In this document: piece by piece, positions 1 through 64,000 of the stretch
How positions within the stretch are numbered: position 1 is the first letter of the stretch
Layout of the letters: every line of letters starts with the position of its first letter
Assembly: GCA_001817915.1 (NCBI GenBank)
Contig: MHJJ01000014.1
Coordinates: 3,695-67,694 of the forward strand
Source: Candidatus Harrisonbacteria bacterium RIFCSPLOWO2_01_FULL_44_18
Lineage (GTDB): Bacteria; Patescibacteriota; Minisyncoccia; UBA6257; WO2-44-18
Direction of reading: 5' to 3'
Length of the DNA stretch: 64,000 bases
Notes under the pieces: generated by a model
What the model saw: the letters and a program-made list of their open reading frames with translations, nothing else
Databases searched by the model: none
Told to the model about the DNA's origin: nothing
Program-made: the position numbers and the translations under genes

Positions 1-136
1 TGGCGTAGAAGGCGCTAATGATGACGAAAGCCGCCAATGACGACTGAAGAATAATTTTGGATTTGCCTTTTGTTATTTTTAATAATATTCGCGGCGCGGG
101 ATTGTCGTCAGGGACTTCTTTTTTTTGTAACTTCAA
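1..136 (-). CDS. partial CDS (N-terminus only, runs off window start): hypothetical membrane protein
   Basis: Minus-strand frame is open from a possible TTG (134-136) preceded by AAGGAA. It translates to KLQKKEVPDDNPAPRILLKITKGKSKIILQSSLAAFVIISAFYA, which has a hydrophobic stretch. Too short to appear in the ORF track. Confidence 0.3.
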   Translation of the reverse strand, partial: MKLQKKEVPDDNPAPRILLKITKGKSKIILQSSLAAFVIISAFYA

Positions 137-185
137 AAAATTTCCTTTATTCGAAGGGGCTTTGATGTCAACTATGAGCGGCTCG

Positions 186-1337
186 TTATTTTTTGATAAT
201 TTCATTGAATAGTTTTAGAGTTTGGCGCGCCGTGTTCGGCCAATTAAATTTTTGAACATTCCGCAAGCCGGCTTCCTGAAGTCTTTTTTTGAGAGCGGGG
301 TTATCTAAAATTTTTTTAACGGCTTCCGTTAATTCTTCAACCCGCCAGGGGTCTATTAAAATAGCCGATTGACCCAAGATTTCCGGAAGGGAAGCGCGAT
401 CGGCCGCGATTACCGGACAGCCACAGGCCTGAGCTTCAAGCGGCGGGAAGCCGAATCCTTCAAAAAAAGAAGGATAGATAAACACCTCAGCTAAATTATA
501 TAGCAAAACTCGATCTTCGCCGGAAACCGGACCAAAAAGCGCGATATCTTTACCGTAAGACGATTTGCCGATTTCGTTGGCGATGTTTTGATAAAGCCAA
601 CCCGGCCGGCCGGCCAAAATAAGTTTTAAATCTTTGAAACGCGGATTGCTTTTTAGGGCGTTAAAAGCGCGAATGATAGCCGGGATATTTTTTCTCGGTT
701 CCAATGTGCCTAAATATAAAATAAAAGGCGAATCTAGCTTGTGTTTGCCGCGAAAATCTTTTAGGCGCCGATCATCAGCCGACATTTTTTTAAATTGATC
801 ATCAACGCCCGAATAGATGACCGAAATTTTTTCTTCGGGTACGGCCAGCAAGTTTACGAGGTCTGATTTTGTAAATTCGGAAACAGCGATTATTTTTGCC
901 GCTTCCTGGGCTTGCTTTTTGTAATTCTGGAGCCAATGCCAAAATTTTTGTTTTTGGGAAAAGAAATACGGATGGCGCAAAAAAGAAAGATCGTGGAAGG
1001 TAATGACGCGGGGCGTTTCCGTCTTGGCCAATATGTTAAAATGCGGGCTAAAAATTAAATCGGCCTCGATAAAACGATCAAGTTTAGGCCAGGAAAGAAA
1101 GCGGCTTGAAACTTCAAAAATTTTATTCGGAATTTTCCAATCGATAATTTTTAGAGATTGGTAATTGGTAATTGGTAATTGGTAATTTAACGGTTGCTTA
1201 CGTAGGCCGCTGTAAAACAAAAAATAGCGATTAGCCGAATCAACGGCCAAAAGCGTTTTTAATAAATTACGGGCGTATTCTTCAATCCCAGAAAGACCCC
1301 CGCGCGTTAATACCCGCGCGTCAAAGATTATTTTCAT
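186..1337 (-). CDS. glycosyltransferase, GT4 (GT-B fold) family
   Basis: 383 aa. C-terminal PSFFEGFGFPPLEAQACGCPVIA is typical of GT1/GT4 enzymes. Carries a heptamer-repeat insert (ITNYQLPITNYQ). Confidence 0.85.
   Translation of the reverse strand: MKIIFDARVLTRGGLSGIEEYARNLLKTLLAVDSANRYFLFYSGLRKQPLNYQLPITNYQSLKIIDWKIPNKIFEVSSRFLSWPKLDRFIEADLIFSPHFNILAKTETPRVITFHDLSFLRHPYFFSQKQKFWHWLQNYKKQAQEAAKIIAVSEFTKSDLVNLLAVPEEKISVIYSGVDDQFKKMSADDRRLKDFRGKHKLDSPFILYLGTLEPRKNIPAIIRAFNALKSNPRFKDLKLILAGRPGWLYQNIANEIGKSSYGKDIALFGPVSGEDRVLLYNLAEVFIYPSFFEGFGFPPLEAQACGCPVIAADRASLPEILGQSAILIDPWRVEELTEAVKKILDNPALKKRLQEAGLRNVQKFNWPNTARQTLKLFNEIIKK
1160..1187. repeat. heptanucleotide tandem repeat GGTAATT x4 (AATTACC on the coding strand) inside the glycosyltransferase CDS
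   Basis: Read directly: ggtaattggtaattggtaattggtaatt. The same AATTACY heptamer family occurs in leuS at 17049-17076. Confidence 0.9.
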
Positions 1338-1411
1338 ACAATCAATTTTTACTGTATGCTATATTTAGCGATTTGACAAAATAAGTCAGAGACTTTTCAA
1401 GGAGAAAAAAG

Positions 1412-2218
1412 ATGGTCGTTGACGGACGGGCGATAGCGCGAAAGATAATCAAAAGACTGCGCGCTCAAAAAACTCCGGCTAAAACTTTGGTGGCTTTGAT
1501 AGTTGACGGCGCCAGTTCGGCGGAGAAGTTTCTTGTTCAAAAGGAAAAAATCGCGAAAAAGCTCGGAGTGAATTTCAAAATCTGCCGATTTTCCGCTTTG
1601 ACGGCAACCACAGAATCAATTTTGAAATCACTGCGGGATTATTGCGGATCGGAAAATGTCGGCGGCGTGATCATCGAACGGCCATTGCCCGTTTTCATTG
1701 ACGTCAGAATGCTATTGAAAGAAATTACGCCCGCCAAAAATGTGGAAGCAGTTAATGAATTGGCGTTGCTCGTTGAGCCGGCGACCAAAACTTTTTTTAC
1801 CATTTTGAGCGAAATTAAACGCGATCTTGCCGGGCAAAATATCGCGGCGATTGGGAGAAGCGAAACCGTCGCCCTTCCCATCGGCAGATTTTTGAATAAA
1901 GAGAGAGAAAGATTGAAGTACCAATCCTTTACAATTATTCCGGCCAGGGAACTTTATAAACGCGCCTGGACAGAATGCTTGAAAAGCGCGGATATCGTTG
2001 TCGCGGCCGCCCGCATCCCCAATTTGATTACCGAAGAAAAAATAAAAGAAGGAGTGGTAGTCATCGACTTCGGTAAAAATGTTGATTTTGAAAACTGTAA
2101 AAATAGGGCATCTTTCATCACTCCGCCTCACGGAGGCGTTGGCCCGATTCTCGTAGCGCACGTATTTTCTAACTTCTACGCTCTGAATGGATCAACCCCT
2201 TTTTCTCTAATTTGTTAG
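1412..2218 (+). CDS. folD: bifunctional methylenetetrahydrofolate dehydrogenase/cyclohydrolase FolD-like
   Basis: 268 aa. Has an N-terminal DGRAIARKI start, GRSETVALPIG (the GRSxxVGxP-like NADP site) and C-terminal PPHGGVGPILVA, all typical of FolD. Confidence 0.8.
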   Translation: MVVDGRAIARKIIKRLRAQKTPAKTLVALIVDGASSAEKFLVQKEKIAKKLGVNFKICRFSALTATTESILKSLRDYCGSENVGGVIIERPLPVFIDVRMLLKEITPAKNVEAVNELALLVEPATKTFFTILSEIKRDLAGQNIAAIGRSETVALPIGRFLNKERERLKYQSFTIIPARELYKRAWTECLKSADIVVAAARIPNLITEEKIKEGVVVIDFGKNVDFENCKNRASFITPPHGGVGPILVAHVFSNFYALNGSTPFSLIC

Positions 2219-2246
2219 CGCCCCGATTAATCGCCGGGGCGTTTTA
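2219..2246 (+). terminator. intrinsic terminator after folD
   Basis: Stem cgccccg / cggggcg followed by tttt. Confidence 0.7.
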
Positions 2247-2291
2247 TAATTTCTGCCAGAATAACAGCCCATTAGTATTTTATTGATCCCG

Positions 2292-2323
2292 TACTTCTAT
2301 TTCACAATCGGAATATAGAAGTA
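2292..2323. repeat. hairpin repeat family tacttctatttcacaatcgNNNNatagaagta (copy 1)
   Basis: 9-bp arms tacttctat / atagaagta. A near-identical copy lies at 54723-54754. Confidence 0.8.
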
Positions 2324-2456
2324 TTAACTTGAACGGTTATACGCCCCCTTGTAGCCAGTTTATTTTTATAGTAGGATATATCTATTGTTATATTGTATGG
2401 TTTGACGCGGCTCACCATAAAATGGCACGAATGGTAATCATCATGCGAAAAATCTT

Positions 2457-2846
2457 ATGATTGATTCTGAAACTAACAAAAAAATAAAGCCGGGCGCCGT
2501 GGTGCGTGTTTGGGAGAAAATACTCGCCGAGGGCGGGTCTTCGCCCGACGCCTCGTCAAAGGCAAGCGCGTCTCGGGAGCGCGCTTCTAGTGGAAAAGAA
2601 AGCGATAAATTCCGCTTTAGCAAGTTTGAAGGCCTTGTTTTGGCAAGAAAGCACGGCAATGAGTCCGGAGCCAGTTTTATTGTTCGCGCCACCGTTGCCG
2701 GCGTGGGCGTTGAAAAAGTTTATCCTATTCATTCGCCAATGATTGAAAAAGCGGAAATTATCAGTTCGCCTAAAAAAGTGCGCCGCGCCAAACTTTATTA
2801 CGTTCGCGGACTTTCTAAAAAAGAAACACGCCAGAAATTGGGATAA
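2457..2846 (+). CDS. rplS: 50S ribosomal protein L19
   Basis: The C-terminal part FEGLVLARKHGNESGASFIVRATVAGVGVEKVYPIHSPMIEKAEII..VRRAKLYYVR matches the L19 signature. Carries a Ser/Ala-rich insert of about 22 aa after EG. Confidence 0.9.
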   Translation: MIDSETNKKIKPGAVVRVWEKILAEGGSSPDASSKASASRERASSGKESDKFRFSKFEGLVLARKHGNESGASFIVRATVAGVGVEKVYPIHSPMIEKAEIISSPKKVRRAKLYYVRGLSKKETRQKLG

Positions 2847-2876
2847 TGATTGAAAAACGGGATATTTTTAAATCCT

Positions 2877-2958
2877 GCCCAGGTGGAGGAATCGGCAGAC
2901 TCACTACTTTGAGGTGGTAGCGCCGTAAGGCATGCGGGTTCGAATCCCGCCCTGGGCA
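2877..2958 (+). tRNA. tRNA-Leu(GAG)
   Basis: Manual cloverleaf: acceptor GCCCAGG/CCTGGGC, anticodon stem CTACT/GGTAG, loop TTGAGGT, long variable arm, T-arm GGGTTCGAATCCC. No encoded CCA. Confidence 0.85.
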
Positions 2959-2959
2959 C

Positions 2960-2987
2960 TTGACAAATTCTGTGGATATGCTATAAC
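2960..2987 (+). promoter_or_regulatory. sigma70-like promoter TTGACA-16-TATAAC (TGC-extended -10)
   Basis: cTTGACAaattctgtggatatgcTATAAC begins 2 nt after tRNA-Leu. It has the same architecture as the promoters at 13983 and 22190. Confidence 0.6.
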
Positions 2988-3079
2988 AGGGTTATACTTG
3001 AGTTGGGCGAGCTTATCGTGAGCTCGCTTGATAGCTCAAGGAATCAGTTCTTTGGCAAGGTTTTTGAGTAGGAGGCGCT

Positions 3080-3427
3080 ATGAGTGCTCTCACGATCGTT
3101 CTGGCGGCCAGCATTGTCATCATGGTTTTCGCGGCGGCCCTGATCTACAAGAGCAGGAAGTCCGGGAATCGCAGCGGCCTCGCGTCGGCGGATCAGCCCG
3201 CGCGTCCTCGCCCGAAGGTTCGGTTCGGCCAGTTCGAGACCGACCAACGGGTGGCCGTGCGTGGCATCGATCTCTTCGGGCGAGTCGAAGATCGCATGAT
3301 CGGCATGGGCAGGATCGTCGGCTTTGCCAATGGTGGCCGGGCGGTTCTTCAGATGGACAACCATCGGCCCGGCGTGTTCGTACGGCGAGTCATGCGCCGC
3401 CTCCGTTCGCTTGAGGTGCCTCGCTAG
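3080..3427 (+). CDS. hypothetical single-pass membrane protein encoded in a GC-rich island
   Basis: 115 aa. AGGAGG lies 6 nt upstream. N-terminal TM segment LTIVLAASIVIMVFAAALIY. Third codon positions are about 80% G/C in this frame, which favours it over the antisense ORF in the same register. Confidence 0.65.
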   Translation: MSALTIVLAASIVIMVFAAALIYKSRKSGNRSGLASADQPARPRPKVRFGQFETDQRVAVRGIDLFGRVEDRMIGMGRIVGFANGGRAVLQMDNHRPGVFVRRVMRRLRSLEVPR

Positions 3428-3543
3428 TATCTCGGTTCGACGGTAGAAGATCGTGGTTTCCGCTACGGTCGCAGTAACTTCCGTAGCGGACTCCTCGGCC
3501 TTCTGAAAAGGCCGACCACCACTCTCTCGGTTCGTCAGCGGAC

Positions 3544-3583
3544 GGCCGCCCAAGGTAACCCCTTGAGGCGGCCATTTTTTTTT
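3544..3583 (+). terminator. intrinsic terminator closing the GC-rich island
   Basis: Stem ggccgcc / ggcggcc followed by a T9 run. Two more hairpins lie upstream (ccgctacgg/ccgtagcgg at 3461-3491; tcggcc/ggccga). Confidence 0.75.
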
Positions 3584-3603
3584 GATAAAATCATATTACC
3601 GAT

Positions 3604-4119
3604 ATGTATGAATGTTGCACTGAAGCGATAGTTTTAGATAAAGAAGATTTAGGCGAGGCGGACGCCCGAGTTTTTTTATTTACAAAATCGTTAGGTAAAG
3701 TTGTGGCGAAAGTTAAAAGCGCGAAAAAAATAACTTCAAAACTATCTTCGCATTTGGAACCGCTGAATTTAATAACCGTCCGGCTGGTGGAAAAGAACGG
3801 TTTTCAAGTGGTAGATGTTTTATCGAATCGGAAACTCCCGCAATCAGAGCTTCATATTTTAAATATGGTTAATCAGCTAAGCGCCGAGAATCAGCAAGAT
3901 CTTGAACTTTGGTCGGTTTTGACCGGCAGCATTGATTTAAGGCCGGTTGATTTTCAGAAACAAATTTTGAGCGCCTTGGGCTTTGATCCGAAATTCGCGA
4001 GTTGTCAAAATTGCGACAGACCCAGACCAGATTATTTTTCTTTGCTTGATACGAGTTACTTATGCCAAATTTGCGCGTTAAAATCAGGGGTTAGACAAAA
4101 TTGTTTTAAATTAAATTAG
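3604..4119 (+). CDS. recO: DNA repair protein RecO (short form)
   Basis: 171 aa. N-terminal OB-like EAIVLDKEDLGEADARVFLFTK and C-terminal Cys pairs CQNC..CQIC are typical of RecO. Confidence 0.7.
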   Translation: MYECCTEAIVLDKEDLGEADARVFLFTKSLGKVVAKVKSAKKITSKLSSHLEPLNLITVRLVEKNGFQVVDVLSNRKLPQSELHILNMVNQLSAENQQDLELWSVLTGSIDLRPVDFQKQILSALGFDPKFASCQNCDRPRPDYFSLLDTSYLCQICALKSGVRQNCFKLN

Positions 4120-4121
4120 TT

Positions 4122-5840
4122 ATGCTAACGAAACTTTATTGGATTTTAGCAATTGTTTTAATTTTGCTTATCGGTTTAGCCGGATTTTTTTGGTTTCAAT
4201 CCCGTTCAAATCAAGGCTTGGATTTGCAAATTAACGCTCCCGACGAAGTTTTAATTGGAGTGCCTTTTGATTTGGAAATCAACGTAACCAACGATTCCGG
4301 CGGCATTTTAAAAGACAGCAAACTTTCATTGGCCATTCCCGAAGATGTCGTGTTTGTGGGAAGCGCCGTCGGTAAAACCGTGGAATATAAAACATTGGGC
4401 AATTTGGGCGTCGGCAATTTGACCAAAGAAAGTTTTAAACTGATGGCGTTGGGCGAGGAGAATAGCTTGAGGCAAATCGAAGCCACCCTTAGTTATTTGC
4501 CGACTTCTTTGGGATCGCGATTTGAAATCGTAAAAAAAATTGATTTGGAAGCGGGCCAATTCGGCTTAGTTGTTGATTTAACGGCGCCGGAAAAAGTTTT
4601 CAGCGGCGAAGATTTTGAGATCGCCGCTTCTTATAAAAATGTTTCCGGCATTGATCTTTCGGGCCTTATCCTTAAAATGGAATATCCGCCGACGTTTAAT
4701 TTTATAGAATCTTCCTTGGAGCCGGACGCCGGGAACAATGTTTGGAATTTGGGAGATTTGCGGCGAGGTTCGGAAATGGAATTTAAAATAAAAGGAAACC
4801 TTATCGGCCCGGACGATTCATTTTTTGATTTAAGAGCCAGCCTAGAGGCCAATTTTTTGGGTAAAACCTATGTCATCAGCGGTAAATCGGCCAACGTCTC
4901 TATTTCGCCGTCGCCGCTCTCTTTGCGAATTTTCCTAAACGAGGATCCTGATTATGTTGCCGGGCCGGGCGATGTTTTAAATTATTCTCTGGCCTACGCC
5001 AACAACACCGACGTCGCGCTGCGGGACGTTGTTATTGAAGCGAAATTAATCGGTGAAATGTTTGACCTAAAAACTTTAAATACTAACGGAATTACCCGTT
5101 CCGGTGAAAACGCGCTGGTTTGGAACGCGTCAAATTTGCCCGAGCTGGCAGTTTTACCGGTCGGCGCTTCCGGGACAGTGAATTTTCAGACAAAAGTCGC
5201 GAACAGCTACCCCATAAAAAGATTGAGCGATAAAAATTTTGTTCTAAAAGCGGAAGCTCAAATTGAGTCGCCGACTGTGCCGTATTTTGTGGGAGCGCGG
5301 AAAACAGTCGGTCTGGCAAAGCTGGAAACTAAAGTTGCCGGGCAAATAAAAGTTGATACCAAAGTGTATTTTCGAGACGCGGCTTCAGGAATTTTGAATA
5401 AAGGGCCGATGCCTCTTAAAGCGGGGCAACCGACTCAATTTACCGCGCATTGGTTTATTACTAATTTTGGAACAGACGTCAGCGGCGTGGAAGTCAGAGC
5501 ATTTTTGGAAGGAAATGTTAGAATGATAGCAGATAAAACAAAGAGCAATAGCGGCGCTCTTCCGGTTTATAACGAAAGAACGCAGGAAGTGGTTTGGCTG
5601 ATAGATCGGATTCCGGCTACTAAAGGAGTAATCGGCGACCCCCTTGAGGCGATTTTTCAAATTGAGGCAATGCCTTCCGCTAATTTGGCCGGGACTTATA
5701 TGCCGCTTATAAAAAATAGCTCAATAACCGCCACGGACGATTTTACCGGATTAAAATTAAGCGGTTCGGATTTAGCCGCGACCACCGCGCTGCCGGACGA
5801 TCCGACAGTCGGTCCGCAAGGCGGCATCGTTAAGAATTAG
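4122..5840 (+). CDS. hypothetical membrane-anchored surface protein with repeated beta-rich segments
   Basis: 572 aa with an N-terminal TM segment (LYWILAIVLILLIGLAGFFWF). Long ORF, no domain I can name confidently. Confidence 0.6.
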   Translation: MLTKLYWILAIVLILLIGLAGFFWFQSRSNQGLDLQINAPDEVLIGVPFDLEINVTNDSGGILKDSKLSLAIPEDVVFVGSAVGKTVEYKTLGNLGVGNLTKESFKLMALGEENSLRQIEATLSYLPTSLGSRFEIVKKIDLEAGQFGLVVDLTAPEKVFSGEDFEIAASYKNVSGIDLSGLILKMEYPPTFNFIESSLEPDAGNNVWNLGDLRRGSEMEFKIKGNLIGPDDSFFDLRASLEANFLGKTYVISGKSANVSISPSPLSLRIFLNEDPDYVAGPGDVLNYSLAYANNTDVALRDVVIEAKLIGEMFDLKTLNTNGITRSGENALVWNASNLPELAVLPVGASGTVNFQTKVANSYPIKRLSDKNFVLKAEAQIESPTVPYFVGARKTVGLAKLETKVAGQIKVDTKVYFRDAASGILNKGPMPLKAGQPTQFTAHWFITNFGTDVSGVEVRAFLEGNVRMIADKTKSNSGALPVYNERTQEVVWLIDRIPATKGVIGDPLEAIFQIEAMPSANLAGTYMPLIKNSSITATDDFTGLKLSGSDLAATTALPDDPTVGPQGGIVKN

Positions 5841-5971
5841 GATTTTCCGTCAGAGGCGGATTCGCCTTCGGCGGAGGAATACAGAATTTAGGATTTAGGT
5901 ATAGGATTGGATAAATTCTACTTCCCTAAATTCTAAATTCTATATCCTATATTCTATTTTCAAAATCAACT

Positions 5972-7420
5972 ATGGATTTAATGGAAAAAATAGTTAATTT
6001 GTGCAAGCGTCGGGGTTTTATTTTTCCCGGCTCGGAAATTTACGGCGGTCTTGCCAACTCTTGGGATTACGGCCCACTTGGAGTTGAATTAAAAAATAAT
6101 ATCAAAAATGAATGGTGGAAAAGATTTGTGCGTCAGCGGACCGATATTGTCGGCATTGACGCCGCTTTAATGATGAATCCGAAAGTATGGGAAGCAAGCG
6201 GCCATCTCAAAGAATTTTCTGATCCGTTGGTGGAGTGCAAGAGTTGCCATAAGAGATTTAGGGTTGATGAATATGGAGACGAAGGAATGAAGGCGAAAAA
6301 AGAAAACCTTCCTGGTTTTTCTAACAAATCTCACCTTCTTAGTGTTAGAAGCAAAAATGATATTGCTTGTAAAAATTGTGGTTTAAAAGGAACACTTACT
6401 GATTTTCGTATGTTTAATTTAATGTTTAAAACTTTCCTCGGTCCTTCGGAAGACAGCGCCAGCGTCGTATATCTGCGTCCGGAAACGGCGCAGGCGATGT
6501 TTGTGGATTTTAAGCAGGTTTTGGAAACTGTCCGCAAGCGCGTGCCTTTCGGCATAGCTCAAGTCGGCAAAGCGTTTCGCAATGAGATAACGCCCGGCAA
6601 TTTTATTTTCCGTACGCGGGAATTTGAGCAAATGGAAATAGAATATTTTATCCGTCCGCCAGCCGGCGAAGAGTGGAAAAAGTATTTTGATATGTGGCTG
6701 GAAGAGATGAAAAATTGGTTAGTAAATTTAGGTGTTGATTTGAAGAAAATCCATTTTCGGGAAATCCCCGAGGAAGAACGAGCCCATTATTCAAAGCGCA
6801 CCGTGGACATTGACTATGAATTTCCGTTTGGCCAAAGCGAACTTTATGGTTTGGCGTATCGCGGCGATTTTGATTTGAAGAATCATATGGAAAAAAGCGG
6901 TCAGGATTTGCGATATACCGACCCGGATACCGGCGAAAAATTTGTGCCGCATGTTATTGAGCCGACTTGGGGAGTAGATAGATCAGTTTTAGTCGCGATG
7001 CTTGAGGCGTATCGCGAAGAGATAGTCGCGGACTCACGCGGACTGGACGCAGACTCGCGCGGAAAGAGAAGTAATGAGGAAGAAACGCGGGTAGTTATGA
7101 AGTTTCCGAAATGGCTCGCGCCGATAAAAGTCGCGATACTTCCGTTGTCCAAAAAGGAAGAGTTAATAAAAATCGCCAAGCCGCTATACGAACAGTTGGC
7201 TAAAAAATTCGTTTGCGAATATGACGAAACGCAGAGTATCGGCAGACGTTATCGCCGCCAAGACGAAATCGGCACGCCCTATTGCGTTACCGTTGATTTT
7301 GAAACAATAAATGATAAAGCGGTAACTATTCGCGATCGCGATACCATGAAACAGGAAAGAGTCGAGATTTCCGCTCTATCTAAAGTCTTAGAACAATCTA
7401 TTGGTTTCGGGAATCAATAG
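5972..7420 (+). CDS. glyQS: glycine--tRNA ligase (dimeric class II type)
   Basis: 482 aa. KRRGFIFPGSEIYGG..WDYGPLG and FRNEITPGNFIFRTREFEQMEIEYF are GlyRS signatures. Contains the insert ADSRGLDADSRGK. Confidence 0.92.
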   Translation: MDLMEKIVNLCKRRGFIFPGSEIYGGLANSWDYGPLGVELKNNIKNEWWKRFVRQRTDIVGIDAALMMNPKVWEASGHLKEFSDPLVECKSCHKRFRVDEYGDEGMKAKKENLPGFSNKSHLLSVRSKNDIACKNCGLKGTLTDFRMFNLMFKTFLGPSEDSASVVYLRPETAQAMFVDFKQVLETVRKRVPFGIAQVGKAFRNEITPGNFIFRTREFEQMEIEYFIRPPAGEEWKKYFDMWLEEMKNWLVNLGVDLKKIHFREIPEEERAHYSKRTVDIDYEFPFGQSELYGLAYRGDFDLKNHMEKSGQDLRYTDPDTGEKFVPHVIEPTWGVDRSVLVAMLEAYREEIVADSRGLDADSRGKRSNEEETRVVMKFPKWLAPIKVAILPLSKKEELIKIAKPLYEQLAKKFVCEYDETQSIGRRYRRQDEIGTPYCVTVDFETINDKAVTIRDRDTMKQERVEISALSKVLEQSIGFGNQ

Positions 7421-7433
7421 ATTAGAATCCAAA

Positions 7434-8717
7434 ATGGCAAATTTTAAAAAAACAATTCTCAAAAATGGGCTTAGGATAGTTTTGGCGCCCCAGGCCGACA
7501 GTTTAACGGTTACGGTTTTAGTTTTGGTTGCCACCGGTTCAAAGTATGAAACCAAAGAGATCAACGGCATTTCTCATTTTTTAGAGCACCTTTGTTTTAA
7601 GGGCACGAAAAAGCGGCCAACGGCATTGGCCATCACTTCCGAACTTGACGGCATTGGCTCCGAGTACAACGCTTTTACCGGCGAAGAATACACCGGTTAT
7701 CACGCCAAAGTTGAAGCTCGGCATACCGATAAAATTCTGGACATCATTTCGGATCTTTACGTGAATCCGATTTTTGATCCGGCGGAAATTGAAAAAGAAA
7801 AAGGCGTTATCATTGAAGAACTTAATATGTATGAAGACCTGCCGATGCGCAAAGTTCAGGAAGTTTTTACAGAATTGCTTTACGGCGATCAGCCAGCCGG
7901 CTGGCCAATCGGCGGCCGCAAAGAAATTATTCAAAAGATCGCCCACGACGACATTATCAAATATCGTTCTCGGCACTATGTCGCTAATTCGACAGCCGTG
8001 ATAGTCAGCGGCGGCTTTTCCGCCAAAGGCGGAGAAAAATTGCTGGTTTCAAAAATCGAAAAATCTTTTAAAAACGTACTTATAGGAAAAAAGGGAACTA
8101 AAATAAAAACTCAAATTAACCAAACTAGGCCGGCTGTTTCAATTCAGTATAAGGAATCGGATCAAGCTCATTTAGTTTTGGGTTGCCACGCGTATGATAT
8201 TTTTGATAGGCGCCGTCATGCCTTGATGCTTTTGGCGGATATTTTAGGCGGCGGGATGAGTTCTCGTTTGTTTCAAAGAGTCAGAGAACAAATGGGCGCG
8301 GCTTATTATGTAAAAGCCGATCCGGAATTGCATACCGATCACGGGTATTTCGCGGTTTCCGCCGGAGTGGATAATCAAAAATTATTGCCGGTTATTAAAG
8401 CAATTTTGGAGGAACTGGCAAAGATCGGCCAAGGTTTAATTTCTGATAAAGAATTAAAACGAGCCAAAGACCATTTAAGCGGGGGATTGATAATCGGTTT
8501 GGAGACATCGGACGCGCTGGCGATGTTTTATGGCGGTCAGGAGATTTTTAAACGTGAGTTGATGACTCCGCGGGAATTGTTGAAAAAGATTGATTCCGTC
8601 GCGAAAAAAGAAGTAGTGGCCGCAGCCAAAGACATTTTCCAAAACTCAAAATTGAATTTGGCGCTTATCGGCCCTCACAAGAATTCTAAAGACATTGAAA
8701 AAATTTTGAGATTTTAA
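7434..8717 (+). CDS. M16 family zinc peptidase (insulinase-like)
   Basis: Inverted zinc motif HFLEHLCFKG (HxxEH). Start moved to MANFKK, because the longer ORF overlaps the end of glyQS. Confidence 0.85.
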   Translation: MANFKKTILKNGLRIVLAPQADSLTVTVLVLVATGSKYETKEINGISHFLEHLCFKGTKKRPTALAITSELDGIGSEYNAFTGEEYTGYHAKVEARHTDKILDIISDLYVNPIFDPAEIEKEKGVIIEELNMYEDLPMRKVQEVFTELLYGDQPAGWPIGGRKEIIQKIAHDDIIKYRSRHYVANSTAVIVSGGFSAKGGEKLLVSKIEKSFKNVLIGKKGTKIKTQINQTRPAVSIQYKESDQAHLVLGCHAYDIFDRRRHALMLLADILGGGMSSRLFQRVREQMGAAYYVKADPELHTDHGYFAVSAGVDNQKLLPVIKAILEELAKIGQGLISDKELKRAKDHLSGGLIIGLETSDALAMFYGGQEIFKRELMTPRELLKKIDSVAKKEVVAAAKDIFQNSKLNLALIGPHKNSKDIEKILRF

Positions 8718-8822
8718 GCCGTGAAATTCAATTTGACTTATTTGTCGTGGTAAGCTATTCTTTATCGTAACAATTGTCGCCTTTTCGCGGTTCTCTTAAG
8801 TAGAGGACGGTATAAAATAAAA

Positions 8823-9848
8823 ATGGATTTTAAAAATTTCGACATTACTTGGGGAGGCCTTTGGCGGGTCTTTTTTATGGTTCTTTTGGTTTGGGCTTTG
8901 TTTATGGCTCGCGACGTTGTCATAGTTTTATTGCTGGCCATAGTTATTTCTTCCGCCCTTGATCCAATCGTGACATTTTTGCAAAAAAAGAAGATCCCGA
9001 GAATTTTGGGAGCGCTGGCGATTTTTATTTTAGTAATTTTCATTCTGGCGTTAATTTTCTACACCATCATTCCAATCGCCCTTTTTGAATTCAATAATTT
9101 ATTGGGCAGTCTTAGCCAAAGAACGGATTCGGTTTTTGAATTCGTTAAAGCCCCCGAGATTTTAGCTACTATCAATACCAGCCTGGAGAGATTGACCGAT
9201 ATCTTGCTAAGCGGCAGCGCTTCCGTCGTTGATATCGCCAGTAAATTTTTGGGAGGATTGGTTTTGCTGATTTCTGTTTTTGTTCTTTCTTTTTATCTTA
9301 CGGTTGACAAAGACGGCGTAGAAAGATTTCTCATCGCGGTTTTGCCAACGGCCTCCGAGTCCAAATTTTTGGATATTTACGCGCAAACTAAAAAGAAAAT
9401 CGGCGATTGGCTGAAGGGGCAAATATTTTTGAGTCTAACTATGGGCGTCGTGGTATTCGCGGGCTTGAAATTGCTGGGCGTAAAGTACAGTTTAGTTTTG
9501 GCTATCTTGGCCGGCGTTTTAGAACTTATTCCGTACGTCGGCCCTATTTTTAGCGGCACGGTCGCGGTTTTGATCGGTTTGACCGATTCATTTGCTTTAG
9601 GTCTTTATGTTCTTTTATTATTCATTGTTATTCAGCAACTTGAAGGCCATGTTTTAGTGCCGGCGGTTACCCGTTTCACCACCAACCTTAATCCCGTCGT
9701 GGTGTTGGTTAGTTTGATGATCGGCGCGAAAATTTTCGGTTTTGTCGGAGTTATTTTAGCCGTGCCATTGGCAGTAATGGCGCAGGAATTTATTGAGGAG
9801 TTGTCTCAGTCAAAGCAGCGCCGCCGAGACTCAAAACTCATTAGATGA
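8823..9848 (+). CDS. AI-2E family transporter (PerM/UPF0118-like permease)
   Basis: 341 aa polytopic membrane protein. ELIPYVGPI and QQLEGHVLVP are motifs typical of the family. Confidence 0.75.
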   Translation: MDFKNFDITWGGLWRVFFMVLLVWALFMARDVVIVLLLAIVISSALDPIVTFLQKKKIPRILGALAIFILVIFILALIFYTIIPIALFEFNNLLGSLSQRTDSVFEFVKAPEILATINTSLERLTDILLSGSASVVDIASKFLGGLVLLISVFVLSFYLTVDKDGVERFLIAVLPTASESKFLDIYAQTKKKIGDWLKGQIFLSLTMGVVVFAGLKLLGVKYSLVLAILAGVLELIPYVGPIFSGTVAVLIGLTDSFALGLYVLLLFIVIQQLEGHVLVPAVTRFTTNLNPVVVLVSLMIGAKIFGFVGVILAVPLAVMAQEFIEELSQSKQRRRDSKLIR

Positions 9849-11344
9849 AAAAGTTTTATATTACCACTTCCATTGTTTATGTAAACGCGCCTCCGCATGT
9901 CGGTTTCGCGTTAGAATCCATTCAGGCGGATGTGTTAGCTCGGTATCATCGCCAAAAAGGCGATGAGGTTTTTTTTCTGACCGGCGCGGACGAGCATGGC
10001 GCTAAAATTGCGAGAGCCGCCGAGGCAGTCGGTAAAGATTTTCAGTTATTTGTTGACGAAATTGCCGCGAAAGTTAAAAAACTTAAAGACGTCCTGAATT
10101 TATCCTGGGACGATTTTATAAGGACCACTGATAAAAAACGCCATTGGCCCGGCGCTCAAAAATTATGGCGCGACATGGCCGCGGCCGGAGATCTTTATCG
10201 TAGAAAATATCGCGGCCTATATTGCGTTGGACACGAGGCGTTTGTTACCGAAAAAGATTTAATTGACGGCAAATGCCGAGATCATCAGAAGGAGCCGGAA
10301 GTTATTGAAGAGGAAAACTGGTTTTTTCGGTTATCAAAATATCAAAAGAAAATAGAATCAAGCATCAAGAAAAATAAATTAAGAATAATTCCGGAAGGGC
10401 GAAGAACGGAGGTTTTGTCTTTCATTAAAGAAGGCTTGGAGGATGTCAGCTTTTCTCGGCCGCGAAAAGATTTGTCTTGGGGTATCTCCGTGCCGGATGA
10501 CGAAACTAGCACGATGTATGTTTGGTGCGACGCTTTGGCGAATTATATTTCCGCCATCGGCTATGGCCAACAAAAAAGTTCTCCGCCGAAGGCGGATCCG
10601 CCTCAGGCGGAAAAGTTCACGAAATGGTGGCCTGCCGACATTCATTTAATTGGAAAAGATATTTTAAGATTTCACGCTTTGCTTTGGCCGGCGATGCTTC
10701 TTTCGGCAAAATTGCCGCTTCCTAAAAATATCTTTGTTCATGGGCATTTAACCGTTGATGGGCAAAAAATGTCCAAGAGCGTCGGCAATGTAGTAGATCC
10801 ATTTGAATTAGTCGCGAAGTATGGCATTGATCCGGCGCGCTATTATCTTTTGCGTGAGATTCCCAGCGGAGAAGACGGCGATTTTAGCTATAAAAAGCTT
10901 AAAGAAAGATACAACGGCGATTTAGCTAATGGCCTTGGGAATTTTGCCGCGCGCGTTTTAACTTTGGCGGAGAAATTGGGGGAGATAAAAGTTGATTTAA
11001 AAAGCGATGTTGATAAAGCAGTGGCTAAAAAAATCAAGGCGGTTCAAAAGAAAGTTGATGAAAAAATCACCGAATTCAAACTGCACGAGGCTTTAGCGGA
11101 AATTTGGGATTTGATCGCTTTTGGGGATAAATATGTTAATGAGAAAAAACCGTGGAACGCGTCGCTTAGCGTGAATGAAAAAGCGCGAACCATTTTTAAT
11201 TTAATCGCGATCTTGGATAATGTGGCGGCAATGCTATCGCCGTTTTTGCCGGAAACTTCTAAAAAAATTACCGAGAGCATTCATTGGTTATCAAAAAATA
11301 CTTTGAAAATTAAAAAATCCGCGATGCTTTTTCCGCGGATTTAA
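9845..11344 (+). CDS. metG: methionine--tRNA ligase
   Basis: 499 aa. The YVNAPPHVGFA (HIGH-like) and KMSKSVGN motifs are present. ATGA overlap with the upstream gene. Contains the palindrome-encoded insert SPPKADPPQAEK. Confidence 0.92.
   Translation: MKKFYITTSIVYVNAPPHVGFALESIQADVLARYHRQKGDEVFFLTGADEHGAKIARAAEAVGKDFQLFVDEIAAKVKKLKDVLNLSWDDFIRTTDKKRHWPGAQKLWRDMAAAGDLYRRKYRGLYCVGHEAFVTEKDLIDGKCRDHQKEPEVIEEENWFFRLSKYQKKIESSIKKNKLRIIPEGRRTEVLSFIKEGLEDVSFSRPRKDLSWGISVPDDETSTMYVWCDALANYISAIGYGQQKSSPPKADPPQAEKFTKWWPADIHLIGKDILRFHALLWPAMLLSAKLPLPKNIFVHGHLTVDGQKMSKSVGNVVDPFELVAKYGIDPARYYLLREIPSGEDGDFSYKKLKERYNGDLANGLGNFAARVLTLAEKLGEIKVDLKSDVDKAVAKKIKAVQKKVDEKITEFKLHEALAEIWDLIAFGDKYVNEKKPWNASLSVNEKARTIFNLIAILDNVAAMLSPFLPETSKKITESIHWLSKNTLKIKKSAMLFPRI
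10581..10614. repeat. small GC-rich palindromic element (ccgccgaaggcggatccgcctcaggcgg) in frame in metG
   Basis: Related copies occur at 5851-5877 (intergenic) and 25713-25744 (downstream of tRNA-Ser). Confidence 0.75.
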
Positions 11345-11374
11345 TCTATTGCTTCCGGGAAGCAATAGATGGAA

Positions 11375-12031
11375 TCATTCTTCGCCGTTTTTAATAATTT
11401 CAATCAATTCCTCCAGCGAATCAATGATAAAGTCCGGATTGGCGGACATGATGTGCTGTTTTGAATTATATCCCCACGTGCAGCCGACGGTTACAATGCC
11501 TACTTTTTTAGCCGCCAGCATTCCATCAAAGGTGTCATCGGCATAAAAAGAATTTCCAGCCTCAACTTTGAAAAATTCCAATGTTTCTCTTAGGGCGTTT
11601 TCTTTCGGCCAGGCTCCGCCGCGCACGCGGTCAATCAAAGGCAGTAATTTTAATTCAGTTAATCTGCTATTAAGAATCGCGGGCACTTCAGCGCTTACTA
11701 TCGCGGTCAGTATTCGAAGATTTTTGCATTCTAATAACACTTTTTCCGCCGCATCATTTAGAACTGCCCCCTGCCAATGTTGCAGGAAAAATCGTTTTCT
11801 GATTTCATTTAACTTATCATGCGTGATTTCGGGCGGGATGCCGTATTTTCTGTAAAATTCAATGAAATTAGCGCTGATCTCGTCTCTGTAAGTTTCTTCC
11901 GGAGGCGGCGGTAAACTAAACCTTCTAAAAATTTCAACTGCCGAGTTGTAGCTTAGAGTAAAGCTATCAAACAGCGTCCCGTCCCAATCAAACATCGCCA
12001 ATCGCAAGTCAGTTAGTCGCGGATGAGTCAC
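11375..12031 (-). CDS. HAD superfamily hydrolase (phosphatase-like)
   Basis: 218 aa with the motif I sequence MFDWDGTLFDS (DxDGT) and a C-terminal ADDTFDG. Confidence 0.8.
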   Translation of the reverse strand: MTHPRLTDLRLAMFDWDGTLFDSFTLSYNSAVEIFRRFSLPPPPEETYRDEISANFIEFYRKYGIPPEITHDKLNEIRKRFFLQHWQGAVLNDAAEKVLLECKNLRILTAIVSAEVPAILNSRLTELKLLPLIDRVRGGAWPKENALRETLEFFKVEAGNSFYADDTFDGMLAAKKVGIVTVGCTWGYNSKQHIMSANPDFIIDSLEELIEIIKNGEE

Positions 12032-12129
12032 CGGTTTTTCTCCTCGCAGTTTTTGAGTTAGTTCTCAAAGAGCTTTAACACATTATCAGTTAATGACTTA
12101 AGCGTCAATTTGCTATATTCTAAAATCTT

Positions 12130-13155
12130 ATGATACTTATTGATTCTCATACCCATATCCAATTTCCGGTTTATGATAATGATCGGGAGGCGGTTATTGA
12201 ACGCGCGAGAAACGCGGGGGTTTACCCCCACACCAAACGAGCATTGGCGTTAGAAGAAAATGATGCTCGTTATGGTGTGGGGGTAAAAATGATTTGCGTC
12301 GGCACTCAAGCATCAACTTCTGAATCGGCAATTAAGCTCGCGGAAAAATATCCAGAGGATGTTTGGGCGACAATCGGCTACCATCCCAATCATGTTGTGC
12401 CAGCGCAACATGCGCAGACTTTGCGGACTGGACGCAGACTTGCGCAGACAAATTGGTATCATGATCAGAAGGAGCAGAAATCGGCAAATCCGCCGCGATT
12501 TAATATTGAAGAACTGCGCAGGCTTGCTCAGCATCCGAAAGTCGTGGCGATCGGGGAGTGCGGTTTGGATTACTACCGACTAGCCGCTAGCGATTTGCCA
12601 CTAGCCACTAGGGTTAAAGAAAAACAGAAAGAAATTTTTTTGCAGCAAGTCGAACTTGCGCAGGAATTAAATAAAGCATTGATGATCCATTGCCGGCCAT
12701 CCAAAGGCACCAACGACGCCTACGAAGATTTGCTGAAGATTTTACAGGAGATTAAATTTTCTCAGAATGTAATTATTCATTTTTATGTTGGTTCTGTTGA
12801 AATGGCACGAAAATTTTTAGATGCCGGATTTTACCCCCACACCAAACGAGCATTATCGGGGGGCGTCAATGGCGCGAATGCTCGTTATGGTGCGGGGGTT
12901 TATTTTACCTTCGGTGGCGTGATTACATTTTCACGCGACTATGACGAAATTATAAAATACATTCCTCTGGATCGAATTCTTCTGGAAACCGACGCGCCCT
13001 ATGTCGCGCCGGAACCGTATCGCGGCCGCCGCAACGAACCGGCATACATCGTGGAAACCGCTAAAAAACTAGCGGAAGTTAAAAATGTAAGCTTTGAAAA
13101 AGTGGCTGAAATAACTACCAAAACTGCTGGACAGATTTTTAAGTTGCCATTATAA
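12130..13155 (+). CDS. tatD: TatD family metal-dependent hydrolase/DNase with three repeat-derived inserts
   Basis: Begins LIDSHTHIQF and contains GECGLDY, ALMIHCR and ETDAPY motifs. At 341 aa it is larger than a typical TatD, owing to inserts at 12221-12287, 12411-12449 and 12830-12902. Confidence 0.88.
   Translation: MILIDSHTHIQFPVYDNDREAVIERARNAGVYPHTKRALALEENDARYGVGVKMICVGTQASTSESAIKLAEKYPEDVWATIGYHPNHVVPAQHAQTLRTGRRLAQTNWYHDQKEQKSANPPRFNIEELRRLAQHPKVVAIGECGLDYYRLAASDLPLATRVKEKQKEIFLQQVELAQELNKALMIHCRPSKGTNDAYEDLLKILQEIKFSQNVIIHFYVGSVEMARKFLDAGFYPHTKRALSGGVNGANARYGAGVYFTFGGVITFSRDYDEIIKYIPLDRILLETDAPYVAPEPYRGRRNEPAYIVETAKKLAEVKNVSFEKVAEITTKTAGQIFKLPL
12221..12287. repeat. palindromic element family A, copy 1 (in frame in tatD)
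   Basis: Arms tttacccccacaccaaacgagcat / atgctcgttatggtgtgggggtaaa. Encodes YPHTKRALALEENDARYGVGV. Confidence 0.9.
12830..12902. repeat. palindromic element family A, copy 2 (in frame in tatD)
   Basis: Arms tttacccccacaccaaacgagcat / atgctcgttatggtgcgggggttta. Encodes YPHTKRALSGGVNGANARYGAGV. Confidence 0.9.
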
Positions 13156-13182
13156 TCATAATTGGCTTTTTGAGAGGAGAAT

Positions 13183-13575
13183 ATGCGAAAGTACGCCGCA
13201 TTGTTGATGATGGTATCAGCGTTGGGGTTTGGTATTTTGGCATTGTTATCTTTGGCTGGCATCGCGTTATGCGTCACTAAAGGATTGCCAAGAGAGAGTT
13301 TATGGTTCGCGTTGGCTGCATATTTCCCGATATCCGTAGGCGGATTCTTTGTCGTTTTGTTTTTTATATTTATCCTGGCTATGGAAAGCAATGATAATGT
13401 TCTTTTCGGCGCGGCGATTTTTTTAGGCTCTGTTTTTAGCATGTGCGTGACAGTAATTGCTACTGTCTCTGGCGTCCCGATGTTATTATTACCTGCCGCT
13501 ATTGGATGGGGATACGCCGTTGTAACTGTAATAACAGTCATGATACGGCGAAAACATAAAACAAAAGGGAATTAA
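13183..13575 (+). CDS. hypothetical polytopic membrane protein
   Basis: 130 aa with about 4 hydrophobic segments. GAGGAG lies upstream of the ATG. Confidence 0.55.
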   Translation: MRKYAALLMMVSALGFGILALLSLAGIALCVTKGLPRESLWFALAAYFPISVGGFFVVLFFIFILAMESNDNVLFGAAIFLGSVFSMCVTVIATVSGVPMLLLPAAIGWGYAVVTVITVMIRRKHKTKGN

Positions 13576-13619
13576 GCGACGCGCTGCGCTTCATTAAAAG
13601 AGAATTAAAAGAAGCCAAG

Positions 13620-13646
13620 GGCCGATAAAAATCGGCCTTTTGTTTT
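13620..13646 (+). terminator. intrinsic terminator
   Basis: Stem ggccgat / atcggcc with an aaaa loop, then ttttgtttt. A second palindrome (tacctttcaataat/attattgaaaggta) follows. Confidence 0.7.
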
Positions 13647-13798
13647 ACCTTTCAATAATGTAAATTATTGAAAGGTAAAACATTTTTAAAAGATCGTTGA
13701 AAAAAAGCTTGAGATTAATTACTGCGCAACAAATAACACAACAAACAACATCCTTACAAACTTGAGAATGTAAGGATGTTGTGTGGTAAGTGCGGTAA

Positions 13799-13954
13799 GC
13801 TCTGAATTACGAAACTCAGTTTTCCGTCATTGCGAGGAGGCTTTGCGACGCGGCAATCATACGTTGCTATCTGTATAAATGAATAAATAATAAAGTAAGA
13901 TTGCTTCGCGAATCCTCGCAATGACGATAGTTTGATAGTTTCGTAATTCAGAGC
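13799..13954. repeat. compound nested palindrome N1
   Basis: Outer perfect 18-bp arms gctctgaattacgaaact / agtttcgtaattcagagc. Inner perfect 14-bp arms cgtcattgcgagga / tcctcgcaatgacg. Confidence 0.85.
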
Positions 13955-13982
13955 GGTAAGCGTGTTGTGCCAAAAAATTTGC

Positions 13983-14010
13983 TTGACAAATTTTATAGGT
14001 TTGCTATTAT
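13983..14010 (+). promoter_or_regulatory. sigma70-like promoter TTGACA-16-TATTAT
   Basis: cTTGACAaattttataggtttgcTATTAT shares the cTTGACAAATT...TGCTAT pattern with 2960 and 22190. Confidence 0.55.
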
Positions 14011-14061
14011 ATGGGAAGTTCGTTGATTGCTTTTCGAGGGCCATTTTCAGAAGGAGGAGCG

Positions 14062-14652
14062 ATGGAAGCGATGAGTAAGAACCATTGCTGTCTTTGTCAT
14101 AGTAATCCCGCCGAGGGTTTTTGCGTCTGTGATTGCAAGGAGCTGGCGAAGAACGCGCAGGCTGCGCCGGTTGCTTCGCCTGCGAATGCCGTTGCGGTTA
14201 TGCCCGATTTTCGGTTCAGCGTTCTTGAGCAAGCGCTTTTCCCGGTAATTGGTCTTTGGAATATTTTGGTGGGTTTAGTGAGAGGGATTTCCATAGCCTT
14301 GGGGTGTGCGGTAGTTTTGGGTTTGTGTACTTGGGTAATGCCAACTGCCGCGCGTAAGGGTTGTGTCGTTGACCACGCTAGTGCCAGCACGGACTGGAGT
14401 GCCATTTTTTTGGTTGGTTTATTGTTTTATCCGCTCTTTATTGTACTGGTTGTGTTCTTGGTTTTGTCTATTGGCGCGGCAATCGTGAGCGGTGATTGGG
14501 CTGGTTCAACGAAATGGGAGCAAAGCTACGACTATCTATTTAGCTACATTCAGCCCTTTTTAATTCCTCTTGCCGTTACCAACGCCTTGAGTCTCCTCTA
14601 CGAAATCGGCCGCACTAAGAGGAAGTTCGCTCAAGCGCCGATCAAGGTCTAA
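14062..14652 (+). CDS. hypothetical membrane protein with a Cys-rich N-terminus
   Basis: Start chosen at MEAMSKNH, behind AAGGAGGAG. Contains CCLCHSNPAEGFCVCDC followed by about 4 TM segments. Confidence 0.55.
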   Translation: MEAMSKNHCCLCHSNPAEGFCVCDCKELAKNAQAAPVASPANAVAVMPDFRFSVLEQALFPVIGLWNILVGLVRGISIALGCAVVLGLCTWVMPTAARKGCVVDHASASTDWSAIFLVGLLFYPLFIVLVVFLVLSIGAAIVSGDWAGSTKWEQSYDYLFSYIQPFLIPLAVTNALSLLYEIGRTKRKFAQAPIKV

Positions 14653-14670
14653 AGCGCCTAAAGCAAATAC

Positions 14671-14695
14671 ACCCCGATGAGATGTCGGGGTTTTT
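14671..14695 (+). terminator. intrinsic terminator
   Basis: Stem accccgat / gtcggggt followed by ttttt. Confidence 0.75.
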
Positions 14696-14703
14696 GATTT
14701 CTT

Positions 14704-14745
14704 GATTTCGGGAATCGATAGATACTTCTATCGATTCCCGAAATC
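14704..14745. repeat. palindrome of the gatttcgggaatc family
   Basis: Sequence gatttcgggaatcgatagatacttctatcgattcccgaaatc. More arms lie at 14773-14811 and 37541-37598. Confidence 0.85.
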
Positions 14746-14832
14746 GCCAAGTTAATTCAAATCCAAAAAGCCGATTCCCGAAATCACGCCGAACTATTGA
14801 TTTCGGGAATCATAAAAGCCTATAATTTCTAT

Positions 14833-17385
14833 ATGCTGAAGTATAATTTTCGTAAAATAGAAAAAAAGTGGCAAGCCGTCTGGAAGCGCAATAAGTATAA
14901 GGTCTGGCGCGCCGCGGATTTTTCTAAAAATCAAAACCCAAAAGCTAAAAGCTATGTATTGGATATGTTTCCCTATCCCTCCGGCGAAGGACTGCATGTC
15001 GGCCATGTTGAGGGTTATACCGCTTCGGATATCTACGCGCGTTTTTTAAGAATGAACGGCCGTAATGTTTTGCATCCGATGGGATGGGACGCCTTTGGTT
15101 TACCTGCGGAAAATTACGCGATTAAGACAAAAACTCATCCCAGCTTGGTGGTAAAAAAGAATGTAAGGCGATTTAAAGCCCAATTAGACAGCTTGGGATT
15201 CAGCTACGATTGGCAAAGAGAAATTAATACCACCGACCCCGGATATTATAAATGGACGCAGTGGATTTTTCTGCAGATGTTCAAAAACGGCCTTGCTTAT
15301 GAAGCAGAGATGCCGGTTAATTGGTGTCCCTCTTGTAAAACCGTATTAGCCAATGAAGAGGTGATTGACGGCCATTGCGAACGTTGTGACAGCCTCGCAG
15401 AAAGAAAAAGTTTGAAACAATGGATTTTAAAAATTACCGATTACGCCGAGCGTCTGCTGAAGGATCTAGACGGGTTGGATTGGCCGGAGCGAGTAAAAGA
15501 AATGCAAAGAAATTGGATTGGCCGGTCAGAGGGGGTGATCATTAAGTTTCAAGTTTCAAGTTTAAAGTTTCCAATCGAAGTTTTTACGACTCGGCCGGAT
15601 ACTTTGGCCGGCGCCACTTATCTGGTTTTAGCGCCGGAACATCCGCTTATCAAAGACTTACAGCGCAAAATTAGGAATCCTAACGAGGTGACGCGTTATG
15701 TTGAGCAGGCGAGCCATAAATCAGAGCGCGAGCGACTGGCGGAAGTAAAAGAGAAAACCGGAGTCGAGCTTAAGGGCATTAAAGCCGTTAATCCTTTGAC
15801 CAACGAACAAATTCCGATTTGGGTCGCTGATTATGTTTTGGTCCATTATGGCACGGGCGCGATTATGGCAGTGCCGGCCCATGATCAAAGAGACTTTGAA
15901 TTTGCTCAGAAATTTGAGTTGCCGATAAAGATTGTTATTTGCCCGAATTATCCGGAACCCGTTTGCCCGATTTTAGAAAAAGCTTATGAAGGCGATGGAT
16001 ATTTGGTTGGTTCGGGCGAATTTGACGGCCTGCCTAATAACGAAGCTAAAAAAACGATTCTTGAATCGTTGATAAAAAAAGACTTGGCGAAAAAGACTGT
16101 TAATTACAAATTGCGGGATTGGGTTTTTTCCCGTCAGCGTTATTGGGGCGAGCCGATACCTTTGGTTTTTTGTAAAAATTGTAAAAAACAAGTGGAGAAT
16201 TTTAAATCTCAAAACCAAAATTATTCTTTTGATAAATTTAGTTTGGGAGAATTGTTAAATCCCGGTTGGACGGTCATTCCTGATTCAGAATTACCGGTCA
16301 AGTTGCCCAATGTTAAAAATTATCAGCCAACCGGCAAGGCCGAGTCGCCTTTGGCTGGCATTGAAAAATGGACCAAGACGAGTTGTCCCAGATGCGGCGG
16401 GTTAGCTACGCGAGAAACTAATACTATGCCGCAATGGGCGGGGTCTAATTGGTATTATTTGCGATATTTAGATCCCAAGAATAAAGAAGAATTAGTTGAT
16501 CACGACAAAGAAAAATACTGGATGGGAGTGGACTTATACATCGGTGGCGTAGAGCACGCGGTGTTGCATTTGTTGTACGCCCGCTTTTGGCATAAGTTTT
16601 TGTATGATATCGGCATAGTTTCCACCAAAGAACCTTTTGGCAAATTAATTAATCAAGGTTTAATTTTGGGGCCGGATGGCCAGAAAATGTCAAAATCGCG
16701 CGGCAATGTGGCAAATCCCGACGAAATAGTTTCTAAATTTGGCGCGGATTCTTTGCGGCTTTATGAAATGTTTATGGGGCCGTTGGAGGAGGCAAAACCG
16801 TGGGATTCCCGCGGGATCGTGGGAATGCACCGTTTTTTACAAAGAACGTGGAAGTTATTCACGAAACCGGGAATTGAAAAAAATCCGCGTAAATCTGCTT
16901 CTACCGACGCAGAATCCGCGTCAATCCGCGTAGCGAAGCTGTTACACAAAACTATCAAGAAAGTTACCGAAGATGTCAAAAATTTCCGGTTTAATACCGC
17001 TATCAGCGCGCTGATGATTTTAGTTAACGAAATGGAAAAGAATCCTCAATTACTAATTACTAATTACCAATTACTAATAAAATTGTTGTTTCCTTTCGCG
17101 CCGCATTTAGCTCAAGAACTTTGGCAAAAACTAGGAAATAAGAGTTTATTGGATTACGAGCCTTGGCCGGTCTGGGATGAAAAATTAATCCAAGAAGAAG
17201 AGTTTGAGTTAATTATTCAAATCAACGGCAAAATGCGGGGTAAAATTATGACTCAAAAGGGAATTGTCGAAGAAGACGCGAAAAAACTTGCATTCAGCCA
17301 AAATGTTATTAAGAAATGGATCGGCGGCAAAAAAATCAAAAAAACTATTTTCGTGAAAGATAGGTTGATAAATTTTATTGTTTGA
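14833..17385 (+). CDS. leuS: leucine--tRNA ligase
   Basis: FPYPSGEGLHVGH and KMSKSRGN motifs plus a CP1 editing region. Start moved to MLKYNFRKIEKKW. Inserts at 16884-16933 and 17049-17076. Confidence 0.93.
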   Translation: MLKYNFRKIEKKWQAVWKRNKYKVWRAADFSKNQNPKAKSYVLDMFPYPSGEGLHVGHVEGYTASDIYARFLRMNGRNVLHPMGWDAFGLPAENYAIKTKTHPSLVVKKNVRRFKAQLDSLGFSYDWQREINTTDPGYYKWTQWIFLQMFKNGLAYEAEMPVNWCPSCKTVLANEEVIDGHCERCDSLAERKSLKQWILKITDYAERLLKDLDGLDWPERVKEMQRNWIGRSEGVIIKFQVSSLKFPIEVFTTRPDTLAGATYLVLAPEHPLIKDLQRKIRNPNEVTRYVEQASHKSERERLAEVKEKTGVELKGIKAVNPLTNEQIPIWVADYVLVHYGTGAIMAVPAHDQRDFEFAQKFELPIKIVICPNYPEPVCPILEKAYEGDGYLVGSGEFDGLPNNEAKKTILESLIKKDLAKKTVNYKLRDWVFSRQRYWGEPIPLVFCKNCKKQVENFKSQNQNYSFDKFSLGELLNPGWTVIPDSELPVKLPNVKNYQPTGKAESPLAGIEKWTKTSCPRCGGLATRETNTMPQWAGSNWYYLRYLDPKNKEELVDHDKEKYWMGVDLYIGGVEHAVLHLLYARFWHKFLYDIGIVSTKEPFGKLINQGLILGPDGQKMSKSRGNVANPDEIVSKFGADSLRLYEMFMGPLEEAKPWDSRGIVGMHRFLQRTWKLFTKPGIEKNPRKSASTDAESASIRVAKLLHKTIKKVTEDVKNFRFNTAISALMILVNEMEKNPQLLITNYQLLIKLLFPFAPHLAQELWQKLGNKSLLDYEPWPVWDEKLIQEEEFELIIQINGKMRGKIMTQKGIVEEDAKKLAFSQNVIKKWIGGKKIKKTIFVKDRLINFIV
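17049..17076. repeat. heptanucleotide tandem repeat AATTACY x4 inside leuS
   Basis: aattactaattactaattaccaattact encodes LLITNYQLLI. Confidence 0.85.
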
Positions 17386-17400
17386 AGATAAGATGAGAGC

Positions 17401-19206
17401 ATGTGCGGAATTGCCGGTTATATAGGCAAAAAAGAGGGGTTGCCGATTGTATTCGGGACTTTGCGGAAATTAGAGTACAGGGGCTACGACTCGGCAGGCG
17501 TAGCTTATTTTGTTAAAAGACGAAAGTCTGGGGTCAAGGGCGTGAAGGTTGTAAAGACTGTTGGGAAATTAGATAATTTAGAGCAAGCTATTTTTGATAA
17601 AAAGTCTTCATTGGCCGCGGCCGCTATCGGACATACGAGATGGGCTACCCATGGGCCTCCCAATGAAATTAACGCTCATCCCCACTGGGACTGCAAAAAA
17701 GAAATTTTTCTCGTTCATAACGGCATCATTGAAAATTATAAAGAATTAAAAGAAGAATTATTAAAAGCGGGGCATCATTTCCGTTCACAAACCGATACTG
17801 AAGTGGCAGTTCATTTGATTGAAGAATATGGTTTTGAGAAAGCTCTTAAGAAAATAGTTGGAGCTTATGCGTTTGCCATAATTTATAGAAAAGAACCAAA
17901 CAAGATTTATTTTGCTCGCCTGGGAAGTCCATTGGTAGTGGGAGTGGGACAGGAAGAGTATTATTTAGCTTCAGATCCAACGGCATTAGCTGGCTTAGTA
18001 AAGCGAGTTATCTATTTAAAGGATGGGCAAAGAGGGGTTTTGAGTCTCGGCGGATTTAAAATCGGTCCGACTAGACCAAAAGTCGAGCCGCTCGATATTG
18101 ATCCGGAACAGGCCAGAAAAGGCGACTTTCCGCATTTTATGCTCAAGGAAATTTTCGAGGGTCCGGAGGTGGTTAGATCGGCTTTGCGCGGCAGGCTTTT
18201 CCCCGAAAGGAATTTAGTGAAACTCGGCGGCCTAGAAAGCGCGGCGGATAAATTAAAAAAGATTAGACGGTTGGAAATTATTTCATGCGGCACCTCTTAT
18301 TATTCGGGCCTAGCCGGCGAACTGCTGTTTGAAGAGCTGTCTGAATTGCCGGCTGAAATACACCTTGCTTCCGAGTATCGATATCGGAAAGATCCAACCC
18401 AAAAGAGAGCCGCCTGTGTATTTATTTCGCAATCCGGCGAAACCGCCGACACTTTAGCGGCCCTAAAAAAAGCCGGCAGTCGCGGATATTTAACATTGGG
18501 GGTAGTAAATGCCGTCGGCTCAAGCATTGCTCGCGCTACCGAGGCCGGCGTGTACAATCATGCCGGACCGGAAATCGGGGTTGCTTCCACCAAAGCTTTT
18601 TTATCGCAACTCAGCGTTTTGGCGCTTATGTCTTTGTTTTTGTCAAAAAATAAGAAAAGCAAAACGGCTAAAGAAGTAATGAGAGAACTTTCCGCGATTC
18701 CCGGTAAAATTAAATTAATTTTGGCGCAAAGCGATAAAATAAAAGAGCTGGCTAAAAAATATTTAAAATATAAAAACTTTCTATACTTGGGAAGAGGATA
18801 TAATTACCCGACAGCGTTGGAAGGCGCGTTGAAAATAAAAGAAATCGCTTATGTTCATGCCGAAGGATACGCCGGCGGCGAAATGAAACACGGCCCCATC
18901 GCGCTGGTAGATAAAAATTTCCCAATCGTTGCCATCGTCACTCAAAATGGCGTTTATGAAAAAATGATTTCTAACCTGGAAGAAATCAAAGCTCGCGGCG
19001 GCCCCATTTTGGCGATCGCCACCGTCGGGGATAAAAACATCGGCAAGCTGGCTGACGATGTTTTTTATGTTCCAAAAACCGTTAGGCAACTTGAGCCGAT
19101 GTTGAATGTCGTGCCGCTGCAGCTTTTCGCTTATTACTTTGGCGCGCTGAAAGGTTATGATGTAGATAAGCCAAGAAATTTAGCAAAAAGTGTTACAGTA
19201 GAATAA
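17401..19206 (+). CDS. glmS: glutamine--fructose-6-phosphate aminotransferase
   Basis: 601 aa. Begins MCGIAGYIG (N-terminal Cys nucleophile), has two SIS domains, and ends KSVTVE. Confidence 0.93.
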   Translation: MCGIAGYIGKKEGLPIVFGTLRKLEYRGYDSAGVAYFVKRRKSGVKGVKVVKTVGKLDNLEQAIFDKKSSLAAAAIGHTRWATHGPPNEINAHPHWDCKKEIFLVHNGIIENYKELKEELLKAGHHFRSQTDTEVAVHLIEEYGFEKALKKIVGAYAFAIIYRKEPNKIYFARLGSPLVVGVGQEEYYLASDPTALAGLVKRVIYLKDGQRGVLSLGGFKIGPTRPKVEPLDIDPEQARKGDFPHFMLKEIFEGPEVVRSALRGRLFPERNLVKLGGLESAADKLKKIRRLEIISCGTSYYSGLAGELLFEELSELPAEIHLASEYRYRKDPTQKRAACVFISQSGETADTLAALKKAGSRGYLTLGVVNAVGSSIARATEAGVYNHAGPEIGVASTKAFLSQLSVLALMSLFLSKNKKSKTAKEVMRELSAIPGKIKLILAQSDKIKELAKKYLKYKNFLYLGRGYNYPTALEGALKIKEIAYVHAEGYAGGEMKHGPIALVDKNFPIVAIVTQNGVYEKMISNLEEIKARGGPILAIATVGDKNIGKLADDVFYVPKTVRQLEPMLNVVPLQLFAYYFGALKGYDVDKPRNLAKSVTVE

Positions 19207-19212
19207 AGGGCT

Positions 19213-19433
19213 TTGTCTGAAATTTCGAGCCGCAAGCGATGAAATTTCAGGAACAAAACCTTTACCCCCTCACTCATTCTAGTAAAGATATGGCAATAGC
19301 GCCCAATCAGAGACGTAAGTCGGCTTCGCCTCTACTGATTCTGAAATACCGCAATCGTTGCTGGAATGAGTGAGGGGGTGCTCGATTTTGTGGCTAAATT
19401 TTCATCGCCACAAACGGGCTCGAAAATTTAGAC
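19213..19433. repeat. compound nested palindrome N2
   Basis: Outer arms tgtctgaaatttcgagcc / ggctcgaaaatttagaca. Perfect 15-bp inner arms ccccctcactcattc / gaatgagtgaggggg. Confidence 0.85.
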
Positions 19434-19442
19434 AAAATCGGC

Positions 19443-20303
19443 ATGCATAAATTCATCGGTCTAATTTTATTAGTTGTCATAATTGGCTTTGTTTTTTTCG
19501 CGTACAATAAATTGCCGCAGTATTTTGGACGGGATTCTGATAAGAGCGATACGCAAAAGCCGCCGGCTTTTCAGTCAAAGATTAAGCCGGCGCCGGTAAT
19601 TGTCCGTCAGGAAAAAAGCGCCATCTCTGCCGTCGGAACCGTTGTTTCTAATTTAGAAAAAGTGAAAATTTCAGGAATCAGGCCGGCTAGCAGCGGGAGG
19701 AATTACAGCGAAATATCGCTTTCGGCTAATCTTCAAGAAGGAGAAAAAATTAATATTACCGGCTGGCAGATTAAAAGCAATAAAGCATATTTTTTTGTTC
19801 CCAGGGGAGCGGAAATTTATGAACCCGGCGGCTTGTCCGCCCCGAGTGATATTTATTTGCGCCGCGGCGATAAAGCGCGATTATATTCCAACACTAGCCG
19901 AGTGGGTCTCAATTTCAAGTTGAATAAGTGTATTGGTTATTTGGAAACCGCGGGATCGTTTACGCCGTCGCTTCCAAAAAATTGTCCGCGCGCCAATCGT
20001 TCAGAGATTGTCGGTTTTTCCGGCGCTTGCCAGGATTATAGTTTAAGTTTGCGGACTTGCGCGCCGGCTAACGATAATCCGCCGGTTCCTTATAACGATC
20101 AGCCGTGCAGAGATTTCTTAAAAACATTTACTTATCTGGGATGCTTTGAACGATATCAAGATGACGCGGATTTTCTTTCTCGGGAATGGTGGATTTGGCT
20201 GGGCGATTCTTTCGGCAATCAAGCGGATATTTTAGATCCTCGCCACGATCAAGTGCGGCTTTATGATGATAAAGGAAATTTGGTAGACGAGTATACTTAT
20301 TAA
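19443..20303 (+). CDS. hypothetical membrane-anchored protein (possible lamin-tail-like domain)
   Basis: 286 aa with an N-terminal TM segment. The segment EISLSANLQEGEKINITGWQIKS loosely resembles LTD domains; this domain call is weak. Confidence 0.55.
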   Translation: MHKFIGLILLVVIIGFVFFAYNKLPQYFGRDSDKSDTQKPPAFQSKIKPAPVIVRQEKSAISAVGTVVSNLEKVKISGIRPASSGRNYSEISLSANLQEGEKINITGWQIKSNKAYFFVPRGAEIYEPGGLSAPSDIYLRRGDKARLYSNTSRVGLNFKLNKCIGYLETAGSFTPSLPKNCPRANRSEIVGFSGACQDYSLSLRTCAPANDNPPVPYNDQPCRDFLKTFTYLGCFERYQDDADFLSREWWIWLGDSFGNQADILDPRHDQVRLYDDKGNLVDEYTY

Positions 20304-20339
20304 TTTAGTGACATGTTTCATGTGACATGTGCCAGGGTT

Positions 20340-21392
20340 CTATTTTCTCTCGCTTAATATCGCTTTCGCTTCGAATTCTTTGCCTTGTCTCAAGACTTTT
20401 AGTTTTAATACATCGCCGACTTCAAGATTTTCCAGGAAATCCTGAATCGTCTTTTGAGTAGAGATTTTTTCGCCGTTGCATTCCAGAACAATATCTTTTT
20501 CTTTTATGCCTGATTTATCCGCCGGACTATTGTGGATAATGGCGGATGAATGAGGGCCGTGGCTGATAACCAAAGCGCCATAGCCAACCGGCAGATTTAA
20601 TTTTTCCTTAAGATCTTCATCAATGGTAATATAGCGAAGACCAAGAAGCGGCCGGCGGATTCGCCCATGTTCCTTTAGGTCATGAAGGTCTCTTTTTACG
20701 GTATTGATCGGAATAGCAAAGCCGAGATTTTGAGCGCCGAAGACGATAGCCGCGTTGATGCCGATTGCTTCGCCGTCCAGATTAACTAACGGACCGCCGG
20801 AATTCCCCGGATTGATGGCCGCGTCGGTTTGGATCAAGCCGCGCAATTCCTGAAGCGGCTGTTTTGGGCCGATTGCCGCTTGGATTGATCGGGAGAGTCC
20901 GGAAATGATGCCGGCTGAAACTGTATTTTTAAAAAGACCAAGGGCGTTGCCGATAGCCAAAACGGTTTCGCCTAACTCCACCTTCGAAGAATCGCCTAAT
21001 TTAACTATTGGAAGTTTATTGGCCGGCGGATTGATTTTGATGATTGCTACGTCATCGATTGGGTCGCGCGCCAGAATTTGCGCCTTATATTTTTTGTCGT
21101 CATTGGTGATTACGGCATACTCCGCCTCGCCGTCCGAGATGACATGTTTGTTAGTAACAATAATTCCATTGGCATCAACAATAAATCCCGAGCCGCCGCC
21201 GATTTTGACCATCCCGCGCGCGTCAATCATTTCCTCGGGAATTTGAAGATGAGGATCGCCGGAAGGAAATAGCGGCAACAATTCCGGAGGTATTTCTTTT
21301 TCTATCGCCTCAAGACTTTTTGAAATTACAATCGAAACTACCGACGGCATCACTTTTTTAATTGTTTTAGTAAGAGGGGATTTTTCAGCCAT
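20340..21392 (-). CDS. htrA: HtrA/DegP-family serine protease with PDZ domain
   Basis: 350 aa. TNKHV (His), DDVAIIK (Asp) and GNSGGPLVN (Ser) form the catalytic triad. A C-terminal PDZ-like region is present. Confidence 0.88.
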   Translation of the reverse strand: MAEKSPLTKTIKKVMPSVVSIVISKSLEAIEKEIPPELLPLFPSGDPHLQIPEEMIDARGMVKIGGGSGFIVDANGIIVTNKHVISDGEAEYAVITNDDKKYKAQILARDPIDDVAIIKINPPANKLPIVKLGDSSKVELGETVLAIGNALGLFKNTVSAGIISGLSRSIQAAIGPKQPLQELRGLIQTDAAINPGNSGGPLVNLDGEAIGINAAIVFGAQNLGFAIPINTVKRDLHDLKEHGRIRRPLLGLRYITIDEDLKEKLNLPVGYGALVISHGPHSSAIIHNSPADKSGIKEKDIVLECNGEKISTQKTIQDFLENLEVGDVLKLKVLRQGKEFEAKAILSERK

Positions 21393-21424
21393 GTAATAAA
21401 TTATACCATTTCTATATAAAAATT

Positions 21425-21667
21425 TGGACCTAGCCAGAATCCCCTGCCTGCCGGCAGGCAGGGAACTGGCGTTTCCTCATTGTCCCGACAGCAAAGGTGG
21501 ACCCAAGGAGATTCGAACTCCTGACCTCCACATTGCAAATGTGGCGCTCTAGCCAACTGAGCTATGGGCCCACCTTTACTGTCGTGGATCCTCGACTTCA
21601 TTTTATTATATTTTTTAAAAAAGTGCGTCGGGACAAATGAGGTGTTCTGCCACTGAACTATAGGCCC
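21425..21667 (-). pseudogene. interrupted Ala-type tRNA gene (host of the nested tRNA-Ala; also has a T-loop palindrome)
   Basis: Minus strand reads GGGCCTA-TA-GTTC-AGTGGCA-GAAC-A-CCTCA-TTTG, then a 151-nt insert, then CAA-TGAGG-AAAC-GCCAG-TTC, then a 21-22-nt palindrome, then GATT-CTGGC-TAGGTCC-A. G3:U70 is present. Confidence 0.6.
21498..21571 (-). tRNA. tRNA-Ala(UGC)
   Basis: GGGCCCA-TA-GCTC-AGTTGGCTA-GAGC-G-CCACA-TTTGCAA-TGTGG-AGGTC-AGGAG-TTCGAAT-CTCCT-TGGGTCC-A, with G3:U70. Confidence 0.9.
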
Positions 21668-21735
21668 GCCCACTTGATTTATATTATTCGATTGTTTGGA
21701 TTTTCGCCAGACTTTGTTTGCCAATAAAATCTAAC

Positions 21736-21766
21736 GGTTCAACGCGTTGAACCATTAGAGTTTTTT
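21736..21766. terminator. palindromic hairpin ggttcaacgcgttgaacc with a T-run (possible bidirectional terminator)
   Basis: Perfect 18-bp palindrome, followed by tttttt on the plus strand. Confidence 0.4.
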
Positions 21767-21890
21767 GATTCCTCAACATAATATTTATATTTCTAAACTA
21801 GTTATGCGCGGCATAAAGGAACCGGCGTCAAATACTTCGGGCTTCGGCGAGGCGAAGCTTGCTTACGCTAAAGCTTTGACGAAGCGAATG

Positions 21891-21977
21891 CGGAGACGGG
21901 AGGATTCGAACCTCCGATGCCCTTTCGGGCATACCGCATTTCGAGTGCGGCCCATTCAACCACTCTGGCACGTCTCC
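21891..21977 (-). tRNA. tRNA-Ser(CGA)
   Basis: GGAGACG...CCGCA-CTCGAAA-TGCGG, long variable arm TATGCCCGAAAGGGCATC, GGAGG-TTCGAAT-CCTCC-CGTCTCC-G. Confidence 0.9.
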
Positions 21978-21979
21978 AA

Positions 21980-22159
21980 TGCCCTCGGGAAGAATCGAAC
22001 CTCCATCCGCGCGTTAGGAGTGCGCTGTTCCCCGCCTGCCATCGCTTGTGCCCCCAGAAAGAATCGAACTCTCATCTTTCCCTTAGGACGGGATTGCTCG
22101 GTCCATTGAGCTATGGGGGCTCAGGCCATGGCGGGCAGTATCCATTGAACTACGAGGGC
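21980..22159 (-). pseudogene. interrupted tRNA-Arg(CCU)-like gene (host of the nested tRNA-Arg)
   Basis: GCCCTCG-TA-GTTC-AATGGATA, then a 108-nt insert (22031-22138), then GAAC-A-GCGCA-CTCCTAA-CGCGC-GGAT-GGAGG-TTCGATT-CTTCC-CGAGGGC-A. Confidence 0.6.
22049..22120 (-). tRNA. tRNA-Arg(CCU)
   Basis: GCCCCCA-TA-GCTC-AATGGACC-GAGC-A-ATCCC-GTCCTAA-GGGAA-AGAT-GAGAG-TTCGATT-CTTTC-TGGGGGC-A. Confidence 0.85.
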
Positions 22160-22167
22160 ACGCAATT

Positions 22168-22196
22168 ATTATATTCGATCTTCGGCAACTTGACAA
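22168..22196 (-). promoter_or_regulatory. sigma70-like promoter TTGTCA-17-TATAAT driving the minus-strand tRNA cluster
   Basis: Minus strand reads TTGTCAagttgccgaagatcgaaTATAAT and ends 8 nt before the first tRNA nucleotide (22159). Its -35 overlaps the plus-strand -35. Confidence 0.6.
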
Positions 22197-22217
22197 ATTA
22201 TGTAGACCTGCTATAAT
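22190..22217 (+). promoter_or_regulatory. sigma70-like promoter TTGACA-16-TATAAT for the 3D-domain gene
   Basis: cTTGACAaattatgtagacctgcTATAAT. Confidence 0.65.
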
Positions 22218-22258
22218 TTGGTTAAAGTGCGATAGTTCCCCGAAGGGGGATTTTTTTT

Positions 22259-22720
22259 ATGAATAAGAACATAGGCATCATATTCATTTTCGCCTTGACT
22301 CTGCCGACAACTTTCGCGGGGCAGCTTTATATTGTCGCCCCAGTCTTTGGTGAAGAAACTAACATTTTGGACATTCTTAGCAATCAAATAGCCGTTAGTT
22401 CTCTTTCGGGCGACATGCCGTTTTTTAATAATTCGGCGAGGATGAACGTTGTTGTCACCGGTTATTCTTCCACTCATGATCAAACAGACAGCACCCCGTT
22501 TATTACTGCTTCAGGGAAGCGGGTGCGGGACGGAATTATCGCCGCTAATTTTTTGAAGTTTGGCGCTCGGATTCAGATTCCGGAAATCTTCGGCGACAAG
22601 ATTTTTGTTGTTGAAGATCGGATGGCTCGCCGGTTTTCTGATCGGGTTGATATTTGGTTTCCGGACAGGGCGACGGCTTTAAAATTCGGGAAAAAAGAAG
22701 TGGAGATTGTTATACTCTAA
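22259..22720 (+). CDS. 3D domain-containing protein (RlpA/MltA-like DPBB fold), secreted
   Basis: 153 aa with a signal-like N-terminus. VVVTGYSSTHDQTDSTPFITASGKRVRDGIIAAN and VEDRMARRFSDRVDIWF are typical of 3D domains. Confidence 0.75.
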   Translation: MNKNIGIIFIFALTLPTTFAGQLYIVAPVFGEETNILDILSNQIAVSSLSGDMPFFNNSARMNVVVTGYSSTHDQTDSTPFITASGKRVRDGIIAANFLKFGARIQIPEIFGDKIFVVEDRMARRFSDRVDIWFPDRATALKFGKKEVEIVIL

Positions 22721-22735
22721 ATCAGAACCCATTAA

Positions 22736-22759
22736 AAATTCCTCCTAGGGGAGGAATTT
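22736..22759. terminator. bidirectional hairpin between convergent genes
   Basis: aaattcctcc tagg ggaggaattt. Confidence 0.6.
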
Positions 22760-22772
22760 AGAAATGGAGGAA

Positions 22773-23402
22773 TTAGAAATGGAAGGCGGCACCGGTTAAC
22801 AAGAAGAATAAGCCATTTATGGCAAAAGAAATAATCGGACTTAAAAACGGCAAAAGGATTATGACAATCAGCAGGCCGAACATGCCAAGACGGTCAAAGT
22901 TTTGTTGCTGGTGAGGCGAAAGGTTTAAAATTGTCCCCAATAGCTTGGATCCGTCCAAAGGGGGAATGGGTATCAAATTAAACAGGCCGAGGATTAAATT
23001 AATAAAGACCATTAAAGCTAGCAGGGATGTTGCAAGTTCGCCGACGGAAAATAAGAGTAAAAGTCGTAAAATCAATCCGAAGACAATTGCCAAAAGGAAA
23101 TTAGTAGCCACTCCGGCAAATGATACCCAGAACATTCCTTTGCGATAACTGAAAAATCTGCTCGGGTCTATTGGCACCGGTTTTGCTCCGCCGAGAATAA
23201 AAGGCGAGCCCATCAGTATTAGCGCGGCAGGAAGCAAAAGCGACATTAAAGGGTCAATGTGAGGAATCGGATTAAGCGTAAGCCGCCCGGCCAACTTTGC
23301 GGTAGGATCGCCAAATTTCAGCGCCATCCAGCCGTGAGCTATTTCATGTAGAATTGCCGAAAATATGAGGATTGCCAAGACCGTAATCCACCAGACCAGC
23401 AT
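22773..23402 (-). CDS. site-2 protease family (M50) membrane metalloprotease
   Basis: HEIAHGWMA (HExxH) sits in the first TM region; the protein is polytopic. Start moved to MLVWWITV behind AGGAGG; the longer ORF runs into palindrome N3. Confidence 0.8.
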   Translation of the reverse strand: MLVWWITVLAILIFSAILHEIAHGWMALKFGDPTAKLAGRLTLNPIPHIDPLMSLLLPAALILMGSPFILGGAKPVPIDPSRFFSYRKGMFWVSFAGVATNFLLAIVFGLILRLLLLFSVGELATSLLALMVFINLILGLFNLIPIPPLDGSKLLGTILNLSPHQQQNFDRLGMFGLLIVIILLPFLSPIISFAINGLFFLLTGAAFHF

Positions 23403-23404
23403 GA

Positions 23405-23631
23405 GCCACCTCCTTTCATATAAATCTCTGTCTGACTTCCGATGTCCCCAATATTGATAATTTTCCGAAGGGCAATCGGCTGGAAGCCGATCGGACATCG
23501 GAAGTCTCAATATTAGGACATCCGATATCCGTCCCGATGTTCATCGGGATCGCCTGCGGCGAGAATATAATATTTGGGATATCGGATGTCTGCCAGCAGC
23601 GCGACCGAGAGCTTATATGAAAGGAGGTGGC
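23405..23631. repeat. compound nested palindrome N3
   Basis: Perfect 18-bp outer arms gccacctcctttcatata / tatatgaaaggaggtggc. Inner pairs are gacttccgatgtcc/ggacatcggaagtc, catccgatatcc/ggatatcggatg and cccgatg/catcggg. Confidence 0.9.
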
Positions 23632-23761
23632 CGCGCCTCCTCAATTTTCAATGAACCGCAATGTAAGTTAAATTATTGTATAGAATGGTTTCGATGTCAA
23701 AATCAGATAGGTTGTCGCGATTATTGCATATCAGACTTGGATTTATTAAATTATATATTAC

Positions 23762-23835
23762 GGGCCTATAGTGAAGCGGTATCACGGATCCATGGCATGG
23801 ATCAAGTCGGGGTTCGACTCCCCGTAGGTCCACCA
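23762..23835 (+). tRNA. tRNA-Ala(GGC), CCA encoded
   Basis: GGGCCTA-TA-GTGA-AGCGGTA-TCAC-G-GATCC-ATGGCAT-GGATC-AAGT-CGGGG-TTCGACT-CCCCG-TAGGTCC-ACCA, with G3:U70. Confidence 0.9.
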
Positions 23836-23981
23836 GACAGGAAATTGCAAGCGAGGCGACTGCCCCTGTTTTAGGCAGGCACATTTGGCGGGTTTTTATA
23901 TACTAGAGAAACGGGCGCGTTGACTACGCGTCACGGCTTCATATATTATATTTCTGTACGTTGAAAGGGGGTAAGCCGGCT

Positions 23982-24464
23982 ATGATCAAAGTCGCGCTTT
24001 TTAATGAAATTTCCCATGAATTAGGCAATACTCTTCTTGTGGATGTCACAAGCAGGATCGTTGAAAGGATTAATAATCTTTTGAGGCAGTTGTCAGTCAA
24101 CGCTCCATATTGGACTATCGGATGTTTCGCGGAGTTTTTGCGGCAGTCCAATAATCATTTAGTTGTTGCTATTGATGGCAAAATTATTGCTGGTATGGGA
24201 ACGGTTATTTTGAGCTATTCTTTAATGGGCCGTCACGCGAGGATCGAGGATGTGATTGTAGATAAACCATATCTCGGTAAGGGTTTGGGTCGAAAAATTG
24301 TCGAGGAATTAATCAGAATCGCCAACAAGGAAGGAGCAAGATGGATTGATTTAACCAGCAATTCTTCGCGAGTCGGGGCACTGAAGCTTTATAGAAGCTT
24401 GGGATTTAAGGATGTGGCGACAAATTGTTTGCGGCTGGCTTTGGGAGAGCAGGATTCGAGCTAG
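23982..24464 (+). CDS. GNAT family N-acetyltransferase
   Basis: The segment IEDVIVDKPYLGKGLGRKIVEELI is the acetyl-CoA binding motif (Q/RxxGxG/A). Start chosen at MIKVALF. The last codons lie in an arm of N4. Confidence 0.8.
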   Translation: MIKVALFNEISHELGNTLLVDVTSRIVERINNLLRQLSVNAPYWTIGCFAEFLRQSNNHLVVAIDGKIIAGMGTVILSYSLMGRHARIEDVIVDKPYLGKGLGRKIVEELIRIANKEGARWIDLTSNSSRVGALKLYRSLGFKDVATNCLRLALGEQDSS

Positions 24465-24713
24465 CATCAATTTAGTGAGCCAATTCCCGCCCATCTTCTT
24501 TGTTACTCGTCGCTTATGTGCCTATTGGCACACTACGCTCCTCGCGCCTTGAATCTGGACAGGAATTGGCTCACCCGAAGGGAAGAGAGAATTTGAGCCA
24601 AGTTCGAGGAACGACGAGGAGGTTGTGCTGGTAAGCACATCGACGAGGAGTGACAAAGAAATTGGCTCAAATTCTCTCTTCTAAATTTGACGCCAGTTCG
24701 AATCCTGCTCTCC
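24444..24713. repeat. compound nested palindrome N4
   Basis: Outer arms ggagagcaggattcgagctagcatcaatttag / ctaaatttgacgccagttcgaatcctgctctcc. Inner arms tgagccaattcc/ggaattggctca and aagagagaatttgagccaa/ttggctcaaattctctctt. Shares about 60 nt with 48682-48751. Confidence 0.9.
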
Positions 24714-24737
24714 TAGAGAAATAACCGCGGTTTCAAA

Positions 24738-24761
24738 AAATTCCCTCGAATGAGGGAATTT
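24738..24761. terminator. hairpin aaattccctc gaat gagggaattt
   Basis: Lies just 3' of the minus-strand ORF 24760-25464, overlapping its stop codon. Its sequence is similar to the hairpin at 22736. Confidence 0.5.
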
Positions 24762-25464
24762 AAATTGGATTTTGAATAATGTCGGGGATCATTGATGGAA
24801 CCAGTCCCAAGCGGTTACGCGCGGAACGGGGATCGCAAAACATGATCATAATCTTGTTTGTTCTGAAATGAACGTATGCTTGATATTGAGATAGATCGCC
24901 GTCGCCATTATCGGCGCACCAAATCGCCTGTTCATTAAAAATAAGTTTTTTTCTAAGCAAGCGGCGGATCAGCCAAGTGTAGACGTAGACTACGGCCCTT
25001 TCCCGAATTTGCGTTTCTCCAGTGAAGCGTTCTTCTTGATCGAAAAAACTTTTCCGCAAACTGCCGCTTAGAATCGCCTTTCTTAGCAAATACCACTTGA
25101 GTTCGCAGGTCTCGCGCTTCACGAAATCCATTTTTGTAATATCTGCCGCCTCTTCGCTTAAAATCGAGTTTTTCGCCTGGACAAATTTTACCCCCGGAAT
25201 TTTACCGCATAGAAATATAATCCTATTTATTGTGAGCGGGCGATTGGCGCCGTCTTGAGTTAGGCCCGGGAAGAGCACATAGTCGTCTTTACATTCTATG
25301 AGTTTAGCCGGAGAAAAGGGGATGACATCCAGACGCGTTTTTTCTGGAATAGATAATTTTGTTTTCCAAATCTCGCAGACTTCCATATAATCCATAAAAT
25401 TGTTTCCCATTATTTTTCGAGCGCCCCAGCGGGAGGTTCCATCATCTGTCATTTCGCGCCTCAT
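24760..25464 (-). CDS. hypothetical protein, no recognisable family
   Basis: 234-aa ORF. The start may instead be the second ATG (25452), which sits behind GAGG. No motif recognised. Confidence 0.5.
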   Translation of the reverse strand: MRREMTDDGTSRWGARKIMGNNFMDYMEVCEIWKTKLSIPEKTRLDVIPFSPAKLIECKDDYVLFPGLTQDGANRPLTINRIIFLCGKIPGVKFVQAKNSILSEEAADITKMDFVKRETCELKWYLLRKAILSGSLRKSFFDQEERFTGETQIRERAVVYVYTWLIRRLLRKKLIFNEQAIWCADNGDGDLSQYQAYVHFRTNKIMIMFCDPRSARNRLGLVPSMIPDIIQNPI

Positions 25465-25559
25465 TGAATTTTTTGATGAACTGCTTAAACTATAAAGATT
25501 AGTGAAAAATTAGTCAATTAGGGGTAAAATATTTTTAAATTGCCCTAAGAAATAAATTT

Positions 25560-25595
25560 GGAAGCGTTGCAGAGTGGACGAATGCACCATTTGGC
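25560..25595 (+). pseudogene. orphan 5' half of a Ser-type tRNA
   Basis: GGAAGCG-TT-GCAGAGTGGACGAATGC-A-CCATT... has the acceptor 5' strand and a D-arm very like that of the neighbouring tRNA-Ser. I found no matching 3' half. Confidence 0.5.
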
Positions 25596-25607
25596 TCTAT
25601 TCAAAGC

Positions 25608-25694
25608 GGAGGGTTGGCAGAGTGGTCTAACGCGCCGCACTTGAAATGCGGTTTCCCGGAAACGGGATCACAGGTTCGAATCCTGTACCCTCCG
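25608..25694 (+). tRNA. tRNA-Ser(UGA)
   Basis: GGAGGGT-TG-GCAGAGTGGTCTAACGC-G-CCGCA-CTTGAAA-TGCGG, variable arm TTTCCCGGAAACGGGATC, ACAGG-TTCGAAT-CCTGT-ACCCTCC-G. Confidence 0.9.
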
Positions 25695-25765
25695 CTTTGA
25701 ATAGAAACTTGTCCTCCGAAGGAGGATCCGCCTCCGGTGGAAAATGCGGTATCGCAACCAAAAAG

Positions 25766-25790
25766 AAAAACTCCGCGTTGCGGAGTTTTT
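25766..25790. terminator. bidirectional intrinsic terminator
   Basis: aaaaactccgc gtt gcggagttttt, between tRNA-Ser (+) and tdk (-). Confidence 0.8.
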
Positions 25791-26400
25791 ATAATGAGGG
25801 TTTTCCGGGCAATTCATGGCATTTGTAACAACGGACTTCGTAAGTTTCTTTGCCGCCGACCCGGATCAAAGGAGCATGGTAAGCCGCCGGTTTTCCTCTG
25901 ATTAGCCGTTGTGGTAATCTTGCCGGTTTTTTACAGCGGCCGCAGTGGGCGGCATCGCGCCTATCAATGCCGTCAGCCAAGGCCATCAAAAGAGGAGTTG
26001 AACCAAAGGGTTCGCCACGAAAATCCAGATCAAGGCCGGCCGCGATGACATCGTATCCCGCGGCGCAAATTTCACTTACCACCAGGTGTAAATTCGATGC
26101 CGCTGAAAAAAATTGAACTTCGTCCATGGCCGCCACATTAAAATGGCGCGTTCGTCCTAAAATTCGCAGCATTTTTTCCGGCTTATCAGTCTCAATTTCA
26201 TGAGCCGCCATTTTATTGCCATCGGCGCTTTCGATAAAACCTCGTTGACTGCGGGTGTCAATGCTGGGCTTAAACACAATCACTTTTCGCCCGCCATATT
26301 CCCTAAGCCGTTTAATTCGGCGAATAAGCTCATCGGTTTTTCCCGAAAACATTGTGCCGGTGATCACTGTCAACTTTCCTCTTGTGATTTTTTTGTTCAT
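25789..26400 (-). CDS. tdk: thymidine kinase
   Basis: P-loop GTMFSGKTDELIRR and C-terminal zinc ligands CGRC...CYKCH. Start moved to MNKKITRG behind GGGGAG; the 94-codon upstream extension lies in palindrome N5. Confidence 0.88.
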   Translation of the reverse strand: MNKKITRGKLTVITGTMFSGKTDELIRRIKRLREYGGRKVIVFKPSIDTRSQRGFIESADGNKMAAHEIETDKPEKMLRILGRTRHFNVAAMDEVQFFSAASNLHLVVSEICAAGYDVIAAGLDLDFRGEPFGSTPLLMALADGIDRRDAAHCGRCKKPARLPQRLIRGKPAAYHAPLIRVGGKETYEVRCYKCHELPGKPSL

Positions 26401-26440
26401 CGTCTCCCCTCGGAATTTTTCTATCAAGCAGCTGATGTCC

Positions 26441-26715
26441 AGAACCCATCTCAATAATAATCCCCAAACGCGTTCTTGGCTAGGGCCTGTCTGAGTGCGA
26501 GGCTTTCCGACGCAGGCGTACCTGAAAGGTACGTCGAGGAGGAATAACGAAGCAATCGGACAGGATAGCCAGAACCCGAAGGGATATGGCTCTTTTTGTC
26601 CATCGCGGCGTTGTCTCCTTTTCATCGTATTCTTTGAGTACGACTTCGTCGTCGCGCCTTGCGCTGAATGAAAAGAGTTCACATCGCGTTAGGAATTATT
26701 ATTGAGATGGGTTCT
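26441..26715. repeat. compound nested palindrome N5
   Basis: Perfect 21-bp outer arms agaacccatctcaataataat / attattattgagatgggttct, with several inner hairpins (cgtacctgaaaggtacg and others). Confidence 0.9.
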
Positions 26716-26754
26716 CGTATATAATAAAGGTAAAATAATACGCAATTTTAATAA

Positions 26755-29373
26755 ATGATTACCAAAGAAACTTTGCGAAAATCTTTTTGGGCTTTGCCGG
26801 TTCACGAGGCGCTTGACGCGCTTGAAACTACTGCCAGCGGGTTGATGCGGGATGAAGCAGAAGAGCGTCTTAGGGTTTTCGGGAAAAACGTTTTAGCCAA
26901 AAGGATAAGAATAACTAAATTAAAAATTCTTGTCAGGCAGTTCGGAAGCCCGCTGATTTTTCTTTTGTTAATTGCCGGCGGCGTTACTTTGTTTTTGAAG
27001 GATTTTAAGGATGCCGGATTTATTCTTGCCGCCGCTTTAATAAACGCGATTTTGGGATTTTATCAAGAAAGCAAAGCCGAGACGGCGTTGGCGCATTTAA
27101 GAACTTACATCAGAGAACGCAATCGCGTATTTAGAGATAATCACGAGATAGAAGTTGATTCCAGCGAATTAGCGCCGGGAGACGTCATCCATTTATCTCA
27201 AGGGGATCGGATACCCGCGGACTGCCGATTAATTTATGTCAACGATTTTGCCGTTGATCAAGCGATTTTAACCGGCGAATCCCTGCCGGTTTCTAAAGAT
27301 ATCAAGCCCGCCAGTTTTCAGGCAGTCCTCGCGGATCAGAATTCAATGGTCTTTAGCGGCACGGTGGCGGTACAGGGGTTTGCCAATGCCGTTGTTTCCG
27401 CTACCGGCAAATACACCGAATTGGGGAAAATCGCCGCTCTAGTCGCGAGGCCGGAAAAGGAACGCACTCCTCTTCGCGAGGCAATAAATAAATTCAGTAT
27501 TAAGGCCAGCATTATTTTGATCGGATTAACGGCCCTGATTTTTTCGCTCGGCGTTTTGACGGGAAGTTCATTGCTGGATATGTTTTTGATTTCGGTGGCG
27601 ATCGTAGTTTCGGCGATACCGGAAGGATTGCCAATCGCGATGACCGTCATTTTGGCGGTAGGCGTGCAAAGATTGGCGTGGAAAAAAGGAATTGTCCGCA
27701 AATTGCTCGCGGCGGAAACAATGGGCAGCACCTCGGTAATTTTGACTGATAAGACCGGCACCTTGACTGAAGCCAAGATGGAACTTTCGGAAATAAAAGT
27801 TTATAAGGAGGACCGCGCGGAAGAGCGGAAAGAAACGATATTAAAACTCGCCATCCTTAATAGCGACGTGGTGATAGAAAATCCCGGCGATTCGCCTTTT
27901 GACTGGGAAATTATTGGCCGGCCGCTGGAGGTGGCGATTGTCAGATCGGCGGCCAAATTTGATATTTTGGCGCCGGATGTTCGTAAGAAAATGAAAGCCG
28001 TCGATTATCTTCCATTTAGTTCCGTAAATAAATTTTCGGCAAACGTTATTCAGCAAGGTTCGAAATATTTACTTAGCGTGTTCGGCGCGCCGGAAATTTT
28101 ATTAAAATTTTCTAATTTGCCCGATAATTCGCGCCGCCAAATTCATAGAGATGTCGACAAGGTCGCCTATGGCGGCGCGAGAGTTTTAGCAGTCGCGACA
28201 AAAGAATTATCGGGCATTGAAGGAGTTTCGCTTCGCCAGAAAGAAATTTTTAAAGATTTGGATTTTTTGGGAACAATGTCTTTTAGGGACCCGATTCGCA
28301 AAGAAGTCAGAGACGCGGTTAATCGGGTCGCTCAAGCCGGTGTCCGCACTTTAATTGTCACGGGAGATCATCGCGGCACCGCGGAGTTTGTAGCTAAAGA
28401 AGTCGGCATTTCTATTGATGGCGATAGTGTCATTGACGGCGCTGAACTTGACGCGCTGAACGATGAAGATCTTAAAAATAGACTTCCGAATTTAAGGATT
28501 GTTTCGCGGGTAAGTCCGGAAGGAAAATTGAGGATAGTTAAAGCGCTTCAGGGGATAGGGGAGATTGTGGCAATGACCGGCGACGGCGTGAATGACGCCC
28601 CAAGTTTAAAGGAAGCTGATATCGGCGTTAGCATGGGTTCGGGCACCGATGTTGCTAAAGATGTATCGGATTTAGTTTTGCTTGACGATAATTTTGAAAC
28701 CATCGTGGAAGCCGTGGCTGAGGGCCGAAGGATTATACAAAATATCAGAAAAGTAATCGTTTATCTGCTTTCAAATGCTTTGGACGGATTGATTTTAATT
28801 GGCGGGTCCTTGCTTATCGGCTTGAGCTTGCCGTTGAACGCGCTGCAGATTCTTTGGGTTAATTTTTTTACCGATAGTTTTCCGGCAATCGCCTTGGCTT
28901 TTGAAAAAAAGATTGACCATTGGGTTGATCGTCCCGCGCCAATCCATAAAGGATTGCTTGACTCGGAAATGAGATTTTTGATTCAAGTGATCGGAGCGCT
29001 CACGAGTGTTTTGCTTTTGGTTTTATACGTTGGCTTGCTTTATTTGGGTATTGAAGAAAAATTGGTTCACACTTTTATCTTTGCCGCCTTTGGGACATAC
29101 AGTTTGTTTTTGGTTTTCGCGGTTCGAAGTTTGAGACGGAGTATTTTCACTTATAATCCTTTTTCAAACCCCGCGCTTTTGGGAAGCGTGATTTTAGGAT
29201 TGGGATTAATGGCGATCGCGATTTACGTTCCTTTTCTCCAAAAATTATTCGGCACCATGCCCTTGCCGTTAAACTGGCTCTGGGGCATCGTGGGTTTGGG
29301 AATTTTGAATGTCTTCGCGATTGAGTTTGGAAAGTGGGTTTTTAGAAAAAAACAACTAACAACTAACAACTAA
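26755..29373 (+). CDS. cation-transporting P-type ATPase (type II, Ca2+/Mg2+-like)
   Basis: 872 aa. The DKTGTLT phosphorylation site, TGES, TGDGVNDAPSLK and about 10 TM segments are present. Confidence 0.9.
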   Translation: MITKETLRKSFWALPVHEALDALETTASGLMRDEAEERLRVFGKNVLAKRIRITKLKILVRQFGSPLIFLLLIAGGVTLFLKDFKDAGFILAAALINAILGFYQESKAETALAHLRTYIRERNRVFRDNHEIEVDSSELAPGDVIHLSQGDRIPADCRLIYVNDFAVDQAILTGESLPVSKDIKPASFQAVLADQNSMVFSGTVAVQGFANAVVSATGKYTELGKIAALVARPEKERTPLREAINKFSIKASIILIGLTALIFSLGVLTGSSLLDMFLISVAIVVSAIPEGLPIAMTVILAVGVQRLAWKKGIVRKLLAAETMGSTSVILTDKTGTLTEAKMELSEIKVYKEDRAEERKETILKLAILNSDVVIENPGDSPFDWEIIGRPLEVAIVRSAAKFDILAPDVRKKMKAVDYLPFSSVNKFSANVIQQGSKYLLSVFGAPEILLKFSNLPDNSRRQIHRDVDKVAYGGARVLAVATKELSGIEGVSLRQKEIFKDLDFLGTMSFRDPIRKEVRDAVNRVAQAGVRTLIVTGDHRGTAEFVAKEVGISIDGDSVIDGAELDALNDEDLKNRLPNLRIVSRVSPEGKLRIVKALQGIGEIVAMTGDGVNDAPSLKEADIGVSMGSGTDVAKDVSDLVLLDDNFETIVEAVAEGRRIIQNIRKVIVYLLSNALDGLILIGGSLLIGLSLPLNALQILWVNFFTDSFPAIALAFEKKIDHWVDRPAPIHKGLLDSEMRFLIQVIGALTSVLLLVLYVGLLYLGIEEKLVHTFIFAAFGTYSLFLVFAVRSLRRSIFTYNPFSNPALLGSVILGLGLMAIAIYVPFLQKLFGTMPLPLNWLWGIVGLGILNVFAIEFGKWVFRKKQLTTNN

Positions 29374-29457
29374 CAACTAACAACTAACAACTAACAACTA
29401 ACAACTAACAACTAACAACTAACAACTAACAACTAACAACTAACAACTAACAACTAA
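29353..29457. repeat. heptanucleotide tandem repeat (CAACTAA)x15
   Basis: 105 bp of perfect repeat. It overlaps the last 21 nt of the ATPase CDS and abuts the stop codon of comF. Confidence 0.95.
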
Positions 29458-30167
29458 ACCTTGGCTATTACCAGTCCGATGACTCTTGCCGCGCCGGCTT
29501 TTCGTAAAATTTTTACTGCTTCGTTCATAGTACTGCCGGAAGTAAATACGTCATCGATCGGGATTATCTTTTTGCCCTTAATCAACTCCGGATTTTTTAC
29601 CGCGAAGCATCCGGCAATGTTCTCTTGCCTTTTTTCTAATCCTTTTATTTCCGGCTGGGGCTTAGTATTTTTTATTCTGATTAAATTGCCGGTCATCAAT
29701 TTCACGCCAAGGGTTTTGCTGATTTCTTCGGCAATGGCTTCAGATTGATTAAACCCGCGCCCCCTTTCTCGAGAAGGATGAAGCGGGATCGGGATAATCA
29801 AACTTGCGGGACTTATTGGCCTTATAGGCCCTATGTAGGCCAGCAGGATTTTCGCCAGCGGTTTGGCGGCGCATTTTTGTTTTTTGTACTTGAGCCGCCA
29901 AATCAGTTTTTTTACTTTTTCATCGTCATAGGACGTTGCCGCGCCCAATAAGTAGGAGTCTTTTTTGTGGCAGACTTTTTTATTGTCGGCTAATCTTGCC
30001 CGACAGATCGAGCAATACAACGCGGTATTTATAGGAATAGAATTAAAACAAGAAGCGCAGATATATTCTTCCTTTTCGGTTTTTTGAAGAGCTTTTTCGC
30101 AAATCAAACAAATCGGCGGGGAGAGAATATCCAAAACAGCGCCTTTTAATCTTATTAAGTAATTCAT
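29454..30167 (-). CDS. comF: ComF family protein (phosphoribosyltransferase domain, ComFC-like)
   Basis: 237 aa. N-terminal Cys pairs (CLIC..CASC, CSIC) and the PRTase motif IIPIDDVFTSGSTMNEA. Confidence 0.8.
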   Translation of the reverse strand: MNYLIRLKGAVLDILSPPICLICEKALQKTEKEEYICASCFNSIPINTALYCSICRARLADNKKVCHKKDSYLLGAATSYDDEKVKKLIWRLKYKKQKCAAKPLAKILLAYIGPIRPISPASLIIPIPLHPSRERGRGFNQSEAIAEEISKTLGVKLMTGNLIRIKNTKPQPEIKGLEKRQENIAGCFAVKNPELIKGKKIIPIDDVFTSGSTMNEAVKILRKAGAARVIGLVIAKV

Positions 30168-30169
30168 AA

Positions 30170-30329
30170 GACCTCTTGCTTAATAATTTTTCGTTACGAA
30201 ATGGATAAATTTGAGGCGAAACAAAGCGAAAATTTCGAGGCATATACAAGAGTATCTGTCGAGAAATTTTCGCAAAGTTGTAGCCCAAATTTATACATTG
30301 CAGTAGAAAAGGTTATTACGCAAGAGGTC
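30170..30329. repeat. compound nested palindrome N6
   Basis: Outer arms gacctcttgc / gcaagaggtc. Inner arms gcgaaaatttcgag / tcgagaaattttcgc. Confidence 0.75.
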
Positions 30330-30390
30330 TATATTCTGGTATACTAAAGCTAGATTGTCGTTAAGGCAAATTCACTGAACTAAGAACTAA

Positions 30391-31470
30391 ATGGCTTTCG
30401 ATTTTTTTAAATCTTTACTCGGCGCCCAAAATTATTTGGCGGTTGATATCGGCACTACTTCGATAAAGGTTTTAGAATTTTCAAAAAAATCCAACGGCCG
30501 GCCGGCTCTTCGCAATTACGGATTTTTGGAAACCTACGGCTATCTGGAAAGATTTAATGAAGCCCTTCAAACCAGTAGTTTGAAAATGCTTGATGTGGAG
30601 GCGGCGAAGTATTTAAAAATAGTTTTGGATCGCGCCGGAATCAAGTCGCGGTCGGCGGTCGCGTCCATACCCGCCTTTATGGCCTTTACCACTTTAATCG
30701 AACTGCCAATGATGAGCGAAGCTGAAACTTCGCAGACAATGGATTTTCAGGCAAAACAGTATATTCCCATCCCGGTAAAAGCGGCCGCGATTGATTGGAT
30801 AAAGATAGGCGAACGCGAGGACGAAGAGGGGCGAAAGAGACAGCAAGTTTTTTTGATTTCCGTTCCAAAGGAACAAATTGAAAAATATCAAAAGATTTTC
30901 CGGCTAGCCGGTTTGAAATTAGCCGCTTTGGAAATCGAGGGTTTGAGTCTTGCTCGAGCGCTTAGCCGAGGCATTAAAGAGCCGGTTTTGATTGTTGATA
31001 TCGGCGCTCGTTCAACCAGCCTGACCGTCGGAGTAGACGGGCTTTTGAGATTCGCCGGTCAAACCGATTTTGCCGGCGGCTCCTTGACTCAAGCAGTGGC
31101 TTCGGGTTTGGGCATCGCCGCCCGACGAGCTGAAGAATTGAAGTGGCGGAAGGGCTTAATCGCCACCGGCGGCGAGCAAGAGTTATCCACACTGATGCTA
31201 CCGTTTTTAGATGTTATAATTAATGAGGCGAAAAGAGTCAAGCAGAATTACGAAACCAGTTATCAGAATAAGATAGCCGCGGTTATTTTGGCGGGAGGCG
31301 GGGCAAATTTGTTGGGTATAGAGAAATATTTTGGTCAACAGATAGAACTGCCGGCATCTTTAGCCGCTCCCTTCAAAGAGATTGACTATCCGCCGGAGAT
31401 TGCCTCGTTAATCAAAGATTTGGGACCGGCATTTTCAGCCGCGATAGGACTAGGGATGAAAGGGCTATAA
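30391..31470 (+). CDS. pilM: type IV pilus assembly protein PilM (actin-like ATPase fold)
   Basis: 359 aa. Has the YLAVDIGTTSIKVLEF start, and sits first in a pilMNO-pilB-pilT-pilC context. Confidence 0.85.
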   Translation: MAFDFFKSLLGAQNYLAVDIGTTSIKVLEFSKKSNGRPALRNYGFLETYGYLERFNEALQTSSLKMLDVEAAKYLKIVLDRAGIKSRSAVASIPAFMAFTTLIELPMMSEAETSQTMDFQAKQYIPIPVKAAAIDWIKIGEREDEEGRKRQQVFLISVPKEQIEKYQKIFRLAGLKLAALEIEGLSLARALSRGIKEPVLIVDIGARSTSLTVGVDGLLRFAGQTDFAGGSLTQAVASGLGIAARRAEELKWRKGLIATGGEQELSTLMLPFLDVIINEAKRVKQNYETSYQNKIAAVILAGGGANLLGIEKYFGQQIELPASLAAPFKEIDYPPEIASLIKDLGPAFSAAIGLGMKGL

Positions 31471-31612
31471 CGAAGTAATCGCGAACAACGCGAATCTATG
31501 CAAAATAATGCTAATAATTTATTCGCGTTATTTCGAATCAGATTAGCATTATTCGCGATTACTCCGATTCGTGTTATTTTGAAACAAATTAGCATTATTC
31601 GCGATTACTCCG
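31471..31612. repeat. pilus-operon junction repeat, copy 1 (stop of pilM to start of pilN)
   Basis: Starts cgaagtaatcgcgaacaacgcgaa immediately after the TAA and ends attagcattattcgcgattactccg immediately before the ATG. Confidence 0.9.
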
Positions 31613-32146
31613 ATGAATCAAAATCTTGTTGATAAATTTGAAACGGAAAGATTGCCGACCGGGTGGCCATGGCGGTTATTTTTGTTCAGTTTTTTGCTTT
31701 TCGCGGCGACGGTCGTCAGTTATTTTGGTTTGTCATTGGGCTATAAGCCGTTTTTAAACAGGCAAATTGCCGGAAAGGAAGCGGAAGTTAATCAATTGGC
31801 GGCGGCCGTTCCCGAAGCCGAGCAGGAAAATTTTATTAGATTTTATTCTCAATTGGCGAATTTGGAGAAAGTCTTAAACAACCATGTTGTTTCTTCCGCC
31901 CTCTTTCCATTTTTAGAAAGAAATACCAACGTCCAGATATATTACAATATCTTGGATTTCAGCGCTTCGGAGAAGAGATTGACTTTGGATGGCGTTGCTC
32001 AAAACTACGATATTTTAGCGCAGCAGCTCGAGGCTTTCACTCAAGCTAAAGAGGTTGAGCGGTTTTTAATCAATGAATCGCAATTAAGCGAAGGAAAAAT
32101 AAGATTTCGGGTATCGCTATTTTTAGCGCCGCAAGTATTGAGATAA
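31613..32146 (+). CDS. pilN: PilN-like type IV pilus assembly protein
   Basis: 177 aa with a single N-terminal TM segment, located after pilM. Confidence 0.6.
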   Translation: MNQNLVDKFETERLPTGWPWRLFLFSFLLFAATVVSYFGLSLGYKPFLNRQIAGKEAEVNQLAAAVPEAEQENFIRFYSQLANLEKVLNNHVVSSALFPFLERNTNVQIYYNILDFSASEKRLTLDGVAQNYDILAQQLEAFTQAKEVERFLINESQLSEGKIRFRVSLFLAPQVLR

Positions 32147-32147
32147 A

Positions 32148-32717
32148 ATGAAGGCTTCAACTAAAAGAATTTTCAGTTTGTTGGGAATCGCCGCTTTGTT
32201 GGTGGCGACATTGGCGGTTTACGCGAGTTTAATCAGGCCTGAATATGAAATTGTGGCCCAGCTTCGCGGCGTTCTTTCGGCAAAGACCAAATTGCTTGAA
32301 GAACAGGGGCGGGTAATCGCTCAAGTTCAGGATTTGATCGCGCAGTATCAAGGCGCGGCTCAGCTTCAGGAAACTATTTCTCTGGCATTGCCAACGGATG
32401 AAGCAACGGCCTCTATTTTCCAGCAAGTTAACGCCATTGCCAGAGCGAACGGCCAGTCCACTCAGGCTTTTGGTTTAACGGCTTTGGCCATTAAGCCGGC
32501 GTCCAGCGACGCGCCCGGATCCAAAGGATTGGGGACGCTGCGGCTGAACTTCCGCCTTTTGGGTAATTACGGAGGATTTAAGGGATTCTTAAAAGCTCTT
32601 GAGACCAATGTCCGAGTTATGGATTTAGCCGGTTTGAAAATGGAACAGGCCGGTCGCCCCAATCAAGATTTATATTTTTATAATTTAGTGGTCGATACAT
32701 ACTATCAATCACATTAG
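32148..32717 (+). CDS. pilO: PilO-like type IV pilus assembly protein
   Basis: 189 aa with an N-terminal TM segment and a coiled-coil-like segment. The call rests on position. Confidence 0.6.
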   Translation: MKASTKRIFSLLGIAALLVATLAVYASLIRPEYEIVAQLRGVLSAKTKLLEEQGRVIAQVQDLIAQYQGAAQLQETISLALPTDEATASIFQQVNAIARANGQSTQAFGLTALAIKPASSDAPGSKGLGTLRLNFRLLGNYGGFKGFLKALETNVRVMDLAGLKMEQAGRPNQDLYFYNLVVDTYYQSH

Positions 32718-32832
32718 TCTGTTATCGCGAGGCATTTATGCCGAGCTAGTTACCAGTTACCAATTACTTCGTGGAATCGCCGTGTAATCAGTAACTTGCT
32801 CAACATAAAGGTTTCGCGACACAGTTCAAAGT

Positions 32833-33123
32833 ATGGCCATACTTGTCAGCGAGCAAAAAAAACCGATTAACTGGTTCGCCATAATTTTTGTGGTGATTTT
32901 AATCGCGCTAGTCGCGGGCGGCGCCTACTATTTGTTTTTTGCTCCGACGCCGGGTATTGAAATAATCGTGCCTCCATCGCTTCAATCCGTTACTAAAATT
33001 TCCCAGGTTGAATTCGACCCGGCCGCCGTAGTTAACAGCCGGGCATTCAAAGTTTTGCGTTCTTATACCGGCTTGCCAAGTGTCGGAACGTTGGGAAGAG
33101 GTAATCCGTTTATTGGTTTTTAA
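32833..33123 (+). CDS. hypothetical single-pass membrane protein in the pilus operon
   Basis: 96 aa with TM segment WFAIIFVVILIALVAGGAYYLFF. Confidence 0.5.
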   Translation: MAILVSEQKKPINWFAIIFVVILIALVAGGAYYLFFAPTPGIEIIVPPSLQSVTKISQVEFDPAAVVNSRAFKVLRSYTGLPSVGTLGRGNPFIGF

Positions 33124-33223
33124 TAATTGTATAGACCGATGCTAAAAATGCGAAATAAATGCGAATTATGCGAAGTATAAAGTTTTTTCGCAACATTCGC
33201 ATCATCAATTTCGCATCGGTAAC

Positions 33224-34957
33224 ATGAAAGATCAAGACCTCTTAAAATCTTTAATCGAAGCCGGTTTTTTAACTTCCGATCAGGAAGATAAGATTTCCAA
33301 AGAATCAGCCGTTCTTCATAAAAGCGCCGAAGATATTATTTACGGCCGGCATTTGGTTGATGAAGCCGAGGTGGCGAAAATAAAAAGCCGGCTGTTGGGC
33401 GTTCCTTATAAAAAAGTTGATGTTGATGAGCTAGGCGACGAGCTTTTGGGTTTAATCCCGGAAGAAACCGCCCGGACTTATAAAGTTTTTCCGATTTCTC
33501 GGACAAAAGATTTGCTGGTGGTAGGGATGCTTCATCCGGACGATCCGAAGGCCCAAGAAGCCCTTCGTTTTATCGCTAAACAATCGCGCGTCAGTCTCGG
33601 GATTTATTTGGTGACGCCCTCCGACGTGGAATTAGTTTCGCGAAAATACGCTCCTTATAAAAGCGAGGTTCAGGCCGCGCTGCAGTCTTTAAATATAAAA
33701 CCCGGCCAAGGCGTTTCTTCTTTTCAGAGAGTGATAAAACTGGAAGAAGCGGCCGCCGCCGCCGAAGAGGCGCCGGTTATTAGAATTGTAGCTTCGACTC
33801 TGCGCGAAGCGGTTAACGCCAACGCTTCCGACATTCACATTGAGCCGCAGCGCGCTCGGTTAAGAATCAGATTTCGGCTCGATGGCGATCTGCAGGAGGT
33901 TTCTTCTTTGCCCATAGAACTTCATCAGCCCATAATTTCCCGAATTAAAATTTTATCCAGTTTGAAAATTGATGAAACGCGCGTTCCTCAAGACGGGCGT
34001 TTTAGGACTGTTATTTATGACCGCGAGATAGATTTTCGCGTTTCCACTTTTCCGACGCCGGCCGGCGAAAAAGCGGCTCTGCGGGTTCTTGACCCGACTA
34101 TCGGTTTGCGAAGTCTTGATGATTTGGGTTTGATCGGAAGAAATTTAGACATCGCTAAGGAAGCAATTGAAAAACCTTACGGCATGGTCTTGATTACCGG
34201 TCCGACCGGATCCGGCAAAACAACAACGCTTTACGCTTTGATGCAGGTTCTTAATAAAGAAAGCGTCAATGTCGTGAGCCTTGAAGACCCGGTGGAATAT
34301 ACGATTGACGGCGTCAATCAATCGCAGGTTCGTCCGGAGATCGGCTATGATTTTGCCTCGGGCCTGCGCCAGATTTTGCGCCAAGATCCGGACATTATGA
34401 TGGTCGGCGAGATTCGCGACAGCGAAACCGCCGCTTTGGCGATTCACGCGGCTCTGACGGGGCACATCGTGCTTTCAACTTTGCATACCAATAATGCCGT
34501 CGCCGTTATTCCGCGCTTAACAGATATGAAAGTCGAGCCGTTTTTATTGCCGAGTTCTTTAAATTTAATGATATCTCAACGTTTGGTTTCTCGGCTTTGC
34601 CAGCGCTGTAAAAAAGCCGAGGATCCCTCGCCGAAAATTCTGGAAGAAATTAAAAAAGAAATTGAGAAACTTCCGGCCGTTGTCAGGGTCAAGTACCGGG
34701 AACCGTATAAAATTCATCATTCGCCGGGATGCAAGTTCTGCAATAACAAGGGGTTTGTCGGCCGAATAGCCCTGTTTGAAGTTCTTCAGATGACTCCGGA
34801 ATTGGCGGAGATAATAGCCGCCGGGATCAATGAGGCAAAAATTTTAGCCGAAGCCAAGCGGCAAGGGATGATTAGTTTGCGCCAGGACGGCGTGGTAAAA
34901 GCGCTAGACGGTTTGGTGAGCGTGGAAGAAGTATTAAGAGAAACAGAAGAACTGTGA
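33224..34957 (+). CDS. pilB: type IV pilus assembly ATPase PilB (GspE family)
   Basis: 577 aa. Walker A GPTGSGKTTT, the Asp box, a His box and a tetracysteine motif (CQRC..CKFC) are present. Confidence 0.92.
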   Translation: MKDQDLLKSLIEAGFLTSDQEDKISKESAVLHKSAEDIIYGRHLVDEAEVAKIKSRLLGVPYKKVDVDELGDELLGLIPEETARTYKVFPISRTKDLLVVGMLHPDDPKAQEALRFIAKQSRVSLGIYLVTPSDVELVSRKYAPYKSEVQAALQSLNIKPGQGVSSFQRVIKLEEAAAAAEEAPVIRIVASTLREAVNANASDIHIEPQRARLRIRFRLDGDLQEVSSLPIELHQPIISRIKILSSLKIDETRVPQDGRFRTVIYDREIDFRVSTFPTPAGEKAALRVLDPTIGLRSLDDLGLIGRNLDIAKEAIEKPYGMVLITGPTGSGKTTTLYALMQVLNKESVNVVSLEDPVEYTIDGVNQSQVRPEIGYDFASGLRQILRQDPDIMMVGEIRDSETAALAIHAALTGHIVLSTLHTNNAVAVIPRLTDMKVEPFLLPSSLNLMISQRLVSRLCQRCKKAEDPSPKILEEIKKEIEKLPAVVRVKYREPYKIHHSPGCKFCNNKGFVGRIALFEVLQMTPELAEIIAAGINEAKILAEAKRQGMISLRQDGVVKALDGLVSVEEVLRETEEL

Positions 34958-34966
34958 TATAATTAA

Positions 34967-35108
34967 CGAAGTAATCGCGAACAACGCGAACCTATGCAAA
35001 ATAATGCTAATAATTTATTCGCGTTATTTCGAATCAAATTAGCATTATTCACGATTACTCCGATTCGTGTTATTTTGAAACAAATTAGCATTATTCGCGA
35101 TTACTCCG
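34967..35108. repeat. pilus-operon junction repeat, copy 2 (pilB to pilT)
   Basis: More than 90% identical to copy 1 by eye and ends directly at the pilT ATG. Confidence 0.9.
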
Positions 35109-36182
35109 ATGGACGATTACAAACAAAAACTAGATGAATTACTGTTGACTACGGCGAAACAGAACGCTTCGGATCTTCATTTGGCCGTCGGTCGCCGTCC
35201 GACTTTAAGGATTGACGGCGCTTTAGTGCCTTTGCAAAAAGAGACGATATTAACTCCCGAGTCAGCCGAGGGTTTGATCAGCGCCTTTTTAACGCCGGAG
35301 CAAAAGGAAGAATTTCTAAAAAATAAGGAGCACGATCTTTCCTATTCTTTTGAAGACAAAGCCCGGTTTCGCGTCAATGTTTTTTATCAGCGGGGATTTA
35401 TGGCCGCCGCTTTGCGCTTGATACCGGCTCAAATAAGGACAGTCGAAGAACTTAATTTGCCGCCAGTCTTGCACGATTTTACCCGTCTTTCTCAAGGTTT
35501 TGTTTTACTTGTCGGTCCGGCCGGCCACGGCAAATCTACAACGATGGCCGCGCTGGCGGATGAAATCAATCATCAGCGCACCGCTCATATCATTAGCATT
35601 GAAGATCCCATTGAGTATTTATTTTCTCAAGATCGGAGCATTATTTCTCAAAGAGAGGTGAGAAATGATACGCCGGATTTTCACAAAGCGCTCCGTTCTG
35701 TTTTAAGACAAGACCCGGATGTGGTGATAATCGGCGAAATGCGCGACCCGGAGTCAATCTCAACGGCGCTGACGGCCGCCGAAACCGGCCACTTGGTTTT
35801 TTCAACGCTTCATACCAATTCCGCCTCCCAAACGATAGATAGAATTATTGATAGTTTTCCGCCCGCCCAACAGAGCCAGATTACATCTCAATTATCCGCC
35901 ACATTAGTCGGCATTGTTTCTCAACGTTTAATTCCGCGGGTTGACGGCGGCCGTATGCCGGCTTGCGAAGTAATGCTCGTTAATTCGGCGATCAGAAATT
36001 TGATCCGCGAGAGAAAGGCGTATCAAATTGATTTGGTGATTGAAACCAGCATGCAGGAAGGAATGTTAACTCTTAACCGTTCTTTAATCGGTTTGGTGAA
36101 AAAGAGGCAGATTTCAATTGAAAACGCGGAGCTTTATTCATTGAACCCGAGCGAGTTGAGGATATTATTGGAGAGAACATAA
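35109..36182 (+). CDS. pilT: twitching-motility / retraction ATPase PilT
   Basis: 357 aa. Walker A GPAGHGKST and ASDLHL motifs are present. PilT-size hexameric ATPase. Confidence 0.9.
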   Translation: MDDYKQKLDELLLTTAKQNASDLHLAVGRRPTLRIDGALVPLQKETILTPESAEGLISAFLTPEQKEEFLKNKEHDLSYSFEDKARFRVNVFYQRGFMAAALRLIPAQIRTVEELNLPPVLHDFTRLSQGFVLLVGPAGHGKSTTMAALADEINHQRTAHIISIEDPIEYLFSQDRSIISQREVRNDTPDFHKALRSVLRQDPDVVIIGEMRDPESISTALTAAETGHLVFSTLHTNSASQTIDRIIDSFPPAQQSQITSQLSATLVGIVSQRLIPRVDGGRMPACEVMLVNSAIRNLIRERKAYQIDLVIETSMQEGMLTLNRSLIGLVKKRQISIENAELYSLNPSELRILLERT

Positions 36183-36331
36183 CGAAGTAATCGCGAACAA
36201 CGCGAACCTATGCAAAATAATGCGAATACTGTTAACGGAGCAATCGCTAATAATGCGAATTTTGGCAAAATAATGCTAATAATTTATTCGCGTTATTTTG
36301 AATCAGATTAGCATTATTAGCGATTACTTCG
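36183..36331. repeat. pilus-operon junction repeat, copy 3 (pilT to pilC)
   Basis: Has the same termini as copies 1 and 2, with a different internal segment. Confidence 0.9.
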
Positions 36332-37540
36332 ATGAAATATAGATACAGCGCCAGAACTAAAGTTGGGGATTTGCAGGTGGGATTTGTCGAGGCCGTTAAT
36401 CGCGACGCCGCGGCCAATATTTTAATTAGCCACGATCTTTTTGTTTTGAGTTTGGAATCGGCGGAGGCGTCAAGGTGGTTTGGCTGGATTTTGGGTTTTT
36501 TCCGACGAGTAAAAAAGATTGACCTGATGATTTTTACCCGCCAATTCGCCACCATGCTTGAAGCAAAAATTCCCTTAGGCGATTCCCTGAAAAGTCTTTA
36601 CGCTCAAACTAAGAATGTCGCTTTGAAAGAAACAATTTTTGAAATTTCTTCGGATATTGACGCCGGCCTTTCGCTTTCTCAATCTTTAAGCCGCCACGCC
36701 AATATCTTTTCGGAATTTTACATTAATTTGGTGCAGGCTTCGGAAGTGACCGGCCGCATTGAAGAGGCGGTTGGTTTTTTGGCAGACTATCTAGACAAGG
36801 AAATCTCTTTATTGGGACGCGTCCGCAGCGCCCTTATCTATCCGGTTTTTGTTATCGGCTTATTCATAGTCGTGGTTGGCGTTATGGTCGGCACGGTCTT
36901 CCCTCAGCTTTTGCCGATTTTTGAGGAGTCGGCGGCGGAGCTGCCTTTAATCACCAGCCTGCTTTTAAATTCCGGAAATTTCATCGCTGATTGGTGGTTG
37001 GCGATTCTGGTTATTCTGGCAATTCTTATCACTGTTTTGGTTGATTATTTCCGCACCGAAGAGGGCAGAATTATTCAGGATCAGTTGCTTATTAACACAC
37101 CGGTTGTGGGAGGCTTATTTAGAAAAATGTATGTCGCGAGATTCGCGGAGGCGGTCAGCGTTTTAATAAAAGGAGGAATTCCGATTGCTCAAGCAATGGA
37201 AATAAGCAGTCATACTGTTGGAAGTTTTGTTTATCGCGAGGCATTGCATGAGGTGGCGGAAGCTATCCGCGGGGGCGAGTTGCTGTCGCAAGCCTTGTCG
37301 CGCGACACGAATTATTTTCCGCCGATCGTCAGCCAAATGGTGGCGGTAGGCGAACGCACCGGCAAGCTGGACGAGATGTTTGGACGCGTAGCCAAATTTT
37401 ATACGCGCGAGGTTGATGCCACAGTGGGTAATTTAGTAGAATTAGTTCAGCCGACTCTTATGGTGGTTATCGGCTTAGGAGTGGGATTGCTTTTTGCGGC
37501 TGTATTGTTACCGATTTACAATTTGGCAGCAACATTTTAG
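36332..37540 (+). CDS. pilC: type IV pilus platform protein PilC (GspF family)
   Basis: 402 aa with two GspF-type repeats and 3-4 TM segments. Confidence 0.9.
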   Translation: MKYRYSARTKVGDLQVGFVEAVNRDAAANILISHDLFVLSLESAEASRWFGWILGFFRRVKKIDLMIFTRQFATMLEAKIPLGDSLKSLYAQTKNVALKETIFEISSDIDAGLSLSQSLSRHANIFSEFYINLVQASEVTGRIEEAVGFLADYLDKEISLLGRVRSALIYPVFVIGLFIVVVGVMVGTVFPQLLPIFEESAAELPLITSLLLNSGNFIADWWLAILVILAILITVLVDYFRTEEGRIIQDQLLINTPVVGGLFRKMYVARFAEAVSVLIKGGIPIAQAMEISSHTVGSFVYREALHEVAEAIRGGELLSQALSRDTNYFPPIVSQMVAVGERTGKLDEMFGRVAKFYTREVDATVGNLVELVQPTLMVVIGLGVGLLFAAVLLPIYNLAATF

Positions 37541-37640
37541 GATTTCGATTCCCGAAACCGATAGTGGATTTCGGGAATCCAGCGGATTCCCGAAATCCCA
37601 AATTTAGGACTTATTATTGAAATATGCTATACTTAAATAT

Positions 37641-38111
37641 ATGAAAAAGGGTTTTACTTTAATTGAAGTTTTAATCGTTGTTTCCATCATTGGACTTTTG
37701 GCTTCGGTGATTTTGGTCGGCTTAGGCGGCTTTCGAGCGCGCGGCCGAGACGCTCGCCGAGTGGCGGATTTAAGACAAGCCCAGAATGGTTTGGAACTTT
37801 ATTACACTAAATTTGGCGTTTACCCTGATTCAACTACTTGGCAGACATTGGGCGGCGCCTTAATTAGCGCGGGAATCGGAGTTAATGCCGTTCCTAACGA
37901 TCCTACTGCCAACTGGAATTATGGGTATTGCCGCTTCAATACCGACAGTTATGTGGTGGCGGCTTATTCGGAAGACATCGGCAATCCAAATTTGAAGCAA
38001 TATCCGCAAGCCACGACTTTTCCTTGCGATCCCGTTCTTTCCGGAACTCCGGGAAATCCCAGCTGCAGCAAAGAAGGCACAGTCACCAATAAATTTTGCT
38101 TAATATTTTAA
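37641..38111 (+). CDS. type IV pilin (major pilin candidate)
   Basis: Prepilin signal MKKG/FTLIEVLIVVSIIGLLA with Glu5. Start moved to MKKGFTLIE. Confidence 0.85.
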   Translation: MKKGFTLIEVLIVVSIIGLLASVILVGLGGFRARGRDARRVADLRQAQNGLELYYTKFGVYPDSTTWQTLGGALISAGIGVNAVPNDPTANWNYGYCRFNTDSYVVAAYSEDIGNPNLKQYPQATTFPCDPVLSGTPGNPSCSKEGTVTNKFCLIF

Positions 38112-39010
38112 TAATTCAATCCGTTTTGCCATCTGTTTTTTTATTTGTTTTTGGCCTTGGCATCGGTAGTTTTTTGAATGTTGTGGTTTTGCGTTACCAA
38201 GTTAACCAGCGGCTTTTTGATTTTAAAATCATTGGCGGCCGCTCTTACTGCCCGTTTTGTCAAAAAAAATTATCTTGGTATGAGTTAATCCCGCTGGCGA
38301 GTTTTTTGATTCAAAAAGGCCGCTGCCGGAGTTGCGGTCAGAAGATCTCTTGGCAATATCCGCTGGTTGAATTAGCAACCGGTTTGGCTTTCGCGTTTAT
38401 TCCAAATTATCTATACAAATTCTACGGCGTAGCAACAACGCTTTTAGCCAATCAAACAATAGCTTGGTATTATCTCTTGTTGGTAATCTGGATTTTAGCG
38501 GCCTTGGCTTTAATTTTGCTTTCGGTAATTGATTTCCGGCTTTCGATAATTCCCGATCAGATAAATTTATTCTTGGGTCTTTTGGGAATCGCGTCCATTT
38601 TTATAAAAGATCTTTTTGATAAATTCGGCCTGTTGGAAGGGTCGTTTCTAAAAAATTACGCTTTATTTTTCGGATTACGGGATAATATCTGGCTCAATCA
38701 TTTGTTTGCCGCGTTTTTGGCGGCGGCGATTTTTGGCGCGATAATTTTTTTGAGCCGCGGACGAGGAATGGGGATGGGGGATTTAAAATTAGGAACGGCG
38801 CTTGGCTTGTTGTTGGGCTGGCCGGATATTTTATTGGCGTTGATTCTGGCGTTTGTTATCGGCGGAATTTTTGGCGCGGCTCTGATTTTGACTCGCAAAA
38901 AAACTATGAAAAGCAGTATTCCATTCGGCCCATTTATAGTTGCGGGCGTTTTTTTGGCAATCTTTTTCGGCCATCAAATTCTGGAATGGTACCTACATTT
39001 ATTGAATTGA
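38096..39010 (+). CDS. pilD: prepilin peptidase (A24 family) PilD
   Basis: 304 aa polytopic protein with Cys pairs CPFC..CRSC and a GMGMGDLKL aspartyl motif. Confidence 0.88.
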   Translation: MLNILIIQSVLPSVFLFVFGLGIGSFLNVVVLRYQVNQRLFDFKIIGGRSYCPFCQKKLSWYELIPLASFLIQKGRCRSCGQKISWQYPLVELATGLAFAFIPNYLYKFYGVATTLLANQTIAWYYLLLVIWILAALALILLSVIDFRLSIIPDQINLFLGLLGIASIFIKDLFDKFGLLEGSFLKNYALFFGLRDNIWLNHLFAAFLAAAIFGAIIFLSRGRGMGMGDLKLGTALGLLLGWPDILLALILAFVIGGIFGAALILTRKKTMKSSIPFGPFIVAGVFLAIFFGHQILEWYLHLLN

Positions 39011-39331
39011 TTTTGGGTTTGATTTTTGATGATTGAATGCGGGGTGTTTATTTCTGTTCACTACTATCTCATAAGATAGTGATAAGATAGCGATGCTTAG
39101 AGTATTTGTTTATGCTTACCACTATCTCGCGAGATAGTGGTGGGTGTGAAATACCATGATTTCACGTAATGGTCATATACGATTACCGCGAAAAATCCAC
39201 AGCCAACATTAGGTAAATTCGGTTTCGGCTATGACTGCGATGTCAAATCTTGTCGACAAAATCGCCAAGAGCAATATGGTTCCGAGCGACCCCGCGCAAT
39301 AATAGGCGGCGATGCGGAATCTAACGCCAAT

Positions 39332-39361
39332 CAAGCGCTTGTGGAAACACAAGCGCTTTTT
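39332..39361 (+). terminator. intrinsic terminator in the pilD to minor-pilin gap
   Basis: Stem aagcgcttgtg / cacaagcgctt followed by ttttt. Confidence 0.7.
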
Positions 39362-39399
39362 ATTTGTTTAGTCGCGTGAATTCAGTTAAAATTATAGTA

Positions 39400-39915
39400 A
39401 TGTCTCAAAAAACTTCCGCAGGCTTCACAATTCTTGAAATGCTGGTGATTGTCAGCGTGATGGCTTTGCTTTCGGCGATGCTTTTGGTTTATAACCGCTC
39501 CGGCGAAAAACAGATTTCTTTATTTAAAGAACAAGCCAAAGTGATAAGCGTGATTTTGCGAAGCAAAGCTCTTGCGATTCAGACATTTCAGCAAGCAACG
39601 CCGGGCTGCGGATACGGCGTTCATTTTGAAGCCGGAAAGTATTGGATTTTCCGCGATCTGCCCGATCCGACAACCGGATGCAGCGGCAGTGACAGAAAAT
39701 ATTCCGGTTCGGCCGAGAATTTTGAAGTATTTACGCTGGAGTCCGGACTTTATTTTTCCGAACTGACGCTTTCCGATATTCTTTTTGTGCCGCCAGACCC
39801 GCGAGTATTTTTAAATCCGGATCAAGCCGAAGCAACTATAACCCTTTCCACATCAGATAACGCTTCCCAAGTGAATATAAAAATCAATGACGCCGGACAA
39901 GTTACAACGCAATAA
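39400..39915 (+). CDS. minor pilin / pseudopilin
   Basis: MSQKTSAG/FTILEMLVIVSVMALL prepilin motif. Confidence 0.75.
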   Translation: MSQKTSAGFTILEMLVIVSVMALLSAMLLVYNRSGEKQISLFKEQAKVISVILRSKALAIQTFQQATPGCGYGVHFEAGKYWIFRDLPDPTTGCSGSDRKYSGSAENFEVFTLESGLYFSELTLSDILFVPPDPRVFLNPDQAEATITLSTSDNASQVNIKINDAGQVTTQ

Positions 39916-40387
39916 CGGCCAGGTGATGGTTGAGGCGATGTTGGCGATTACCATCGCGGTTATCGGGCTTTTGGGGATTTTTTCTTTGGTGTCCAGATCG
40001 TTGAGTCTCAACAGGGTAGTGTTAGACAGATACATCGGAACTTATTTGGCGGCGGAAGGAATTGAAATCGTGAAAAATATGATTGACGCCAATGTTATTC
40101 AGGCCAAGCCCTGGAATGTTGATCTCGCGTCCGGCAGTTACGAAGTTGATTATAATGATTCAACATTACAGCCGGGCAGCAATCGATTTATTTCGCACGA
40201 TTCGGCTAGCGGTTTTTATAGCTATGATTCCGGCGAGCCAACCCGCTTTAAGCGGTCTGTGACCATTGAATATCCGGGCGCGGGCGCGGGCGAGAAAATG
40301 AAAGTTAATTCAGTCGTCAAATGGACCACTCGCGGCGGCGGCAATTTCGAAGTTAATCTTGAAGATCATTTTTTTAACTGGCGATAG
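39887..40387 (+). CDS. minor pilin-like protein
   Basis: Leader ..QRNNG/QVMVEAMLAITIAVIG with Glu5. Overlaps the upstream gene by 29 nt. Confidence 0.6.
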   Translation: MTPDKLQRNNGQVMVEAMLAITIAVIGLLGIFSLVSRSLSLNRVVLDRYIGTYLAAEGIEIVKNMIDANVIQAKPWNVDLASGSYEVDYNDSTLQPGSNRFISHDSASGFYSYDSGEPTRFKRSVTIEYPGAGAGEKMKVNSVVKWTTRGGGNFEVNLEDHFFNWR

Positions 40388-40444
40388 TATAAGCAGAAAT
40401 ACGCGGATTTATGCAAAAATTAGAAGCGGATACACGCAGAAAAT

Positions 40445-40945
40445 ATGGCAACTAAAAGAAGCGGTTTTACGGTGGTTGAGCTACTCGTGGCAATGACGGT
40501 GTTTGCCGTTGTCATTACGATTGCCACCGGCAGTTTTATTCGGGCTTTAAGAACCCAGCAAGGAACGGCGGCTTTAATCGCGGTTAATGACAATGCCAAT
40601 TTGACTTTAGAACAAATGGCCCGAGAAATTAGAACCGGGCAGAATTTTACTTCGCCAAATCCGCAGCAGCTTGATTTTACCAGCGCCTTAGCGCATCAAA
40701 TTACCTACCGACTGGATTTGATCAATCAAGCGATTGAACGGACAGACAACGGCGTAGCGCGTCCGATTACCGCCAGCAATGTCAAAGTTAAAAAACTATC
40801 TTTTGTTTTGATCGGCGATCAACTTACCGATGGCCGGCCGCCGCGAGTGACGATTACGCTCACGGTCGGAACTGACGCGCGCAATCTTCAAGATGTTACT
40901 GCCACGCTTCAAACAACCGTTAGTTCCAGAATACTCGATGGATAA
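40445..40945 (+). CDS. minor pilin / pseudopilin
   Basis: MATKRSG/FTVVELLVAMTVFAVV prepilin motif. Confidence 0.75.
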   Translation: MATKRSGFTVVELLVAMTVFAVVITIATGSFIRALRTQQGTAALIAVNDNANLTLEQMAREIRTGQNFTSPNPQQLDFTSALAHQITYRLDLINQAIERTDNGVARPITASNVKVKKLSFVLIGDQLTDGRPPRVTITLTVGTDARNLQDVTATLQTTVSSRILDG

Positions 40946-40972
40946 ATCGAATGTGTTATAATAAAAATAACG

Positions 40973-43489
40973 ATGGATAAATGGCTTAAATTATTATCTA
41001 TAGTTTTAATTATTGCCGTTTCGGTTTATTTGATTTCGGCTAAAACCGCGCAAGCGGCTTCTTTCCTGCAAATCATTGCCGGAGTATTCGCGGTTGTTTT
41101 TTCCGTGGCTCTTATCGCGCTTACCGGCGGCCTTGGGGCCGCGGCGGTATGCACTGTTACTTGTGGCGTTGTCGGAGGTTTCGCGTCCGGCGCGGTAGGC
41201 ACCGGCATTGTTGGCGCGGTTAACGCCGGCGCTATCGCTTGCGCCACCGGTTTGATTTGTTCAAGCGGAACAGCCGGGCCGGTCGCGGTTTATGCGCCGC
41301 AAACCGACGAAACCTGCGCTTATCAAGTTAATGTTGCTTTTTATAATACCGATCCTAAACTGCCGGATGATGAATCAGCTCAAGTGGCCATTTACCGTAT
41401 AGATGGGATAAGCACGGAAACATATATTCATGAGTATCATAAAGTTGCTTGGTTGTTAGGCGCTCCGGAAAAAACAGGACCGGGTTTATACAGCTATAGA
41501 TGGGGTGATGGATATTATTCTTACGCCGAATCCGGCCAACTTGGGCTTAATGCCGTAAGCGATTTTTACGGATCTCTTGGCAAAGACTATTACGATCATC
41601 CATGGACTTATAGTCCTTCAGCCAGCCCTCTGGCTATAGTCCCTTATAATAATATCTGTGACGATCAAGGAATGTGCCGATTTATAGACGCCAATCCTCC
41701 GTCCAATCAGTACGTGATTTATATGGCGAAATTGATGAGGAATTATACTCAAGGTGTCGTTAAGGAGTCGGGCGGATTAAAATTTTATAATCCGGATTCG
41801 TCTCTTGCAGATGCAATCGCGGCTGTGCCCGCTAACGCTCAACATAAGACCGCCACCTCTGAAGTTTTTTCCAAGCCGAGCGGTGTTGGAGGAGGGCCTG
41901 GATTTGGAGGAGCAGGGCAGCAGCCGATGCTTCTTTATAAACTATCAGACCCAGCCGGCAAAATAACAAGTAAATTCTTATCGGCAAAACCCGGGGAGCA
42001 AGCGACATTAACAACCGTAACTTATGACAGCGACGATCGTCCGACAAATGTAAATCTCGGCTCGGCGCTTTACTTTTTCGCGATTAAGGGGACGCCTGAT
42101 CCGACATTGTGCGCCATTACGATTACGGGGACGCCGCCTACGACGCCAACCTCCGCGCCGTTTTCCGTTGATTGTTCGGTTTCGCCTTCCAGCGCGGTTG
42201 TTAATCAAAATGTAAATTGGTCAGCTTCGGCTTCCGGAGGAAGCGCTCCTTATGCTTATTCATGGTCAGGCACGGATGGACTTTCCAGTAATTATTCTTC
42301 ATTTAATGTTTCTTATGCCGGTGAAGGCAGTAAAACCGCTTCCGTTACTGCTAATTCGTCAGATGGACAAACGGCGACAGCGAATTGCGGCAGTGTGGCG
42401 ATAGTCCCGGCGCTTTCGGCGAGTTGTTCGGTTTCTCCGACAACGGCAGTGGTTAATCAGTCGGTAACTTGGGACGCGACCGCGTCCGGCGGCGCCGGGT
42501 CTTATGTTTATAGTTGGTCAGGCACCGACGGATTAACCGGCAATAATTCTTTGGTTACGACATCGTATTCAACCTCCGGATTAAAAACCGGAAGCGTGAC
42601 CGTGGGTTCTGGCGGGCAAACCGTAACTGTTAATTGCGCCGGCGGGCCGGGAGGCGGAGTACAGGTGTTTCCGGCGCAGTTGATTGTGGCGCCGCCATCG
42701 GCCACTGTGGATATCAATGAAACGTTACAATTTAACGCGATATACGAACTGGGATCATTTGATTCTCAAGTGGTGACTGCGTCGGCGAATTGGTCTTCAG
42801 ATAATTCGGGCATCGCGGCAGTCAATAATTCCGGTCAAAGGGGCTTAGCTACTGGCGTTTCCGGCGGTTCGGCAAACATCACCGCGAATTATACCGACGC
42901 TTTTGGCAATACTTTTTCAGCCGCTTCCAACATTACCGTGCCTCCCGCGCCTACGGTCAACGTAACTCCGGTGCCTACGGGAGGAGGCGGAGCCGGCGGG
43001 GGAGCAGGCGAATATTGCGGTTCGGTAACGCTTTCTATTGATGTTTCAAATGCGGCTACTTATGACATTCTCCGAAACGGCGTACAAATCGCGTCTGATC
43101 TTTCTCCGTCGCAAACATCTTATACTGATACCAATGTCGCGTTGCACTCCAGTTATCAATATCAAGTCATTGCCGAAAGACCGACAGTTTCCACCGTTTC
43201 CGCGCCGGTTAACGTGTATACCAATTGCCTTCCTCAATGTAGTTTCAGCGCCCAGCCGGCCAGTATTGTAAAATTTGACGATACGGATCTTATTTGGGAT
43301 TGTCAGTACGCGAGCGCTTGTTCGATTTCGCCGACAGTAGGGCCGGTTTCTCCGACCAGCGGCACCAGTAAAGTTTTTCCGGAGAGCGCGATAACTTATA
43401 CGCTGTCCTGCAGCAATGCTGACGGCGCGCGAAATTGGCCAGCCACGGTTAATGTCACCGAACCGGCGATTATTGAAGTAATCCCATAG
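40973..43489 (+). CDS. large secreted repeat protein in the pilus operon (putative pilus-associated adhesin)
   Basis: 838 aa. Signal-like N-terminus ending AQA, then a Gly/Ala/Cys-rich hydrophobic stretch. Two paralogous ~80-aa repeats (CSVSP..VVNQ.V.W.A.ASGG...Y.YSWSGTDGL) and a Big_2-like segment. The function is inferred from context only. Confidence 0.6.
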   Translation: MDKWLKLLSIVLIIAVSVYLISAKTAQAASFLQIIAGVFAVVFSVALIALTGGLGAAAVCTVTCGVVGGFASGAVGTGIVGAVNAGAIACATGLICSSGTAGPVAVYAPQTDETCAYQVNVAFYNTDPKLPDDESAQVAIYRIDGISTETYIHEYHKVAWLLGAPEKTGPGLYSYRWGDGYYSYAESGQLGLNAVSDFYGSLGKDYYDHPWTYSPSASPLAIVPYNNICDDQGMCRFIDANPPSNQYVIYMAKLMRNYTQGVVKESGGLKFYNPDSSLADAIAAVPANAQHKTATSEVFSKPSGVGGGPGFGGAGQQPMLLYKLSDPAGKITSKFLSAKPGEQATLTTVTYDSDDRPTNVNLGSALYFFAIKGTPDPTLCAITITGTPPTTPTSAPFSVDCSVSPSSAVVNQNVNWSASASGGSAPYAYSWSGTDGLSSNYSSFNVSYAGEGSKTASVTANSSDGQTATANCGSVAIVPALSASCSVSPTTAVVNQSVTWDATASGGAGSYVYSWSGTDGLTGNNSLVTTSYSTSGLKTGSVTVGSGGQTVTVNCAGGPGGGVQVFPAQLIVAPPSATVDINETLQFNAIYELGSFDSQVVTASANWSSDNSGIAAVNNSGQRGLATGVSGGSANITANYTDAFGNTFSAASNITVPPAPTVNVTPVPTGGGGAGGGAGEYCGSVTLSIDVSNAATYDILRNGVQIASDLSPSQTSYTDTNVALHSSYQYQVIAERPTVSTVSAPVNVYTNCLPQCSFSAQPASIVKFDDTDLIWDCQYASACSISPTVGPVSPTSGTSKVFPESAITYTLSCSNADGARNWPATVNVTEPAIIEVIP

Positions 43490-43543
43490 GCGGAAGCGCG
43501 CTATTCGGATGCATAAGGTCGAAAAAATGTTATAATTTTAATT

Positions 43544-43843
43544 ATGGAAGATAAATTTCAGCTTTATAGAAAATGGTTTTGGGTCGGGATTGCTGTCGGG
43601 GCCTTGAATATGCTGTTGGGGATAATATACGGGATAGCCGTTTGGACGGAGCCGCCCGGGCATCGCAAGGAAGGAGTAATAATTATTTTTTGGTCAGTTC
43701 TGGCGTTTCTATTCCTGTATTATGTTGTCGGTCCTTGGTTGGCTGAATTGGGAGTTTTGCCGAATTTAGTTCTTGTCCCGGAACAAGTCGGTCAGCAACC
43801 CGGAGTCGTGCCGACATTGCCTACTTTGCCAGCCGCGCAATAG
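43544..43843 (+). CDS. hypothetical membrane protein
   Basis: 99 aa with 2 TM segments. Confidence 0.5.
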   Translation: MEDKFQLYRKWFWVGIAVGALNMLLGIIYGIAVWTEPPGHRKEGVIIIFWSVLAFLFLYYVVGPWLAELGVLPNLVLVPEQVGQQPGVVPTLPTLPAAQ

Positions 43844-43847
43844 AGTT

Positions 43848-44225
43848 ATGAATAGGGGGCAAGTTATGTTAATGACGGTGCTGGTTTTGAGCGGCACTAT
43901 TTTAGTAGCCACCACAATCGCGGGGCTTCTAATGCTTTATCAAATCAGGCAATCGGTTAATGTCAGCCAATCGGCGCAGGCGATTTTTGCCGCCGATGCC
44001 GGTTTGGAATGGGAATTGTACCGACATTACAGGGATCCCGTCTATCAGAGGCCCAGCTTGACTAACGGAGCTGATTTTACAACGACTTTAATTCCTGACG
44101 GCATTCCTTCATTAGCCAATGTTTCGGTAAAATCTGTCGGAAAGGCGGGCGCGACTGGTCAAACAGCCAGAGCTTTTCAGCTTTTATTTTCGGCATTTCC
44201 GGCTACTACGCCGCCGACGCCTTAG
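43848..44225 (+). CDS. PilX-like minor pilin candidate
   Basis: MNRG/QVMLMTVLVLSGTILVATTIAG has a hydrophobic N-terminus but no Glu5. Start chosen inside the longer ORF. Confidence 0.5.
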   Translation: MNRGQVMLMTVLVLSGTILVATTIAGLLMLYQIRQSVNVSQSAQAIFAADAGLEWELYRHYRDPVYQRPSLTNGADFTTTLIPDGIPSLANVSVKSVGKAGATGQTARAFQLLFSAFPATTPPTP

Positions 44226-44263
44226 TCGCCGAGCTATCGCATTATCTAGATTCATAATTTTCC

Positions 44264-44433
44264 GTTCTCACCAGATATTTTTCTCTTGCCCTCGCGACCT
44301 GCTTCGCGCGTTTAACGCCGCTATTTCCGGCCCTCCCGACGCGTATCGGGAGAAGGACGTTTCGCTCCCGAAAATAGCGGCTACGCGCTCGCGGTATCCC
44401 GCTCGGGTCGCGTTCAGAAAATCTGGTGGGAAC
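44264..44433. repeat. compound nested palindrome N7
   Basis: Arms gttctcaccagat../..atctggtgggaac, gccgctattt/aaatagcggc and ctcccga/tcgggag. Confidence 0.75.
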
Positions 44434-44467
44434 TAACCACTCCACGTTTTATCCATAAACCTGCTAA

Positions 44468-46531
<2,064 letters not shown>

Positions 46532-46581
46532 TTACAACCGGGTATATTTATTTAGTTCATTGAAATCTTTTAGGAGCTACC

Positions 46582-46932
46582 GTGCGCATTGTAGGTCTAG
46601 GCAGACGGGCTTTGTTTCTTATCCCTTCAGTAAAAGTTTATAATCCGAAACATTCTAAGACTCGTCAAAGTATTGCCAAGACAATTCATAATTTCTTATT
46701 GGCGACATTCGGGGGTTATACTTGCGCCTCCGGAAATATTTACGGCTATTATAGTTCAGAGGCCGCGGAGTATGACGAATTGCGGGAGTTTCGAGTAGGA
46801 TTTAAAGAAGACGAAAAGAAAACAAAAGTTCCGCTTCTTCAAGAGTTTCTTGCAAAAATTTGTGAAGATATTGGCGAAGAGTGTATTTATTTGGAGTGCG
46901 GCGAAGACGCGATGTTGGTTTATCCGAGGTGA
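46582..46932 (+). CDS. hypothetical protein (first gene of an orphan pair)
   Basis: 116 aa with a GTG start behind AGGAG. No recognisable family. Confidence 0.45.
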   Translation: MRIVGLGRRALFLIPSVKVYNPKHSKTRQSIAKTIHNFLLATFGGYTCASGNIYGYYSSEAAEYDELREFRVGFKEDEKKTKVPLLQEFLAKICEDIGEECIYLECGEDAMLVYPR

Positions 46933-46934
46933 CT

Positions 46935-47378
46935 ATGGCTTTCTTGATTCAGTTTCAGCGTCGGGCGATTGAAAGCTTGAAATCGCATCTTTTTCGGCCG
47001 CGGCACGCGATTGAAGATATTCATCACTTGCGGTCAGTTATTTCGGGCAATTTCACCTGTGACGGAGTATCGCTTGACATACTGGGCGTGAGCAAGGGAG
47101 TCGGTACCTGCTCGGATATTCACGGAATGGATGTTTTGGTTTTGGGATGGAGTAAAAGTCATAGATGCCGCGCGGCCAACGAGATATCGCTTGAGAAGAT
47201 CAAGCGTTGCGCTTACGCGGTTCTATTGCGCCAAGCAACCGAAGAGGAAGCGAAAAGCCAGCATTTTGCTCCCGATGTCGCTGTTTTATGCGTTGAATTA
47301 TTGAGAATAACAGATATCGCGTCCGACTATACCAATTTTCAATCAACCGGCCTTTACGCTTGCTATGCCGCGATATAG
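46935..47378 (+). CDS. hypothetical protein (second gene of an orphan pair)
   Basis: 147 aa. The ATG lies 2 nt after the upstream stop and behind GAGGTG. No recognisable family. Confidence 0.45.
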   Translation: MAFLIQFQRRAIESLKSHLFRPRHAIEDIHHLRSVISGNFTCDGVSLDILGVSKGVGTCSDIHGMDVLVLGWSKSHRCRAANEISLEKIKRCAYAVLLRQATEEEAKSQHFAPDVAVLCVELLRITDIASDYTNFQSTGLYACYAAI

Positions 47379-47385
47379 TTTTTGC

Positions 47386-47447
47386 TAAACCCCCACACCA
47401 AATGAGTTTCAAGATTCTATAAAAACTCGTTATGGTGTGGGGGTAAA
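47386..47447. repeat. palindromic element family A, copy 3 (intergenic)
   Basis: taaacccccacaccaaatgagttt...aaactcgttatggtgtgggggtaaa has the same arms as the two tatD inserts. Confidence 0.9.
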
Positions 47448-47468
47448 CCCGCCTTCGAGCGGGTTTTA
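47446..47468 (+). terminator. intrinsic terminator
   Basis: Stem aacccgc / gcgggtt followed by tttt. Confidence 0.65.
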
Positions 47469-47509
47469 TTATTATTGACTAGTATCGCGGCTGGGAGTAT
47501 TTTTAAGAC

Positions 47510-48664
47510 ATGTTTATCACTTCGGAATCAGTTACCGAAGGCCATCCCGACAAGATGGCCGATCAGATTTCCGATGCCATTTTAGACGAAGTTTTAAGGC
47601 GCGACCCTTATGGCCGCGTGGCTGTTGAAACTCTTCTTACTAAAAATTTAGCGGTTATTGCCGGCGAGGTGACCACGCGCCATCGTTTTGACGCTGAAAA
47701 AATCGCGCGCAAAGTTATCAAAGAAATTGGCTATATCGATTCTGCCTATGGTTTTGATTCCAAGACTTCAAAAGTCCAAGTATTTTTAAATCAGCAATCG
47801 CCGGATATTGCTCAAGGAGTAAGTCAATATCGCGAGGAAAAACCGGAAAGCGTGGGCGCCGGCGATCAGGGCATTATGTATGGCTATGCCACGAATGAGA
47901 CGCCGGCTCTAATGCCGCTGCCGATTTTTTTAGCCCATAATTTAACTCGCCGTTTAGCCGAGGTTAGAAAAAAGGGAATTTTGAAATATTTAAGGCCAGA
48001 TGGTAAGGCGCAGGTAACAATTGAATATCAAAACGGCCGGCCCCGGCGAGCGCATACGATCTTGATCTCAACTCAGCACGCGCCGGAAGTGAAGCACGAG
48101 CAGATTAAAAAAGATGTTATCAATAAAGTAGTGGGCGCGGTTTTGTCAAAGAAATTAGTTGATAAAAATACGCGATTTTTGGTTAATCCGACCGGCCGTT
48201 TCGTAATCGGCGGGCCGGAAGGGGACACCGGTCTTACGGGGCGAAAAATAATCGTTGATACTTATGGTGGAGTTGCTTCTCATGGCGGCGGCGCTTTTTC
48301 CGGCAAGGATCCGACAAAAGTTGATCGCTCCGCCGCTTACGCCGCGCGATGGGTGGCTAAAAATATCATTGCCGCCGGTTTAGCCGATAAAGTCCAAACG
48401 CAAGTGGCTTATGCCATTGGCATTCCAGAGCCGTTGGCGGTGAATATTGATACTTTTGGCACGGGTAAAATACCAGACGAGAAATTGTCCGGAGTTGTCG
48501 CCGAAGTTTTTGATTTGCGCCCCGGAATGATTATTAAAAACCTGCGGCTCCGCCGGCCAATTTATCGCCAAGTGGCCGCTTATGGACATTTTGGAAGAAT
48601 TGATCTTGATTTACCCTGGGAAAAAACCGATAAAGTAGGGGAGCTGAAAAGACGGTTAAAGTAG
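47510..48664 (+). CDS. metK: S-adenosylmethionine synthetase
   Basis: 384 aa with the [30 protein letters not shown] and GGGAFSGKD motifs. Confidence 0.95.
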
Positions 48665-48681
48665 CGTCAATCCCGCGCCTA

Positions 48682-48751
48682 GGAGAGCAGGATTCGAACT
48701 AGCGTCAAATTTAGAAGAGAGAATTTGAGCCAAGTTCGAATCCTGCTCTCC
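48682..48751. repeat. 19-bp-stem hairpin related to N4 (probable metK terminator)
   Basis: Stem ggagagcaggattcgaact / agttcgaatcctgctctcc. The loop shares sequence with 24444-24713. Confidence 0.85.
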
Positions 48752-48810
48752 TATTATCCGCCTAAATGGCGGATTTTTGTTTTTGAATAAACAAGTTATA
48801 ATTAAACTTA

Positions 48811-49110
48811 ATGGCTGAAATTAACAAAAAATCCTTGGAGCATTTGGCCGATTTGGCGCGGTTGGAGCTTTCCGGAAAAGAAAGCGAGAGTTTTTTAGTT
48901 GATCTGCAAAAAATTCTTGATCATTTTAATGAATTGCAAGAACTAAACACCGAAGAGGTTCAGCCGATGACTGGAGGGACAATGTCTAAAAATGTTATGC
49001 GCGAAGACGAAATTTTTAAAGAAGACCATTACACTGATGCCGGAAAGTTGGCCGAGCAATTTCCTGAACGCCAAGACGGGTTTTTGAAAATACCCCCGGT
49101 GTTTGAATAA
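48811..49110 (+). CDS. gatC: Asp/Glu-tRNA(Asn/Gln) amidotransferase subunit C
   Basis: 99 aa. Contains LADLARLELSGKE...LQKILDHFNEL, typical of GatC, and sits upstream of gatA. Confidence 0.85.
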   Translation: MAEINKKSLEHLADLARLELSGKESESFLVDLQKILDHFNELQELNTEEVQPMTGGTMSKNVMREDEIFKEDHYTDAGKLAEQFPERQDGFLKIPPVFE

Positions 49111-49196
49111 ACTCCACCAATATGACTAATCAAGCACCAATATGCCAATATGCGAATTCGTATATTCGCGCTATATTCGTATATTAGTGAAGTTTT
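49111..49196. repeat. stop-to-start junction repeat (actccaccaatat family), copy 1
   Basis: Shares actccaccaatat..ctaatcaagcaccaatat...attcgtatattcgcgctatattcg with 63817-63893. Confidence 0.85.
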
Positions 49197-50672
49197 ATGC
49201 ACTTACACGATTTAACAATCAAAAAGTTCCACGAAGGTTTACTAAAAAAAGATTTTTCCGCGCTGGAAATAACGAAGGAATTTTTTGATTACATTGAAGT
49301 TAAGGATAAAGAAATTGGGGCTTATCTTTCCTTGGCCAAAGACGAAGCATTTTTGCGGGCCGAAAAAGCAGATTTAAAAATTGCCAAAGACGAACCGATG
49401 GACGCGCTGAGCGGGGTGCCGCTCGCGATCAAAGACAATATTTTGATTGATGGCCAGCCGGCTACTGCCGCATCTAAAATTTTGGAAAATTATAAGGCGG
49501 TTTATGACGCAACGGTAATTAAGAAATTAAAAGCCGTTGGAGCGGTTTTCCTTGGCAAAACTAATATGGACGAGTTTGCCATGGGTTCTTCGACAGAAAA
49601 TTCCGGATTTAAATTAACTAAGAATCCTTATGATTTGGAACGAGTTCCGGGAGGGTCTTCCGGCGGTTCGGCAGCCGCGGTTGCCGCCCATATGGCAGTG
49701 GCCGCCTTTGGTTCTGATACCGGCGGTTCAATTCGACAGCCAGCCAGTTTCTGCGGTGTTGTCGGATTAAAGCCGACTTATGGAGCGGTTTCTCGACATG
49801 GATTGATCGCGATGGCTTCAAGCTTGGATCAGATCGGCCCTTTTACGAAAACCGTTGAAGACGCGGCGATTTTATTTAAAACTATTGCCGGAAAAGATCA
49901 GTTTGATTCTACCAGCGTTGAAACAAATTATAATGATGAATTATTAAATCCAAAGCTTGAAGATGTTAAAAAACTGACCGTCGGTCTGCCGGAAGAATAT
50001 TTTATAAGCGGCGTTGAGCCAGGCGTCATTAAAGCAGTTGAATCGGCAATCAATCAATTCAAAAGTTTGGGGATTAATTTTAAAAAAATCAGTTTGCCGC
50101 ACACCAAATACGCCTTATCTTGCTACTATATCATTATGCCCGCGGAAGTTAGCGCCAATTTAGCTCGTTTTGATGGTATAAGATATTCCAAAATCCAAAA
50201 TCCAAAATCCAAAATCCAAAACTTGCTGGAATTGTATAAAAGACAGCGCAGCGAAGGATTCGGGCCGGAAGTGAAGCGAAGAATTATTCTGGGAACTTTT
50301 GTTTTATCATCCGGATATTACGATGCTTACTATGCCAAAGCGCAGAAGGCGCGCGCGCTGATCAAAAAAGATTTTGATGAAGCATTCAAAGAAGTAGATG
50401 TTATTCTTACTCCGGTCGCGCCAACGCCGGCATTCAAATTCGGAGAAAAAACCAGCGACCCATTGGCGATGTACCTTTCTGACATATTTACCATTCCAGT
50501 CAATCTTGCTGGCTTACCCGCTATTTCGATACCAGTGAAACAAGCGACAAGCGACATGTCGCGCGTCACAAGTCATAAGCCACTGCCTATCGGTTTTCAA
50601 TTGATTGGCAAACATTGGCGAGAGGCCGATATTTTGGGGATGGGGATGTTTTATGAAAGATTACAAATTTAA
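49197..50672 (+). CDS. gatA: Asp/Glu-tRNA(Asn/Gln) amidotransferase subunit A
   Basis: 491 aa with the amidase signature GGSSGGSAAAVAA..GSDTGGSIRQPA. Inserts at 50187-50221 and 50544-50570. Confidence 0.93.
   Translation: MHLHDLTIKKFHEGLLKKDFSALEITKEFFDYIEVKDKEIGAYLSLAKDEAFLRAEKADLKIAKDEPMDALSGVPLAIKDNILIDGQPATAASKILENYKAVYDATVIKKLKAVGAVFLGKTNMDEFAMGSSTENSGFKLTKNPYDLERVPGGSSGGSAAAVAAHMAVAAFGSDTGGSIRQPASFCGVVGLKPTYGAVSRHGLIAMASSLDQIGPFTKTVEDAAILFKTIAGKDQFDSTSVETNYNDELLNPKLEDVKKLTVGLPEEYFISGVEPGVIKAVESAINQFKSLGINFKKISLPHTKYALSCYYIIMPAEVSANLARFDGIRYSKIQNPKSKIQNLLELYKRQRSEGFGPEVKRRIILGTFVLSSGYYDAYYAKAQKARALIKKDFDEAFKEVDVILTPVAPTPAFKFGEKTSDPLAMYLSDIFTIPVNLAGLPAISIPVKQATSDMSRVTSHKPLPIGFQLIGKHWREADILGMGMFYERLQI
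50187..50221. repeat. heptanucleotide tandem repeat TCCAAAA x5 inside gatA
   Basis: Read directly; encodes SKIQNPKSKIQN. The same heptamer occurs x4 in pheT. Confidence 0.95.
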
Positions 50673-50688
50673 TTAAATTTGTAAAAAT

Positions 50689-51219
50689 ATGACAAACAAA
50701 GTTATTCAATTTTCAATTCAAGCCAGCGGGATTATTGGGAATTTTTTAGATGAAAATCTTCTCTGGCTGCGGATCGTTTCGTTTATTATTTCCGGCCTGC
50801 TTTTGTGGGGAATTATTTATTGTATTTTAGGCAGCAGTTATCTTAAAACTAAAACCGATCAGTGGATGGATTTTTTGGGAGTGGGAGACGTAGGCCGCCG
50901 CAGGCAGTTGCGCGGATGGAGACAAATTAAAAAGCGATTGAAAACCGACGAAATGACAAATTGGAAATTAGCGATAGCAGAAGCGGATAAAATTCTAGAC
51001 GAGATTTTTAAAATGAGCGGTCTGCGCGGGGAAACGACGGAAGATCGTTTTAAGCAAGTCGCGCCAACCCAACTTTCTAACATTGAAGAGATTATGCAAG
51101 CTCATAAATTGCGCGATCGGGTTATGCGCGAGCCGGATTTTGTTATTAGTCAGGAGGAAGCTGGAGCCGCCATTGCTATTTATCAAAAAGCTTTCAAGAA
51201 ACTTGGTTTGCTTGACTAA
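50689..51219 (+). CDS. hypothetical membrane protein
   Basis: 176 aa with one TM segment (WLRIVSFIISGLLLWGIIYCIL). Confidence 0.55.
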   Translation: MTNKVIQFSIQASGIIGNFLDENLLWLRIVSFIISGLLLWGIIYCILGSSYLKTKTDQWMDFLGVGDVGRRRQLRGWRQIKKRLKTDEMTNWKLAIAEADKILDEIFKMSGLRGETTEDRFKQVAPTQLSNIEEIMQAHKLRDRVMREPDFVISQEEAGAAIAIYQKAFKKLGLLD

Positions 51220-51296
51220 TATATAATAATTCCGCTAAAATTTCTAAAGTTCCTTAGTTCCTTGCGTCAAAGATTTATATAAAGGGAGGTGGCAGG

Positions 51297-51557
51297 ATGG
51301 CCGAGGACAGACCAGTGAATGTTGGTGTTACTATTATGGTTTTTTGTCAATTTAAGGGAAAACTTGCTCGCGCCTTTGTGTCCGAGGAAACGCATACGAG
51401 ATTAAGAAAGATAATTAATTATGGCCGGTTTGACGGCCGGAAAGAATGGAGTTTGGTAGGGATTTTGCGAAGGGCATTTACGTTATATGGCATTTCTGAA
51501 AACGCGATCAAAAAATATCTTGATGAGCTTGAAAGGAAGATAAGAGACGATAAATGA
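51297..51557 (+). CDS. hypothetical small protein
   Basis: 86 aa with a strong RBS, AAGGGAGGTGGCAGG-ATG. A terminator hairpin (cacccTAACgggtg + T-run) follows at about 51588-51610. Confidence 0.5.
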   Translation: MAEDRPVNVGVTIMVFCQFKGKLARAFVSEETHTRLRKIINYGRFDGRKEWSLVGILRRAFTLYGISENAIKKYLDELERKIRDDK

Positions 51558-51623
51558 GCGATGAACAGGGCCCAGCCGTAATTTCAAAACACCCTAACGG
51601 GTGCTTTTTGTTTCAGCAGTCTG

Positions 51624-51698
51624 CGCGGGCGGCCGGATTTGAACCGGTGACCTTCCGCGTGACAGGCGGACGCTCTAACCAGACTGAGCTACGCCCGC
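51624..51698 (-). tRNA. tRNA-Asp(GUC)
   Basis: GCGGGCG-TA-GCTC-AGTCTGGTTA-GAGC-G-TCCGC-CTGTCAC-GCGGA-AGGTC-ACCGG-TTCAAAT-CCGGC-CGCCCGC-G. Flanked by an 11-bp inverted repeat. Confidence 0.88.
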
Positions 51699-51728
51699 GC
51701 AGATTGCTGGAATACCTTTGTTAATATA

Positions 51729-53078
51729 CTATTTTTTAATTTGTTTTACAATTTTTTTGAATTTTCTTCCGCGATCTTTATAATCTTTGAACATGTCAAA
51801 ACTGGCGGCGCCGGGAGAAAAGACGATAGTAACTGGCAATCGGTAATCGGCAATTAGAGACTTCGCAGTTTTATATGCAATTTTAATAGCAGATTCTAAA
51901 TTGCCGCCTTTTCTAATTACTATTTTCTGGTTACTAATTACTGAGGCTATTTTATTTTTATTTTCGCCAAAAAGCATAACAGCTTTGACATTGCAGGCTT
52001 TTTTAATGGCATCGGCAAGAGGTTTATAATTGAGATTTTTATCTTTTCCGCCGGCAATCAAAATGGTTAATTGGTTTGTTGATTGGCTGGTTATTTGGTT
52101 ATTAGAAAAGGAAAGAACGGCGGCGGCGGAAGTTTGCGGATTGGTGCTCGCGGAATCATTGTAAAAATCTATTCTAGAATTCATTCCAACGTTCTTAAGA
52201 ACGTTGGAATGAATTTTTATACCGCGGACGAATTCCAGCCGATGCTCTATTCCTTTAAATTCCGCGATTGTTTTATCAATGATATGGTCGGGACAGTCCA
52301 GATTTTGGGCGATTGCTTTTGCCATCGCGGCGTTTTTTTGATTATGATCGCCCGGGATTTGCAGACCGGGTAGGCCAATGTTTTCCGGAGAAACGGGGAT
52401 TTTTCGAGCAGGCGATTGATCGGCAATCCATTTTGAAAACTTGTTATCAGAGGAATAAAATATCTTATCTTGTTTTGAATTCTGAAAACGGCCGATGTTA
52501 GCTTTGGCATTAATATATTCTTTGAAATTTTTGTGACTATCTAGGTGATCGGGGAAAATATCTAAAATCGCCGCCAATCGCGGAGATTTCGCGAGGTCTT
52601 GGAGTTGAAAACTAGAGAGTTCCAGAATAACCATTGTTCGAGAATCAATTTTTGGCAATATTTCCAGCGCCGACTTGCCGATATTTCCAGCCAAGGCCGC
52701 CTTAAATCCGGAGTTTTTGAGAATTTGATAAAGCAATGTGGCAGTTGTGCCCTTCCCCTTGGTGCCCGTTATTCCGATGACGATTTGTCCGTGATGTCCG
52801 TGTTCAGTCCGCGTGGTTCCGTGAAGTTGTTCAAAGAACAACTTAGTGGCGCTGGAGAAACGAATCCCTTTTTTGATGGCGCGCTGAATCTGCGGTAAAT
52901 TGTACGGCACTCCCGGCGAGCGAAAAACAACATCAAACTTGTCGAGATTTTTTAAATAATTTTTGTCCCGTTTTTGATCCAGAATTTCAATTTTTGCTCC
53001 GCCATAAATCGGCGAGCGTTTCAAGAATTTGAGCGTTGATTTTCCTTCTATTCCAAAGCCCAGAATCGCGATCTTCAT
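51729..53078 (-). CDS. murD: UDP-N-acetylmuramoylalanine--D-glutamate ligase
   Basis: 449 aa with the Mur ligase P-loop GITGTKGKGTTATLL. Contains a 36-bp perfect palindrome in frame. Confidence 0.88.
   Translation of the reverse strand: MKIAILGFGIEGKSTLKFLKRSPIYGGAKIEILDQKRDKNYLKNLDKFDVVFRSPGVPYNLPQIQRAIKKGIRFSSATKLFFEQLHGTTRTEHGHHGQIVIGITGTKGKGTTATLLYQILKNSGFKAALAGNIGKSALEILPKIDSRTMVILELSSFQLQDLAKSPRLAAILDIFPDHLDSHKNFKEYINAKANIGRFQNSKQDKIFYSSDNKFSKWIADQSPARKIPVSPENIGLPGLQIPGDHNQKNAAMAKAIAQNLDCPDHIIDKTIAEFKGIEHRLEFVRGIKIHSNVLKNVGMNSRIDFYNDSASTNPQTSAAAVLSFSNNQITSQSTNQLTILIAGGKDKNLNYKPLADAIKKACNVKAVMLFGENKNKIASVISNQKIVIRKGGNLESAIKIAYKTAKSLIADYRLPVTIVFSPGAASFDMFKDYKDRGRKFKKIVKQIKK
52179..52214. 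repeat. 36-bp perfect palindrome inside murD
   Basis: attcattccaacgttctt|aagaacgttggaatgaat is 12 codons and encodes IHSNVLKNVGMN. A diverged copy lies at about 54665-54700. Confidence 0.95.
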
Positions 53079-53131
53079 ATTTACACAATATACAAAAAAC
53101 TCGCCCGTGGCGAGTTAGAGATAGCTAGAAT

Positions 53132-53566
53132 CTAGATAATTCTTTTTACTAAAACCACCGGATGTTTTGTTCCGGGAACGGGTTTTATTTCTACGCCTCT
53201 TTTGCTTGAACAATGAGTCATGTGCCTGTTTCCGATATATATTGCCACGTGGCCAATCAGCAATTCCCGATTGTCTAGAATAACTGTCCGAGGTCTGTGT
53301 CCTTTGAAAAACAATAAATCGCCGATTTCCCAAAGTTCGGGATTGCCAACCGCGACTTCTTTTCCGCAAAGTGCCTGAAGATTGGAACTGCGCGCCAGAT
53401 TGATTCCGAATTTTCCAAATATATATTTTACGAACAAGGAGCAATCGAAATAATTTGGCGTATCCTCGTTTTTCGCGCCGTATTTATAAGGCCTACCTAA
53501 CAGCTTAACTGATTCCAGGATTATTTTTTTCTGGATATTTCGTTTCGGCTTTTCGCTGGGCGTCAC
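53132..53566 (-). CDS. NlpC/P60 (C40) family peptidoglycan peptidase
   Basis: 144 aa. The nucleophile context is YFDCSLFVKYIF, followed by IGHVAIYIG..H. Confidence 0.8.
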   Translation of the reverse strand: MTPSEKPKRNIQKKIILESVKLLGRPYKYGAKNEDTPNYFDCSLFVKYIFGKFGINLARSSNLQALCGKEVAVGNPELWEIGDLLFFKGHRPRTVILDNRELLIGHVAIYIGNRHMTHCSSKRGVEIKPVPGTKHPVVLVKRII

Positions 53567-53616
53567 CGGTGCCTCTTTAAAGGGCTAATTATCATTTTAT
53601 CGAGACCCCATAAGGC

Positions 53617-53646
53617 TTGTCAATCGCAAGGATAGTTTGATATAAT
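53617..53646 (+). promoter_or_regulatory. sigma70-like promoter TTGTCA-18-TATAAT for the tRNA-fMet/Met cluster
   Basis: TTGTCAatcgcaaggatagtttgaTATAAT ends 5 nt before the tRNA 5' end. Confidence 0.6.
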
Positions 53647-53651
53647 ATTCT

Positions 53652-53723
53652 CGCGGGGTAGAGAAGTAGTATCTCGCAAGGCCCATAACCTTGAGATCGT
53701 TGGTGCAATTCCAACCCCCGCAA
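53652..53723 (+). tRNA. initiator tRNA-fMet(CAU)
   Basis: CGCGGGG...CCCCGCA-A with the C1:A72 mismatch and loop CCCATAA. The D-loop (AGTAGTA) and T-loop (TGCAATT) are atypical. Confidence 0.8.
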
Positions 53724-53742
53724 CAAAATTTTTACTTTAATT

Positions 53743-53809
53743 GCCGGCGTAGCTCAGCGGCACCCCGCACTAAAACAAGTTTAGTACGGGGCAAGGAGCG
53801 AGCCAAGAT
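53743..53809 (+). pseudogene. orphan tRNA 5' half with a hairpin inserted in the D-loop
   Basis: GCCGGCG-TA-GCTC-AGCGGCA, then hairpin ccccgcactaaa/tttagtacgggg, then CAAG-GAGC-G-AGCCA... No 3' half was found downstream. Confidence 0.45.
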
Positions 53810-53884
53810 GGCTGGGTAGCTCAGTGGTAGAGCAGGCGTTTCATAAGCGCCAGGTCGCGAGTTCGATCCTCGCCCCAGCCACCA
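53810..53884 (+). tRNA. tRNA-Met(CAU) elongator type (or Ile2, if the anticodon is modified), CCA encoded
   Basis: GGCTGGG-TA-GCTC-AGTGGTA-GAGC-A-GGCGT-TTCATAA-GCGCC-AGGTC-GCGAG-TTCGATC-CTCGC-CCCAGCC-ACCA. Confidence 0.88.
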
Positions 53885-53966
53885 AAATTTGTGATGCCCC
53901 CTTGTTTTATTGCTGTCAGTCTACTAATCTAAGTCCGTACTTTGAAAAGTCATTTTTGGAGGGAAC

Positions 53967-54317
53967 GTGGCGGAGCAATTGGTGTGGGTAGGATTTACGG
54001 CCATCCTTTTTCTTGTCGGACTTTGTGTATTGGGCGCCATTTTGTCAATTGAGAAAAAGTCAAAGCGATACGCATCTTTGGCCGCCCTTTATTTTTTTGT
54101 TTGCGGTATGGTATGCGTTTTCGCGGGATTAGTAACTGCGATGCCCTGGTTTAAATTTTTTATGATGTTGGCGGCCGGGTGTAATCTTATTTGGGGGATA
54201 GAATATGTGCGGCAATATCATAAGGAAAGTAAAAAGGCTTCGCTACCATGTCCCGAGGAAAACCGCGAAAAGCAAAAGACGAATCAGGGCGCGGAGCATT
54301 TTGATAGATACGCGTAA
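53967..54317 (+). CDS. hypothetical membrane protein
   Basis: 116 aa with a GTG start behind GGAGGG and 3 TM segments. Confidence 0.5.
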   Translation: MAEQLVWVGFTAILFLVGLCVLGAILSIEKKSKRYASLAALYFFVCGMVCVFAGLVTAMPWFKFFMMLAAGCNLIWGIEYVRQYHKESKKASLPCPEENREKQKTNQGAEHFDRYA

Positions 54318-54356
54318 GCTTGGAAAGGAGGTGGGATCATAACAGCCACGACTGCT

Positions 54357-54542
54357 ATGGCCGTTTCAGTTGCAGTGATTCTCGTTATATCTATCGCGGC
54401 AACCTTACTTTTCAGACATAGTCGCAGATTACACCTTTTTTGCGGTGTTCGGGATTTGATGTTTGCCGGTTTGTCTTTTCTGTCATTCGCGATTCATAAT
54501 TTTCACTGGCTTTGGTCTTGGGTCCCTTTATATTTTTTTTGA
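54357..54542 (+). CDS. hypothetical small membrane protein
   Basis: 61 aa with 2 TM segments. AAAGGAGGTGGG lies upstream, with a spacing of about 20 nt. Confidence 0.4.
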   Translation: MAVSVAVILVISIAATLLFRHSRRLHLFCGVRDLMFAGLSFLSFAIHNFHWLWSWVPLYFF

Positions 54543-54625
54543 TATCAGGCTTACTGCAGTTGCGTAAAGGAATGGAATCTCCACCAGTATGCGCAGTATG
54601 CAAAGAGTGCACCGACGGTAAAATT

Positions 54626-54649
54626 AATCCCCCTAATTAGGGGGATTTT
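54626..54649 (+). terminator. intrinsic terminator
   Basis: Perfect palindrome aatccccctaattagggggatt followed by a T-run. Confidence 0.75.
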
Positions 54650-54831
54650 ATAATTTTGGAAAATGACTTCGGTGTTTATTCCAATGTTCTTAAGAACTTG
54701 AGAATAACCTTTAATTTCTATATACTTCTATTTCACAATCGAGACATAGAAGTACAGCTTATAATATAAAGAAAAATAATTTATCATCAGAAGAATTCGT
54801 ATTTTCCTCCAAAAATGTTAAAATAATAAGC

Positions 54832-55977
54832 ATGGATATTCAAGATTTACGACATTCTTTTCATCACGAGATCAAAGGCGTTAAAGACGCAAAAACCCTT
54901 GAGGGGTTTAGAATAAAGTATTTAGGGCGCAAAGACGGCGAGCTTACTAAAATTTTGCGTTCACTGAAAGATTTGCCGTTGGCAAAAAAGAGAAAAATTG
55001 GTCCTGCCGCCAATAATTTGCGAAAGGAAATCGAAGTCGCTTTAGAAGCAAAACTTAAGGAGCTACAAACTACAAACTACAAACTACAAACTAGAATTGA
55101 TGTTACTATGCCCGGCAAAAAGATTCCGGTCGGGCATCTTCACCCGCTGACTTTGATGGAAAATAGAATTCGGGAAATTTTCCGCGGTTTGAATTTTTCC
55201 GTTGTTGAAGGCCCGGAGATAGAAACCGAACATTATAATTTTGACGCTTTAAATATTCCGGCTAATCATCCAGCTAGGGATATGTGGGACACCTTTTGGT
55301 TAAAACTTTCTGCCAACGGCGGAAAGTTCGCCCAACCAGATTTGCGAAGCAAATCTGGTTTAGGGCTAAAAACGCAGACTAACGCAGAAAAAATTCCGCG
55401 TGAGTCCGCGTCAAGTCCGCGTGTGTCTGCGCTGTTAAGAACTCACACCAGTCCGATGCAGATTCGTTATATGGAAACGCATCGGCCGCCGTTTCAGATA
55501 ATTGTGCCCGGACGAGTATTTCGTTATGAGGCTACTGACGCTTCCCACGAAATCAATTTTCATCAAGTTGAGGGTTTGATGGTCGGAGAAAATATCAATC
55601 TGGCTAATTTTAAATATATTATTGAGGAATTTTTCCGCCAGCTTTTCGGCGCCGGCACGCATATCCGTTTTCGCCCAAGTTATTTTCCGTTTGTCGAACC
55701 CGGTTTGGAAATAGACATTCTCCTTGACAGGAGCGCAGAAGAACGCGGACTATACGCAGACCAACGTGGAAAAAGTCTGCGTGAATCCGCGTGGTTGGAG
55801 GTGATGGGCGCGGGAATGGTGCATCCCAATGTTTTTCGAGCCGTTGGTTATGATTCCAGAAAGGTCCAGGGTTTTGCTTTCGGTTTGGGCATAGAAAGGC
55901 TGGCGATGATTAAATATAAGATCCCCGATATACGATTGTTCTACTCGGGAGACCTGCGTTTCATTAACCAGTTTTGA
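54832..55977 (+). CDS. pheS: phenylalanine--tRNA ligase alpha subunit
   Basis: 381 aa. Class II motifs include HPARDMWDTF, LLRTHTSPMQIR and FPFVEPGLEID..GAGMVHPNV. Three repeat-derived inserts. Confidence 0.93.
   Translation: MDIQDLRHSFHHEIKGVKDAKTLEGFRIKYLGRKDGELTKILRSLKDLPLAKKRKIGPAANNLRKEIEVALEAKLKELQTTNYKLQTRIDVTMPGKKIPVGHLHPLTLMENRIREIFRGLNFSVVEGPEIETEHYNFDALNIPANHPARDMWDTFWLKLSANGGKFAQPDLRSKSGLGLKTQTNAEKIPRESASSPRVSALLRTHTSPMQIRYMETHRPPFQIIVPGRVFRYEATDASHEINFHQVEGLMVGENINLANFKYIIEEFFRQLFGAGTHIRFRPSYFPFVEPGLEIDILLDRSAEERGLYADQRGKSLRESAWLEVMGAGMVHPNVFRAVGYDSRKVQGFAFGLGIERLAMIKYKIPDIRLFYSGDLRFINQF
55063..55090. repeat. heptanucleotide tandem repeat CTACAAA x4 inside pheS
   Basis: ctacaaactacaaactacaaactacaaa encodes LQTTNYKLQT. 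Confidence 0.9.
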
Positions 55978-56084
55978 TGAATGCCACGATGAATTATGAG
56001 GCACGAATTATGAATTATGCAGCATGAATTTTAGCCGAAGGCCATCCTTGATTCATAATTCCTAATTCATAATTCAACAAAACA

Positions 56085-58055
56085 ATGAAATTTTCCTACA
56101 CATTATTAAAAAAACTGGCGCCCGTTATAAAAAGCTCCGAGCAACTGATGGAAGCCTTAGCTTTTCATGCTTTTGAAGTTGAAAAAGTTGATGGCGATGT
56201 TATAGACATCGTCATTCCTGCTAATCGTTATTCTGATGCCGCCTCGCATTATGGGATGGCCGTGGTAGTGTCGGCAATTTTAGGCAAAAAAACGCCAGAA
56301 TTAAAACTGCCGGCGCTAAAGTCTAAAGCGCAAAGTTTAAACTTCAAAGTTGGCATTGATTCCAAAAAGCTTTGTCCGCGTTACAGCGGACTTTATGCCG
56401 AGATTAACAAGATTGGTAAATCTCCCGAGTGGATGCAAAAAATTTTAATTTCCTGCGGTTTGCGTCCAATTAACAACATCGTTGACGTGATGAATTATGT
56501 GATGCTGGAAATAGGACAACCATTACACGCTTTCGATTTTGACGAAATAGAAAGCGTGAAATCCAAAATCCAAAATCCAAAATCCAAAAATATTGTCGTT
56601 AGATTAGCAAAAGAAGGCGAAAAAATTGAAACAATTGATGGTGGCAAATATGACCTCGATGTAAATGATTTAGTAATAGCGGATGAAAAAGGGGCATTAG
56701 CGATTGCCGGGGTAAAAGGCGGAAAGCGCGCCGAGGTTTCTTTAAAAACTAAACGTATTATTGTTGAGGCGGCGAATTTCGATTCGGTTAGCGTTTACAA
56801 AACTTCTCGGCGGCTCAATTTATTCACTGATGCTTCGGCGCGCTTTTCTCATGGACTAGCACCCGTGTTAGTTGAAAAGGGGATTAAGAGAGCGGCTCAG
56901 CTTTTGAAAGAAGTTTGCGGCGCCAGATTGGGCGATTGGCTCGATGTGAACTATGTGAAGCCGAGTAAAACGATTATCAAGTTTGACGTGGAAAGATTTA
57001 ATAAGTTGACCGGACTTAGTTTAAGCGAAAAAGCGTGTTTGGAATATCTTAAAAAATTAGGATTTCAAGCAAGGGGCAAATTTATTGAGCCGCCGGCTGA
57101 ACGGACCGACATTTTGATTTTCGAGGATTTAGCCGAGGAAATTGTTAATCTTTATGGGTATGACCGGTTGCTTTCGGTTGTCCCGCGCGCGCTCTTGAGC
57201 CCTTCTGGAGCGGAAGATCAAATAGTTCTTAAAGATAAAATCAGAAGCATTCTAACCGGCTTTGGCTTGAGTGAAGTTTATAATTATTCTTTCATCGGAG
57301 AGCCTGATCCGAATCTACAAAATAAATTTTCATTGGTGGAGCTGGTAAATCCAATTGCCGATGATAAGAAATACCTGCGGCCCAGTTTATTTCCTCACTT
57401 GACTAGAAATATCGAAGAGAATTTTCGGTTTTACGATGAAGTAAGGATTTTTGAAATCGGTCGCGTTTTTGCGAAGGCAAGCGGCAAGAACGGTATAGCA
57501 AGCGGCATTAATGAGCAATTGAGTTTGGGGATCGCATTGGGGCTTAAAAAAGGCGCGCCATTTTTGGAGTTGAAAGGAATTGTTGAACAAATGCTCGGAC
57601 AAGCGGGCTTAGTTGATTATTTTACAAAAGAAGACGGCGAAGGTCGTTTACGGCTTGAATCCGATCATCGCACGCTCGGGTATTTAATTGCCAAAGACAA
57701 TAAAGCCCTTGCGGAAATTAATCTTGATGAATTGCTTCAATTGGTGGTCGGCGAAAAAGAATATAGGCCATTGCCGAAATATCCATCGGCGACGCGCGAT
57801 CTTTCATTTATGGTTGACGCTGAAGCGAGAGTAGCCGCGATTCAAAATATTATTGAAAATACCAGCCATTTACTCGATGACGCCGACTTATTGGATTGGT
57901 ACGAAGACCCGAAACTTGGCCCGAATAGAAAAAGTCTTACTTTTCGATTAGTTTTCCAAGCCGAAGATCGAACTTTAACCGATGAGGAAGTCGATCAAGA
58001 GTTAGGCAAAATTGTAGCCAGTTTGAAGGAGAAGTTTGATGTAGAATTAAGATAA
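56085..58055 (+). CDS. pheT: phenylalanine--tRNA ligase beta subunit (short form)
   Basis: 656 aa with B3/4, B5, core and C-terminal FDX-ACB-like regions. Directly follows pheS. Confidence 0.9.
   Translation: MKFSYTLLKKLAPVIKSSEQLMEALAFHAFEVEKVDGDVIDIVIPANRYSDAASHYGMAVVVSAILGKKTPELKLPALKSKAQSLNFKVGIDSKKLCPRYSGLYAEINKIGKSPEWMQKILISCGLRPINNIVDVMNYVMLEIGQPLHAFDFDEIESVKSKIQNPKSKNIVVRLAKEGEKIETIDGGKYDLDVNDLVIADEKGALAIAGVKGGKRAEVSLKTKRIIVEAANFDSVSVYKTSRRLNLFTDASARFSHGLAPVLVEKGIKRAAQLLKEVCGARLGDWLDVNYVKPSKTIIKFDVERFNKLTGLSLSEKACLEYLKKLGFQARGKFIEPPAERTDILIFEDLAEEIVNLYGYDRLLSVVPRALLSPSGAEDQIVLKDKIRSILTGFGLSEVYNYSFIGEPDPNLQNKFSLVELVNPIADDKKYLRPSLFPHLTRNIEENFRFYDEVRIFEIGRVFAKASGKNGIASGINEQLSLGIALGLKKGAPFLELKGIVEQMLGQAGLVDYFTKEDGEGRLRLESDHRTLGYLIAKDNKALAEINLDELLQLVVGEKEYRPLPKYPSATRDLSFMVDAEARVAAIQNIIENTSHLLDDADLLDWYEDPKLGPNRKSLTFRLVFQAEDRTLTDEEVDQELGKIVASLKEKFDVELR
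56562..56589. repeat. heptanucleotide tandem repeat TCCAAAA x4 inside pheT
   Basis: tccaaaatccaaaatccaaaatccaaaa encodes SKIQNPKSK. Confidence 0.95.
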
Positions 58056-59104
58056 TGAAAACATTACGACTAGTTTTACTTCTGGTGTCAGTTGGCATAC
58101 TGGCTTTGGCTGGGGGAGTGTTCGCGCGGTATGGCTATGAAAAGGTTTCGGTGGCGCGCGCGCAAAAGATAGTTCAAAAATCAACCGAGCGTTTGTCGGA
58201 AATTAAGTCTTTTGAATACTCGGCTAAAGCAAAAATTGAGCAAGCTGGGCCCCCGCTTCCTGGGACTTCGGCAGTAATCGCGATAGACGGCGTTTCGGAT
58301 TTTAGTAGCGCGCAGAATCCAAAAAGCCGTTCTCTCTTGACTGTAATGCCCGAAAGTTTTCAGACGACCCTTTTGCCAAAAGACGCAGTTATAAGTTTAG
58401 AAACTAGACATTTGGGGAAAATTTATTATTTGAGACTAGCAATATCACCAGAGCTACTTCCCTTCTTACCACTCCAACTTCCCAAAGATTGGATTAAAAT
58501 TGATTTCGAAGAAGCGCGAAAATCACTTTTACCAAGTTTACCGGGCGTCCCGAAGGGCGCGGAGCAGGTGCGATTGTCCGAAGAGCAAAAAGCTAAACTT
58601 AAAGAGATTATTATCAAAGCCAAGCTTTTAAAGATAACGGCGGTTTTGCCCGGCGAAAAATTGGACGACATAGACACCTACCGCTATGGATTTGTAATAG
58701 ACAAAAACGCCCTTATAGATTTTGCCTGGCAGTTAATAGCATTACAGTTAGAGCTTATGCAGCAAATACAACCAGATCAGCCGGTTGATAAAGAAGCCCT
58801 GGGAAAAGCCAATGCCGATTTTAGAAAAAAGCTGGAAGAGCAGTTAGCGCTAATTGTAATGCCTAAAGGTGAAATATGGATAAGCAAAGCTGATCTTTTG
58901 CCCCGCAAAATATCTTTAGTTTGGGAGCCGACATTTCTTGGACAGACTACACCGACCGGTAAACTGGGCATAGAATTTATCTTTAAAAGTTTTAACCAAC
59001 CCGTAGAAGTACAAATTCCTTTTCCGACGAAATCACTTGAAGAAGTTATGGGGGCGCTTTTTGGCGATTTCTTTGGAGGTATTCCAGCCCCATTAGTAAA
59101 ATAG
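58055..59104 (+). CDS. hypothetical membrane-anchored protein
   Basis: 349 aa with an N-terminal TM segment. ATGA overlap with the pheT stop. Confidence 0.6.
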   Translation: MKTLRLVLLLVSVGILALAGGVFARYGYEKVSVARAQKIVQKSTERLSEIKSFEYSAKAKIEQAGPPLPGTSAVIAIDGVSDFSSAQNPKSRSLLTVMPESFQTTLLPKDAVISLETRHLGKIYYLRLAISPELLPFLPLQLPKDWIKIDFEEARKSLLPSLPGVPKGAEQVRLSEEQKAKLKEIIIKAKLLKITAVLPGEKLDDIDTYRYGFVIDKNALIDFAWQLIALQLELMQQIQPDQPVDKEALGKANADFRKKLEEQLALIVMPKGEIWISKADLLPRKISLVWEPTFLGQTTPTGKLGIEFIFKSFNQPVEVQIPFPTKSLEEVMGALFGDFFGGIPAPLVK

Positions 59105-59157
59105 TCCATAGTTTGTAAACTAATTTTGACATAGAATTGCGACAGAGAGTTGTCGTT

Positions 59158-59216
59158 TCCCAATATCCTTGAGTTGTCATCGAGTTGCCATCTCCCAATA
59201 TCCTTGAGTTGTCATC
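59158..59216. repeat. 24-bp direct repeat x2 (tcccaatatccttgagttgtcatc), 11-bp spacer
   Basis: Copies at 59158-59181 and 59193-59216. The spacer gagttgccatc resembles the end of the repeat. Confidence 0.9.
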
Positions 59217-59251
59217 TCCCGTTATGCGCGCTATAGCGCGCATAACGGGAG
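59214..59251 (+). terminator. 38-bp perfect palindrome plus T-run (terminator-like)
   Basis: tctcccgttatgcgcgcta|tagcgcgcataacgggaga followed by tttt. A second hairpin (gccgcca/tggcggc + tttt) lies at about 59271-59294. Confidence 0.65.
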
Positions 59252-59303
59252 ATTTTAAGTAAATTAATTTAGCCGCCAATTCTGGCGGCTTTTGCGTTAA
59301 TCA

Positions 59304-59549
59304 TCATTCGCGTTCATCATCGGATTTTTCTTGTTCTTCGGGATCAATTCCAATTAGTTCAAACTTCCTTTTTTCAAGCTTTTCCAGCGCCTCAATCAAC
59401 GGCATATCCATTTGTAAAAATCCTTTTTCAATGTGCCCTGCGCAGATTTTAAGAAATCTATCAATCCATAAGGCTTCATGGAGGGCGTCTACCGCTTTTT
59501 CTTCTTCTTGCTTAAAAAATTCATCCGCTTCGCGATCTATGTTGCCCAT
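59304..59549 (-). CDS. hypothetical acidic small protein
   Basis: 81 aa. RBS GGAGGTGGCAG sits before the ATG. Confidence 0.5.
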   Translation of the reverse strand: MGNIDREADEFFKQEEEKAVDALHEALWIDRFLKICAGHIEKGFLQMDMPLIEALEKLEKRKFELIGIDPEEQEKSDDERE

Positions 59550-59688
59550 CTGCCACCTCCTTTCTATACCTATAGTCTAGTTTAATCCATTATAACTCAT
59601 AAAATCAAACGGAATTAAAATCTTGCATTATTGCGTTAATTATGTAAAATTATCACAGTTCTTTACAACCACAATTTAGAGGTCAACG

Positions 59689-59949
59689 ATGCATTTCAAA
59701 ACCGCGTGTCTGCTGGCAGTCGGCCTTATGGACGTTGTTACTTTTAGCTGGGCGATACATATTCATAGAACCGAACTCCATTCTTTCAAAGAAGATTTGT
59801 TATTCGGCGCCGCCGCGTTTTTTGCCCTGTTATTTTTCGCGATTATGTCCAGCCATAGATGTTGTAGGTCAAGGTGGAGGTCAAGCAAGAATACAGAGAA
59901 TACAATCGGCCGCGACGAGTTTTGCCGCGTGGAGAGTAAATATGGCTAA
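59689..59949 (+). CDS. hypothetical small membrane protein
   Basis: 86 aa with 2 TM segments. Confidence 0.4.
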   Translation: MHFKTACLLAVGLMDVVTFSWAIHIHRTELHSFKEDLLFGAAAFFALLFFAIMSSHRCCRSRWRSSKNTENTIGRDEFCRVESKYG

Positions 59950-60232
59950 GAGATCAGGTGGTCAAAGGCTTTGTTTGCGTTGCGGCAAAGCAAAAGTCGC
60001 TTCTTGCAGAATTACTCGTGACCTCTGTTTGGAAATTGAATTGATTTTAAGGCGAGATCCTCAGTTGCCGCAGAGAGTCAAGAGATCATTGAACGAGATA
60101 GATAAAAGATTTTATTGGACTCTTAAAAATGGTGTTTTATACCCCTCCGAGAAGCTGGCAAAAAGAGGCGAAAAACCTCACAAATTGCTTAGCGGCGGCC
60201 GCGCTTCCAAGAAAAGATCGCCAAAACACTAG
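59942..60232 (+). CDS. hypothetical basic protein with a CxxC pair
   Basis: 96 aa beginning MAKRSGGQRLCLRCGKAKVASC. Start chosen inside the longer ORF 59735-60232. Confidence 0.4.
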   Translation: MAKRSGGQRLCLRCGKAKVASCRITRDLCLEIELILRRDPQLPQRVKRSLNEIDKRFYWTLKNGVLYPSEKLAKRGEKPHKLLSGGRASKKRSPKH

Positions 60233-60319
60233 CCAGCCAAATCAGGTTGGTTTTTTATTTGTTTTTGACGATGAAATTTGCTATAATTAAATAGTCTTAA
60301 AAGAGGTCTATTTATTAAA

Positions 60320-63300
60320 ATGGCTAAAACAAAAGCAAAAAAAGCGAGTAAAAATGAGGAGAAACAGCCTTCTTATACTGCCAAAGACATTTATGTTTTG
60401 GAAGGATTGGAGCCGGTTCGAAAGCGGCCGGGGATGTATATTGGCACAACTGATGTTGCTGGCCTACACCACCTAATTTATGAAGTCGTTGATAATTCAA
60501 TTGACGAGGCGATGGCCGGATACGCGAAAAATATTCAAGTTGAGTTTTTGCCGGGCAATCGGATAGCGGTAACCGATGATGGCCGCGGCATTCCGGTAGA
60601 GATTCATAAACAAACCAAAAAATCCGCGCTTGAAACCGTGATGACAACTTTGCATGCCGGAGGGAAATTTGGCGGCGAATCTTATAAAGTCTCCGGCGGC
60701 TTGCATGGCGTCGGCGTTTCGGTAGTTTGCGCCCTCTCAAAGTGGATGAAAGCGGAGGTTTGCCGCGATAAAGGACTTTATGTTCAAGAATATGAGCGCG
60801 GTAAACCGCAATATAAAGTTAAAAAAATAGCAAAGTGCGATAGTACCGGCACTAAAGTAACTTTTGAGCCGGATCCGGAAATTTTTAAAACGATTGAATT
60901 CGACCGCAAGCGCGTCTTGGATCATTTGCGCCAGCAAGCTTTTCTTACTAAAGGCGCAAGAATCGAAGTCATCGATATTCGCGAAAAAACGCCTTTTTAC
61001 CACGCCTTCTATTTTGACGGCGGACTTTTATCATTTATCAAATTTCTTAACCGCAGCGAAAAACCGCTGCAAGAGACGCCTTTTTACATTAATAAAACCT
61101 CGGAGGGCGTGGAGGTTGAGGCGGTTTTTACTTATAATAACGAATTGGAAATTCAGGAATTGAGCTTTGCCAATAATATTTATACTCCTGATGGCGGGAT
61201 GCATTTGACCGGTTTTCGTTCGGCCTTAACCCGCACTTTAAATGATTATGCTCGCGGCAACGATTATGTTAAAAAAGATGAAGATAATTTGACTGGTGAT
61301 GATGTGAGGGAGGGTCTTGTTGCCATTGTTTCGGTGAAAATTCGCGAGCCGCAATTTGAAGGCCAGACTAAGGCAAGGTTAGGAAATTCTGAAGCCAGGA
61401 CGGCGGTTGAGGGCGTTATCGGTGAAGCGCTTAAGGAATTTTTGGAAAGAAATTCTGTCGATGCCAGGCGTATCATGGAAAAATGCCTGTTGGCCGCTAA
61501 GGCCAGGAAAGCGGCTAAAGCGGCGAAAGAAACCGTGCTACGCAAGGGGATTTTAGAAGGATTAACTCTGCCCGGAAAATTAGCCGATTGTAGTTCAAGA
61601 AACCCCGAAGAATCGGAGTTGTTTATCGTGGAAGGAGATAGCGCCGGTGGGTGTTTTTTCGGTGAAACAAAAGTAGCTTTATTAGATGGAAGGAATATCT
61701 CGTTTAAAGATTTAGTTGAGGAAGAAAAAAAAGGAAAGAAAAATTTTTGTTATACCATAAAAAAAGATGGCCATATTGGCGTTGCTCCTATTTTAAATCC
61801 AAGAATAACCAGGCAGAATGCTAAAGTGGCTAAGGTTATTTTGGATAATGGTCAAGAAATTATATGTACGCCAGGTCATAAGTTTATGCTTAGAGATGGC
61901 ACTTTTAGAGAGGCCAAAGATTTAAATTGCAGAGATTCTTTAATGCCTTTATATCGAAAAAAATCGGAGATTGGAGGGCGAATAACAATTGATGGGTATG
62001 AAATGGTCTACAATCCTAAAGAAAATTTTTGGAGGTTTACTCATGTTTTATCAGATGGGCTTAATTTAGAAAATAAAACGTATTTTGAAACTAATGGACC
62101 ACAAAGGCACCATAAAGATTTTAATAAATTAAATAATAATCCGAATAATATTACCCGACTATCCAAAGAAGATCATTTTAGAATCCATCAAGAAATTGCC
62201 CTGACCGTATTGAGAAGCCCAGAGGTTTTAGAAAAATTAAGGAAAATAAGGCAATCCCCCGAATATAGAAATAGGATAAGCAAAAAAATGCGCGAGCCCA
62301 GAATGAGAGCCATACTTAGCGAAAGAGCCAAAAAACAATGGGAAAACGAGAATTATAAAAAATTTATGGCTCAGAAGTTTTTAGGATTTTATAAAAATAA
62401 TGAGGAATACAGAAATAAAAATAAAAAATTACTGTACAAAAGCCAGATGGAGTATTGGAACAACGAAGACAACAGAAAGAAACAAGCCGAAAGGGTTAGA
62501 AATTATTTCCATAAAAATTTAGTCATAAGGTCTTGGCTTTCTCAAATCGCGAAACAGCAGTGGGATGATTCAGCTCTAATAAAATGGAGGGCGAACAAAA
62601 CCAAAGAACAATGGACTCAAGCATTTAGAATTAAAAGGAGCATGGCTTATAGCAAGACATATAAAGAGAAGGCCCTGAAATTGCTAAAAGAACTTTTTGA
62701 TGGAAATGGGAAAATTGAAAAAGGAGAATATACACGGGAAAGACTTATTAGAAAAGACAAATCTATCCTTAGATATGAAACCATTTGTGAAAGATTTTTT
62801 GATAGTGATGAAAATAAATTGAAAGAAGCCGTAATAAATTACAATCATAAAATTAAAGCAGTGATTCCATTAGAAGAAAAGATGGACGTATACGATATAG
62901 AGGTTCCCAATACTCACAATTTTGCTCTTGCTTCTGGAGTTTTTGTTCATAATAGTAGTAAGCAAGGACGTGACCGGCGAACTCAAGCAATTCTTCCGCT
63001 TAAGGGCAAGATTTTGAATGTGGAAAAATCAAGGATTGATAAAATGCTTTTGAACAAAGAGATTAAAGCGTTAGTGGTTGCCATAGGAACGGCGATAGCC
63101 GAGTCGTTCGATATCAATAAATTGCGCTACCATAAAGTGATTTTAATGACTGACGCCGATGTTGACGGATCGCATATCCGGACTTTGCTTTTGACTCTTT
63201 TTTATCGCTACTTTCCCCAAATTATTGACGAAGGCCATCTTTACATCGCCCAACCCCCGCTTTATCGCGTTCAAAAAGGCAAAGAAATAAGCTATATTTA

Positions 63301-63553
63301 CAGAGAAGAAGAAAGAGAAAAATTACCGAAAGAGGGGATTAATTTACAGCGCTATAAAGGTCTTGGCGAAATGAATCCGGAACAGCTTTGGGAAACGACC
63401 ATGGATCCGGCCAAAAGAGCATTGAGGATAGTGAAGGTGGATGATGTCGAAGAGGCTGATAGAATGTTTGATGTTTTGATGGGTGAAGACGTTGAGCCGA
63501 GGAAAAATTTTATACAAGCCCACGCTCTTTCAGTTAAAAACTTCGATATATAA
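60320..63553 (+). CDS. gyrB: DNA gyrase subunit B, interrupted by an intein
   Basis: 1077 aa. The exteins total 643 aa and carry the GLHHLIYEVVDNSIDEA, EGDSAGG / S-KQGRDR, PLKGKILNVEK and LMTDADVDGSHI motifs. Confidence 0.95.
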   Translation: MAKTKAKKASKNEEKQPSYTAKDIYVLEGLEPVRKRPGMYIGTTDVAGLHHLIYEVVDNSIDEAMAGYAKNIQVEFLPGNRIAVTDDGRGIPVEIHKQTKKSALETVMTTLHAGGKFGGESYKVSGGLHGVGVSVVCALSKWMKAEVCRDKGLYVQEYERGKPQYKVKKIAKCDSTGTKVTFEPDPEIFKTIEFDRKRVLDHLRQQAFLTKGARIEVIDIREKTPFYHAFYFDGGLLSFIKFLNRSEKPLQETPFYINKTSEGVEVEAVFTYNNELEIQELSFANNIYTPDGGMHLTGFRSALTRTLNDYARGNDYVKKDEDNLTGDDVREGLVAIVSVKIREPQFEGQTKARLGNSEARTAVEGVIGEALKEFLERNSVDARRIMEKCLLAAKARKAAKAAKETVLRKGILEGLTLPGKLADCSSRNPEESELFIVEGDSAGGCFFGETKVALLDGRNISFKDLVEEEKKGKKNFCYTIKKDGHIGVAPILNPRITRQNAKVAKVILDNGQEIICTPGHKFMLRDGTFREAKDLNCRDSLMPLYRKKSEIGGRITIDGYEMVYNPKENFWRFTHVLSDGLNLENKTYFETNGPQRHHKDFNKLNNNPNNITRLSKEDHFRIHQEIALTVLRSPEVLEKLRKIRQSPEYRNRISKKMREPRMRAILSERAKKQWENENYKKFMAQKFLGFYKNNEEYRNKNKKLLYKSQMEYWNNEDNRKKQAERVRNYFHKNLVIRSWLSQIAKQQWDDSALIKWRANKTKEQWTQAFRIKRSMAYSKTYKEKALKLLKELFDGNGKIEKGEYTRERLIRKDKSILRYETICERFFDSDENKLKEAVINYNHKIKAVIPLEEKMDVYDIEVPNTHNFALASGVFVHNSSKQGRDRRTQAILPLKGKILNVEKSRIDKMLLNKEIKALVVAIGTAIAESFDINKLRYHKVILMTDADVDGSHIRTLLLTLFYRYFPQIIDEGHLYIAQPPLYRVQKGKEISYIYREEEREKLPKEGINLQRYKGLGEMNPEQLWETTMDPAKRALRIVKVDDVEEADRMFDVLMGEDVEPRKNFIQAHALSVKNFDI
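61652..62953 (+). mobile_element. GyrB intein (434 aa) with an HNH-type endonuclease motif
   Basis: Starts at Cys (CFFGETKVALLDG), has block B TPGHKF, and ends VFVHN followed by Ser. Inserted within EGDSAGG|SxKQGRDR. The internal segment HHKDFNKLNNNPNNITRLSKEDHFRIH looks HNH-like. Confidence 0.88.
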
Positions 63554-63630
63554 GAACGGAGAGGTTAGATGCGACAGATGGGGGTTGGGGGTTGACAATT
63601 CATCAAAAATTTACTAAAATATAAAATAAT

Positions 63631-63816
63631 ATGTTAGCTAAATTTCAGGCGTTCCTACAAGAATCGAAACAAGAATTTAAGAGAATCAACTGGCCGGATT
63701 TTCAGGAAACCAGGCGTTTAACTTTAATCGTTATAGGGTTGTCGCTCGGGGTAGCAATTTTTCTGGGCTTGCTGGATTTTATATTCAGCAGTTTATTGCA
63801 GAAATTGATTTTATAA
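63631..63816 (+). CDS. secE: preprotein translocase subunit SecE
   Basis: 61 aa. Contains EFKRINWPDFQETRRLTLIVIGLSLGVAIFLGLLD, a single TM segment, and sits upstream of nusG. Confidence 0.85.
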   Translation: MLAKFQAFLQESKQEFKRINWPDFQETRRLTLIVIGLSLGVAIFLGLLDFIFSSLLQKLIL

Positions 63817-63893
63817 CTCCACCAATATACTAATCAAGCACCAATATACAAATTCGTATATTCGCGCTATATTCGCCATATTGGCGAAGTAAC
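63817..63893. repeat. stop-to-start junction repeat (actccaccaatat family), copy 2
   Basis: Begins right after the secE TAA and ends right before the nusG ATG. Shares long blocks with 49111-49196. Confidence 0.85.
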
Positions 63894-64000
63894 ATGAAGA
63901 CTGAAGAAAAAAAATTAACTAGACATTGGTATGCCATTCATACTTATTCCGGATATGAAGACGCAGTGTCTCGTTATTTAAAACAAAGGGTTGAGTCGTT
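63894..64000 (+). CDS. nusG: transcription antitermination factor NusG (5' partial, runs off window end)
   Basis: MKTEEKKLTRHWYAIHTYSGYEDAVSRYLKQRVE is a typical NusG NGN start. Conserved secE-nusG synteny. Confidence 0.85.
   Translation, partial: MKTEEKKLTRHWYAIHTYSGYEDAVSRYLKQRVES

Follow-up and report, generated by a model that had tools for sequence, protein, structure and literature searches.

The minus strand of contig MHJJ01000014.1 from Candidatus Harrisonbacteria bacterium RIFCSPLOWO2_01_FULL_44_18, an uncultured organism from groundwater, contains a tRNA-Ala(UGC) gene that lies inside a second tRNA-Ala(UGC) gene. The stretch of this contig that was analysed is 64,000 nt long and is referred to here as the window; the Ala locus is at positions 21425-21667 (Table 1). 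The outer gene is interrupted twice. A 151-nt insert carrying the inner gene splits it in the anticodon loop, and a 21-nt insert sits in its T-loop. About 400 bp away, an outer tRNA-Arg(CCU) gene (22159-21980) holds another tRNA-Arg(CCU) gene in its D-loop. The original prediction had proposed both pairs, each with the same anticodon inside and outside. All of its coordinates for the Ala pair were correct, the Arg pair is real, and the anticodons agree in both.

Table 1. Features of the nested Ala and Arg loci (positions in the window)
Feature	Position	Strand	Remarks
Outer (resident) tRNA-Ala(UGC), 5' half	21634-21667	-	tRNA positions 1-35, ending ...CCTCA TTTG; script-located
Outer tRNA-Ala(UGC), 3' half	21425-21482	-	Positions 36-73, T-loop insert included
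T-loop insert, 21 nt	21442-21462	-	Between C56 and G57 of outer Ala
Perfect 22-nt palindrome CCCTGCCTGCCGGCAGGCAGGG	21442-21463	-	21-nt insert plus flanking base
151-nt insert, ORF-less family A tRNA cassette	21483-21633	-	Anticodon-loop position 35/36
Left terminus TCCCGA	21628-21633	-	Pairs with right terminus; conserved in window, L333, L244
AT-rich 31-nt remnant	21596-21626	-	Occupies the place of the GIY-YIG ORF (~320 nt) in full-length cassettes
Internal motif TCGAGGATCCACGA	21582-21595	-	Conserved
Stalk, 5' strand CGACAGTAAAGG	21573-21584	-	12-bp helix
Inner tRNA-Ala(UGC)	21498-21571	-	Rfam tRNA, 72.1 bits; ARAGORN Ala(tgc)
Stalk, 3' strand CCTTTGCTGTCG	21486-21497	-	Partner of CGACAGTAAAGG
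Right terminus TCGGGA	21483-21488	-	Script-located
Terminator-like hairpin, then T run	21730-21759	-	Divides Arg-Ser(CGA) unit from Ala unit
Outer tRNA-Arg(CCU), 3' part	21980-22030	-	Own CCU anticodon loop intact; partial tRNA match, 16 bits
Family C cassette, 108 nt, in outer Arg D-loop	22031-22138	-	Termini CTGCCCGCC.../...GGCAGGCGGG
Inner tRNA-Arg(CCU)	22049-22120	-	Carried by the 108-nt family C cassette
Outer tRNA-Arg(CCU), 5' part	22139-22159	-	Acceptor strand, D stem, D loop to GGATA
Sigma-70-type promoter TTGTCA-17-TATAAT	22168-22196	-	11/12 consensus matches; ends 8 nt before outer Arg

We found that the outer Ala gene can be rebuilt exactly. Joining the halves and removing 21 nt of the palindrome gave a 71-nt sequence that ARAGORN identified as tRNA-Ala(tgc). 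All 21 of its 21 stem pairs form, the loops read TTTGCAA and TTCGATT, and the Ala identity pair G3:U70, expected from the outset, is present. With the palindrome kept, ARAGORN found no tRNA in the joined halves. The T-loop carries a separate interruption, as had been proposed. In intron mode on the unedited locus, ARAGORN detected the inner gene alone. The junction in the anticodon loop, initially a surmise, is now placed at position 35/36, since no cut other than the one between G35 and C36 restores the loop. No target duplication was found at this junction. The coordinates of the T-loop insert may shift by one base, given its flanking C and G.

The rebuilt gene is identical at 69 of 71 positions to the uninterrupted tRNA-Ala(UGC) of related contigs. 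Its 5' half is identical to the opening 34 nt of the uninterrupted copies in contigs L302 and L250, and the L250 gene scores 72.9 bits. At least 120 metagenome contigs contain its T arm and acceptor strand minus the insert, 109 of them within intact tRNA-Ala genes. At the syntenic locus of contigs L302, L250 and L255, which have in common the tRNA set Ser(UGA), Ala(GGC), Arg(CCU), Ser(CGA) and Ala(UGC) and also an M50 protease (62% identity), the same gene is uninterrupted. The two halves are thus not unrelated sequences. These contigs represent the empty site and the window the occupied site, so that occupied and empty alleles of one conserved site are found among relatives, as with homing elements. 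A comparison by HtrA synteny, among species-representative genomes and closer homologs, found no orthologous tRNA loci; synteny is broken at the tRNA cluster, although the genes downstream are conserved.

The Ala tRNA region is covered, wholly or partly, by nine contigs that come from different samples and assemblers. Eight of the nine are identical over the part covered, and L082 differs by one SNP, at inner position 26. In none of the nine contigs did gene callers predict an ORF across the Ala locus. The predicted 256-nt Ala transcript folds as a cloverleaf within a cloverleaf (-118.4 kcal/mol, z = -8.0). We considered whether the halves resemble a tRNA by chance or were joined by chimeric assembly. 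Nothing speaks for this except that ARAGORN is permissive whenever a sequence has an acceptor stem and a T arm. Chance resemblance is excluded because the rebuilt gene matches an intact tRNA-Ala(UGC) at all but two positions, and an assembly artefact is excluded because the nine contigs agree apart from the one SNP; the z score of the fold is also against both. We regard this explanation as refuted. The comparisons indicate that the outer gene is genuine and was once intact.

The inner tRNA-Ala(UGC) scores well above the RF00005 threshold of 29 bits, has G3:U70, and ends in ACC followed by T. It is presumably a working gene. It is identical to the outer gene at 53 of 74 positions, and the remainder of the insert amounts to only 77 nt. 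The termini of the insert are TCCCGA(C)/(G)TCGGGA. A helix flanking the inner tRNA had been predicted and is present, although it measures 12 bp rather than 10 bp; the final bases of this stalk, CGACAGTAAAGG/CCTTTGCTGTCG, overlap the terminal repeat. The AT-rich remnant includes TATAAT at 21605-21610, possibly an internal promoter of the inner gene. A consensus promoter scan of the Ala insert gave no two-hexamer match.

The insert shares its site and its termini with full-length cassettes in two other CPR contigs, L333 and L244. There the layout is ...TTCG/TCCCGA, a GIY-YIG ORF, TCGAGGATCC(A/T)CGA, the stalk, an inner tRNA-Ala(CGC), and TCGGGA/CAT... (slashes mark the junctions). That is, a gene for a GIY-YIG nuclease of 82-83 aa precedes the tRNA. 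Both ORFs are intact, are 66% identical to each other, and match Pfam GIY-YIG (PF01541) with E = 8e-17 and 2e-14. The internal motif TCGAGGATCCACGA is the same at 14 of 14 positions in L333 and is found in L244 and L256 as well. Across the window, L333 and L244, 36 of 36 stalk cells are paired, with compensatory changes in 6 of the 12 pairs. Cassettes of this family (family A) were found at a single site, position 35/36 of tRNA-Ala, and there is one in the 64 kb. By these shared features, the window insert belongs to a mobile cassette family in which full-length copies code for a GIY-YIG nuclease; it is a degenerate copy that lacks the ORF.

An endonuclease gene within the element, as in homing, is thus present in L333 and L244 and absent from the window copy. 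The window and the ~15 kb that adjoin it (contigs L213 and L215) yielded no GIY-YIG homolog, and therefore the window copy should be unable to move alone. All 19 GIY-YIG-like places have a same-strand tRNA no more than 230 nt away. The cassette protein is a catalytic domain without a DNA-binding domain, and its nearest relative with a solved structure is an uncharacterized UPF0213 protein. For both reasons, site-specific cutting by this nuclease is an assumption.

It is conceivable that two resident tRNA-Ala genes became nested by local duplication or recombination, with no mobile element involved. The two genes have 11 nt around the anticodon in common (CATTTGCAATG), and elsewhere in this species the 5' part of a tRNA-Val relic (contig L213) is identical to that of the intact tRNA-Val. 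The low identity of the inner and outer Ala genes is against this, recombination within the common stretch would produce chimeras and not nesting, and the termini, internal motif and stalk recur in cassettes of other organisms, where the outer genes are unrelated. We consider local duplication very improbable.

The T-loop palindrome occurs once in the 64 kb, and on that ground we rejected the notion of a dispersed REP-like repeat. Its 18-nt core is also in contigs L237, L250 and L260, and L244 has a cargo-less 42-nt version in a tRNA-Pro T-loop with the same GTTC/CCTGCC junction. We read the palindrome as the cargo-less termini of family C, the family to which the Arg insert belongs. The terminal inverted repeats of family C are CTGCCCGCC/GGCAGGCGG, and its sites are a D-loop, T-loops and an anticodon loop. 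Contig L237 has a homologous cassette with site and termini like those of the Arg insert. When rejoined over the insert, the D arm of the outer Arg gene is that of the intact Arg(CCU) of L302 and L005. Relatives have two types of Arg(CCU): the L302 type corresponds to the outer Arg gene of the window and the L250 type to the inner one. No promoter was found within the Arg insert, and the inner Arg gene would therefore depend on the promoter of the outer gene. The termini of family A also occur bare, as the hairpin TCCCGATGTTCATCGGGA at 23531-23548, within a 227-nt stack of nested hairpins. In contig L316, similar hairpins of ~39 nt flank a cassette on both sides.

Could the cassettes be miniature inverted-repeat transposons? 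A trans-acting enzyme would target hairpin loops in cruciform or single-stranded DNA, the GIY-YIG protein would be either that enzyme or a passenger, and the cognate match would follow from the lethality of other insertions. Each family has its own terminal inverted repeats, family C uses D-, T- and anticodon loops, both families have cargo-less hairpins (the T-loop palindrome and TCCCGATGTTCATCGGGA), and the paired hairpins in L316 fit as well. In contrast, family A lacks a target-site duplication and is at position 35/36 of tRNA-Ala only, as homing predicts. There is no transposase close by, and the 64 kb contain no further repeats of either hairpin family. In addition, random insertion followed by selection would very rarely strike one cognate gene of 75 bp. 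We think a transposon of this kind unlikely. Homing in its classical form leaves unexplained the terminal inverted repeats, the cargo-less hairpins and the fact that family C uses three kinds of loop.

Nesting is not limited to this locus. We found Ala genes in Ala genes, Pro in Pro, Arg in Arg and Leu in Leu. The relatives were retrieved with the outer Ala T arm as the query, which skews frequencies toward tRNA-Ala. Downstream of called tRNAs, on the same strand and no more than 100 nt from the 3' end, we counted 26 orphan T arms, and in this biased sample (706 kb, 234 tRNAs) they follow 20 distinct inner tRNA sequences. An automated excision survey with ARAGORN recovered the clear cases; calls scoring 115-120 numbered 8-11 with the real flanks and 1-3 with permuted flanks. 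The survey also produced chimeras with neighbouring tRNAs, and for that reason we parsed the loci explicitly. Viral contigs with two T loops 39-69 nt apart were also considered and set aside; the matches were numerous, and they are phage tRNAs with short T-arm pieces behind them rather than nested genes. A full-text search of the literature gave no description of tRNA genes nested in bacterial tRNA genes. Cassettes that nest in matching tRNA genes, sometimes several layers deep, are widespread and apparently undescribed.

The outer genes look dispensable. In L244, the anticodon and D stems of the outer gene no longer pair, and in L329 only a 3' relic remains. At the L220 locus there are five successive outer 5' halves and two 3' halves. 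Outer loops around family B cassettes (termini CCCCGTTAGAAAT) cannot be restored to CGC. In the same species as the window, contig L213 has a relic 5' part of tRNA-Val that L214 lacks. In contig L317, a cassette is cleanly inserted at 37/38, the canonical intron position.

We also considered the possibility that the insert is an intron with a tRNA as cargo. The inner tRNA would be freed by RNase P and RNase Z. The stems of the outer gene would keep its two halves together while they were trimmed and then joined by a ligase such as RtcB; the T-loop hairpin would be lost in a like manner, and both tRNAs would mature. Excision at 35/36 and 56/57 gives a flawless cloverleaf, the inserts are in loops only and extend the helices of the host gene, the stalk covaries, and the L317 insertion is at the canonical site. 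Group I introns of Patescibacteria are also found at 35/36 (PMC13011429). The intact stems of the outer Ala gene and the perfect loops left by exact excision tell against reading it as a relic, since a spliced intron would look alike.

Several observations are against splicing. Rfam gave no group I intron match in window positions 21300-22300 at E<=10 or in L333 and L244 at E<=1. In the predicted fold, the anticodon-loop insert forms a continuous helix with one bulged U and the T-loop insert an internal loop with unpaired bases opposite each other; by fold and inspection there is no bulge-helix-bulge motif, which would consist of two 3-nt bulges with 4 bp between them at the exon-intron junctions. 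To our knowledge, no protein-dependent tRNA splicing has been described in bacteria. After cleavage by RNase P and RNase Z, the outer halves would still bear the stalk arms. At other loci the outer gene has decayed, been truncated or changed its anticodon, and five layers with the same anticodon would have no evident purpose. We consider the intron explanation improbable. If RNase P and RNase Z did excise the inner tRNA as an intron and the outer halves were rejoined, the clean insertions at 35/36 and, in L317, at 37/38 would point to protein-dependent tRNA splicing in a bacterium, with a tRNA as the intron and at least two mature tRNAs per locus; we give this little chance. The comparative data speak against a ligated outer product, given outer genes elsewhere that are decayed, truncated or stacked five deep.

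The explanation we favour, and think probable, is that a mobile cassette bringing a same-anticodon replacement split a resident tRNA-Ala(UGC) gene at 35/36, and that the outer gene is a recent relic that has not yet decayed. A cassette would enter an intact tRNA gene, most likely by a nuclease cut and repair from an occupied copy (homing). The insertion destroys the host gene, and the same-anticodon replacement that the cassette carries may be why it is tolerated. The conserved stalk would let the inner tRNA fold, and RNase P and 3' processing enzymes would cut it out of a transcript initiated in the outer gene. The replacement is itself an intact target, open to re-invasion, and relatives show the several nested layers that result. 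The window copy has lost the GIY-YIG gene ahead of its tRNA.

How do these cassettes compare to known systems? T4-like phages have free-standing GIY-YIG homing endonucleases, the Seg proteins, that practise intronless homing, especially SegB in a tRNA gene cluster. They spread through a double-strand break that is repaired from the occupied allele, and adjacent tRNA DNA is carried along. The cassettes are alike in having a GIY-YIG nuclease gene among tRNA genes. As far as we know, Seg genes sit between genes and never inside a tRNA gene, split nothing, and have not been described as nested. Seg proteins also have a DNA-binding domain and ~200 aa or more, whereas the cassette ORF encodes 82-83 aa, a catalytic domain only. 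SegB and tRNA loci are treated in PMC13096335.

Group I introns are found in the anticodon loops of bacterial tRNA genes, including position 35/36 in Patescibacteria (PMC13011429). They resemble the cassettes in phylum, in this unusual position, in targeting a conserved tRNA loop and in avoiding harm to the host, and they may carry a homing endonuclease, as the full-length cassettes do. Unlike them, the cassette has no ribozyme match in Rfam, and harm would be avoided by a second gene and not by splicing. Archaea have disrupted tRNA genes with multiple or non-canonical introns and split and permuted tRNAs (PMC4090602, PMC3293823). There too, D, anticodon and T loops are interrupted, helices extend the stems of the host gene, and mobile elements have been proposed as the cause. 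In contrast, the cassettes have a bacterial host, no bulge-helix-bulge, a complete same-anticodon tRNA as cargo, and outer genes that decay instead of undergoing splicing.

Phages and genomic islands that integrate in tRNA genes likewise insert in a conserved, essential gene and bring sequence that preserves its function. They have an integrase, a short 3' duplicate and a length of kilobases, whereas the cassettes have a whole replacement gene of ~75 nt in 108-420 nt, inside a loop and without direct repeats. Miniature inverted-repeat elements and REP-like palindromes are also short and non-coding, with terminal inverted repeats, and some are ORF-less derivatives of ORF-bearing copies. Unlike these, family A makes no target duplication, each family has one copy in the 64 kb and is not dispersed, and the cassettes are restricted to tRNA loci and carry a functional tRNA.

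If the explanation we favour is true, a selfish element breaks a conserved, essential gene and compensates with a full replacement rather than by self-splicing, a strategy of which we found no published description. The cassette would re-create its own target, which would allow repeated invasion and leave older tRNA genes stacked as fossil layers. Because standard tRNA finders return the innermost gene alone, nesting goes unseen in current annotation. Bacteria with very small genomes could in this way have their tRNA genes replaced horizontally, and the layers would be a natural record of successive tRNA alleles at a single locus. The abundant small GIY-YIG (UPF0213-like) proteins encoded next to tRNA genes would have a testable role, and the debate over the origin of interrupted archaeal tRNA genes would have a bacterial counterpart.

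We found that a resident tRNA-Ala gene was interrupted by an insert carrying its own tRNA-Ala(UGC), as had been proposed from the sequence. Joining the flanks and deleting 21 nt of the palindrome in the T-loop gave a 71-nt gene that ARAGORN called as tRNA-Ala(tgc), with all stems paired, the G3:U70 pair, and loops TTTGCAA and TTCGATT. When the palindrome was retained, ARAGORN called no tRNA in the joined halves. The palindrome is a separate interruption, as had been claimed. The original prediction also placed the junction in the anticodon loop; indeed, TTTGCAA was restored only by cutting between G35 and C36, and there was no target duplication at this junction. The 256-nt transcript was predicted to fold as a cloverleaf within a cloverleaf (z = -8.0).

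Features of the nested tRNA loci, all on the minus strand
Feature	Coordinates	Strand	Description
Outer tRNA-Ala, 5' half	21667-21634	minus	GGGCCTA-TA-GTTC-AGTGGCA-GAAC-A-CCTCA-TTTG
Insert	21633-21483	minus	151 nt, between the outer tRNA-Ala halves
Inner tRNA-Ala(UGC)	21571-21498	minus	72.1 bits, Rfam tRNA model
Outer tRNA-Ala, 3' half	21482-21425	minus	CAA-TGAGG-AAAC-GCCAG-TTC-[21 nt]-GATT-CTGGC-TAGGTCC-A
Arg pair	21980-22159	minus	outer tRNA-Arg(CCU) whose D-loop holds a 108-nt insert with the inner tRNA-Arg(CCU) at 22049-22120

The nested Ala arrangement is not an assembly artefact. The tRNA region adjoins an HtrA-type protease gene whose product is identical to an NCBI protein assigned to Candidatus Harrisonbacteria, a lineage of the Candidate Phyla Radiation (CPR, Patescibacteria). 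Nine contigs, drawn from different samples and assemblers (JGI, ENA and Logan metagenome assemblies), cover this tRNA region wholly or partly. Eight of these were identical over the part covered, and the ninth differed by one base, in the inner tRNA (position 26).

We searched JGI metagenomes for the closed-T-loop form of the outer T arm together with the acceptor strand, a pattern absent from the window. It was found in at least 120 contigs; frequencies in this set are biased because the relatives were retrieved with one tRNA-Ala motif. Among the matches listed, 109 of 120 were inside intact tRNA-Ala genes (95 CGC, 11 UGC, 3 GGC), and three of the contigs (L250, L255 and L302) had an intact tRNA-Ala(UGC) that matched 69 of the 71 positions of the rebuilt outer gene, with both mismatches in the variable loop. 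L250 and L302 share with the window the tRNA set Ser(UGA), Ala(GGC), Arg(CCU), Ser(CGA) and Ala(UGC), and their M50 proteases are 62% identical to that of the window; L255 contains Arg(CCU), Ser(CGA) and Ala(UGC). These contigs represent the syntenic locus in a related organism with the Ala site empty, in agreement with the original prediction that the flanking sequences are halves of one gene. Empty and occupied sites coexist.

Among the matches listed, the 11 outside called tRNAs were seven nested genes and four cut by contig ends. Two of the seven, on contigs L333 and L244, contained the full-length form of the window insert: the 5' half of an outer tRNA-Ala(CGC) ending in TTCG, then TCCCGA, an ORF (83 or 82 aa), TCGAGGATCC(A/T)CGA, one strand of the stalk (the helix flanking the inner tRNA), an inner tRNA-Ala(CGC), the stalk partner strand, TCGGGA, and CAT with the outer 3' half. 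The two ORFs are 66% identical, and Pfam recognized the GIY-YIG catalytic domain in both (E = 8e-17 and 2e-14); their closest solved relative is a UPF0213 protein. The window copy shares the 35/36 site, the termini and the internal motif (14/14 with L333), and has 31 AT-rich bases where the full-length cassettes hold the ORF. This remnant looks like a fusion of the ORF-flanking sequences, and neither the window nor its adjoining contigs, L213 and L215, had a GIY-YIG homolog. This cassette family (family A), with additional 3' ends in L256 and L329, occurs both with and without the nuclease gene. Nesting by duplication or recombination of a tRNA gene does not fit: the inner and outer Ala genes are identical at 53 of 74 positions, and cassette features are shared across the family.

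In the relatives, GIY-YIG-like ORFs occurred at 19 places in 16 loci, and all 19 were within 230 nt of a same-strand tRNA, against an estimated background of about 18% of the sampled sequence that near a tRNA. In L316, the D-loop of one tRNA-Leu(CAA) holds another tRNA-Leu(CAA) together with a GIY-YIG ORF, and similar hairpins, each about 39 nt long, flank the two on either side. In L237, the 5' part of a tRNA-Ala contains an element (termini CCCCTCACC, direct repeat GGCCTATAG), and a copy with a GIY-YIG ORF lies in a tRNA-Arg.

The 12-bp stalk is conserved. Its sequence differs among the window, L333 and L244, yet 36 of 36 cells pair, with changes on both sides in six pairs; sliding the partners by 1-3 columns left only 34-60% of cells paired. 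The helix is under selection. It probably helps the inner tRNA to fold and be processed inside the outer transcript; alternatively, it may act at the DNA level. A promoter (TTGTCA-17-TATAAT) ends 8 nt upstream of the outer Arg gene and there is none within the Arg insert, so the inner Arg gene must depend on this predicted outer-gene promoter. A TATAAT inside the Ala insert may be a candidate promoter for the inner Ala gene.

It is unlikely that the outer tRNA is restored by splicing, although the clean window copy may be an exception. The locus had no group I intron match in Rfam and no bulge-helix-bulge motif, cleavage by RNase P and RNase Z would not remove the stalk arms from the outer halves, and outer genes at other loci are plainly dead. 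In L220 (minus strand, about 3540-3990), an intact tRNA-Ala(CGC) is accompanied by five tRNA-Ala 5' halves in succession but only two 3' halves, and a further inverted-repeat insertion interrupts the second 3' half. In L244 the anticodon and D stems of the outer gene have lost pairing, and the outer gene in L329 is reduced to a 3' relic. Within the species of the window, a 99-nt piece directly 5' of tRNA-Val(GAC), about 4 kb beyond the left end of the window, is present in L213 (13868-13966) and absent from L214. It is a relic 5' part of tRNA-Val (duplicated acceptor and D arm) with two small hairpins in its D-loop, TCCGAC-CAAA-GTCGGA and GTCCGAC-GCAAG-GTCGGAC. Layers accumulate and outer genes decay, and based on these four loci the outer genes appear to be dispensable.

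Nesting was recurrent in 706 kb of relatives: 26 orphan T arms lay within 100 nt 3' of a called same-strand tRNA, trailing 20 distinct inner sequences among 234 tRNAs in this tRNA-Ala-biased sample. Wherever both halves were readable, the amino-acid family of the inner gene was also that of the outer (Ala, Pro, Arg or Leu). The claim that they share an anticodon held wherever the outer loop was restorable or intact (window Ala and Arg, L333, L244 and L317). A further family (B) has termini CCCCGTTAGAAAT/ATTTCTAACGGGG and no ORF, and its outer loops were not restorable to CGC. In phage tRNA arrays (viral contigs L093-L212), many tRNAs have, within the next 40-70 nt, a short piece that ARAGORN does not call, consisting of a perfect T arm and a short stem resembling an acceptor; these are not nested genes.

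The neighbouring Arg pair is also real. L237 has a homologous locus with the same D-loop site and termini, its tRNA cassette containing one more layer. The outer Arg gene matches the L302 type (62/73), with a D arm identical across the insertion point, and the inner gene matches the L250 type (62/73). The Arg insert has termini CTGCCCGCC.../...GGCAGGCGG(GG), which copy the arms CCTGCCTGCC and GGCAGGCAGG of the T-loop palindrome with slight divergence. L244 has a 42-nt cargo-less hairpin with termini of this type in the T-loop of a tRNA-Pro, at the same GTTC|CCTGCC junction, and L317 has a tRNA cassette with related termini, CCTGCCCGCC.../...GCAGGCGGG, at 37/38 of a tRNA-Ala. The 18-nt palindrome core recurs in L237, L260 and L250, the last within a disrupted stretch beside tRNA-Arg(CCU). 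We read the T-loop palindrome as a probable leftover of a cassette of this type (family C), or its minimal form. In L250 (3490-3720), four perfect palindromes (16-28 nt, all different) come after a duplicated tRNA-Arg(CCU) 3' end, and one of them has this core.

Other hairpins were seen in the window. A 227-nt stack of nested perfect hairpins (23405-23631; outer stem 19 bp, two inner stems of 14 bp each; DNA fold z = -10.7) separates the M50 protease gene from tRNA-Ala(GGC) and includes TCCCGATGTTCATCGGGA (23531-23548), which is the bare family A termini. Long perfect or near-perfect palindromes of 33-42 nt (13641-13682, 14704-14745, 37566-37598, 52178-52215, 54676-54707 and 59214-59253) may act as terminators or operators, or may be additional hairpin elements; the two starting at 52178 and 54676 have the common core TTCTTAAGAAC. 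In addition, the gyrase B gene (60320-63553, 1077 aa) contains an intein (Pfam Intein_splicing). Just past the right end of the window, a PDDEXK_3 nuclease-family gene (L215, 14181-14567) lies between nusG and rplK, an unusual location that suggests another selfish insertion.

The nearest known systems are, in mechanism, the free-standing GIY-YIG endonucleases in tRNA clusters of T4-like phages; in location, group I introns that occupy position 35/36 in tRNAs of Patescibacteria (PMC13011429); and in principle, integrative elements that restore the tRNA gene into which they insert. The interrupted tRNA genes of archaea resemble the window locus, but the splicing motif on which they rely is absent from it. 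A full-text literature search with incomplete coverage found no account of bacterial tRNA genes nested in tRNA genes.

Terminal repeats, cargo-less hairpins and the occurrence of family C in three kinds of loop are not accounted for by classical homing, and movement by a transposition mechanism that targets hairpins, which these features favor, is a serious alternative. In the homing model that we prefer, the nuclease would cut an intact cognate tRNA gene and the cassette would be copied in during repair, with the inner tRNA serving as the working gene. The same-anticodon rule would then reflect homology-dependent repair together with the lethality of uncompensated hits, and occupied genes would be invaded again because the cassette cargo re-creates the target.

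Follow-up and report, generated by a model that had tools for sequence, protein, structure and literature searches.

Archaeal tRNA introns, and the split and tri-split tRNAs of Thermoproteales, Nanoarchaeum equitans and Caldivirga, interrupt tRNA genes outside the anticodon loop, including in the D-arm. Several inserts may occur in one archaeal gene, and GC-rich complementary sequences lie beside the halves. These introns have been proposed to move between tRNA genes, and disruption by mobile elements has long been discussed as the origin of the split and intron-bearing tRNAs of Archaea. The nested tRNA genes described here share the interrupted D-arm, the multiple inserts and the GC-rich flanks. 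Unlike the archaeal cases, however, their host is a bacterium and the insert is a whole cognate tRNA, and empty and decayed versions of the arrangement point to insertion and replacement at the DNA level rather than to obligatory splicing.

MITEs, REP/REPIN sequences, Rickettsia palindromic elements and cyanobacterial small dispersed repeats are tiny, encode no protein and carry terminal inverted complementarity, as does the insert studied here. The insert resembles small palindromic repeats also in its arm family, which has dispersed tRNA-less copies, within ORFs or nested in each other's loops, and can occur in RNA genes. In a nest, by contrast, the cargo is a working tRNA gene and the target is the loop of a cognate tRNA gene. 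Integrative elements and prophages likewise target tRNA genes and keep the tRNA functional through the sequence they supply, but they carry an integrase, extend over kilobases, replace the 3' part of the gene and leave att repeats, whereas here 108 nt place a complete second gene inside the first. Twintrons and other nested mobile elements follow the same logic, with an element inside its own kind and the order of layers recording history; the layers of a nest differ in being alternating tRNA genes and arm helices without catalytic parts of their own. In predicted form, as an extended helix leaving the D-loop, the insert also resembles the intervening sequences (IVS) excised by RNase III from fragmented bacterial rRNA.

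Within Patescibacteria, a 2026 survey of tRNA introns reported group I introns in anticodon loops only, with lengths of 184-894 nt (PMC13011429). Those genes are, as in the present case, interrupted tRNA genes of the same phylum that standard annotation misses (PMC13011429). Our literature search for nested tRNAs, split tRNAs in Patescibacteria and the arm sequences returned nothing relevant, which agrees with the original remark that no described bacterial tRNA-within-tRNA was known. Nested tRNA genes apparently represent an undescribed route of tRNA gene invasion and replacement.

Structure of the locus

The window is a 64,000-nt stretch of DNA from Candidatus Harrisonbacteria, a Patescibacterium from groundwater. 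A complete tRNA-Arg(CCU) gene had been proposed to lie within the D-arm of a second tRNA-Arg(CCU) gene at 21980-22159, and direct reading of the minus strand matched this proposal in all anatomical details. The transcription unit contains the following features.

22168..22196, minus strand: promoter-like TTGTCA-17-TATAAT, 11/12 matches, ending 8 nt before the outer gene; it would drive the whole unit
22139..22159, minus strand: 5' part of the outer tRNA-Arg(CCU) (acceptor 5' strand, nt 8-9, D-stem 5' strand and D-loop AAUGGAUA); pairs 7/7 with 21981-21987 and 4/4 with 22027-22030
22121..22138, minus strand: cassette leader arm CTGCCCGCCATGGCCTGA, pairing with the trailer arm in the minimum free energy (MFE) fold; its first 10 nt are near-invariant in 12 nests of other genomes
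22049..22120, minus strand: inner tRNA-Arg(CCU), a complete and presumably working gene (ARAGORN; Rfam, 55.2 bits)
22031..22048, minus strand: cassette trailer arm CAAGCGATGGCAGGCGGG (fold and alignment of nests)
21980..22030, minus strand: 3' part of the outer tRNA-Arg(CCU), from the D-stem 3' strand to the discriminator (ARAGORN on joined halves, fold; partial Rfam match, 16.1 bits)
21890..21977, minus strand: tRNA-Ser(CGA), same transcription unit, un-nested in the window (ARAGORN, Rfam), starting 2 nt past the outer Arg gene
21730..21759, minus strand: terminator-like hairpin followed by a T run, 3' of tRNA-Ser(CGA)

The 108-nt insert (22138..22031) consists of an 18-nt leader, a 72-nt tRNA-Arg(CCU) and an 18-nt trailer. 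It splits the outer gene into its first 21 nt, read directly as GCCCTCG-TA-GTTC-AATGGATA (22159..22139), and the remaining 51 nt, read as GAAC-A-GCGCA-CTCCTAA-CGCGC-GGAT-GGAGG-TTCGATT-CTTCC-CGAGGGC-A (22030..21980). The promoter-like site (22196..22168) and tRNA-Ser(CGA) also lie at the originally noted distances from the outer gene.

In the native sequence, neither ARAGORN nor Rfam called the outer gene; the inner tRNA alone was called (22048-22120 by ARAGORN, 22049-22120 by Rfam), and the outer 3' part by itself gave just the partial Rfam match. When the outer halves were joined in silico without 22031-22138, ARAGORN reported a tRNA-Arg(cct). The joined sequence folded as a cloverleaf of -27.4 kcal/mol with 7/7 acceptor, 4/4 D-stem and 5/5 T-stem positions paired. 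Its anticodon stem has four pairs and an A31.C39 mismatch, which is also present in working inner tRNAs of two relatives (L059 and L119). Because the junctions are exact, the joined outer tRNA has normal length, with a D-loop of the normal 8 nt.

Complementary flanks around the inner tRNA had been noticed correctly, but their extent was set too short at 10 nt. In the MFE fold the arms pair along their full 18 nt (14 bp) and stack onto the inner acceptor stem, and the 180-nt fold reaches -78.4 kcal/mol (z = -4.1). The inner and outer tRNAs are only 72% identical, and the inner one is 94% identical to an un-nested tRNA-Arg(CCU) of Jorgensenbacteria (L014), which also precedes a tRNA-Ser(CGA). 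The view that these are different genes and no simple recent duplication therefore holds.

The nest is not a product of misassembly, because the identical 180 nt are carried by four independent assemblies from different samples and assemblers; misassembly had been named as a possible refutation. Collapse or chimerism of tRNA paralogues is thus a negligible explanation. The tRNA cluster is broken in some assemblies of the same strain (L002, L004, L007 and L008), as an artefact might predict. Against this stand the six assemblies that share an identical 243-nt tRNA-Ala nest (see below), the arms, which are unique sequence without tRNA k-mers, and the analogous nests in dozens of unrelated metagenome and MAG contigs.

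In other tRNAs of the window, too, the acceptor stem is prolonged by a helix of leader and trailer. These tRNAs are Ser-UGA, whose helix has 12 perfect base pairs, Ala-UGC, Asp and one Met. For this reason the flanks of the window tRNAs were compared with the tRNAs themselves. A second nest was found in which tRNA-Ala(UGC) (21496-21571) lies inside a complete tRNA-Ala(UGC) that spans 21667..21425 and is interrupted twice, together with a third and older case at tRNA-Ser(UGA).

21634..21667, minus strand: outer tRNA-Ala(UGC), 5' part to anticodon base 35 (joined outer: ARAGORN tRNA-Ala(tgc), cloverleaf -27.8 kcal/mol)
21483..21633, minus strand: 151-nt insert at anticodon position 35/36, with clamps TCCCGAC/GTCGGGA and CGACAGTAAAGGT/ACCTTTGCTGTCG and the inner tRNA-Ala(UGC)
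21463..21482, minus strand: outer tRNA-Ala(UGC), anticodon base 36 to T-loop C56
21442..21462, minus strand: tRNA-less 21-nt palindromic hairpin CCTGCCTGCCGGCAGGCAGGG in the outer Ala T-loop, of the arm family of the Arg cassette
21425..21441, minus strand: outer tRNA-Ala(UGC), rest of the T arm and acceptor 3' strand
25560..25753, plus strand: tRNA-Ser(UGA) (25608-25695) with perfect 12-bp arms (25596-25607 / 25694-25705)

ARAGORN called the outer Ala gene only once the T-loop hairpin had been removed, and with both inserts out a perfect cloverleaf remains. Decayed remains of a cognate shell lie on both sides of the tRNA-Ser(UGA) (25560-25588 and 25742-25753). None of 200 shuffles reached the upstream similarity score, and a fraction of 0.01 reached the downstream score.

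Recurrence and the cognate rule

JGI metagenome contigs were scanned with a pattern consisting of any tRNA T-loop, a gap of 30-60 nt, and the anticodon and T region of tRNA-Arg(CCU). At least 119 loci matched, most of them ordinary tandem tRNAs. Among the 119 matches listed, a complete tRNA-Arg(CCU) stands ahead of an orphan 3' part of Arg(CCU) at no fewer than 27 loci, and nearly all of these loci also have the acceptor strand and D-arm that match the orphan part, on the upstream side of the inner gene. At least 22 distinct Arg(CCU)-in-Arg(CCU) nests could be recognized among these listed matches, with several insertion positions. In class 1, which includes the window, the insert follows GGAUA of the D-loop; in class 2 it follows the first two D-loop bases; in further nests it follows GGA or lies within the D stem. 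Because the pattern matched only outer genes whose anticodon loop and T-loop are intact, shells with a decayed 3' half are under-sampled. A scan of species-representative genomes with a strict inner and outer pattern returned at least one match, with L014 among those listed.

Near-invariant arm termini, CCTGCCCGCC...GGCAGGCGGG, are common to class 1 nests. Alignment of 12 of these nests showed hardly any variation in the first ten arm pairs, among them a U.G pair and a C.A mismatch, while the tRNAs themselves differ by 20-30%. Two loci, L119 and L122, have three levels, and the outermost L119 shell is without its 3' half. LepA, a DivIC-like protein and a GTPase-like protein are recurrent neighbours of the nests. 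Since the LepA relatives are named Paceibacterota or Nomurabacteria, these loci are bacterial and belong to Patescibacteria. The conserved neighbour proteins were considered as mobilisers of the cassette and rejected, as they reflect synteny and are not mobility enzymes. Nesting is a recurrent phenomenon in Patescibacteria that standard annotation has missed.

Every nest that we found is cognate-in-cognate. All inner tRNAs among the listed JGI matches are Arg(CCU), though the pattern allowed any inner tRNA. An identity-blind shell scan of 743 called tRNAs in 1.3 Mb yielded cognate nests only, for Arg(CCU), for Ser(CGA) in L190 and for Val(UAC) in L018. With the Ala(UGC) and Ser(UGA) cases of the window, the architecture is seen for five tRNA identities. 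The L018 Val insert lies at position 35/36, like that of the window Ala nest, and this position is also the group I intron site of Patescibacteria (PMC13011429).

Outer shells form a decay series. They are intact in the window Arg and Ala nests, damaged in L059, L104, L015, L090, L018 and L107, truncated in L186, L025 and the outermost L119 layer, and a ghost at the window Ser(UGA).

Empty sites and shared cassettes

L190 is the closest relative found; its neighbouring 3D-domain protein is 79% identical to that of the window, and it has the same order of M50 peptidase, 3D gene and divergent promoter. Behind the same promoter arrangement, the tRNA-Arg(CCU) of L190 is uninterrupted and has the same acceptor and D stem as the outer gene of the window. 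This gene is 83% identical to the joined outer tRNA and scores 53.3 bits with Rfam. A search for an empty outer gene in relatives had been suggested, and L190 has one at the same spot. The outer gene was therefore the resident one, and the insertion belongs to the lineage of the window alone. In the same L190 unit, tRNA-Ser(CGA) has a 152-nt insert at position 31/32, in which perfect 13-bp arms enclose another, different tRNA-Ser(CGA). The L190 outer Ser is 91% identical to the plain Ser gene of the window, but its inner Ser is just 72% identical. A search for synteny through the downstream HtrA gave relatives at 72-74% identity, which were without the tRNA cluster beside HtrA.

An orthologous locus of Paceibacteria, lepA-divIC-grx-tRNA-Arg(CCU) with LepA 84-90% identical, varies in its nest state. 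The tRNA-Arg is plain and un-nested in L188, L189 and L184. L186 and L187 contain the cassette of L122 (arms identical, inner tRNA 2 nt different) in a different outer gene whose 3' half is deleted. The outermost of the three levels of L122 is orthologous to the intact gene of L188. Positions may also be switched. The L082 outer tRNA is 97% identical to the L116 inner tRNA, so the same tRNA lineage occupies both positions, and the window outer tRNA-Arg is 88% identical to the L059 inner tRNA. Comparison of filled and empty sites (window/L190, L096/L079 and L156/L182) showed exact insertion and no duplicated bases.

Proposed mechanism and alternatives

We think it probable that a protein-less mobile cassette, made of GC-rich arms and a tRNA cargo, lands in the loop of a cognate tRNA gene and replaces the resident gene. 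This reading accommodates what was observed directly: the anatomy, its recurrence, the empty sites, the presence of one cassette in outer genes that differ, the cognate rule and the graded decay of shells. It also fits the switching of tRNA lineages between inner and outer positions, the conserved arm termini and the build-up of tRNA-less hairpins in shells. In the window, a 108-nt cassette would have entered the D-loop region of a resident Harrisonbacteria tRNA-Arg(CCU) without target-site duplication. A single RNA from the resident promoter would then run from the outer 5' part through the two arms and the inner tRNA between them to the outer 3' part and tRNA-Ser(CGA), in line with the original view that the whole unit is probably transcribed. 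The arm helix, stacked on the inner acceptor stem, may shield the inner cloverleaf from its homologous surroundings, and plausibly serves as a folding insulator or a processing stem. RNase P and a 3' nuclease would free the inner tRNA, which presumably takes over AGG decoding. The outer halves would lose their function and be left over as a shell, still intact in the window Arg nest because, as we propose, the event is recent. Later shells may decay, acquire additional small hairpins or be invaded again to give Russian-doll genes. Selection is the simplest explanation of the cognate rule: once a tRNA gene has been destroyed by an insertion, that insertion would survive only by supplying the same tRNA.

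No recombinase, transposase or endonuclease gene was found within about 5 kb of the window nests in a domain search of ten neighbouring proteins, and no transposase was seen near any nest examined. An integrase-mediated element was rejected, as these ten proteins contain no recombinase domain and the junctions have no direct repeats. Terminal inverted repeats of the MITE type are present; the arms pair at 14/18 positions, and their terminal 10 nt are near-invariant in 12 nests. The three filled/empty comparisons showed no target-site duplication, which argues against classical MITE transposition. Of the explanations offered originally, the first, a protein-less and MITE-like cassette bringing a replacement to the cognate gene that it targets, is the best fit to the comparative evidence, but "MITE" is an analogy because no target-site duplication is made. 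A group I or group II intron was also rejected, as the Arg insert is 108 nt, lies in the D-loop and is a tRNA rather than a ribozyme core, with no Rfam intron match at gathering or E-value threshold. A hammerhead-like reading of the arms was ruled out on structure and size.

The main alternative is that both tRNAs are functional, and that the arm helix and inner tRNA are removed from the outer precursor at the RNA level. The second of the original explanations, a tRNA intron excised by RNase P/Z that leaves a split outer tRNA, is of this kind. RNase P and a 3' nuclease would release the inner tRNA. The outer tRNA would work in two pieces clamped by the arm helix, acceptor and D stem, or would be re-joined through an endonuclease and ligase recognising the conserved base of the arm. 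We regard this as rather unlikely. In its favour, and at the same time against replacement, outer tRNAs of related nests change in a pair-preserving manner, as if under purifying selection after nesting. L040 and L116 are 79% identical in a neighbour protein, 72% in coding DNA and 87% in the nest, and their outer tRNAs have 11 differences, of which 10 are in stems, all pair-preserving. For L079 and L096 the neighbouring coding DNA is 85.6% and the nest 99.4% identical, and the sole substitution is a compensatory one at pair 6:67 of the outer acceptor. Selection is not required to account for these patterns, since resident genes that had diverged may have been invaded independently, or co-conversion during homing or gene conversion by the inner copy may have occurred; in L069 and L068 the anticodon and T arms of the two tRNAs are identical. 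In the 12 class 1 nests, a sample biased towards intact outer genes, the outer cloverleaf is no less well paired than the inner one (acceptor 100%, T 100%, D 96%), and the observed covariation was reached by 0 of 500 shuffles. Also in favour of removal from RNA, the arm base is conserved in sequence more than pairing requires, the class 1 and class 2 insertion sites fall in D-loop parts that vary in length among tRNAs, and the outer gene retains A20, C35, U36 and A73, which are ArgRS identity elements in E. coli. Bacteria also provide precedents for unligated RNA pieces in the rRNAs fragmented by IVS excision and in two-piece tmRNAs. Functional outer tRNAs, however, give no reason for an always-cognate inner tRNA, and they sit poorly with the empty sites of close relatives and with outer genes that are truncated or damaged in several lineages. 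The inserts that other shells have at 9/10, within the D stem, at anticodon 35/36 or in the T-loop would have to be spliced out for the outer tRNA to work, and we know of no bacterial tRNA splicing system for such sites. The sample is, in addition, biased to intact outer 3' halves. The BHB motif of archaeal introns consists of two 3-nt bulges separated by a 4-bp helix. No such bulge-helix-bulge is present in the 180-nt fold; the two junctions face one another at the foot of an unbroken arm helix, in which the only irregularities are 1x1 mismatches, and the Ala nest is the same, so a BHB intron or split tRNA of that type was rejected. Neither EndA nor an RtcB-type ligase is among the ten genes around the nest.

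A local accident, in which duplication or aberrant recombination between paralogous tRNA-Arg(CCU) copies was followed by decay without any mobile element, appears very improbable to us. The anticodon and T arms that inner and outer tRNAs have in common, in L060 as well as in L069 and L068, would fit such an origin, and L080 is indeed a plain partial 3' duplication of tRNA-Arg(CCU). The divergence of the window inner from the outer tRNA and its closeness to that of Jorgensenbacteria speak against an accident, as do the arms common to nests in unrelated contigs, the exact junctions with a joined outer tRNA of normal length, and an architecture repeated for five tRNA identities. Decay after aberrant recombination, another of the original suggestions, is accordingly disfavoured by the recurrence and the conserved arms.

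If replacement by a cassette is the correct reading, a new route of tRNA gene turnover operates in a bacterial phylum that is major but little studied, and the layered shells are a record of its history. The nests would then be a living bacterial example of tRNA genes disrupted by mobile elements. They would also bear on the horizontal spread of tRNA variants, because the window inner tRNA is closest to that of Jorgensenbacteria, another candidate lineage; as a speculation, such spread might be driven by escape from tRNA-targeting nucleases. For annotation, the outer genes and shells escape both ARAGORN and Rfam, and the window Ala nest was found by hand only. If instead both tRNAs were functional, they would provide the first split or protein-spliced tRNAs in Bacteria. 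Patescibacteria might in that case possess an RNA-level route that copes with GC-clamped inserts anywhere in structured RNA, the product being split or cut and re-joined, a broader idea that we consider unlikely. The rRNA genes of Patescibacteria have been reported to carry unexplained insertions, and such a route could also account for them.

Related hairpins without a tRNA

In an in-silico deletion scan, no hairpin was found to interrupt a tRNA gene that is otherwise single. The scan was usable only with exons overlapping called tRNAs excluded; in its unfiltered form shifted controls matched as often as the real set, owing to chimeras of neighbouring tRNAs in tandem. The residual non-Arg matches were antisense or high-GC artefacts. 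The search for tRNA-bearing cassettes in viral contigs gave GC-rich chance matches only, and a short-gap scan returned tRNA-less hairpins instead. The contigs bearing these hairpins had no family match in Rfam.

The arm motif occurs without a tRNA as hairpins of 27-42 nt in many IMG/VR contigs. REP/REPIN systems comprise many extragenic palindromes per genome and a single RAYT gene. The tRNA-less hairpins of the arm family are GC-rich imperfect palindromes, with one in the window, several copies in some IMG/VR contigs and several intragenic. Some lie in-frame within ORFs of about 500 aa, and their presence or absence varies between related contigs. Within tRNA genes, such hairpins were seen only in outer shells: the T-loop of the window Ala nest, position 9/10 of L096, where the relative L079 lacks it, and L122. 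One tRNA-less hairpin sits in the loop of another copy.

Additional nested tRNA genes

Besides the tRNA-Arg(CCU) nest, the window contains a second complete tRNA gene clamped by complementary arms inside an outer gene (the shell) of the same identity, as well as a tRNA-Ser(UGA) with remnants of such a shell. Nests were also found in L190, the closest relative of the window, and in L018. Their positions are as follows:

Window 21425-21667, minus strand: tRNA-Ala(UGC) nest; complete tRNA-Ala(UGC) shell with two interruptions
Window 25560-25753, plus strand: tRNA-Ser(UGA) with perfect 12-bp leader/trailer arms and decayed cognate shell remnants
L190 1551-1787, reverse strand: tRNA-Ser(CGA) in tRNA-Ser(CGA) nest; insert at 31/32
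L018 9019-9199, reverse strand: tRNA-Val(UAC) nest at 35/36 of a Val-like shell

In the tRNA-Ala(UGC) shell, a clamped insert of 151 nt separates anticodon positions 35 and 36 and carries the annotated tRNA-Ala(UGC), and a 21-nt palindrome splits the T-loop of this shell. Across the tRNA cluster, L001, one of the independent assemblies, shows a single strain difference from the window: G to T at window 21545, which is position 27 of the inner tRNA-Ala. The remaining 807 bases in this comparison match. Of the shell around tRNA-Ser(UGA), 27 similar nt are left on the upstream side and 12 nt on the downstream side.

The arms of the L190 nest (CCCCGCACAAAGC/GCTTTGTGCGGGG) share a family with those of the Arg nests in L068 and L098, and its outer tRNA-Ser(CGA) has lost part of the 3' strand of the D-stem.

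Leader-trailer helices also adjoin the acceptor stems of tRNA-Asp(GUC) and one tRNA-Met in the window (51623-51698 and 53810-53884), with duplex energies of -9.9 and -14.7 kcal/mol, respectively. No shell remnants were detected around these two genes. On the plus strand of L018, opposite to the Val nest, the 5' 13 nt of tRNA-Lys(CUU) are present three times (9590-9800); two copies head a ~100-nt repeat unit and the third begins the intact gene.

Hairpins in tRNA 5' parts and in open reading frames

In L186 (6790-7120), a double hairpin interrupts the 5' part of another tRNA (GCCTAGATAGCTCAG); the D-arm of the outermost shell of L122 contains the same double hairpin. An 88-aa GIY-YIG endonuclease ORF directly follows this interrupted part. 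A further tRNA 5' part (GGGCCTGTGGCGCAATTGG) on the reverse strand of L119 (8600-8680) bears a 40-nt hairpin, CCCGCCTCGC...GCGAGGCGGG, in its D-loop, and no 3' half was recognisable after it.

tRNA-less hairpins with the arm termini also occur, in frame within long ORFs, in IMG/VR loci L160, L165, L171, L175, L169, L172 and L167. The in-frame 27-nt hairpin encodes PARQGLAGG or LPAEAWQAG. Two hairpin copies are present in L165 versus one in its relatives, and one tRNA-less hairpin of these IMG/VR loci is nested in the loop of another. Target-site duplications were absent at the tRNA-less hairpins of the IMG/VR loci (L156 and L177 compared with L182).

Other repeats of the window

Two further groups of repeats were recorded:

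31471-31614, 34967-35110 and 36180-36331: a ~150-nt dispersed repeat, present three times
29351-29457, and at 1157, 50187, 55063 and 56559: perfect heptanucleotide tandem arrays

The ~150-nt repeat begins CGAAGTAATCGCGAACAACGCGAA and looks MITE-like; it has inverted repeats within it, as well as a tandem duplication of 46 nt. The array at 29351-29457 (AACAACT x15) begins in the final bases of a P-type ATPase ORF (end 29373) and continues beyond it; the other four are shorter.

A ~30-nt segment resembling a tRNA 3' end (...GTTCGAATCCTGCTCTCCTA) has inverted copies at 24442-24716 and 48680-48753. It forms a 32-nt palindrome pair at 48680-48753, and pieces related to it flank 24475-24716. A long imperfect palindrome lies at 30169-30330, with 79-nt arms of 72% complementarity around a 4-nt centre.

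Follow-up and report, generated by a model that had tools for sequence, protein, structure and literature searches.

In the window, the 64,000-nt stretch of Candidatus Harrisonbacteria DNA analyzed here, a gene for a 209-aa protein of the M50 (site-2 protease) family (22773..23402, minus strand; Pfam PF02163; assigned by NCBI to Candidatus Harrisonbacteria, locus tag A2745_01540) is preceded by a complete 227-nt palindromic repeat element, copy 1 (23405..23631), whose identical boundaries recur on contigs L081/L089/L093 and L082/L103. Upstream of the element, on the minus strand, lie a short GAGGAGG sequence, here called copy 0 (23636..23642), and a promoter-like site, TTGACA-17-AATAAT (23672..23700), that agrees with the consensus at 11 of 12 positions, and beyond these is a gene for tRNA-Ala(GGC) (23762-23835). 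Only mechanical ORFs of at most about 43 aa lie wholly inside the 227 nt. An Rfam gathering scan of the whole window returned tRNAs only, and a scan of 23350-23760 at E ≤ 10 gave no match.

The element is bounded by an inverted repeat, GCCACCTCCTTTCATATAA / TTATATGAAAGGAGGTGGC, whose arms (23405-23423 and 23613-23631, 189 nt apart) are 100% complementary over 19 bp, one more than the preliminary description had counted in its perfect outer arms. Between them lie two hairpin modules. Module 1 (23434..23506) consists of a perfect 14-bp stem (GACTTCCGATGTCC/GGACATCGGAAGTC, 23434-23447 / 23493-23506), a CCAATATTG box and an inner hairpin (ATCGGCT/AGCCGAT, 23475-23491); module 2 (23517..23590) has a perfect 14-bp stem (GACATCCGATATCC/GGATATCGGATGTC, 23517-23530 / 23577-23590) and two perfect inner hairpins, TCCCGATG/CATCGGGA at 23532-23549 and another at 23551-23561. 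The three inner inverted-repeat pairs first described (23434-23506, 23517-23590 and 23532-23549) are all perfect, but the four nested levels into which they had been ordered are not there: the two 14-bp hairpins stand side by side, so the maximum depth is three. Three features had gone unremarked in that description, namely the inner hairpin of module 1, the inverted homology of the two 73-74-nt hairpin units (28 nt, 82%), which makes the whole region one quasi-palindrome centered on AATATT near 23511, and the nature of each 14/15-nt stem arm, itself a near-palindrome, GGAyATCsGATrTCC, with inverted pairs 45-46 nt apart. The palindrome pattern is real and far above chance, with 6 matches to the 14-mer motif against 0.87 expected and 3 matches to the arm sequence against 0 expected. 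Palindromes and repeats do confuse assemblers, and hybrid junctions between copies exist; however, the 227-nt sequence is identical in long contigs from independent samples and assemblers (Rifle aquifer), and the probability that the palindrome is a chimeric assembly artefact is negligible.

The sequence that faces outward from each terminal repeat is a near-ideal Shine–Dalgarno (SD) site, GAAAGGAGGTGGC. On the minus strand the gene-proximal repeat (23405..23423) reads TTATATGAAAGGAGGTGGC and is followed by TC and by the ATG of the M50 gene at 23402, giving AAAGGAGGTGGC-TC-ATG with a spacer of 6 nt between GGAGG and ATG. No other SD is present, and the arm, as had been proposed, serves as the predicted ribosome-binding site (RBS) of the M50 gene. 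The gene-distal repeat (23613..23631, minus strand) reads GCCACCUCCUUUCAUAUAA in the sense of the M50 mRNA, an anti-SD that complements the SD arm at every position. In its own outward direction it faces only an ORF at 23617-23874, which overlaps tRNA-Ala(GGC) and was rightly regarded as spurious. The string GCCACCUCCUUUC may be a copy of the 3′ end of the lineage's 16S rRNA beyond the core.

Metagenome contigs were scanned with the pattern TCCGATRTCC-N35-60-GGAYATCGGAWGTC, for which fewer than one match would be expected by chance on our own rough estimate, and 43 stretches were returned. When the scanned loci were compared with the window by blastn, L081/L089 (99.1% identity) and L082 (98.7%) matched over 23405-23631 only. 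Similarity among the three near-identical copies ends exactly at the ends of the 19-bp arms (23405 and 23631), and the flanks are unrelated; the element is thus discrete, and its limits coincide at no fewer than three loci. The proteins neighboring the near-identical copies are all from Candidatus Harrisonbacteria and bear A2745_* locus tags, which places the copies in the window's own genome or species. In total, within a genome sampled in parts, we count three copies at 98.7-99.1% identity, two diverged composites and two solo-arm remnants. The diverged composites, L055 (11072-11377) and L067 (identical to L076; starting at 1961), keep the arm and one hairpin resembling module 2 and have a different second module. 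In L055 the arms have changed in a compensatory manner from TTTC/GAAA to TTCC/GGAA, and the loop of the second hairpin holds ~62 nt more than in L067. A single hairpin module also occurs alone (L054). Both solo remnants lie in the window: a 26-nt element end, CAAAGATTTATATAAAGGGAGGTGGC (51268..51293, plus strand), which differs from the end of the element at 3 of 26 positions and stands 3 nt before the ATG (51297) of an 86-aa orphan gene, and a 17-nt arm, TATAGAAAGGAGGTGGC (59552..59568, minus strand), 2 nt before an ATG at 59549. Related RBS strings had already been noticed before these two unrelated orphan genes; the GGAGGTGGC that they share is explained by remnants of the same family.

These copies bear directly on the proposal that the palindrome grew by repeated insertion of hairpins into one another's loops, for which recurrence of the whole unit unchanged at many loci had been named in advance as contrary evidence. 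The whole unit does recur at other loci, at 98.7-99.1% identity and between unrelated flanks, which argues that it propagates as a single element and was not built by successive insertions at the M50 locus. The proposal survives for the history of the family, during which modules have become nested, as judged from the different second module of L055 and L067, the loop block of L055 and the lone modules. A palindrome made at this locus alone, by stepwise hairpin insertion or by template-switch inverted duplication of the native RBS, would agree with this modularity, and quasi-palindrome correction could explain both the perfect arms and the covarying flank of L081. It is nevertheless unlikely, because an identical finished unit with identical ends stands at three loci, and the M50 copy must therefore have arrived, or been converted, as a whole.

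Contigs from many assemblies terminate inside the element, which is explained by the presence of a ~227-nt repeat that exceeds the assembler's k of 141. The repeat likewise explains hybrid joins at these sites. In contigs L094 (2873-3200) and L096 the rplL and GerMN flanks are connected through the element, L107 (1268-1500) joins the 99-aa gene to the 141-aa gene described below, and L115 (640-990) joins the L067 copy to the L055 copy. The joins occur in both reciprocal forms, with the crossover within the identical central 174 nt, and are either real recombination between copies (inversion or deletion polymorphism) or assembly chimeras. Such breaks, together with perfect inverted repeats around a short segment of a divergent promoter region and weak promoter-like sites inside it on both strands, might also suggest an inverton, in which a recombinase acting at the 19-bp repeats inverts the 189-bp interior and so switches the M50 gene or the tRNA on or off. 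This is scarcely credible: every contig examined shows a single orientation per locus, the breaks have the simpler explanation just given, the interior is so nearly palindromic that a flip would change little, and no recombinase gene is adjacent.

Taken together, the copies argue that the 227-nt palindrome is probably one copy of a nonautonomous, multicopy palindromic repeat element of the MITE/REPIN type. As in MITEs, which are about 100-400 bp long, it is short (227 nt), lacks transposase coding, has perfect 19-bp terminal repeats and occurs in several copies at unrelated loci; as in REPs and REPINs, short imperfect palindromes are arranged as inverted doublets that form a hairpin. Against this reading, the copy number seen is small (three near-identical copies, two diverged and several remnants). 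In the parts of the genome that were read, about eight hairpin modules were seen; REP/REPIN sequences number tens to hundreds per genome. No direct repeat indicative of target-site duplication is present at any of the four complete copies; the flank carries an inverted SD-like copy instead. There is no transposase inside the copies, and in the loci examined, which cover parts of the genome, we found neither a transposase or parent insertion sequence with these ends nor a longer segment lying between two arms. An empty site at copy 3 was sought among strain variants of its PPIase neighbor, all of which carry the element or break inside it. Searches of phage and plasmid collections with the element (blastn) and of viral contigs with the hairpin pattern gave no match.

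The association with gene starts extends beyond the M50 locus. At four of the five composite copies the arm (GAAAGGAGGTGGC) ends 2-3 nt before a start codon, and the spacing between GGAGG and the start is always 6-7 nt. The junctions read GGAGGTGGC-TC-ATG at the M50 gene, GGAGGTGGC-GGG-ATG at a 99-aa orphan gene downstream of rplJ-rplL, GGAGGCGGC-TAT-ATG at a 141-aa orphan gene served by the opposite end of the element, and GGAGGTGGC-TA-GTG at a gene for a DUF502 membrane protein. From these junctions, four of the five composite copies appear to supply the SD of the adjacent gene, for unrelated genes and in either orientation. In an unrelated Logan contig (L111, 1380-1420), thyA is preceded by AGCTTATGCGAAAGGAGGTTGCCA-GTG, which resembles the subterminal and SD end of the element, and solo ends may accordingly be widespread in related lineages.

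At their far end, all five composite copies adjoin a short SD-like sequence that is the inverted complement of the SD core of the arm. With the junction marked by a bar, the flanks read GAGGAGGcgcg|GCCACC in the window, GAAAGGAGGTGGCt| at L082, AAAGGAGGTGGtt| at L055, AAGGAGGta| at L067 and GGAAGTGta|GCCACTTCC at L081, where flank and arm variant agree. All five can form a junction hairpin with a stem of 6 bp or more, for which the chance per random flank is 0.006. In the window the flanking sequence is copy 0, separated by 4 nt from the distal arm, the anti-SD, with which it can pair; it is presumed to be the original SD of the M50 gene. When the element was excised in silico from arm to arm, a flanking GGAGG came to lie 6-8 nt from the start codon at four of four loci (6 nt for M50).

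Relatives offer a partial view of such sites. A Logan contig, L049, whose M50 protein is 88% identical, has the same tRNA-Ala/M50 intergenic region, with a promoter-like TTGACA...TACAAT and a leader, and no palindrome. Before the M50 start it reads GGGCGCG-GCCAGAAAGGAGATGACAG-ATG, which is 19 nt more than the window without its element (GAGGAGGCGCG-TC-ATG). The additional nucleotides correspond to GCCA, the first 4 nt of one arm, and GAAAGGAGaTGaC, the last 13 nt of the other, and are more likely the footprint of a deletion than part of a virgin site. If the M50 insertion does predate the split from this relative, then the 99% identity among paralogous copies needs gene conversion or reinsertion. 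A 75% identical DUF502 orthologue (L113) has two tandem SDs: AAGGAGGT / CAAGGAGGT comes first, and after it ~40 nt that look like the L055 copy at its proximal end, closing with GAAAGGAGGTGGTCG-GTG. Distant orthologues of the 141-aa gene have a plain SD, 1-2 nt and then the start codon (AAGGAGTTGCCT-GTG and AGGAGGGGCCAG-ATG). A scan of GTDB genomes with the M50 protein found no full-length relative above 52% identity and one partial match at 65%.

These junctions and relatives suggest a model for how the element inserts. Integration would take place in the short spacer that separates a gene's native SD from its start codon, with the element head-to-head to that SD, whose sequence resembles the element's own end. 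The native SD would thereby become an upstream decoy (copy 0), and the far arm of the element would become the working SD at the same spacing of 6-7 nt; because the spacing is unchanged, insertions would be tolerated in a compact genome. Later deletions of the interior would leave solo arms that persist as RBSs. We lean toward this model, taken as a whole with insertion into the SD-start spacer, takeover by the far arm and later solo arms. More tentatively, and on balance doubtfully, SD mimicry by the ends could be the targeting principle itself, such that a transposase or recombinase takes host SDs for pseudo-ends and inserts in the spacer, each insertion creating a three-part switch of decoy SD, anti-SD and new SD.

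How such an insertion would affect the M50 mRNA depends on where transcription begins. The promoter-like site upstream of the element is conserved in the element-free L049, whereas the internal σ70-like promoters, present on both strands of the element, match at 9 of 12 positions at best and are too weak to rely on. In the full leader from the upstream promoter, the computed probability that the M50 SD is unpaired is 0.000 at both 37 and 15 °C; it is 0.66 for the SD of the L049 leader at 37 °C and 0.42 for the M50 SD in a transcript from the weak internal site near 23557. With transcription from the conserved upstream promoter, the predicted fold would thus bury the SD completely: the two arms would pair as a 19-bp helix, sequestering the SD and lowering translation. 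The repression might be lifted if copy 0 paired with the anti-SD arm, if an RNase III-type enzyme cut the long helix, or if the weak internal promoters were used. As a whole this regulatory model is possible, and we hold it with slightly less than even confidence. A permanently buried SD before a conserved protease gene would be awkward unless some mechanism of relief exists. The three near-identical copies differ by five substitutions, three of which fall in the arms and all of these weaken arm–arm pairing; the arm substitution of L081 in addition perfects pairing with its copy 0, the decoy. The numbers are small, and the arm substitutions are suggestive of selection for expression.

The same data could be read as a gene-specific structured 5′ leader RNA (a riboswitch, thermosensor or protein-binding leader) whose SD/anti-SD helix governs translation of the M50 gene, much as the preliminary description had offered a long structured RNA as its second explanation. 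With a conserved promoter upstream, the palindrome would lie in the 5′ UTR; its fold is very stable (−121 and −128 kcal/mol for the plus and minus strands, with z-scores of −8.96 and −8.93) and buries the SD; and the upstream GGAGG could be an anti-anti-SD. However, the same 227 nt stand at unrelated genes, which they serve in either orientation, they are missing from the orthologous M50 leader of the 88% relative, and no Rfam family matches even at E = 10. Moreover, every helix is perfectly Watson–Crick, with no G-U bias, and the strands fold equally well, so the fold is no specific evidence for RNA function and fits a palindrome at the level of DNA. A dedicated leader RNA of the M50 gene is thus very improbable.

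The hairpin modules belong to a wider family built on GGACATC[C/G]GATGTCC. Its members lie on contigs named Patescibacteria or Kaiserbacteria in several groundwater data sets, and by this distribution the family appears to be Patescibacteria-wide. One subfamily shares the layout of the modules, with a 14-bp stem, a CAAATATT box and two small hairpins. Compensatory changes occur at 10 of 25 predicted pairs of the module, the architecture of which is conserved across eight copies. Single modules also lie in-frame in conserved genes (L054:12865-12939, L083:2258-2325, L087:162-247, L052:3035-3119 and L056:4067-4148), where they encode ...TSDV...TSDV peptides that add ~23-29 residues and split the Pfam domain matches; the genes concerned are those for archease (in the same Harrisonbacteria genome), NAD-dependent DNA ligase (LigA), PrmC, a GT4 glycosyltransferase and a PMT-like protein. 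In other genomes, generic GGACATCsGATGTCC hairpins are not consistently beside gene starts, so the association with RBSs is a property of the SD-armed composite only.

This distribution also speaks to a further alternative, that the four 15-bp near-palindromes GGAyATCsGATrTCC form an operator array for a dimeric regulator of the M50 and tRNA-Ala genes. Each arm is indeed a dyad-symmetric 15-mer, and the motif is conserved in many Patescibacteria contigs. Yet it is also found within coding sequences and beside unrelated genes, and it is absent from the M50 promoter region of the relative, making an operator array highly improbable. Binding of the 15-mer by some protein is quite plausible, but such a protein would more likely be a recombinase or transposase belonging to the element than a regulator of genes.

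Other hairpins of the window touch on the same family. The double mini-hairpin TCCGCCGAAGGCGGATCCGCCTCAGGCGGA stands free at two places in the window (10576-10617 and 5831-5875) and has matches in L056, L059 and L080, those of L056 and L080 being inside the loop of the larger hairpin module, a further sign of module nesting. A perfect 19-bp hairpin at 14704-14745, GATTTCGGGAATCGATAGA/TCTATCGATTCCCGAAATC, carries the GGATTTCGGGAATC motif of which the second module of L055 and L067 is formed. A TIGR- or CRISPR-like array was considered and rejected, there being no regular period and no associated gene.

Among the characterized repeats most like the 227-nt element are the Correia/NEMIS elements of Neisseria, MITEs of 105-155 bp with terminal inverted repeats of 24-26 bp that lie near gene starts, are cotranscribed as long hairpins and alter the expression of their neighbors, and whose hairpins are cut by RNase III at the inverted repeats (PMC10969869; PMC2229807). 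The Harrisonbacteria element is likewise small, noncoding and intergenic by gene starts, with long terminal inverted repeats, and by analogy its own helix may be cleaved by RNase III. In contrast to Correia elements, with which it shares no sequence similarity, it lacks a TA target duplication and an IHF site; its terminal repeats form an SD/anti-SD pair rather than promoter elements, and its interior consists of two REPIN-like hairpin modules. REP, REPIN and BIME sequences, which are mobilized by RAYT (Y1) transposases, are short near-palindromes arranged as inverted doublets and mosaics without target duplication. The unit of the present element is similarly a near-palindrome (15 nt in this element and as long as ~37 nt in related contigs) that forms inverted doublets and mosaics without target duplication, but the copy number seen is low. 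REPs with SD sequences at their termini, or placed in the spacer between SD and start codon, are not known.

Two other groups of palindromes share single traits with the element or its relatives. Rickettsia palindromic elements (RPE) insert in-frame into genes (PMC2229807; PMC10969869). So does the wider hairpin family, in the genes for archease, LigA, PrmC and glycosyltransferases, whereas the 227-nt composite is intergenic and the host phylum and the sequence are different. ERIC/IRU sequences are 127-bp imperfect palindromes in transcribed intergenic regions, the RNA fold of which alters the fate of the mRNA in an orientation-dependent manner (PMC2229807). They differ from the Harrisonbacteria element in having TA duplications and short inverted repeats, in acting via exposure to RNase E and in providing no RBS. 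As for the junctions, transposases of the IS30 and IS3 families can target inverted repeats, inserting head-to-head within a few bp of a sequence like their own end (IR-IR junctions). The present element also adjoins, head-to-head and within a few bp, a sequence like its own end; this is an analogy only, and here the "IR-like" target is the SD of the host. Overall, the comparison suggests a MITE/REPIN-like repeat that would work like MITEs of the Correia and ERIC type and is built like REPIN mosaics. Our literature search found no description of such palindromic elements in Patescibacteria (CPR) or of SD/anti-SD inverted repeats, of which one review makes no mention, and no elements of either kind are known to us.

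Correia, ERIC, REP and RPE sequences are known both as regulators and as shapers of genomes among the small palindromic repeats. If the insertion model set out above is true, then a selfish element survives in a genome that has next to no intergenic DNA to spare by replacing the RBS that it disrupts, and the host gains a hairpin for translational control as a by-product. The in-frame copies in LigA, archease and PrmC would be a second case, independent of Rickettsia, of the tolerance of proteins for selfish insertions. Should targeting by SD mimicry also prove true, then together with the sister in-frame insertions it would constitute a previously undescribed, Patescibacteria-wide system that rewires RBSs and proteins in very small genomes.

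The window contains further inverted repeats. The genes for tRNA-Ser(tga) and tRNA-Asp (25596-25705 and 51611-51712) are bracketed by perfect or near-perfect inverted repeats of 19-21 bp that extend the acceptor stem by ~12 bp and may form an unusual helix for pre-tRNA processing. Clusters of inverted repeats at 24439-24718 and 48680-48753 have arms that resemble the 3′ halves of tRNAs (GTTCGAATCCTGCTCTCCTA) and may be another, tRNA-derived repeat family. Finally, the repeat CGAAGTAATCGCGAACAACGCGAA forms inverted pairs at 31471-31612, 34967-35108 and 36183-36331, and 32-33 nt at L055:12285-12317, in the same genome, match these sites at 97-100% identity.

Follow-up and report, generated by a model that had tools for sequence, protein, structure and literature searches.

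Bacterial MITEs are marked by terminal inverted repeats (TIRs), terminal 5'-TA-3' dinucleotides, target-site duplications and long stem-loops, and they can overlap genes in frame or at the C-terminal end (PMC2229807, PMC5896051). Among them, Correia/NEMIS of Neisseria and RUP of Streptococcus pneumoniae are TA-flanked elements thought to be moved by IS630-type transposases (PMC2229807). The palindromic family reported herein resembles both, which are likewise small and non-coding, have TIRs (of 9-26 bp in their case) with TA at both termini, occupy intergenic regions and often gene ends, form long stem-loops if transcribed, and occur in full-length and deleted size classes (PMC2229807). However, the present family is larger (~270 nt), contains two hairpin modules with tandem G·A helices, has no known matching insertion sequence, carries a terminal repeat that equals a tRNA 3' end, and resides in hosts of the candidate phyla radiation.

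Three other systems share part of this design. QMITE1 and QMITE2 of Coxiella burnetii and the Rickettsia palindromic elements overlap functional genes at the 3' end or lengthen them by a few codons, and in turn serve as insertion sites for other mobile elements (PMC5896051); they have no sequence relationship to the present family, which puts one short tail, GEQDS[NS] followed by a stop, on unrelated genes. The CIR repeats of Caulobacter and Brucella are predicted to form an RNA with two long stem-loop arms and a linker and not an end-to-end hairpin (PMC2229807), whereas the present family has a closing outer stem in addition to two arms; CIR also lacks TIRs and is not found in genes. REPINs are built from a short structured unit present twice in inverted orientation, can fold into one long or two small hairpins and are dispersed in intergenic regions, but they are tied to RAYT and lack the TIRs and TA flanks that the present family has, and no RAYT gene was seen here. 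Bacteria of the candidate phyla radiation, whose genomes are very small, are commonly portrayed as having little mobile DNA, and a full-text literature search found no paper on MITEs in these bacteria.

In the 64-kb stretch of DNA analysed here (the window), the palindrome N4 (24444-24713, 270 nt) and a hairpin at 48682-48751 (70 nt) are probably a full-length and an internally deleted copy, respectively, of a non-autonomous MITE-like element of groundwater Parcubacteria. The family is new, while this kind of element is already known. Comparison across loci shows dispersed near-identical, truncated and short copies that are bounded by 18-bp TIRs and usually adjoin TA, and it places N4 as inserted relative to its orthologous loci.

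N4 matched the family profile with an nhmmer E value of 5e-56. It lies between the coding end of a GNAT acetyltransferase gene and an old hairpin of convergent genes. Its left TIR, GGAGAGCAGGATTCGAGC (24444-24461, + strand), matches at 17 of 18 positions and its right TIR (24696-24713, - strand) at all 18; TA directly follows the right end, and the left flank is TG, not TA. Module A (24475-24574) has 24-nt stem arms at 24475-24498 and 24551-24574 that are 83% complementary, and they enclose a conserved 52-nt interior with a small hairpin GTGCC-TATT-GGCAC (24518-24531) and the pyrimidine-rich strand on +. Module B (24582-24681) has 24-nt arms at 24582-24605 and 24658-24681 that are 96% complementary, with an interior that is purine-rich on + and a small hairpin at 24625-24638. 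Two folds are predicted, namely the pair of modules or a single long hairpin, in which the apex CCGAAGG (24575-24581) between the modules would be the tip. The folding energy deviated strongly from that of shuffled sequence (z = -11.9 and -13.9 for the two strands), and the only ORFs that cross the element, of 44-47 aa, are short and not conserved.

Four matches to the 18-mer GGAGAGCAGGATTCGAAC are present in the window and form two inverted pairs, at 24444-24461 (one mismatch) and 24696-24713, and at 48682-48699 and 48734-48751, where shuffled sequence gives an expectation of 0.03 matches. In addition, the 59-nt segments 24658-24716 and 48679-48737 are 97% complementary. The first-pass annotation, which had reported that the two loci share arms and inner segments and had quoted the inner palindromes of N4, was thus correct in both respects, and the shared segments are significant and lie outside any RNA gene in the window.

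The GNAT gene (23982-24464, + strand) ends in ...LRLALGEQDSS, and N4 supplies its last 6 codons, GEQDSS from the left TIR, and its stop codon (TAG, 24462-24464). An overlap of the left arm with the last codons and the stop had been proposed and is borne out, except that 6 codons plus the stop are involved instead of 7 and that the arm carries one mismatch. The closest two orthologs, P0002 and P0003 (68% identity), end in ...RLELS or ...RLAL and have no GEQDSS tail, so the claim that the gene takes its end from the element arm agrees with the ortholog comparison. At the ortholog loci L216 and L217, N4 is absent, 30-40 nt separate the GNAT stop codon from the same convergent gene, and the window locus is ~270 nt longer. 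Because the orthologs lack both the tail and the 270 nt, N4 is read as a non-autonomous MITE-like insertion. Both ortholog loci keep a hairpin, AATTCCCTC...GAGGGAATT, which corresponds to AAATTCCCTC-GAAT-GAGGGAATTT between the convergent genes of the window (24738-24761). The consensus terminator scan made no call at this hairpin, and a scan of 24300-24900 found no terminator-like site; the hairpin is probably the original bidirectional terminator. From this comparison of loci, N4 reads as an insertion between the GNAT stop codon and this probable terminator.

Three models of the empty site were reconstructed. Removal of 24444-24713 with no duplication gives an end in ...LAL with a TAG stop, a TA duplication with a TTA>TTG change gives ...LALEK, and counting TA as part of the element gives LA; all three are plausible gene ends, and orthologs of 68% identity leave room for each of these junctions. 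The identical GNAT protein was found on Rifle aquifer contigs, and the element is present on every population contig that encodes the identical GNAT or GatC, so that no insertion polymorphism was seen among them. The population variant L122 of the N4 locus lacks 19 nt of module A (TATTGGCACACTACGCTCC) and has one SNP. Two further contigs, L125 and L126, stop at the N4 apex or a few bases from it, as an assembly break is expected at a palindrome.

The GEQDSS tail is present in the public protein annotation of Candidatus Harrisonbacteria, the source organism, and GEQDS[NS] followed by a stop also closes ORFs in L135, L169/L189, L183 and L193/L203. An alternative frame, RRAGFEL..., closes ORFs in L159, L170, L174 and L202. 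Because translation through the terminal repeat soon reaches a stop in just two frames, either with TA/G as the stop or with GEQDS[NS], the same tail appears on unrelated genes.

The 70-nt copy (48682-48751) is flanked by TA on both sides and lies between the metK stop codon (48664) and the metK terminator, and its folding also departed from that of shuffled sequence (z = -12.2). It had been taken for the metK terminator itself. However, the sequence that follows it is TATTATCC, with no T-run, and a canonical intrinsic terminator with a 7-bp G+C stem and a T-run (48756-48784, + strand; ATCCGCC-TAAAT-GGCGGAT at 48756-48774, then TTTTGTTTTT) begins 5 nt 3' of the element and outside it. A role of the family hairpins as Rho-independent terminators was ruled out, as no T-run follows them. 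No empty metK-gatC site was found in relatives, of which the nearest MetK homologs are ~73-75% identical with synteny lost.

Metagenomes were scanned with the 18-mer plus one base (…GARCT), a pattern that leaves out the canonical T-stem. The scan returned 76 loci, about half of which were tRNA- or tmRNA-like 3' ends. The remaining ~35 non-tRNA loci carried the family element and came from groundwater metagenomes (Rifle and Hainich). At least 10 copies are full-length, measure 267-279 nt and share one architecture; there are also short forms (52-70 nt), solo ends and copies truncated where a contig stops. The 18-bp TIRs are conserved across the ~35 loci. The layout runs from the 18-nt repeat through a ~12-nt linker, module 1, an apex of the form CCCC-loop-GGGG, module 2 and a second linker to the other terminal repeat. 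The linker sequence is palindromic (CATCAAGTTGAG / CTCAAnTGATG). Each module has a ~22-bp stem, whose sequence varies freely between copies yet stays complementary, around the conserved 52-nt interior, which reads on its purine-rich strand GGCGCGACGACGAAG, small hairpin, GAGGAGGAGCAACAAAGAA. Modules 1 and 2 are paralogues that have diverged and lie in inverted orientation, and the purine-rich version therefore comes first when the element is read inward from either end.

TA adjoins about 36 of 52 element ends and stands on both sides of 8 of the 17 complete copies, the short window copy included, although TA is self-complementary and could belong to a 20-bp terminal repeat. Within one sample, identical ends are joined to different flanks (L143, L147 and L196 for one end; L161, L164 and L196 for the other), and contig breaks recur inside the element. 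Relative to neighbouring genes the element has no preferred orientation, being found either way round between genes that are convergent, co-directional or divergent. Truncated copies are frequent, as are chimeric ones.

N4 departs from its relatives in that the pyrimidine-rich version comes first on both strands. Its module A is identical to a module of L180 at 99 of 100 positions, with the interior inverted relative to the linker and apex, and both N4 modules are flipped in place relative to those of its relatives. A related element at 26441-26715 (275 nt), in the divergent intergenic region between the thymidine kinase and cation-ATPase genes, has the same two-module core and a CCCGAAGGG apex within unrelated 27-nt outer arms (AGAACCCATCTCAATAATAATCCCCAA), and the copy in L134 (1526-1870) is chimeric, with one GGAGAGC-type end and one 26441-type end. 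Judged from these two copies, the outer arms are not strictly coupled to the core.

The sizes of 270 and 70 nt, both under a limit of ~400 bp, the absence of coding capacity of its own, the 18-bp TIRs, the dispersed near-identical copies and the contrast between filled and empty sites are those of a MITE. An autonomous insertion sequence with the same ends was found neither in the 64-kb window nor beside solo ends. About 25 of the 31 window ORFs of at least 220 aa were scanned or identified, and none was a transposase; the window and the loci with solo ends cover only genome fragments, so that the absence of a transposase from them is a weak negative. Viral contigs gave no match to the terminal repeat, the repeat plus TA, the core motif or the arm of the 26441 element, and blastn with N4 gave no match among plasmids and phages.

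Under this MITE-like interpretation, a transposase acting in trans would recognise the terminal repeats and insert the element at TA, probably duplicating it; the TA flanks alone point to the IS630/Tc1-mariner group, and mobilisation might by analogy proceed as in MITEs moved by such enzymes, for example Correia and RUP. A parent insertion sequence that is lost or was not seen may have supplied its ~130-bp ends, joined together, as the halves of the element, which would account for the purine-rich module coming first from either end. Insertion of N4 would have pushed out the old GNAT stop codon and added GEQDSS. As each of the two copies in the window sits downstream of a stop codon and ahead of a pre-existing terminator, they would be co-transcribed as 3' UTR hairpins.

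The family elements rewrite gene C-termini, occupy 3' UTRs, break metagenome assemblies and mark points of rearrangement between strains. Knowledge of the family prevents the annotation of spurious protein tails, the calling of its hairpins as terminators and the acceptance of contig breaks as real ends.

The structure of the modules sits less comfortably with a MITE. In an alignment of 27 modules (A2), the proposed pairs were standard in 87.8% of cells, compared with 64% in shuffled controls and 31-44% after sliding of the partner column, and 26 of the 30 proposed pairs showed changes on both sides. Inside the "loop", a Watson-Crick pair recurs at every third position, with switches between C-G and G-C (columns 41-75 and 44-72), and 21-26 of the 27 modules have G·A and A·G at the two positions between those pairs. 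The purine strand is thus predicted to form a helix with two to three tandem G·A pairs flanked by covarying Watson-Crick pairs, 5'-CGACGACGA/5'-GAGGAGGAG, and each strand of the element has one such hairpin. In the inner helix, G·T was counted 40 times and A·C 6 times, which places the wobble on the purine strand. Because palindrome homogenisation alone would not keep mismatches, the alignment argues that the purine strand is under selection as a folded single strand. The family offers a clean natural alignment of a tandem G·A helix, whose role, in transposition or at the RNA level, is testable.

A transposase that binds double-stranded ends leaves both the non-canonical helices and the strand-specific wobble unexplained. 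It is conceivable, though we think it unlikely, that the conserved part is a folded single strand and not a transposase-bound duplex, and that the copies are undescribed structure-recognised elements of candidate-phyla-radiation bacteria or a host RNA module. If so, modules could flip in place (N4 versus L180), arms could swap (26441-26715 and L134) and mini-palindromes could nest. The termini would imitate stable RNAs at their 3' ends, with a tRNA as the model in this family and a 16S-like CACCTCCTTTC in the neighbouring element at 23405-23631.

The order in which the two size classes arose has also to be considered. The first-pass annotation had proposed that N4 is an expanded form of the metK-type hairpin, a two-arm palindrome that came first and into which the modules were inserted later. 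Parts of the family fit such nested growth. Hairpins of arm plus linker only exist in L159 and L149 (55 nt), and the two-module core of 26441-26715 lies within unrelated arms. Moreover, a 45-nt mini-palindrome, TCCCGA-hairpin-TCGAGGATCCTCGA-hairpin-TCGGGA, is inserted between GAGGAGGAG and CAAC of the L134 module and at the homologous site in L199, where it also occurs free-standing (L199 sites 29-76 and 256-330). For the step from 70 nt to N4, however, the evidence runs the other way. The 70-nt form keeps GAAGAGAGAATTTGAGCCAA (20 nt), one stem arm of module B whose partner is absent from it, and the insertions would have had to bring the exact complement of this arm. An 18-nt direct repeat of N4 (AATTTGAGCCAAGTTCGA / AATTTGACGCCAGTTCGA) falls at the right junction of the short form. 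Furthermore, the ~270-nt two-module layout is kept across diverged copies, whereas the short forms differ between subfamilies, which is the pattern of independent deletions. Nested growth as the origin of N4 is thus decidedly unlikely, although nested insertion is seen elsewhere in the family. On account of the unpaired module-B arm, the direct repeat at the junction and the conserved layout, the 70-nt form reads as a deletion derivative that later spread and not as a precursor hairpin; it is 97-100% identical at 5 loci, namely the window, L169 (two copies, one of them common with L189), L174 and L184.

The strong covariation, the conserved tandem G·A pairs and the wobble confined to the purine strand would also suit a structured RNA that serves the host, either a cis-acting 3' UTR module (a stabiliser, processing site or bidirectional terminator) or a small RNA gene. 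The position of both window copies between a stop codon and a terminator fits as well, and MITE hairpins are described to modulate mRNA via RNase III or RNase E (PMC2229807). Such a function as the reason for the element is nevertheless improbable, as the element is absent at the orthologous GNAT locus, its copies occupy promoter-side divergent regions as well as convergent and co-directional ones in either orientation, and truncated or chimeric copies abound. A terminator role also lacks the T-run, and Rfam gave no family at the gathering threshold and only chance-level matches at a permissive one. It is conceivable, though again unlikely, that a mobile MITE-like element has been taken over by its hosts as an orientation-independent module for RNA processing or stability.

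Selection on a single-stranded fold with non-canonical pairs also brings to mind an element that depends on hairpins in single-stranded DNA, of the REPIN/RAYT or IS200/IS605 kind. The modules of the purine strand, once folded, would then be recognised by an HUH tyrosine transposase, with the terminal repeats in a secondary role. The two inverted modules, each with a small hairpin closed by GT...AC, are reminiscent of REP doublets, and the arms are exchangeable while the core is kept. REP and IS200/IS605 elements have no TIRs and no target-site duplications. In the present family, by contrast, TA flanks are enriched at either end and the 18-bp repeats stay perfect even in the spread 52-70-nt forms, which contain no complete module; moreover, no Y1 transposase gene was found among the scanned window ORFs or at the inspected loci. 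We thus regard this mode of movement as very improbable and retain a transposase that acts on the terminal repeats.

The terminal repeat itself resembles the end of a tRNA. Read as its reverse complement, the 18-mer equals exactly the T-loop, T-stem and acceptor 3' end that many Bacteroidota have in their tRNA-Tyr(GTA), and a scan of the genome collection with the bare 18-mer returned only tRNA-Tyr genes, from Bacteroidota and similar, with no family members. The Rifle contig L145 (2345-2708) carries a tRNA-Leu(CAA) whose 3' end is the 18-nt terminal repeat, with three partial direct copies of this 3' end upstream, ~92 nt apart. The sequence GTTCGAATCC, which makes up 10 of the 18 bases, is near-universal in tRNAs, so that an exact match to some tRNA is unsurprising. 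That the arms are tRNA 3' ends duplicated by integrating elements, or att-site remnants of an integrase, as these matches and the direct element copies bracketing a 3.3-kb cassette in L169 might suggest, can be set aside as barely credible, because the copies are inverted and not direct around a conserved core, neither locus holds any of the 9 tRNAs called in the window by ARAGORN and Rfam or folds as a cloverleaf, and the contigs that carry the element have tRNA-Tyr genes whose acceptor end differs.

The L169 cassette (2138-5807, also in L189) lies between two direct 70-nt copies, each with a 114-nt inverted repeat, and the outer flanks are TA. It contains three ORFs, one of which is DNA methyltransferase-like with a PPY motif, and it may represent either a composite transposon or a cassette that integrated at the element.

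The window holds at least four MITE-like nested palindromes of three sequence families in 64 kb. One of these, at 23405-23631, is a 227-nt nested palindrome with perfect 19-nt terminal repeats (GCCACCTCCTTTCATATAA) and inner hairpins at 23434-23506 and 23517-23590. Within this repeat lies CACCTCCTTTC, a sequence similar to the 16S rRNA 3' end, with a strong Shine-Dalgarno sequence as its complement. A 99%-identical copy occurs in another context in L203/L193, the context of L125/L126 departs from the window exactly at 23405, and a third hit resembling the terminal repeat lies at 51275-51293.

Other repeats were also observed. A ~148-nt repeat with inverted repeats inside it occurs three times (31468-31615, 34964-35111 and 36233-36380) between type IV pilus/secretion genes (PilM-like, T2SSE and T2SSF) and has no similarity to N4. 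Just past the cation-ATPase gene, the heptamer AACAACT forms a tandem array of ~18 copies (29337-29471). Finally, the gyrB gene at 60320-63553 encodes a protein of 1077 aa with an intein, matched by an N-terminal splicing region at residues 445-523 and a C-terminal one at residues 856-879.
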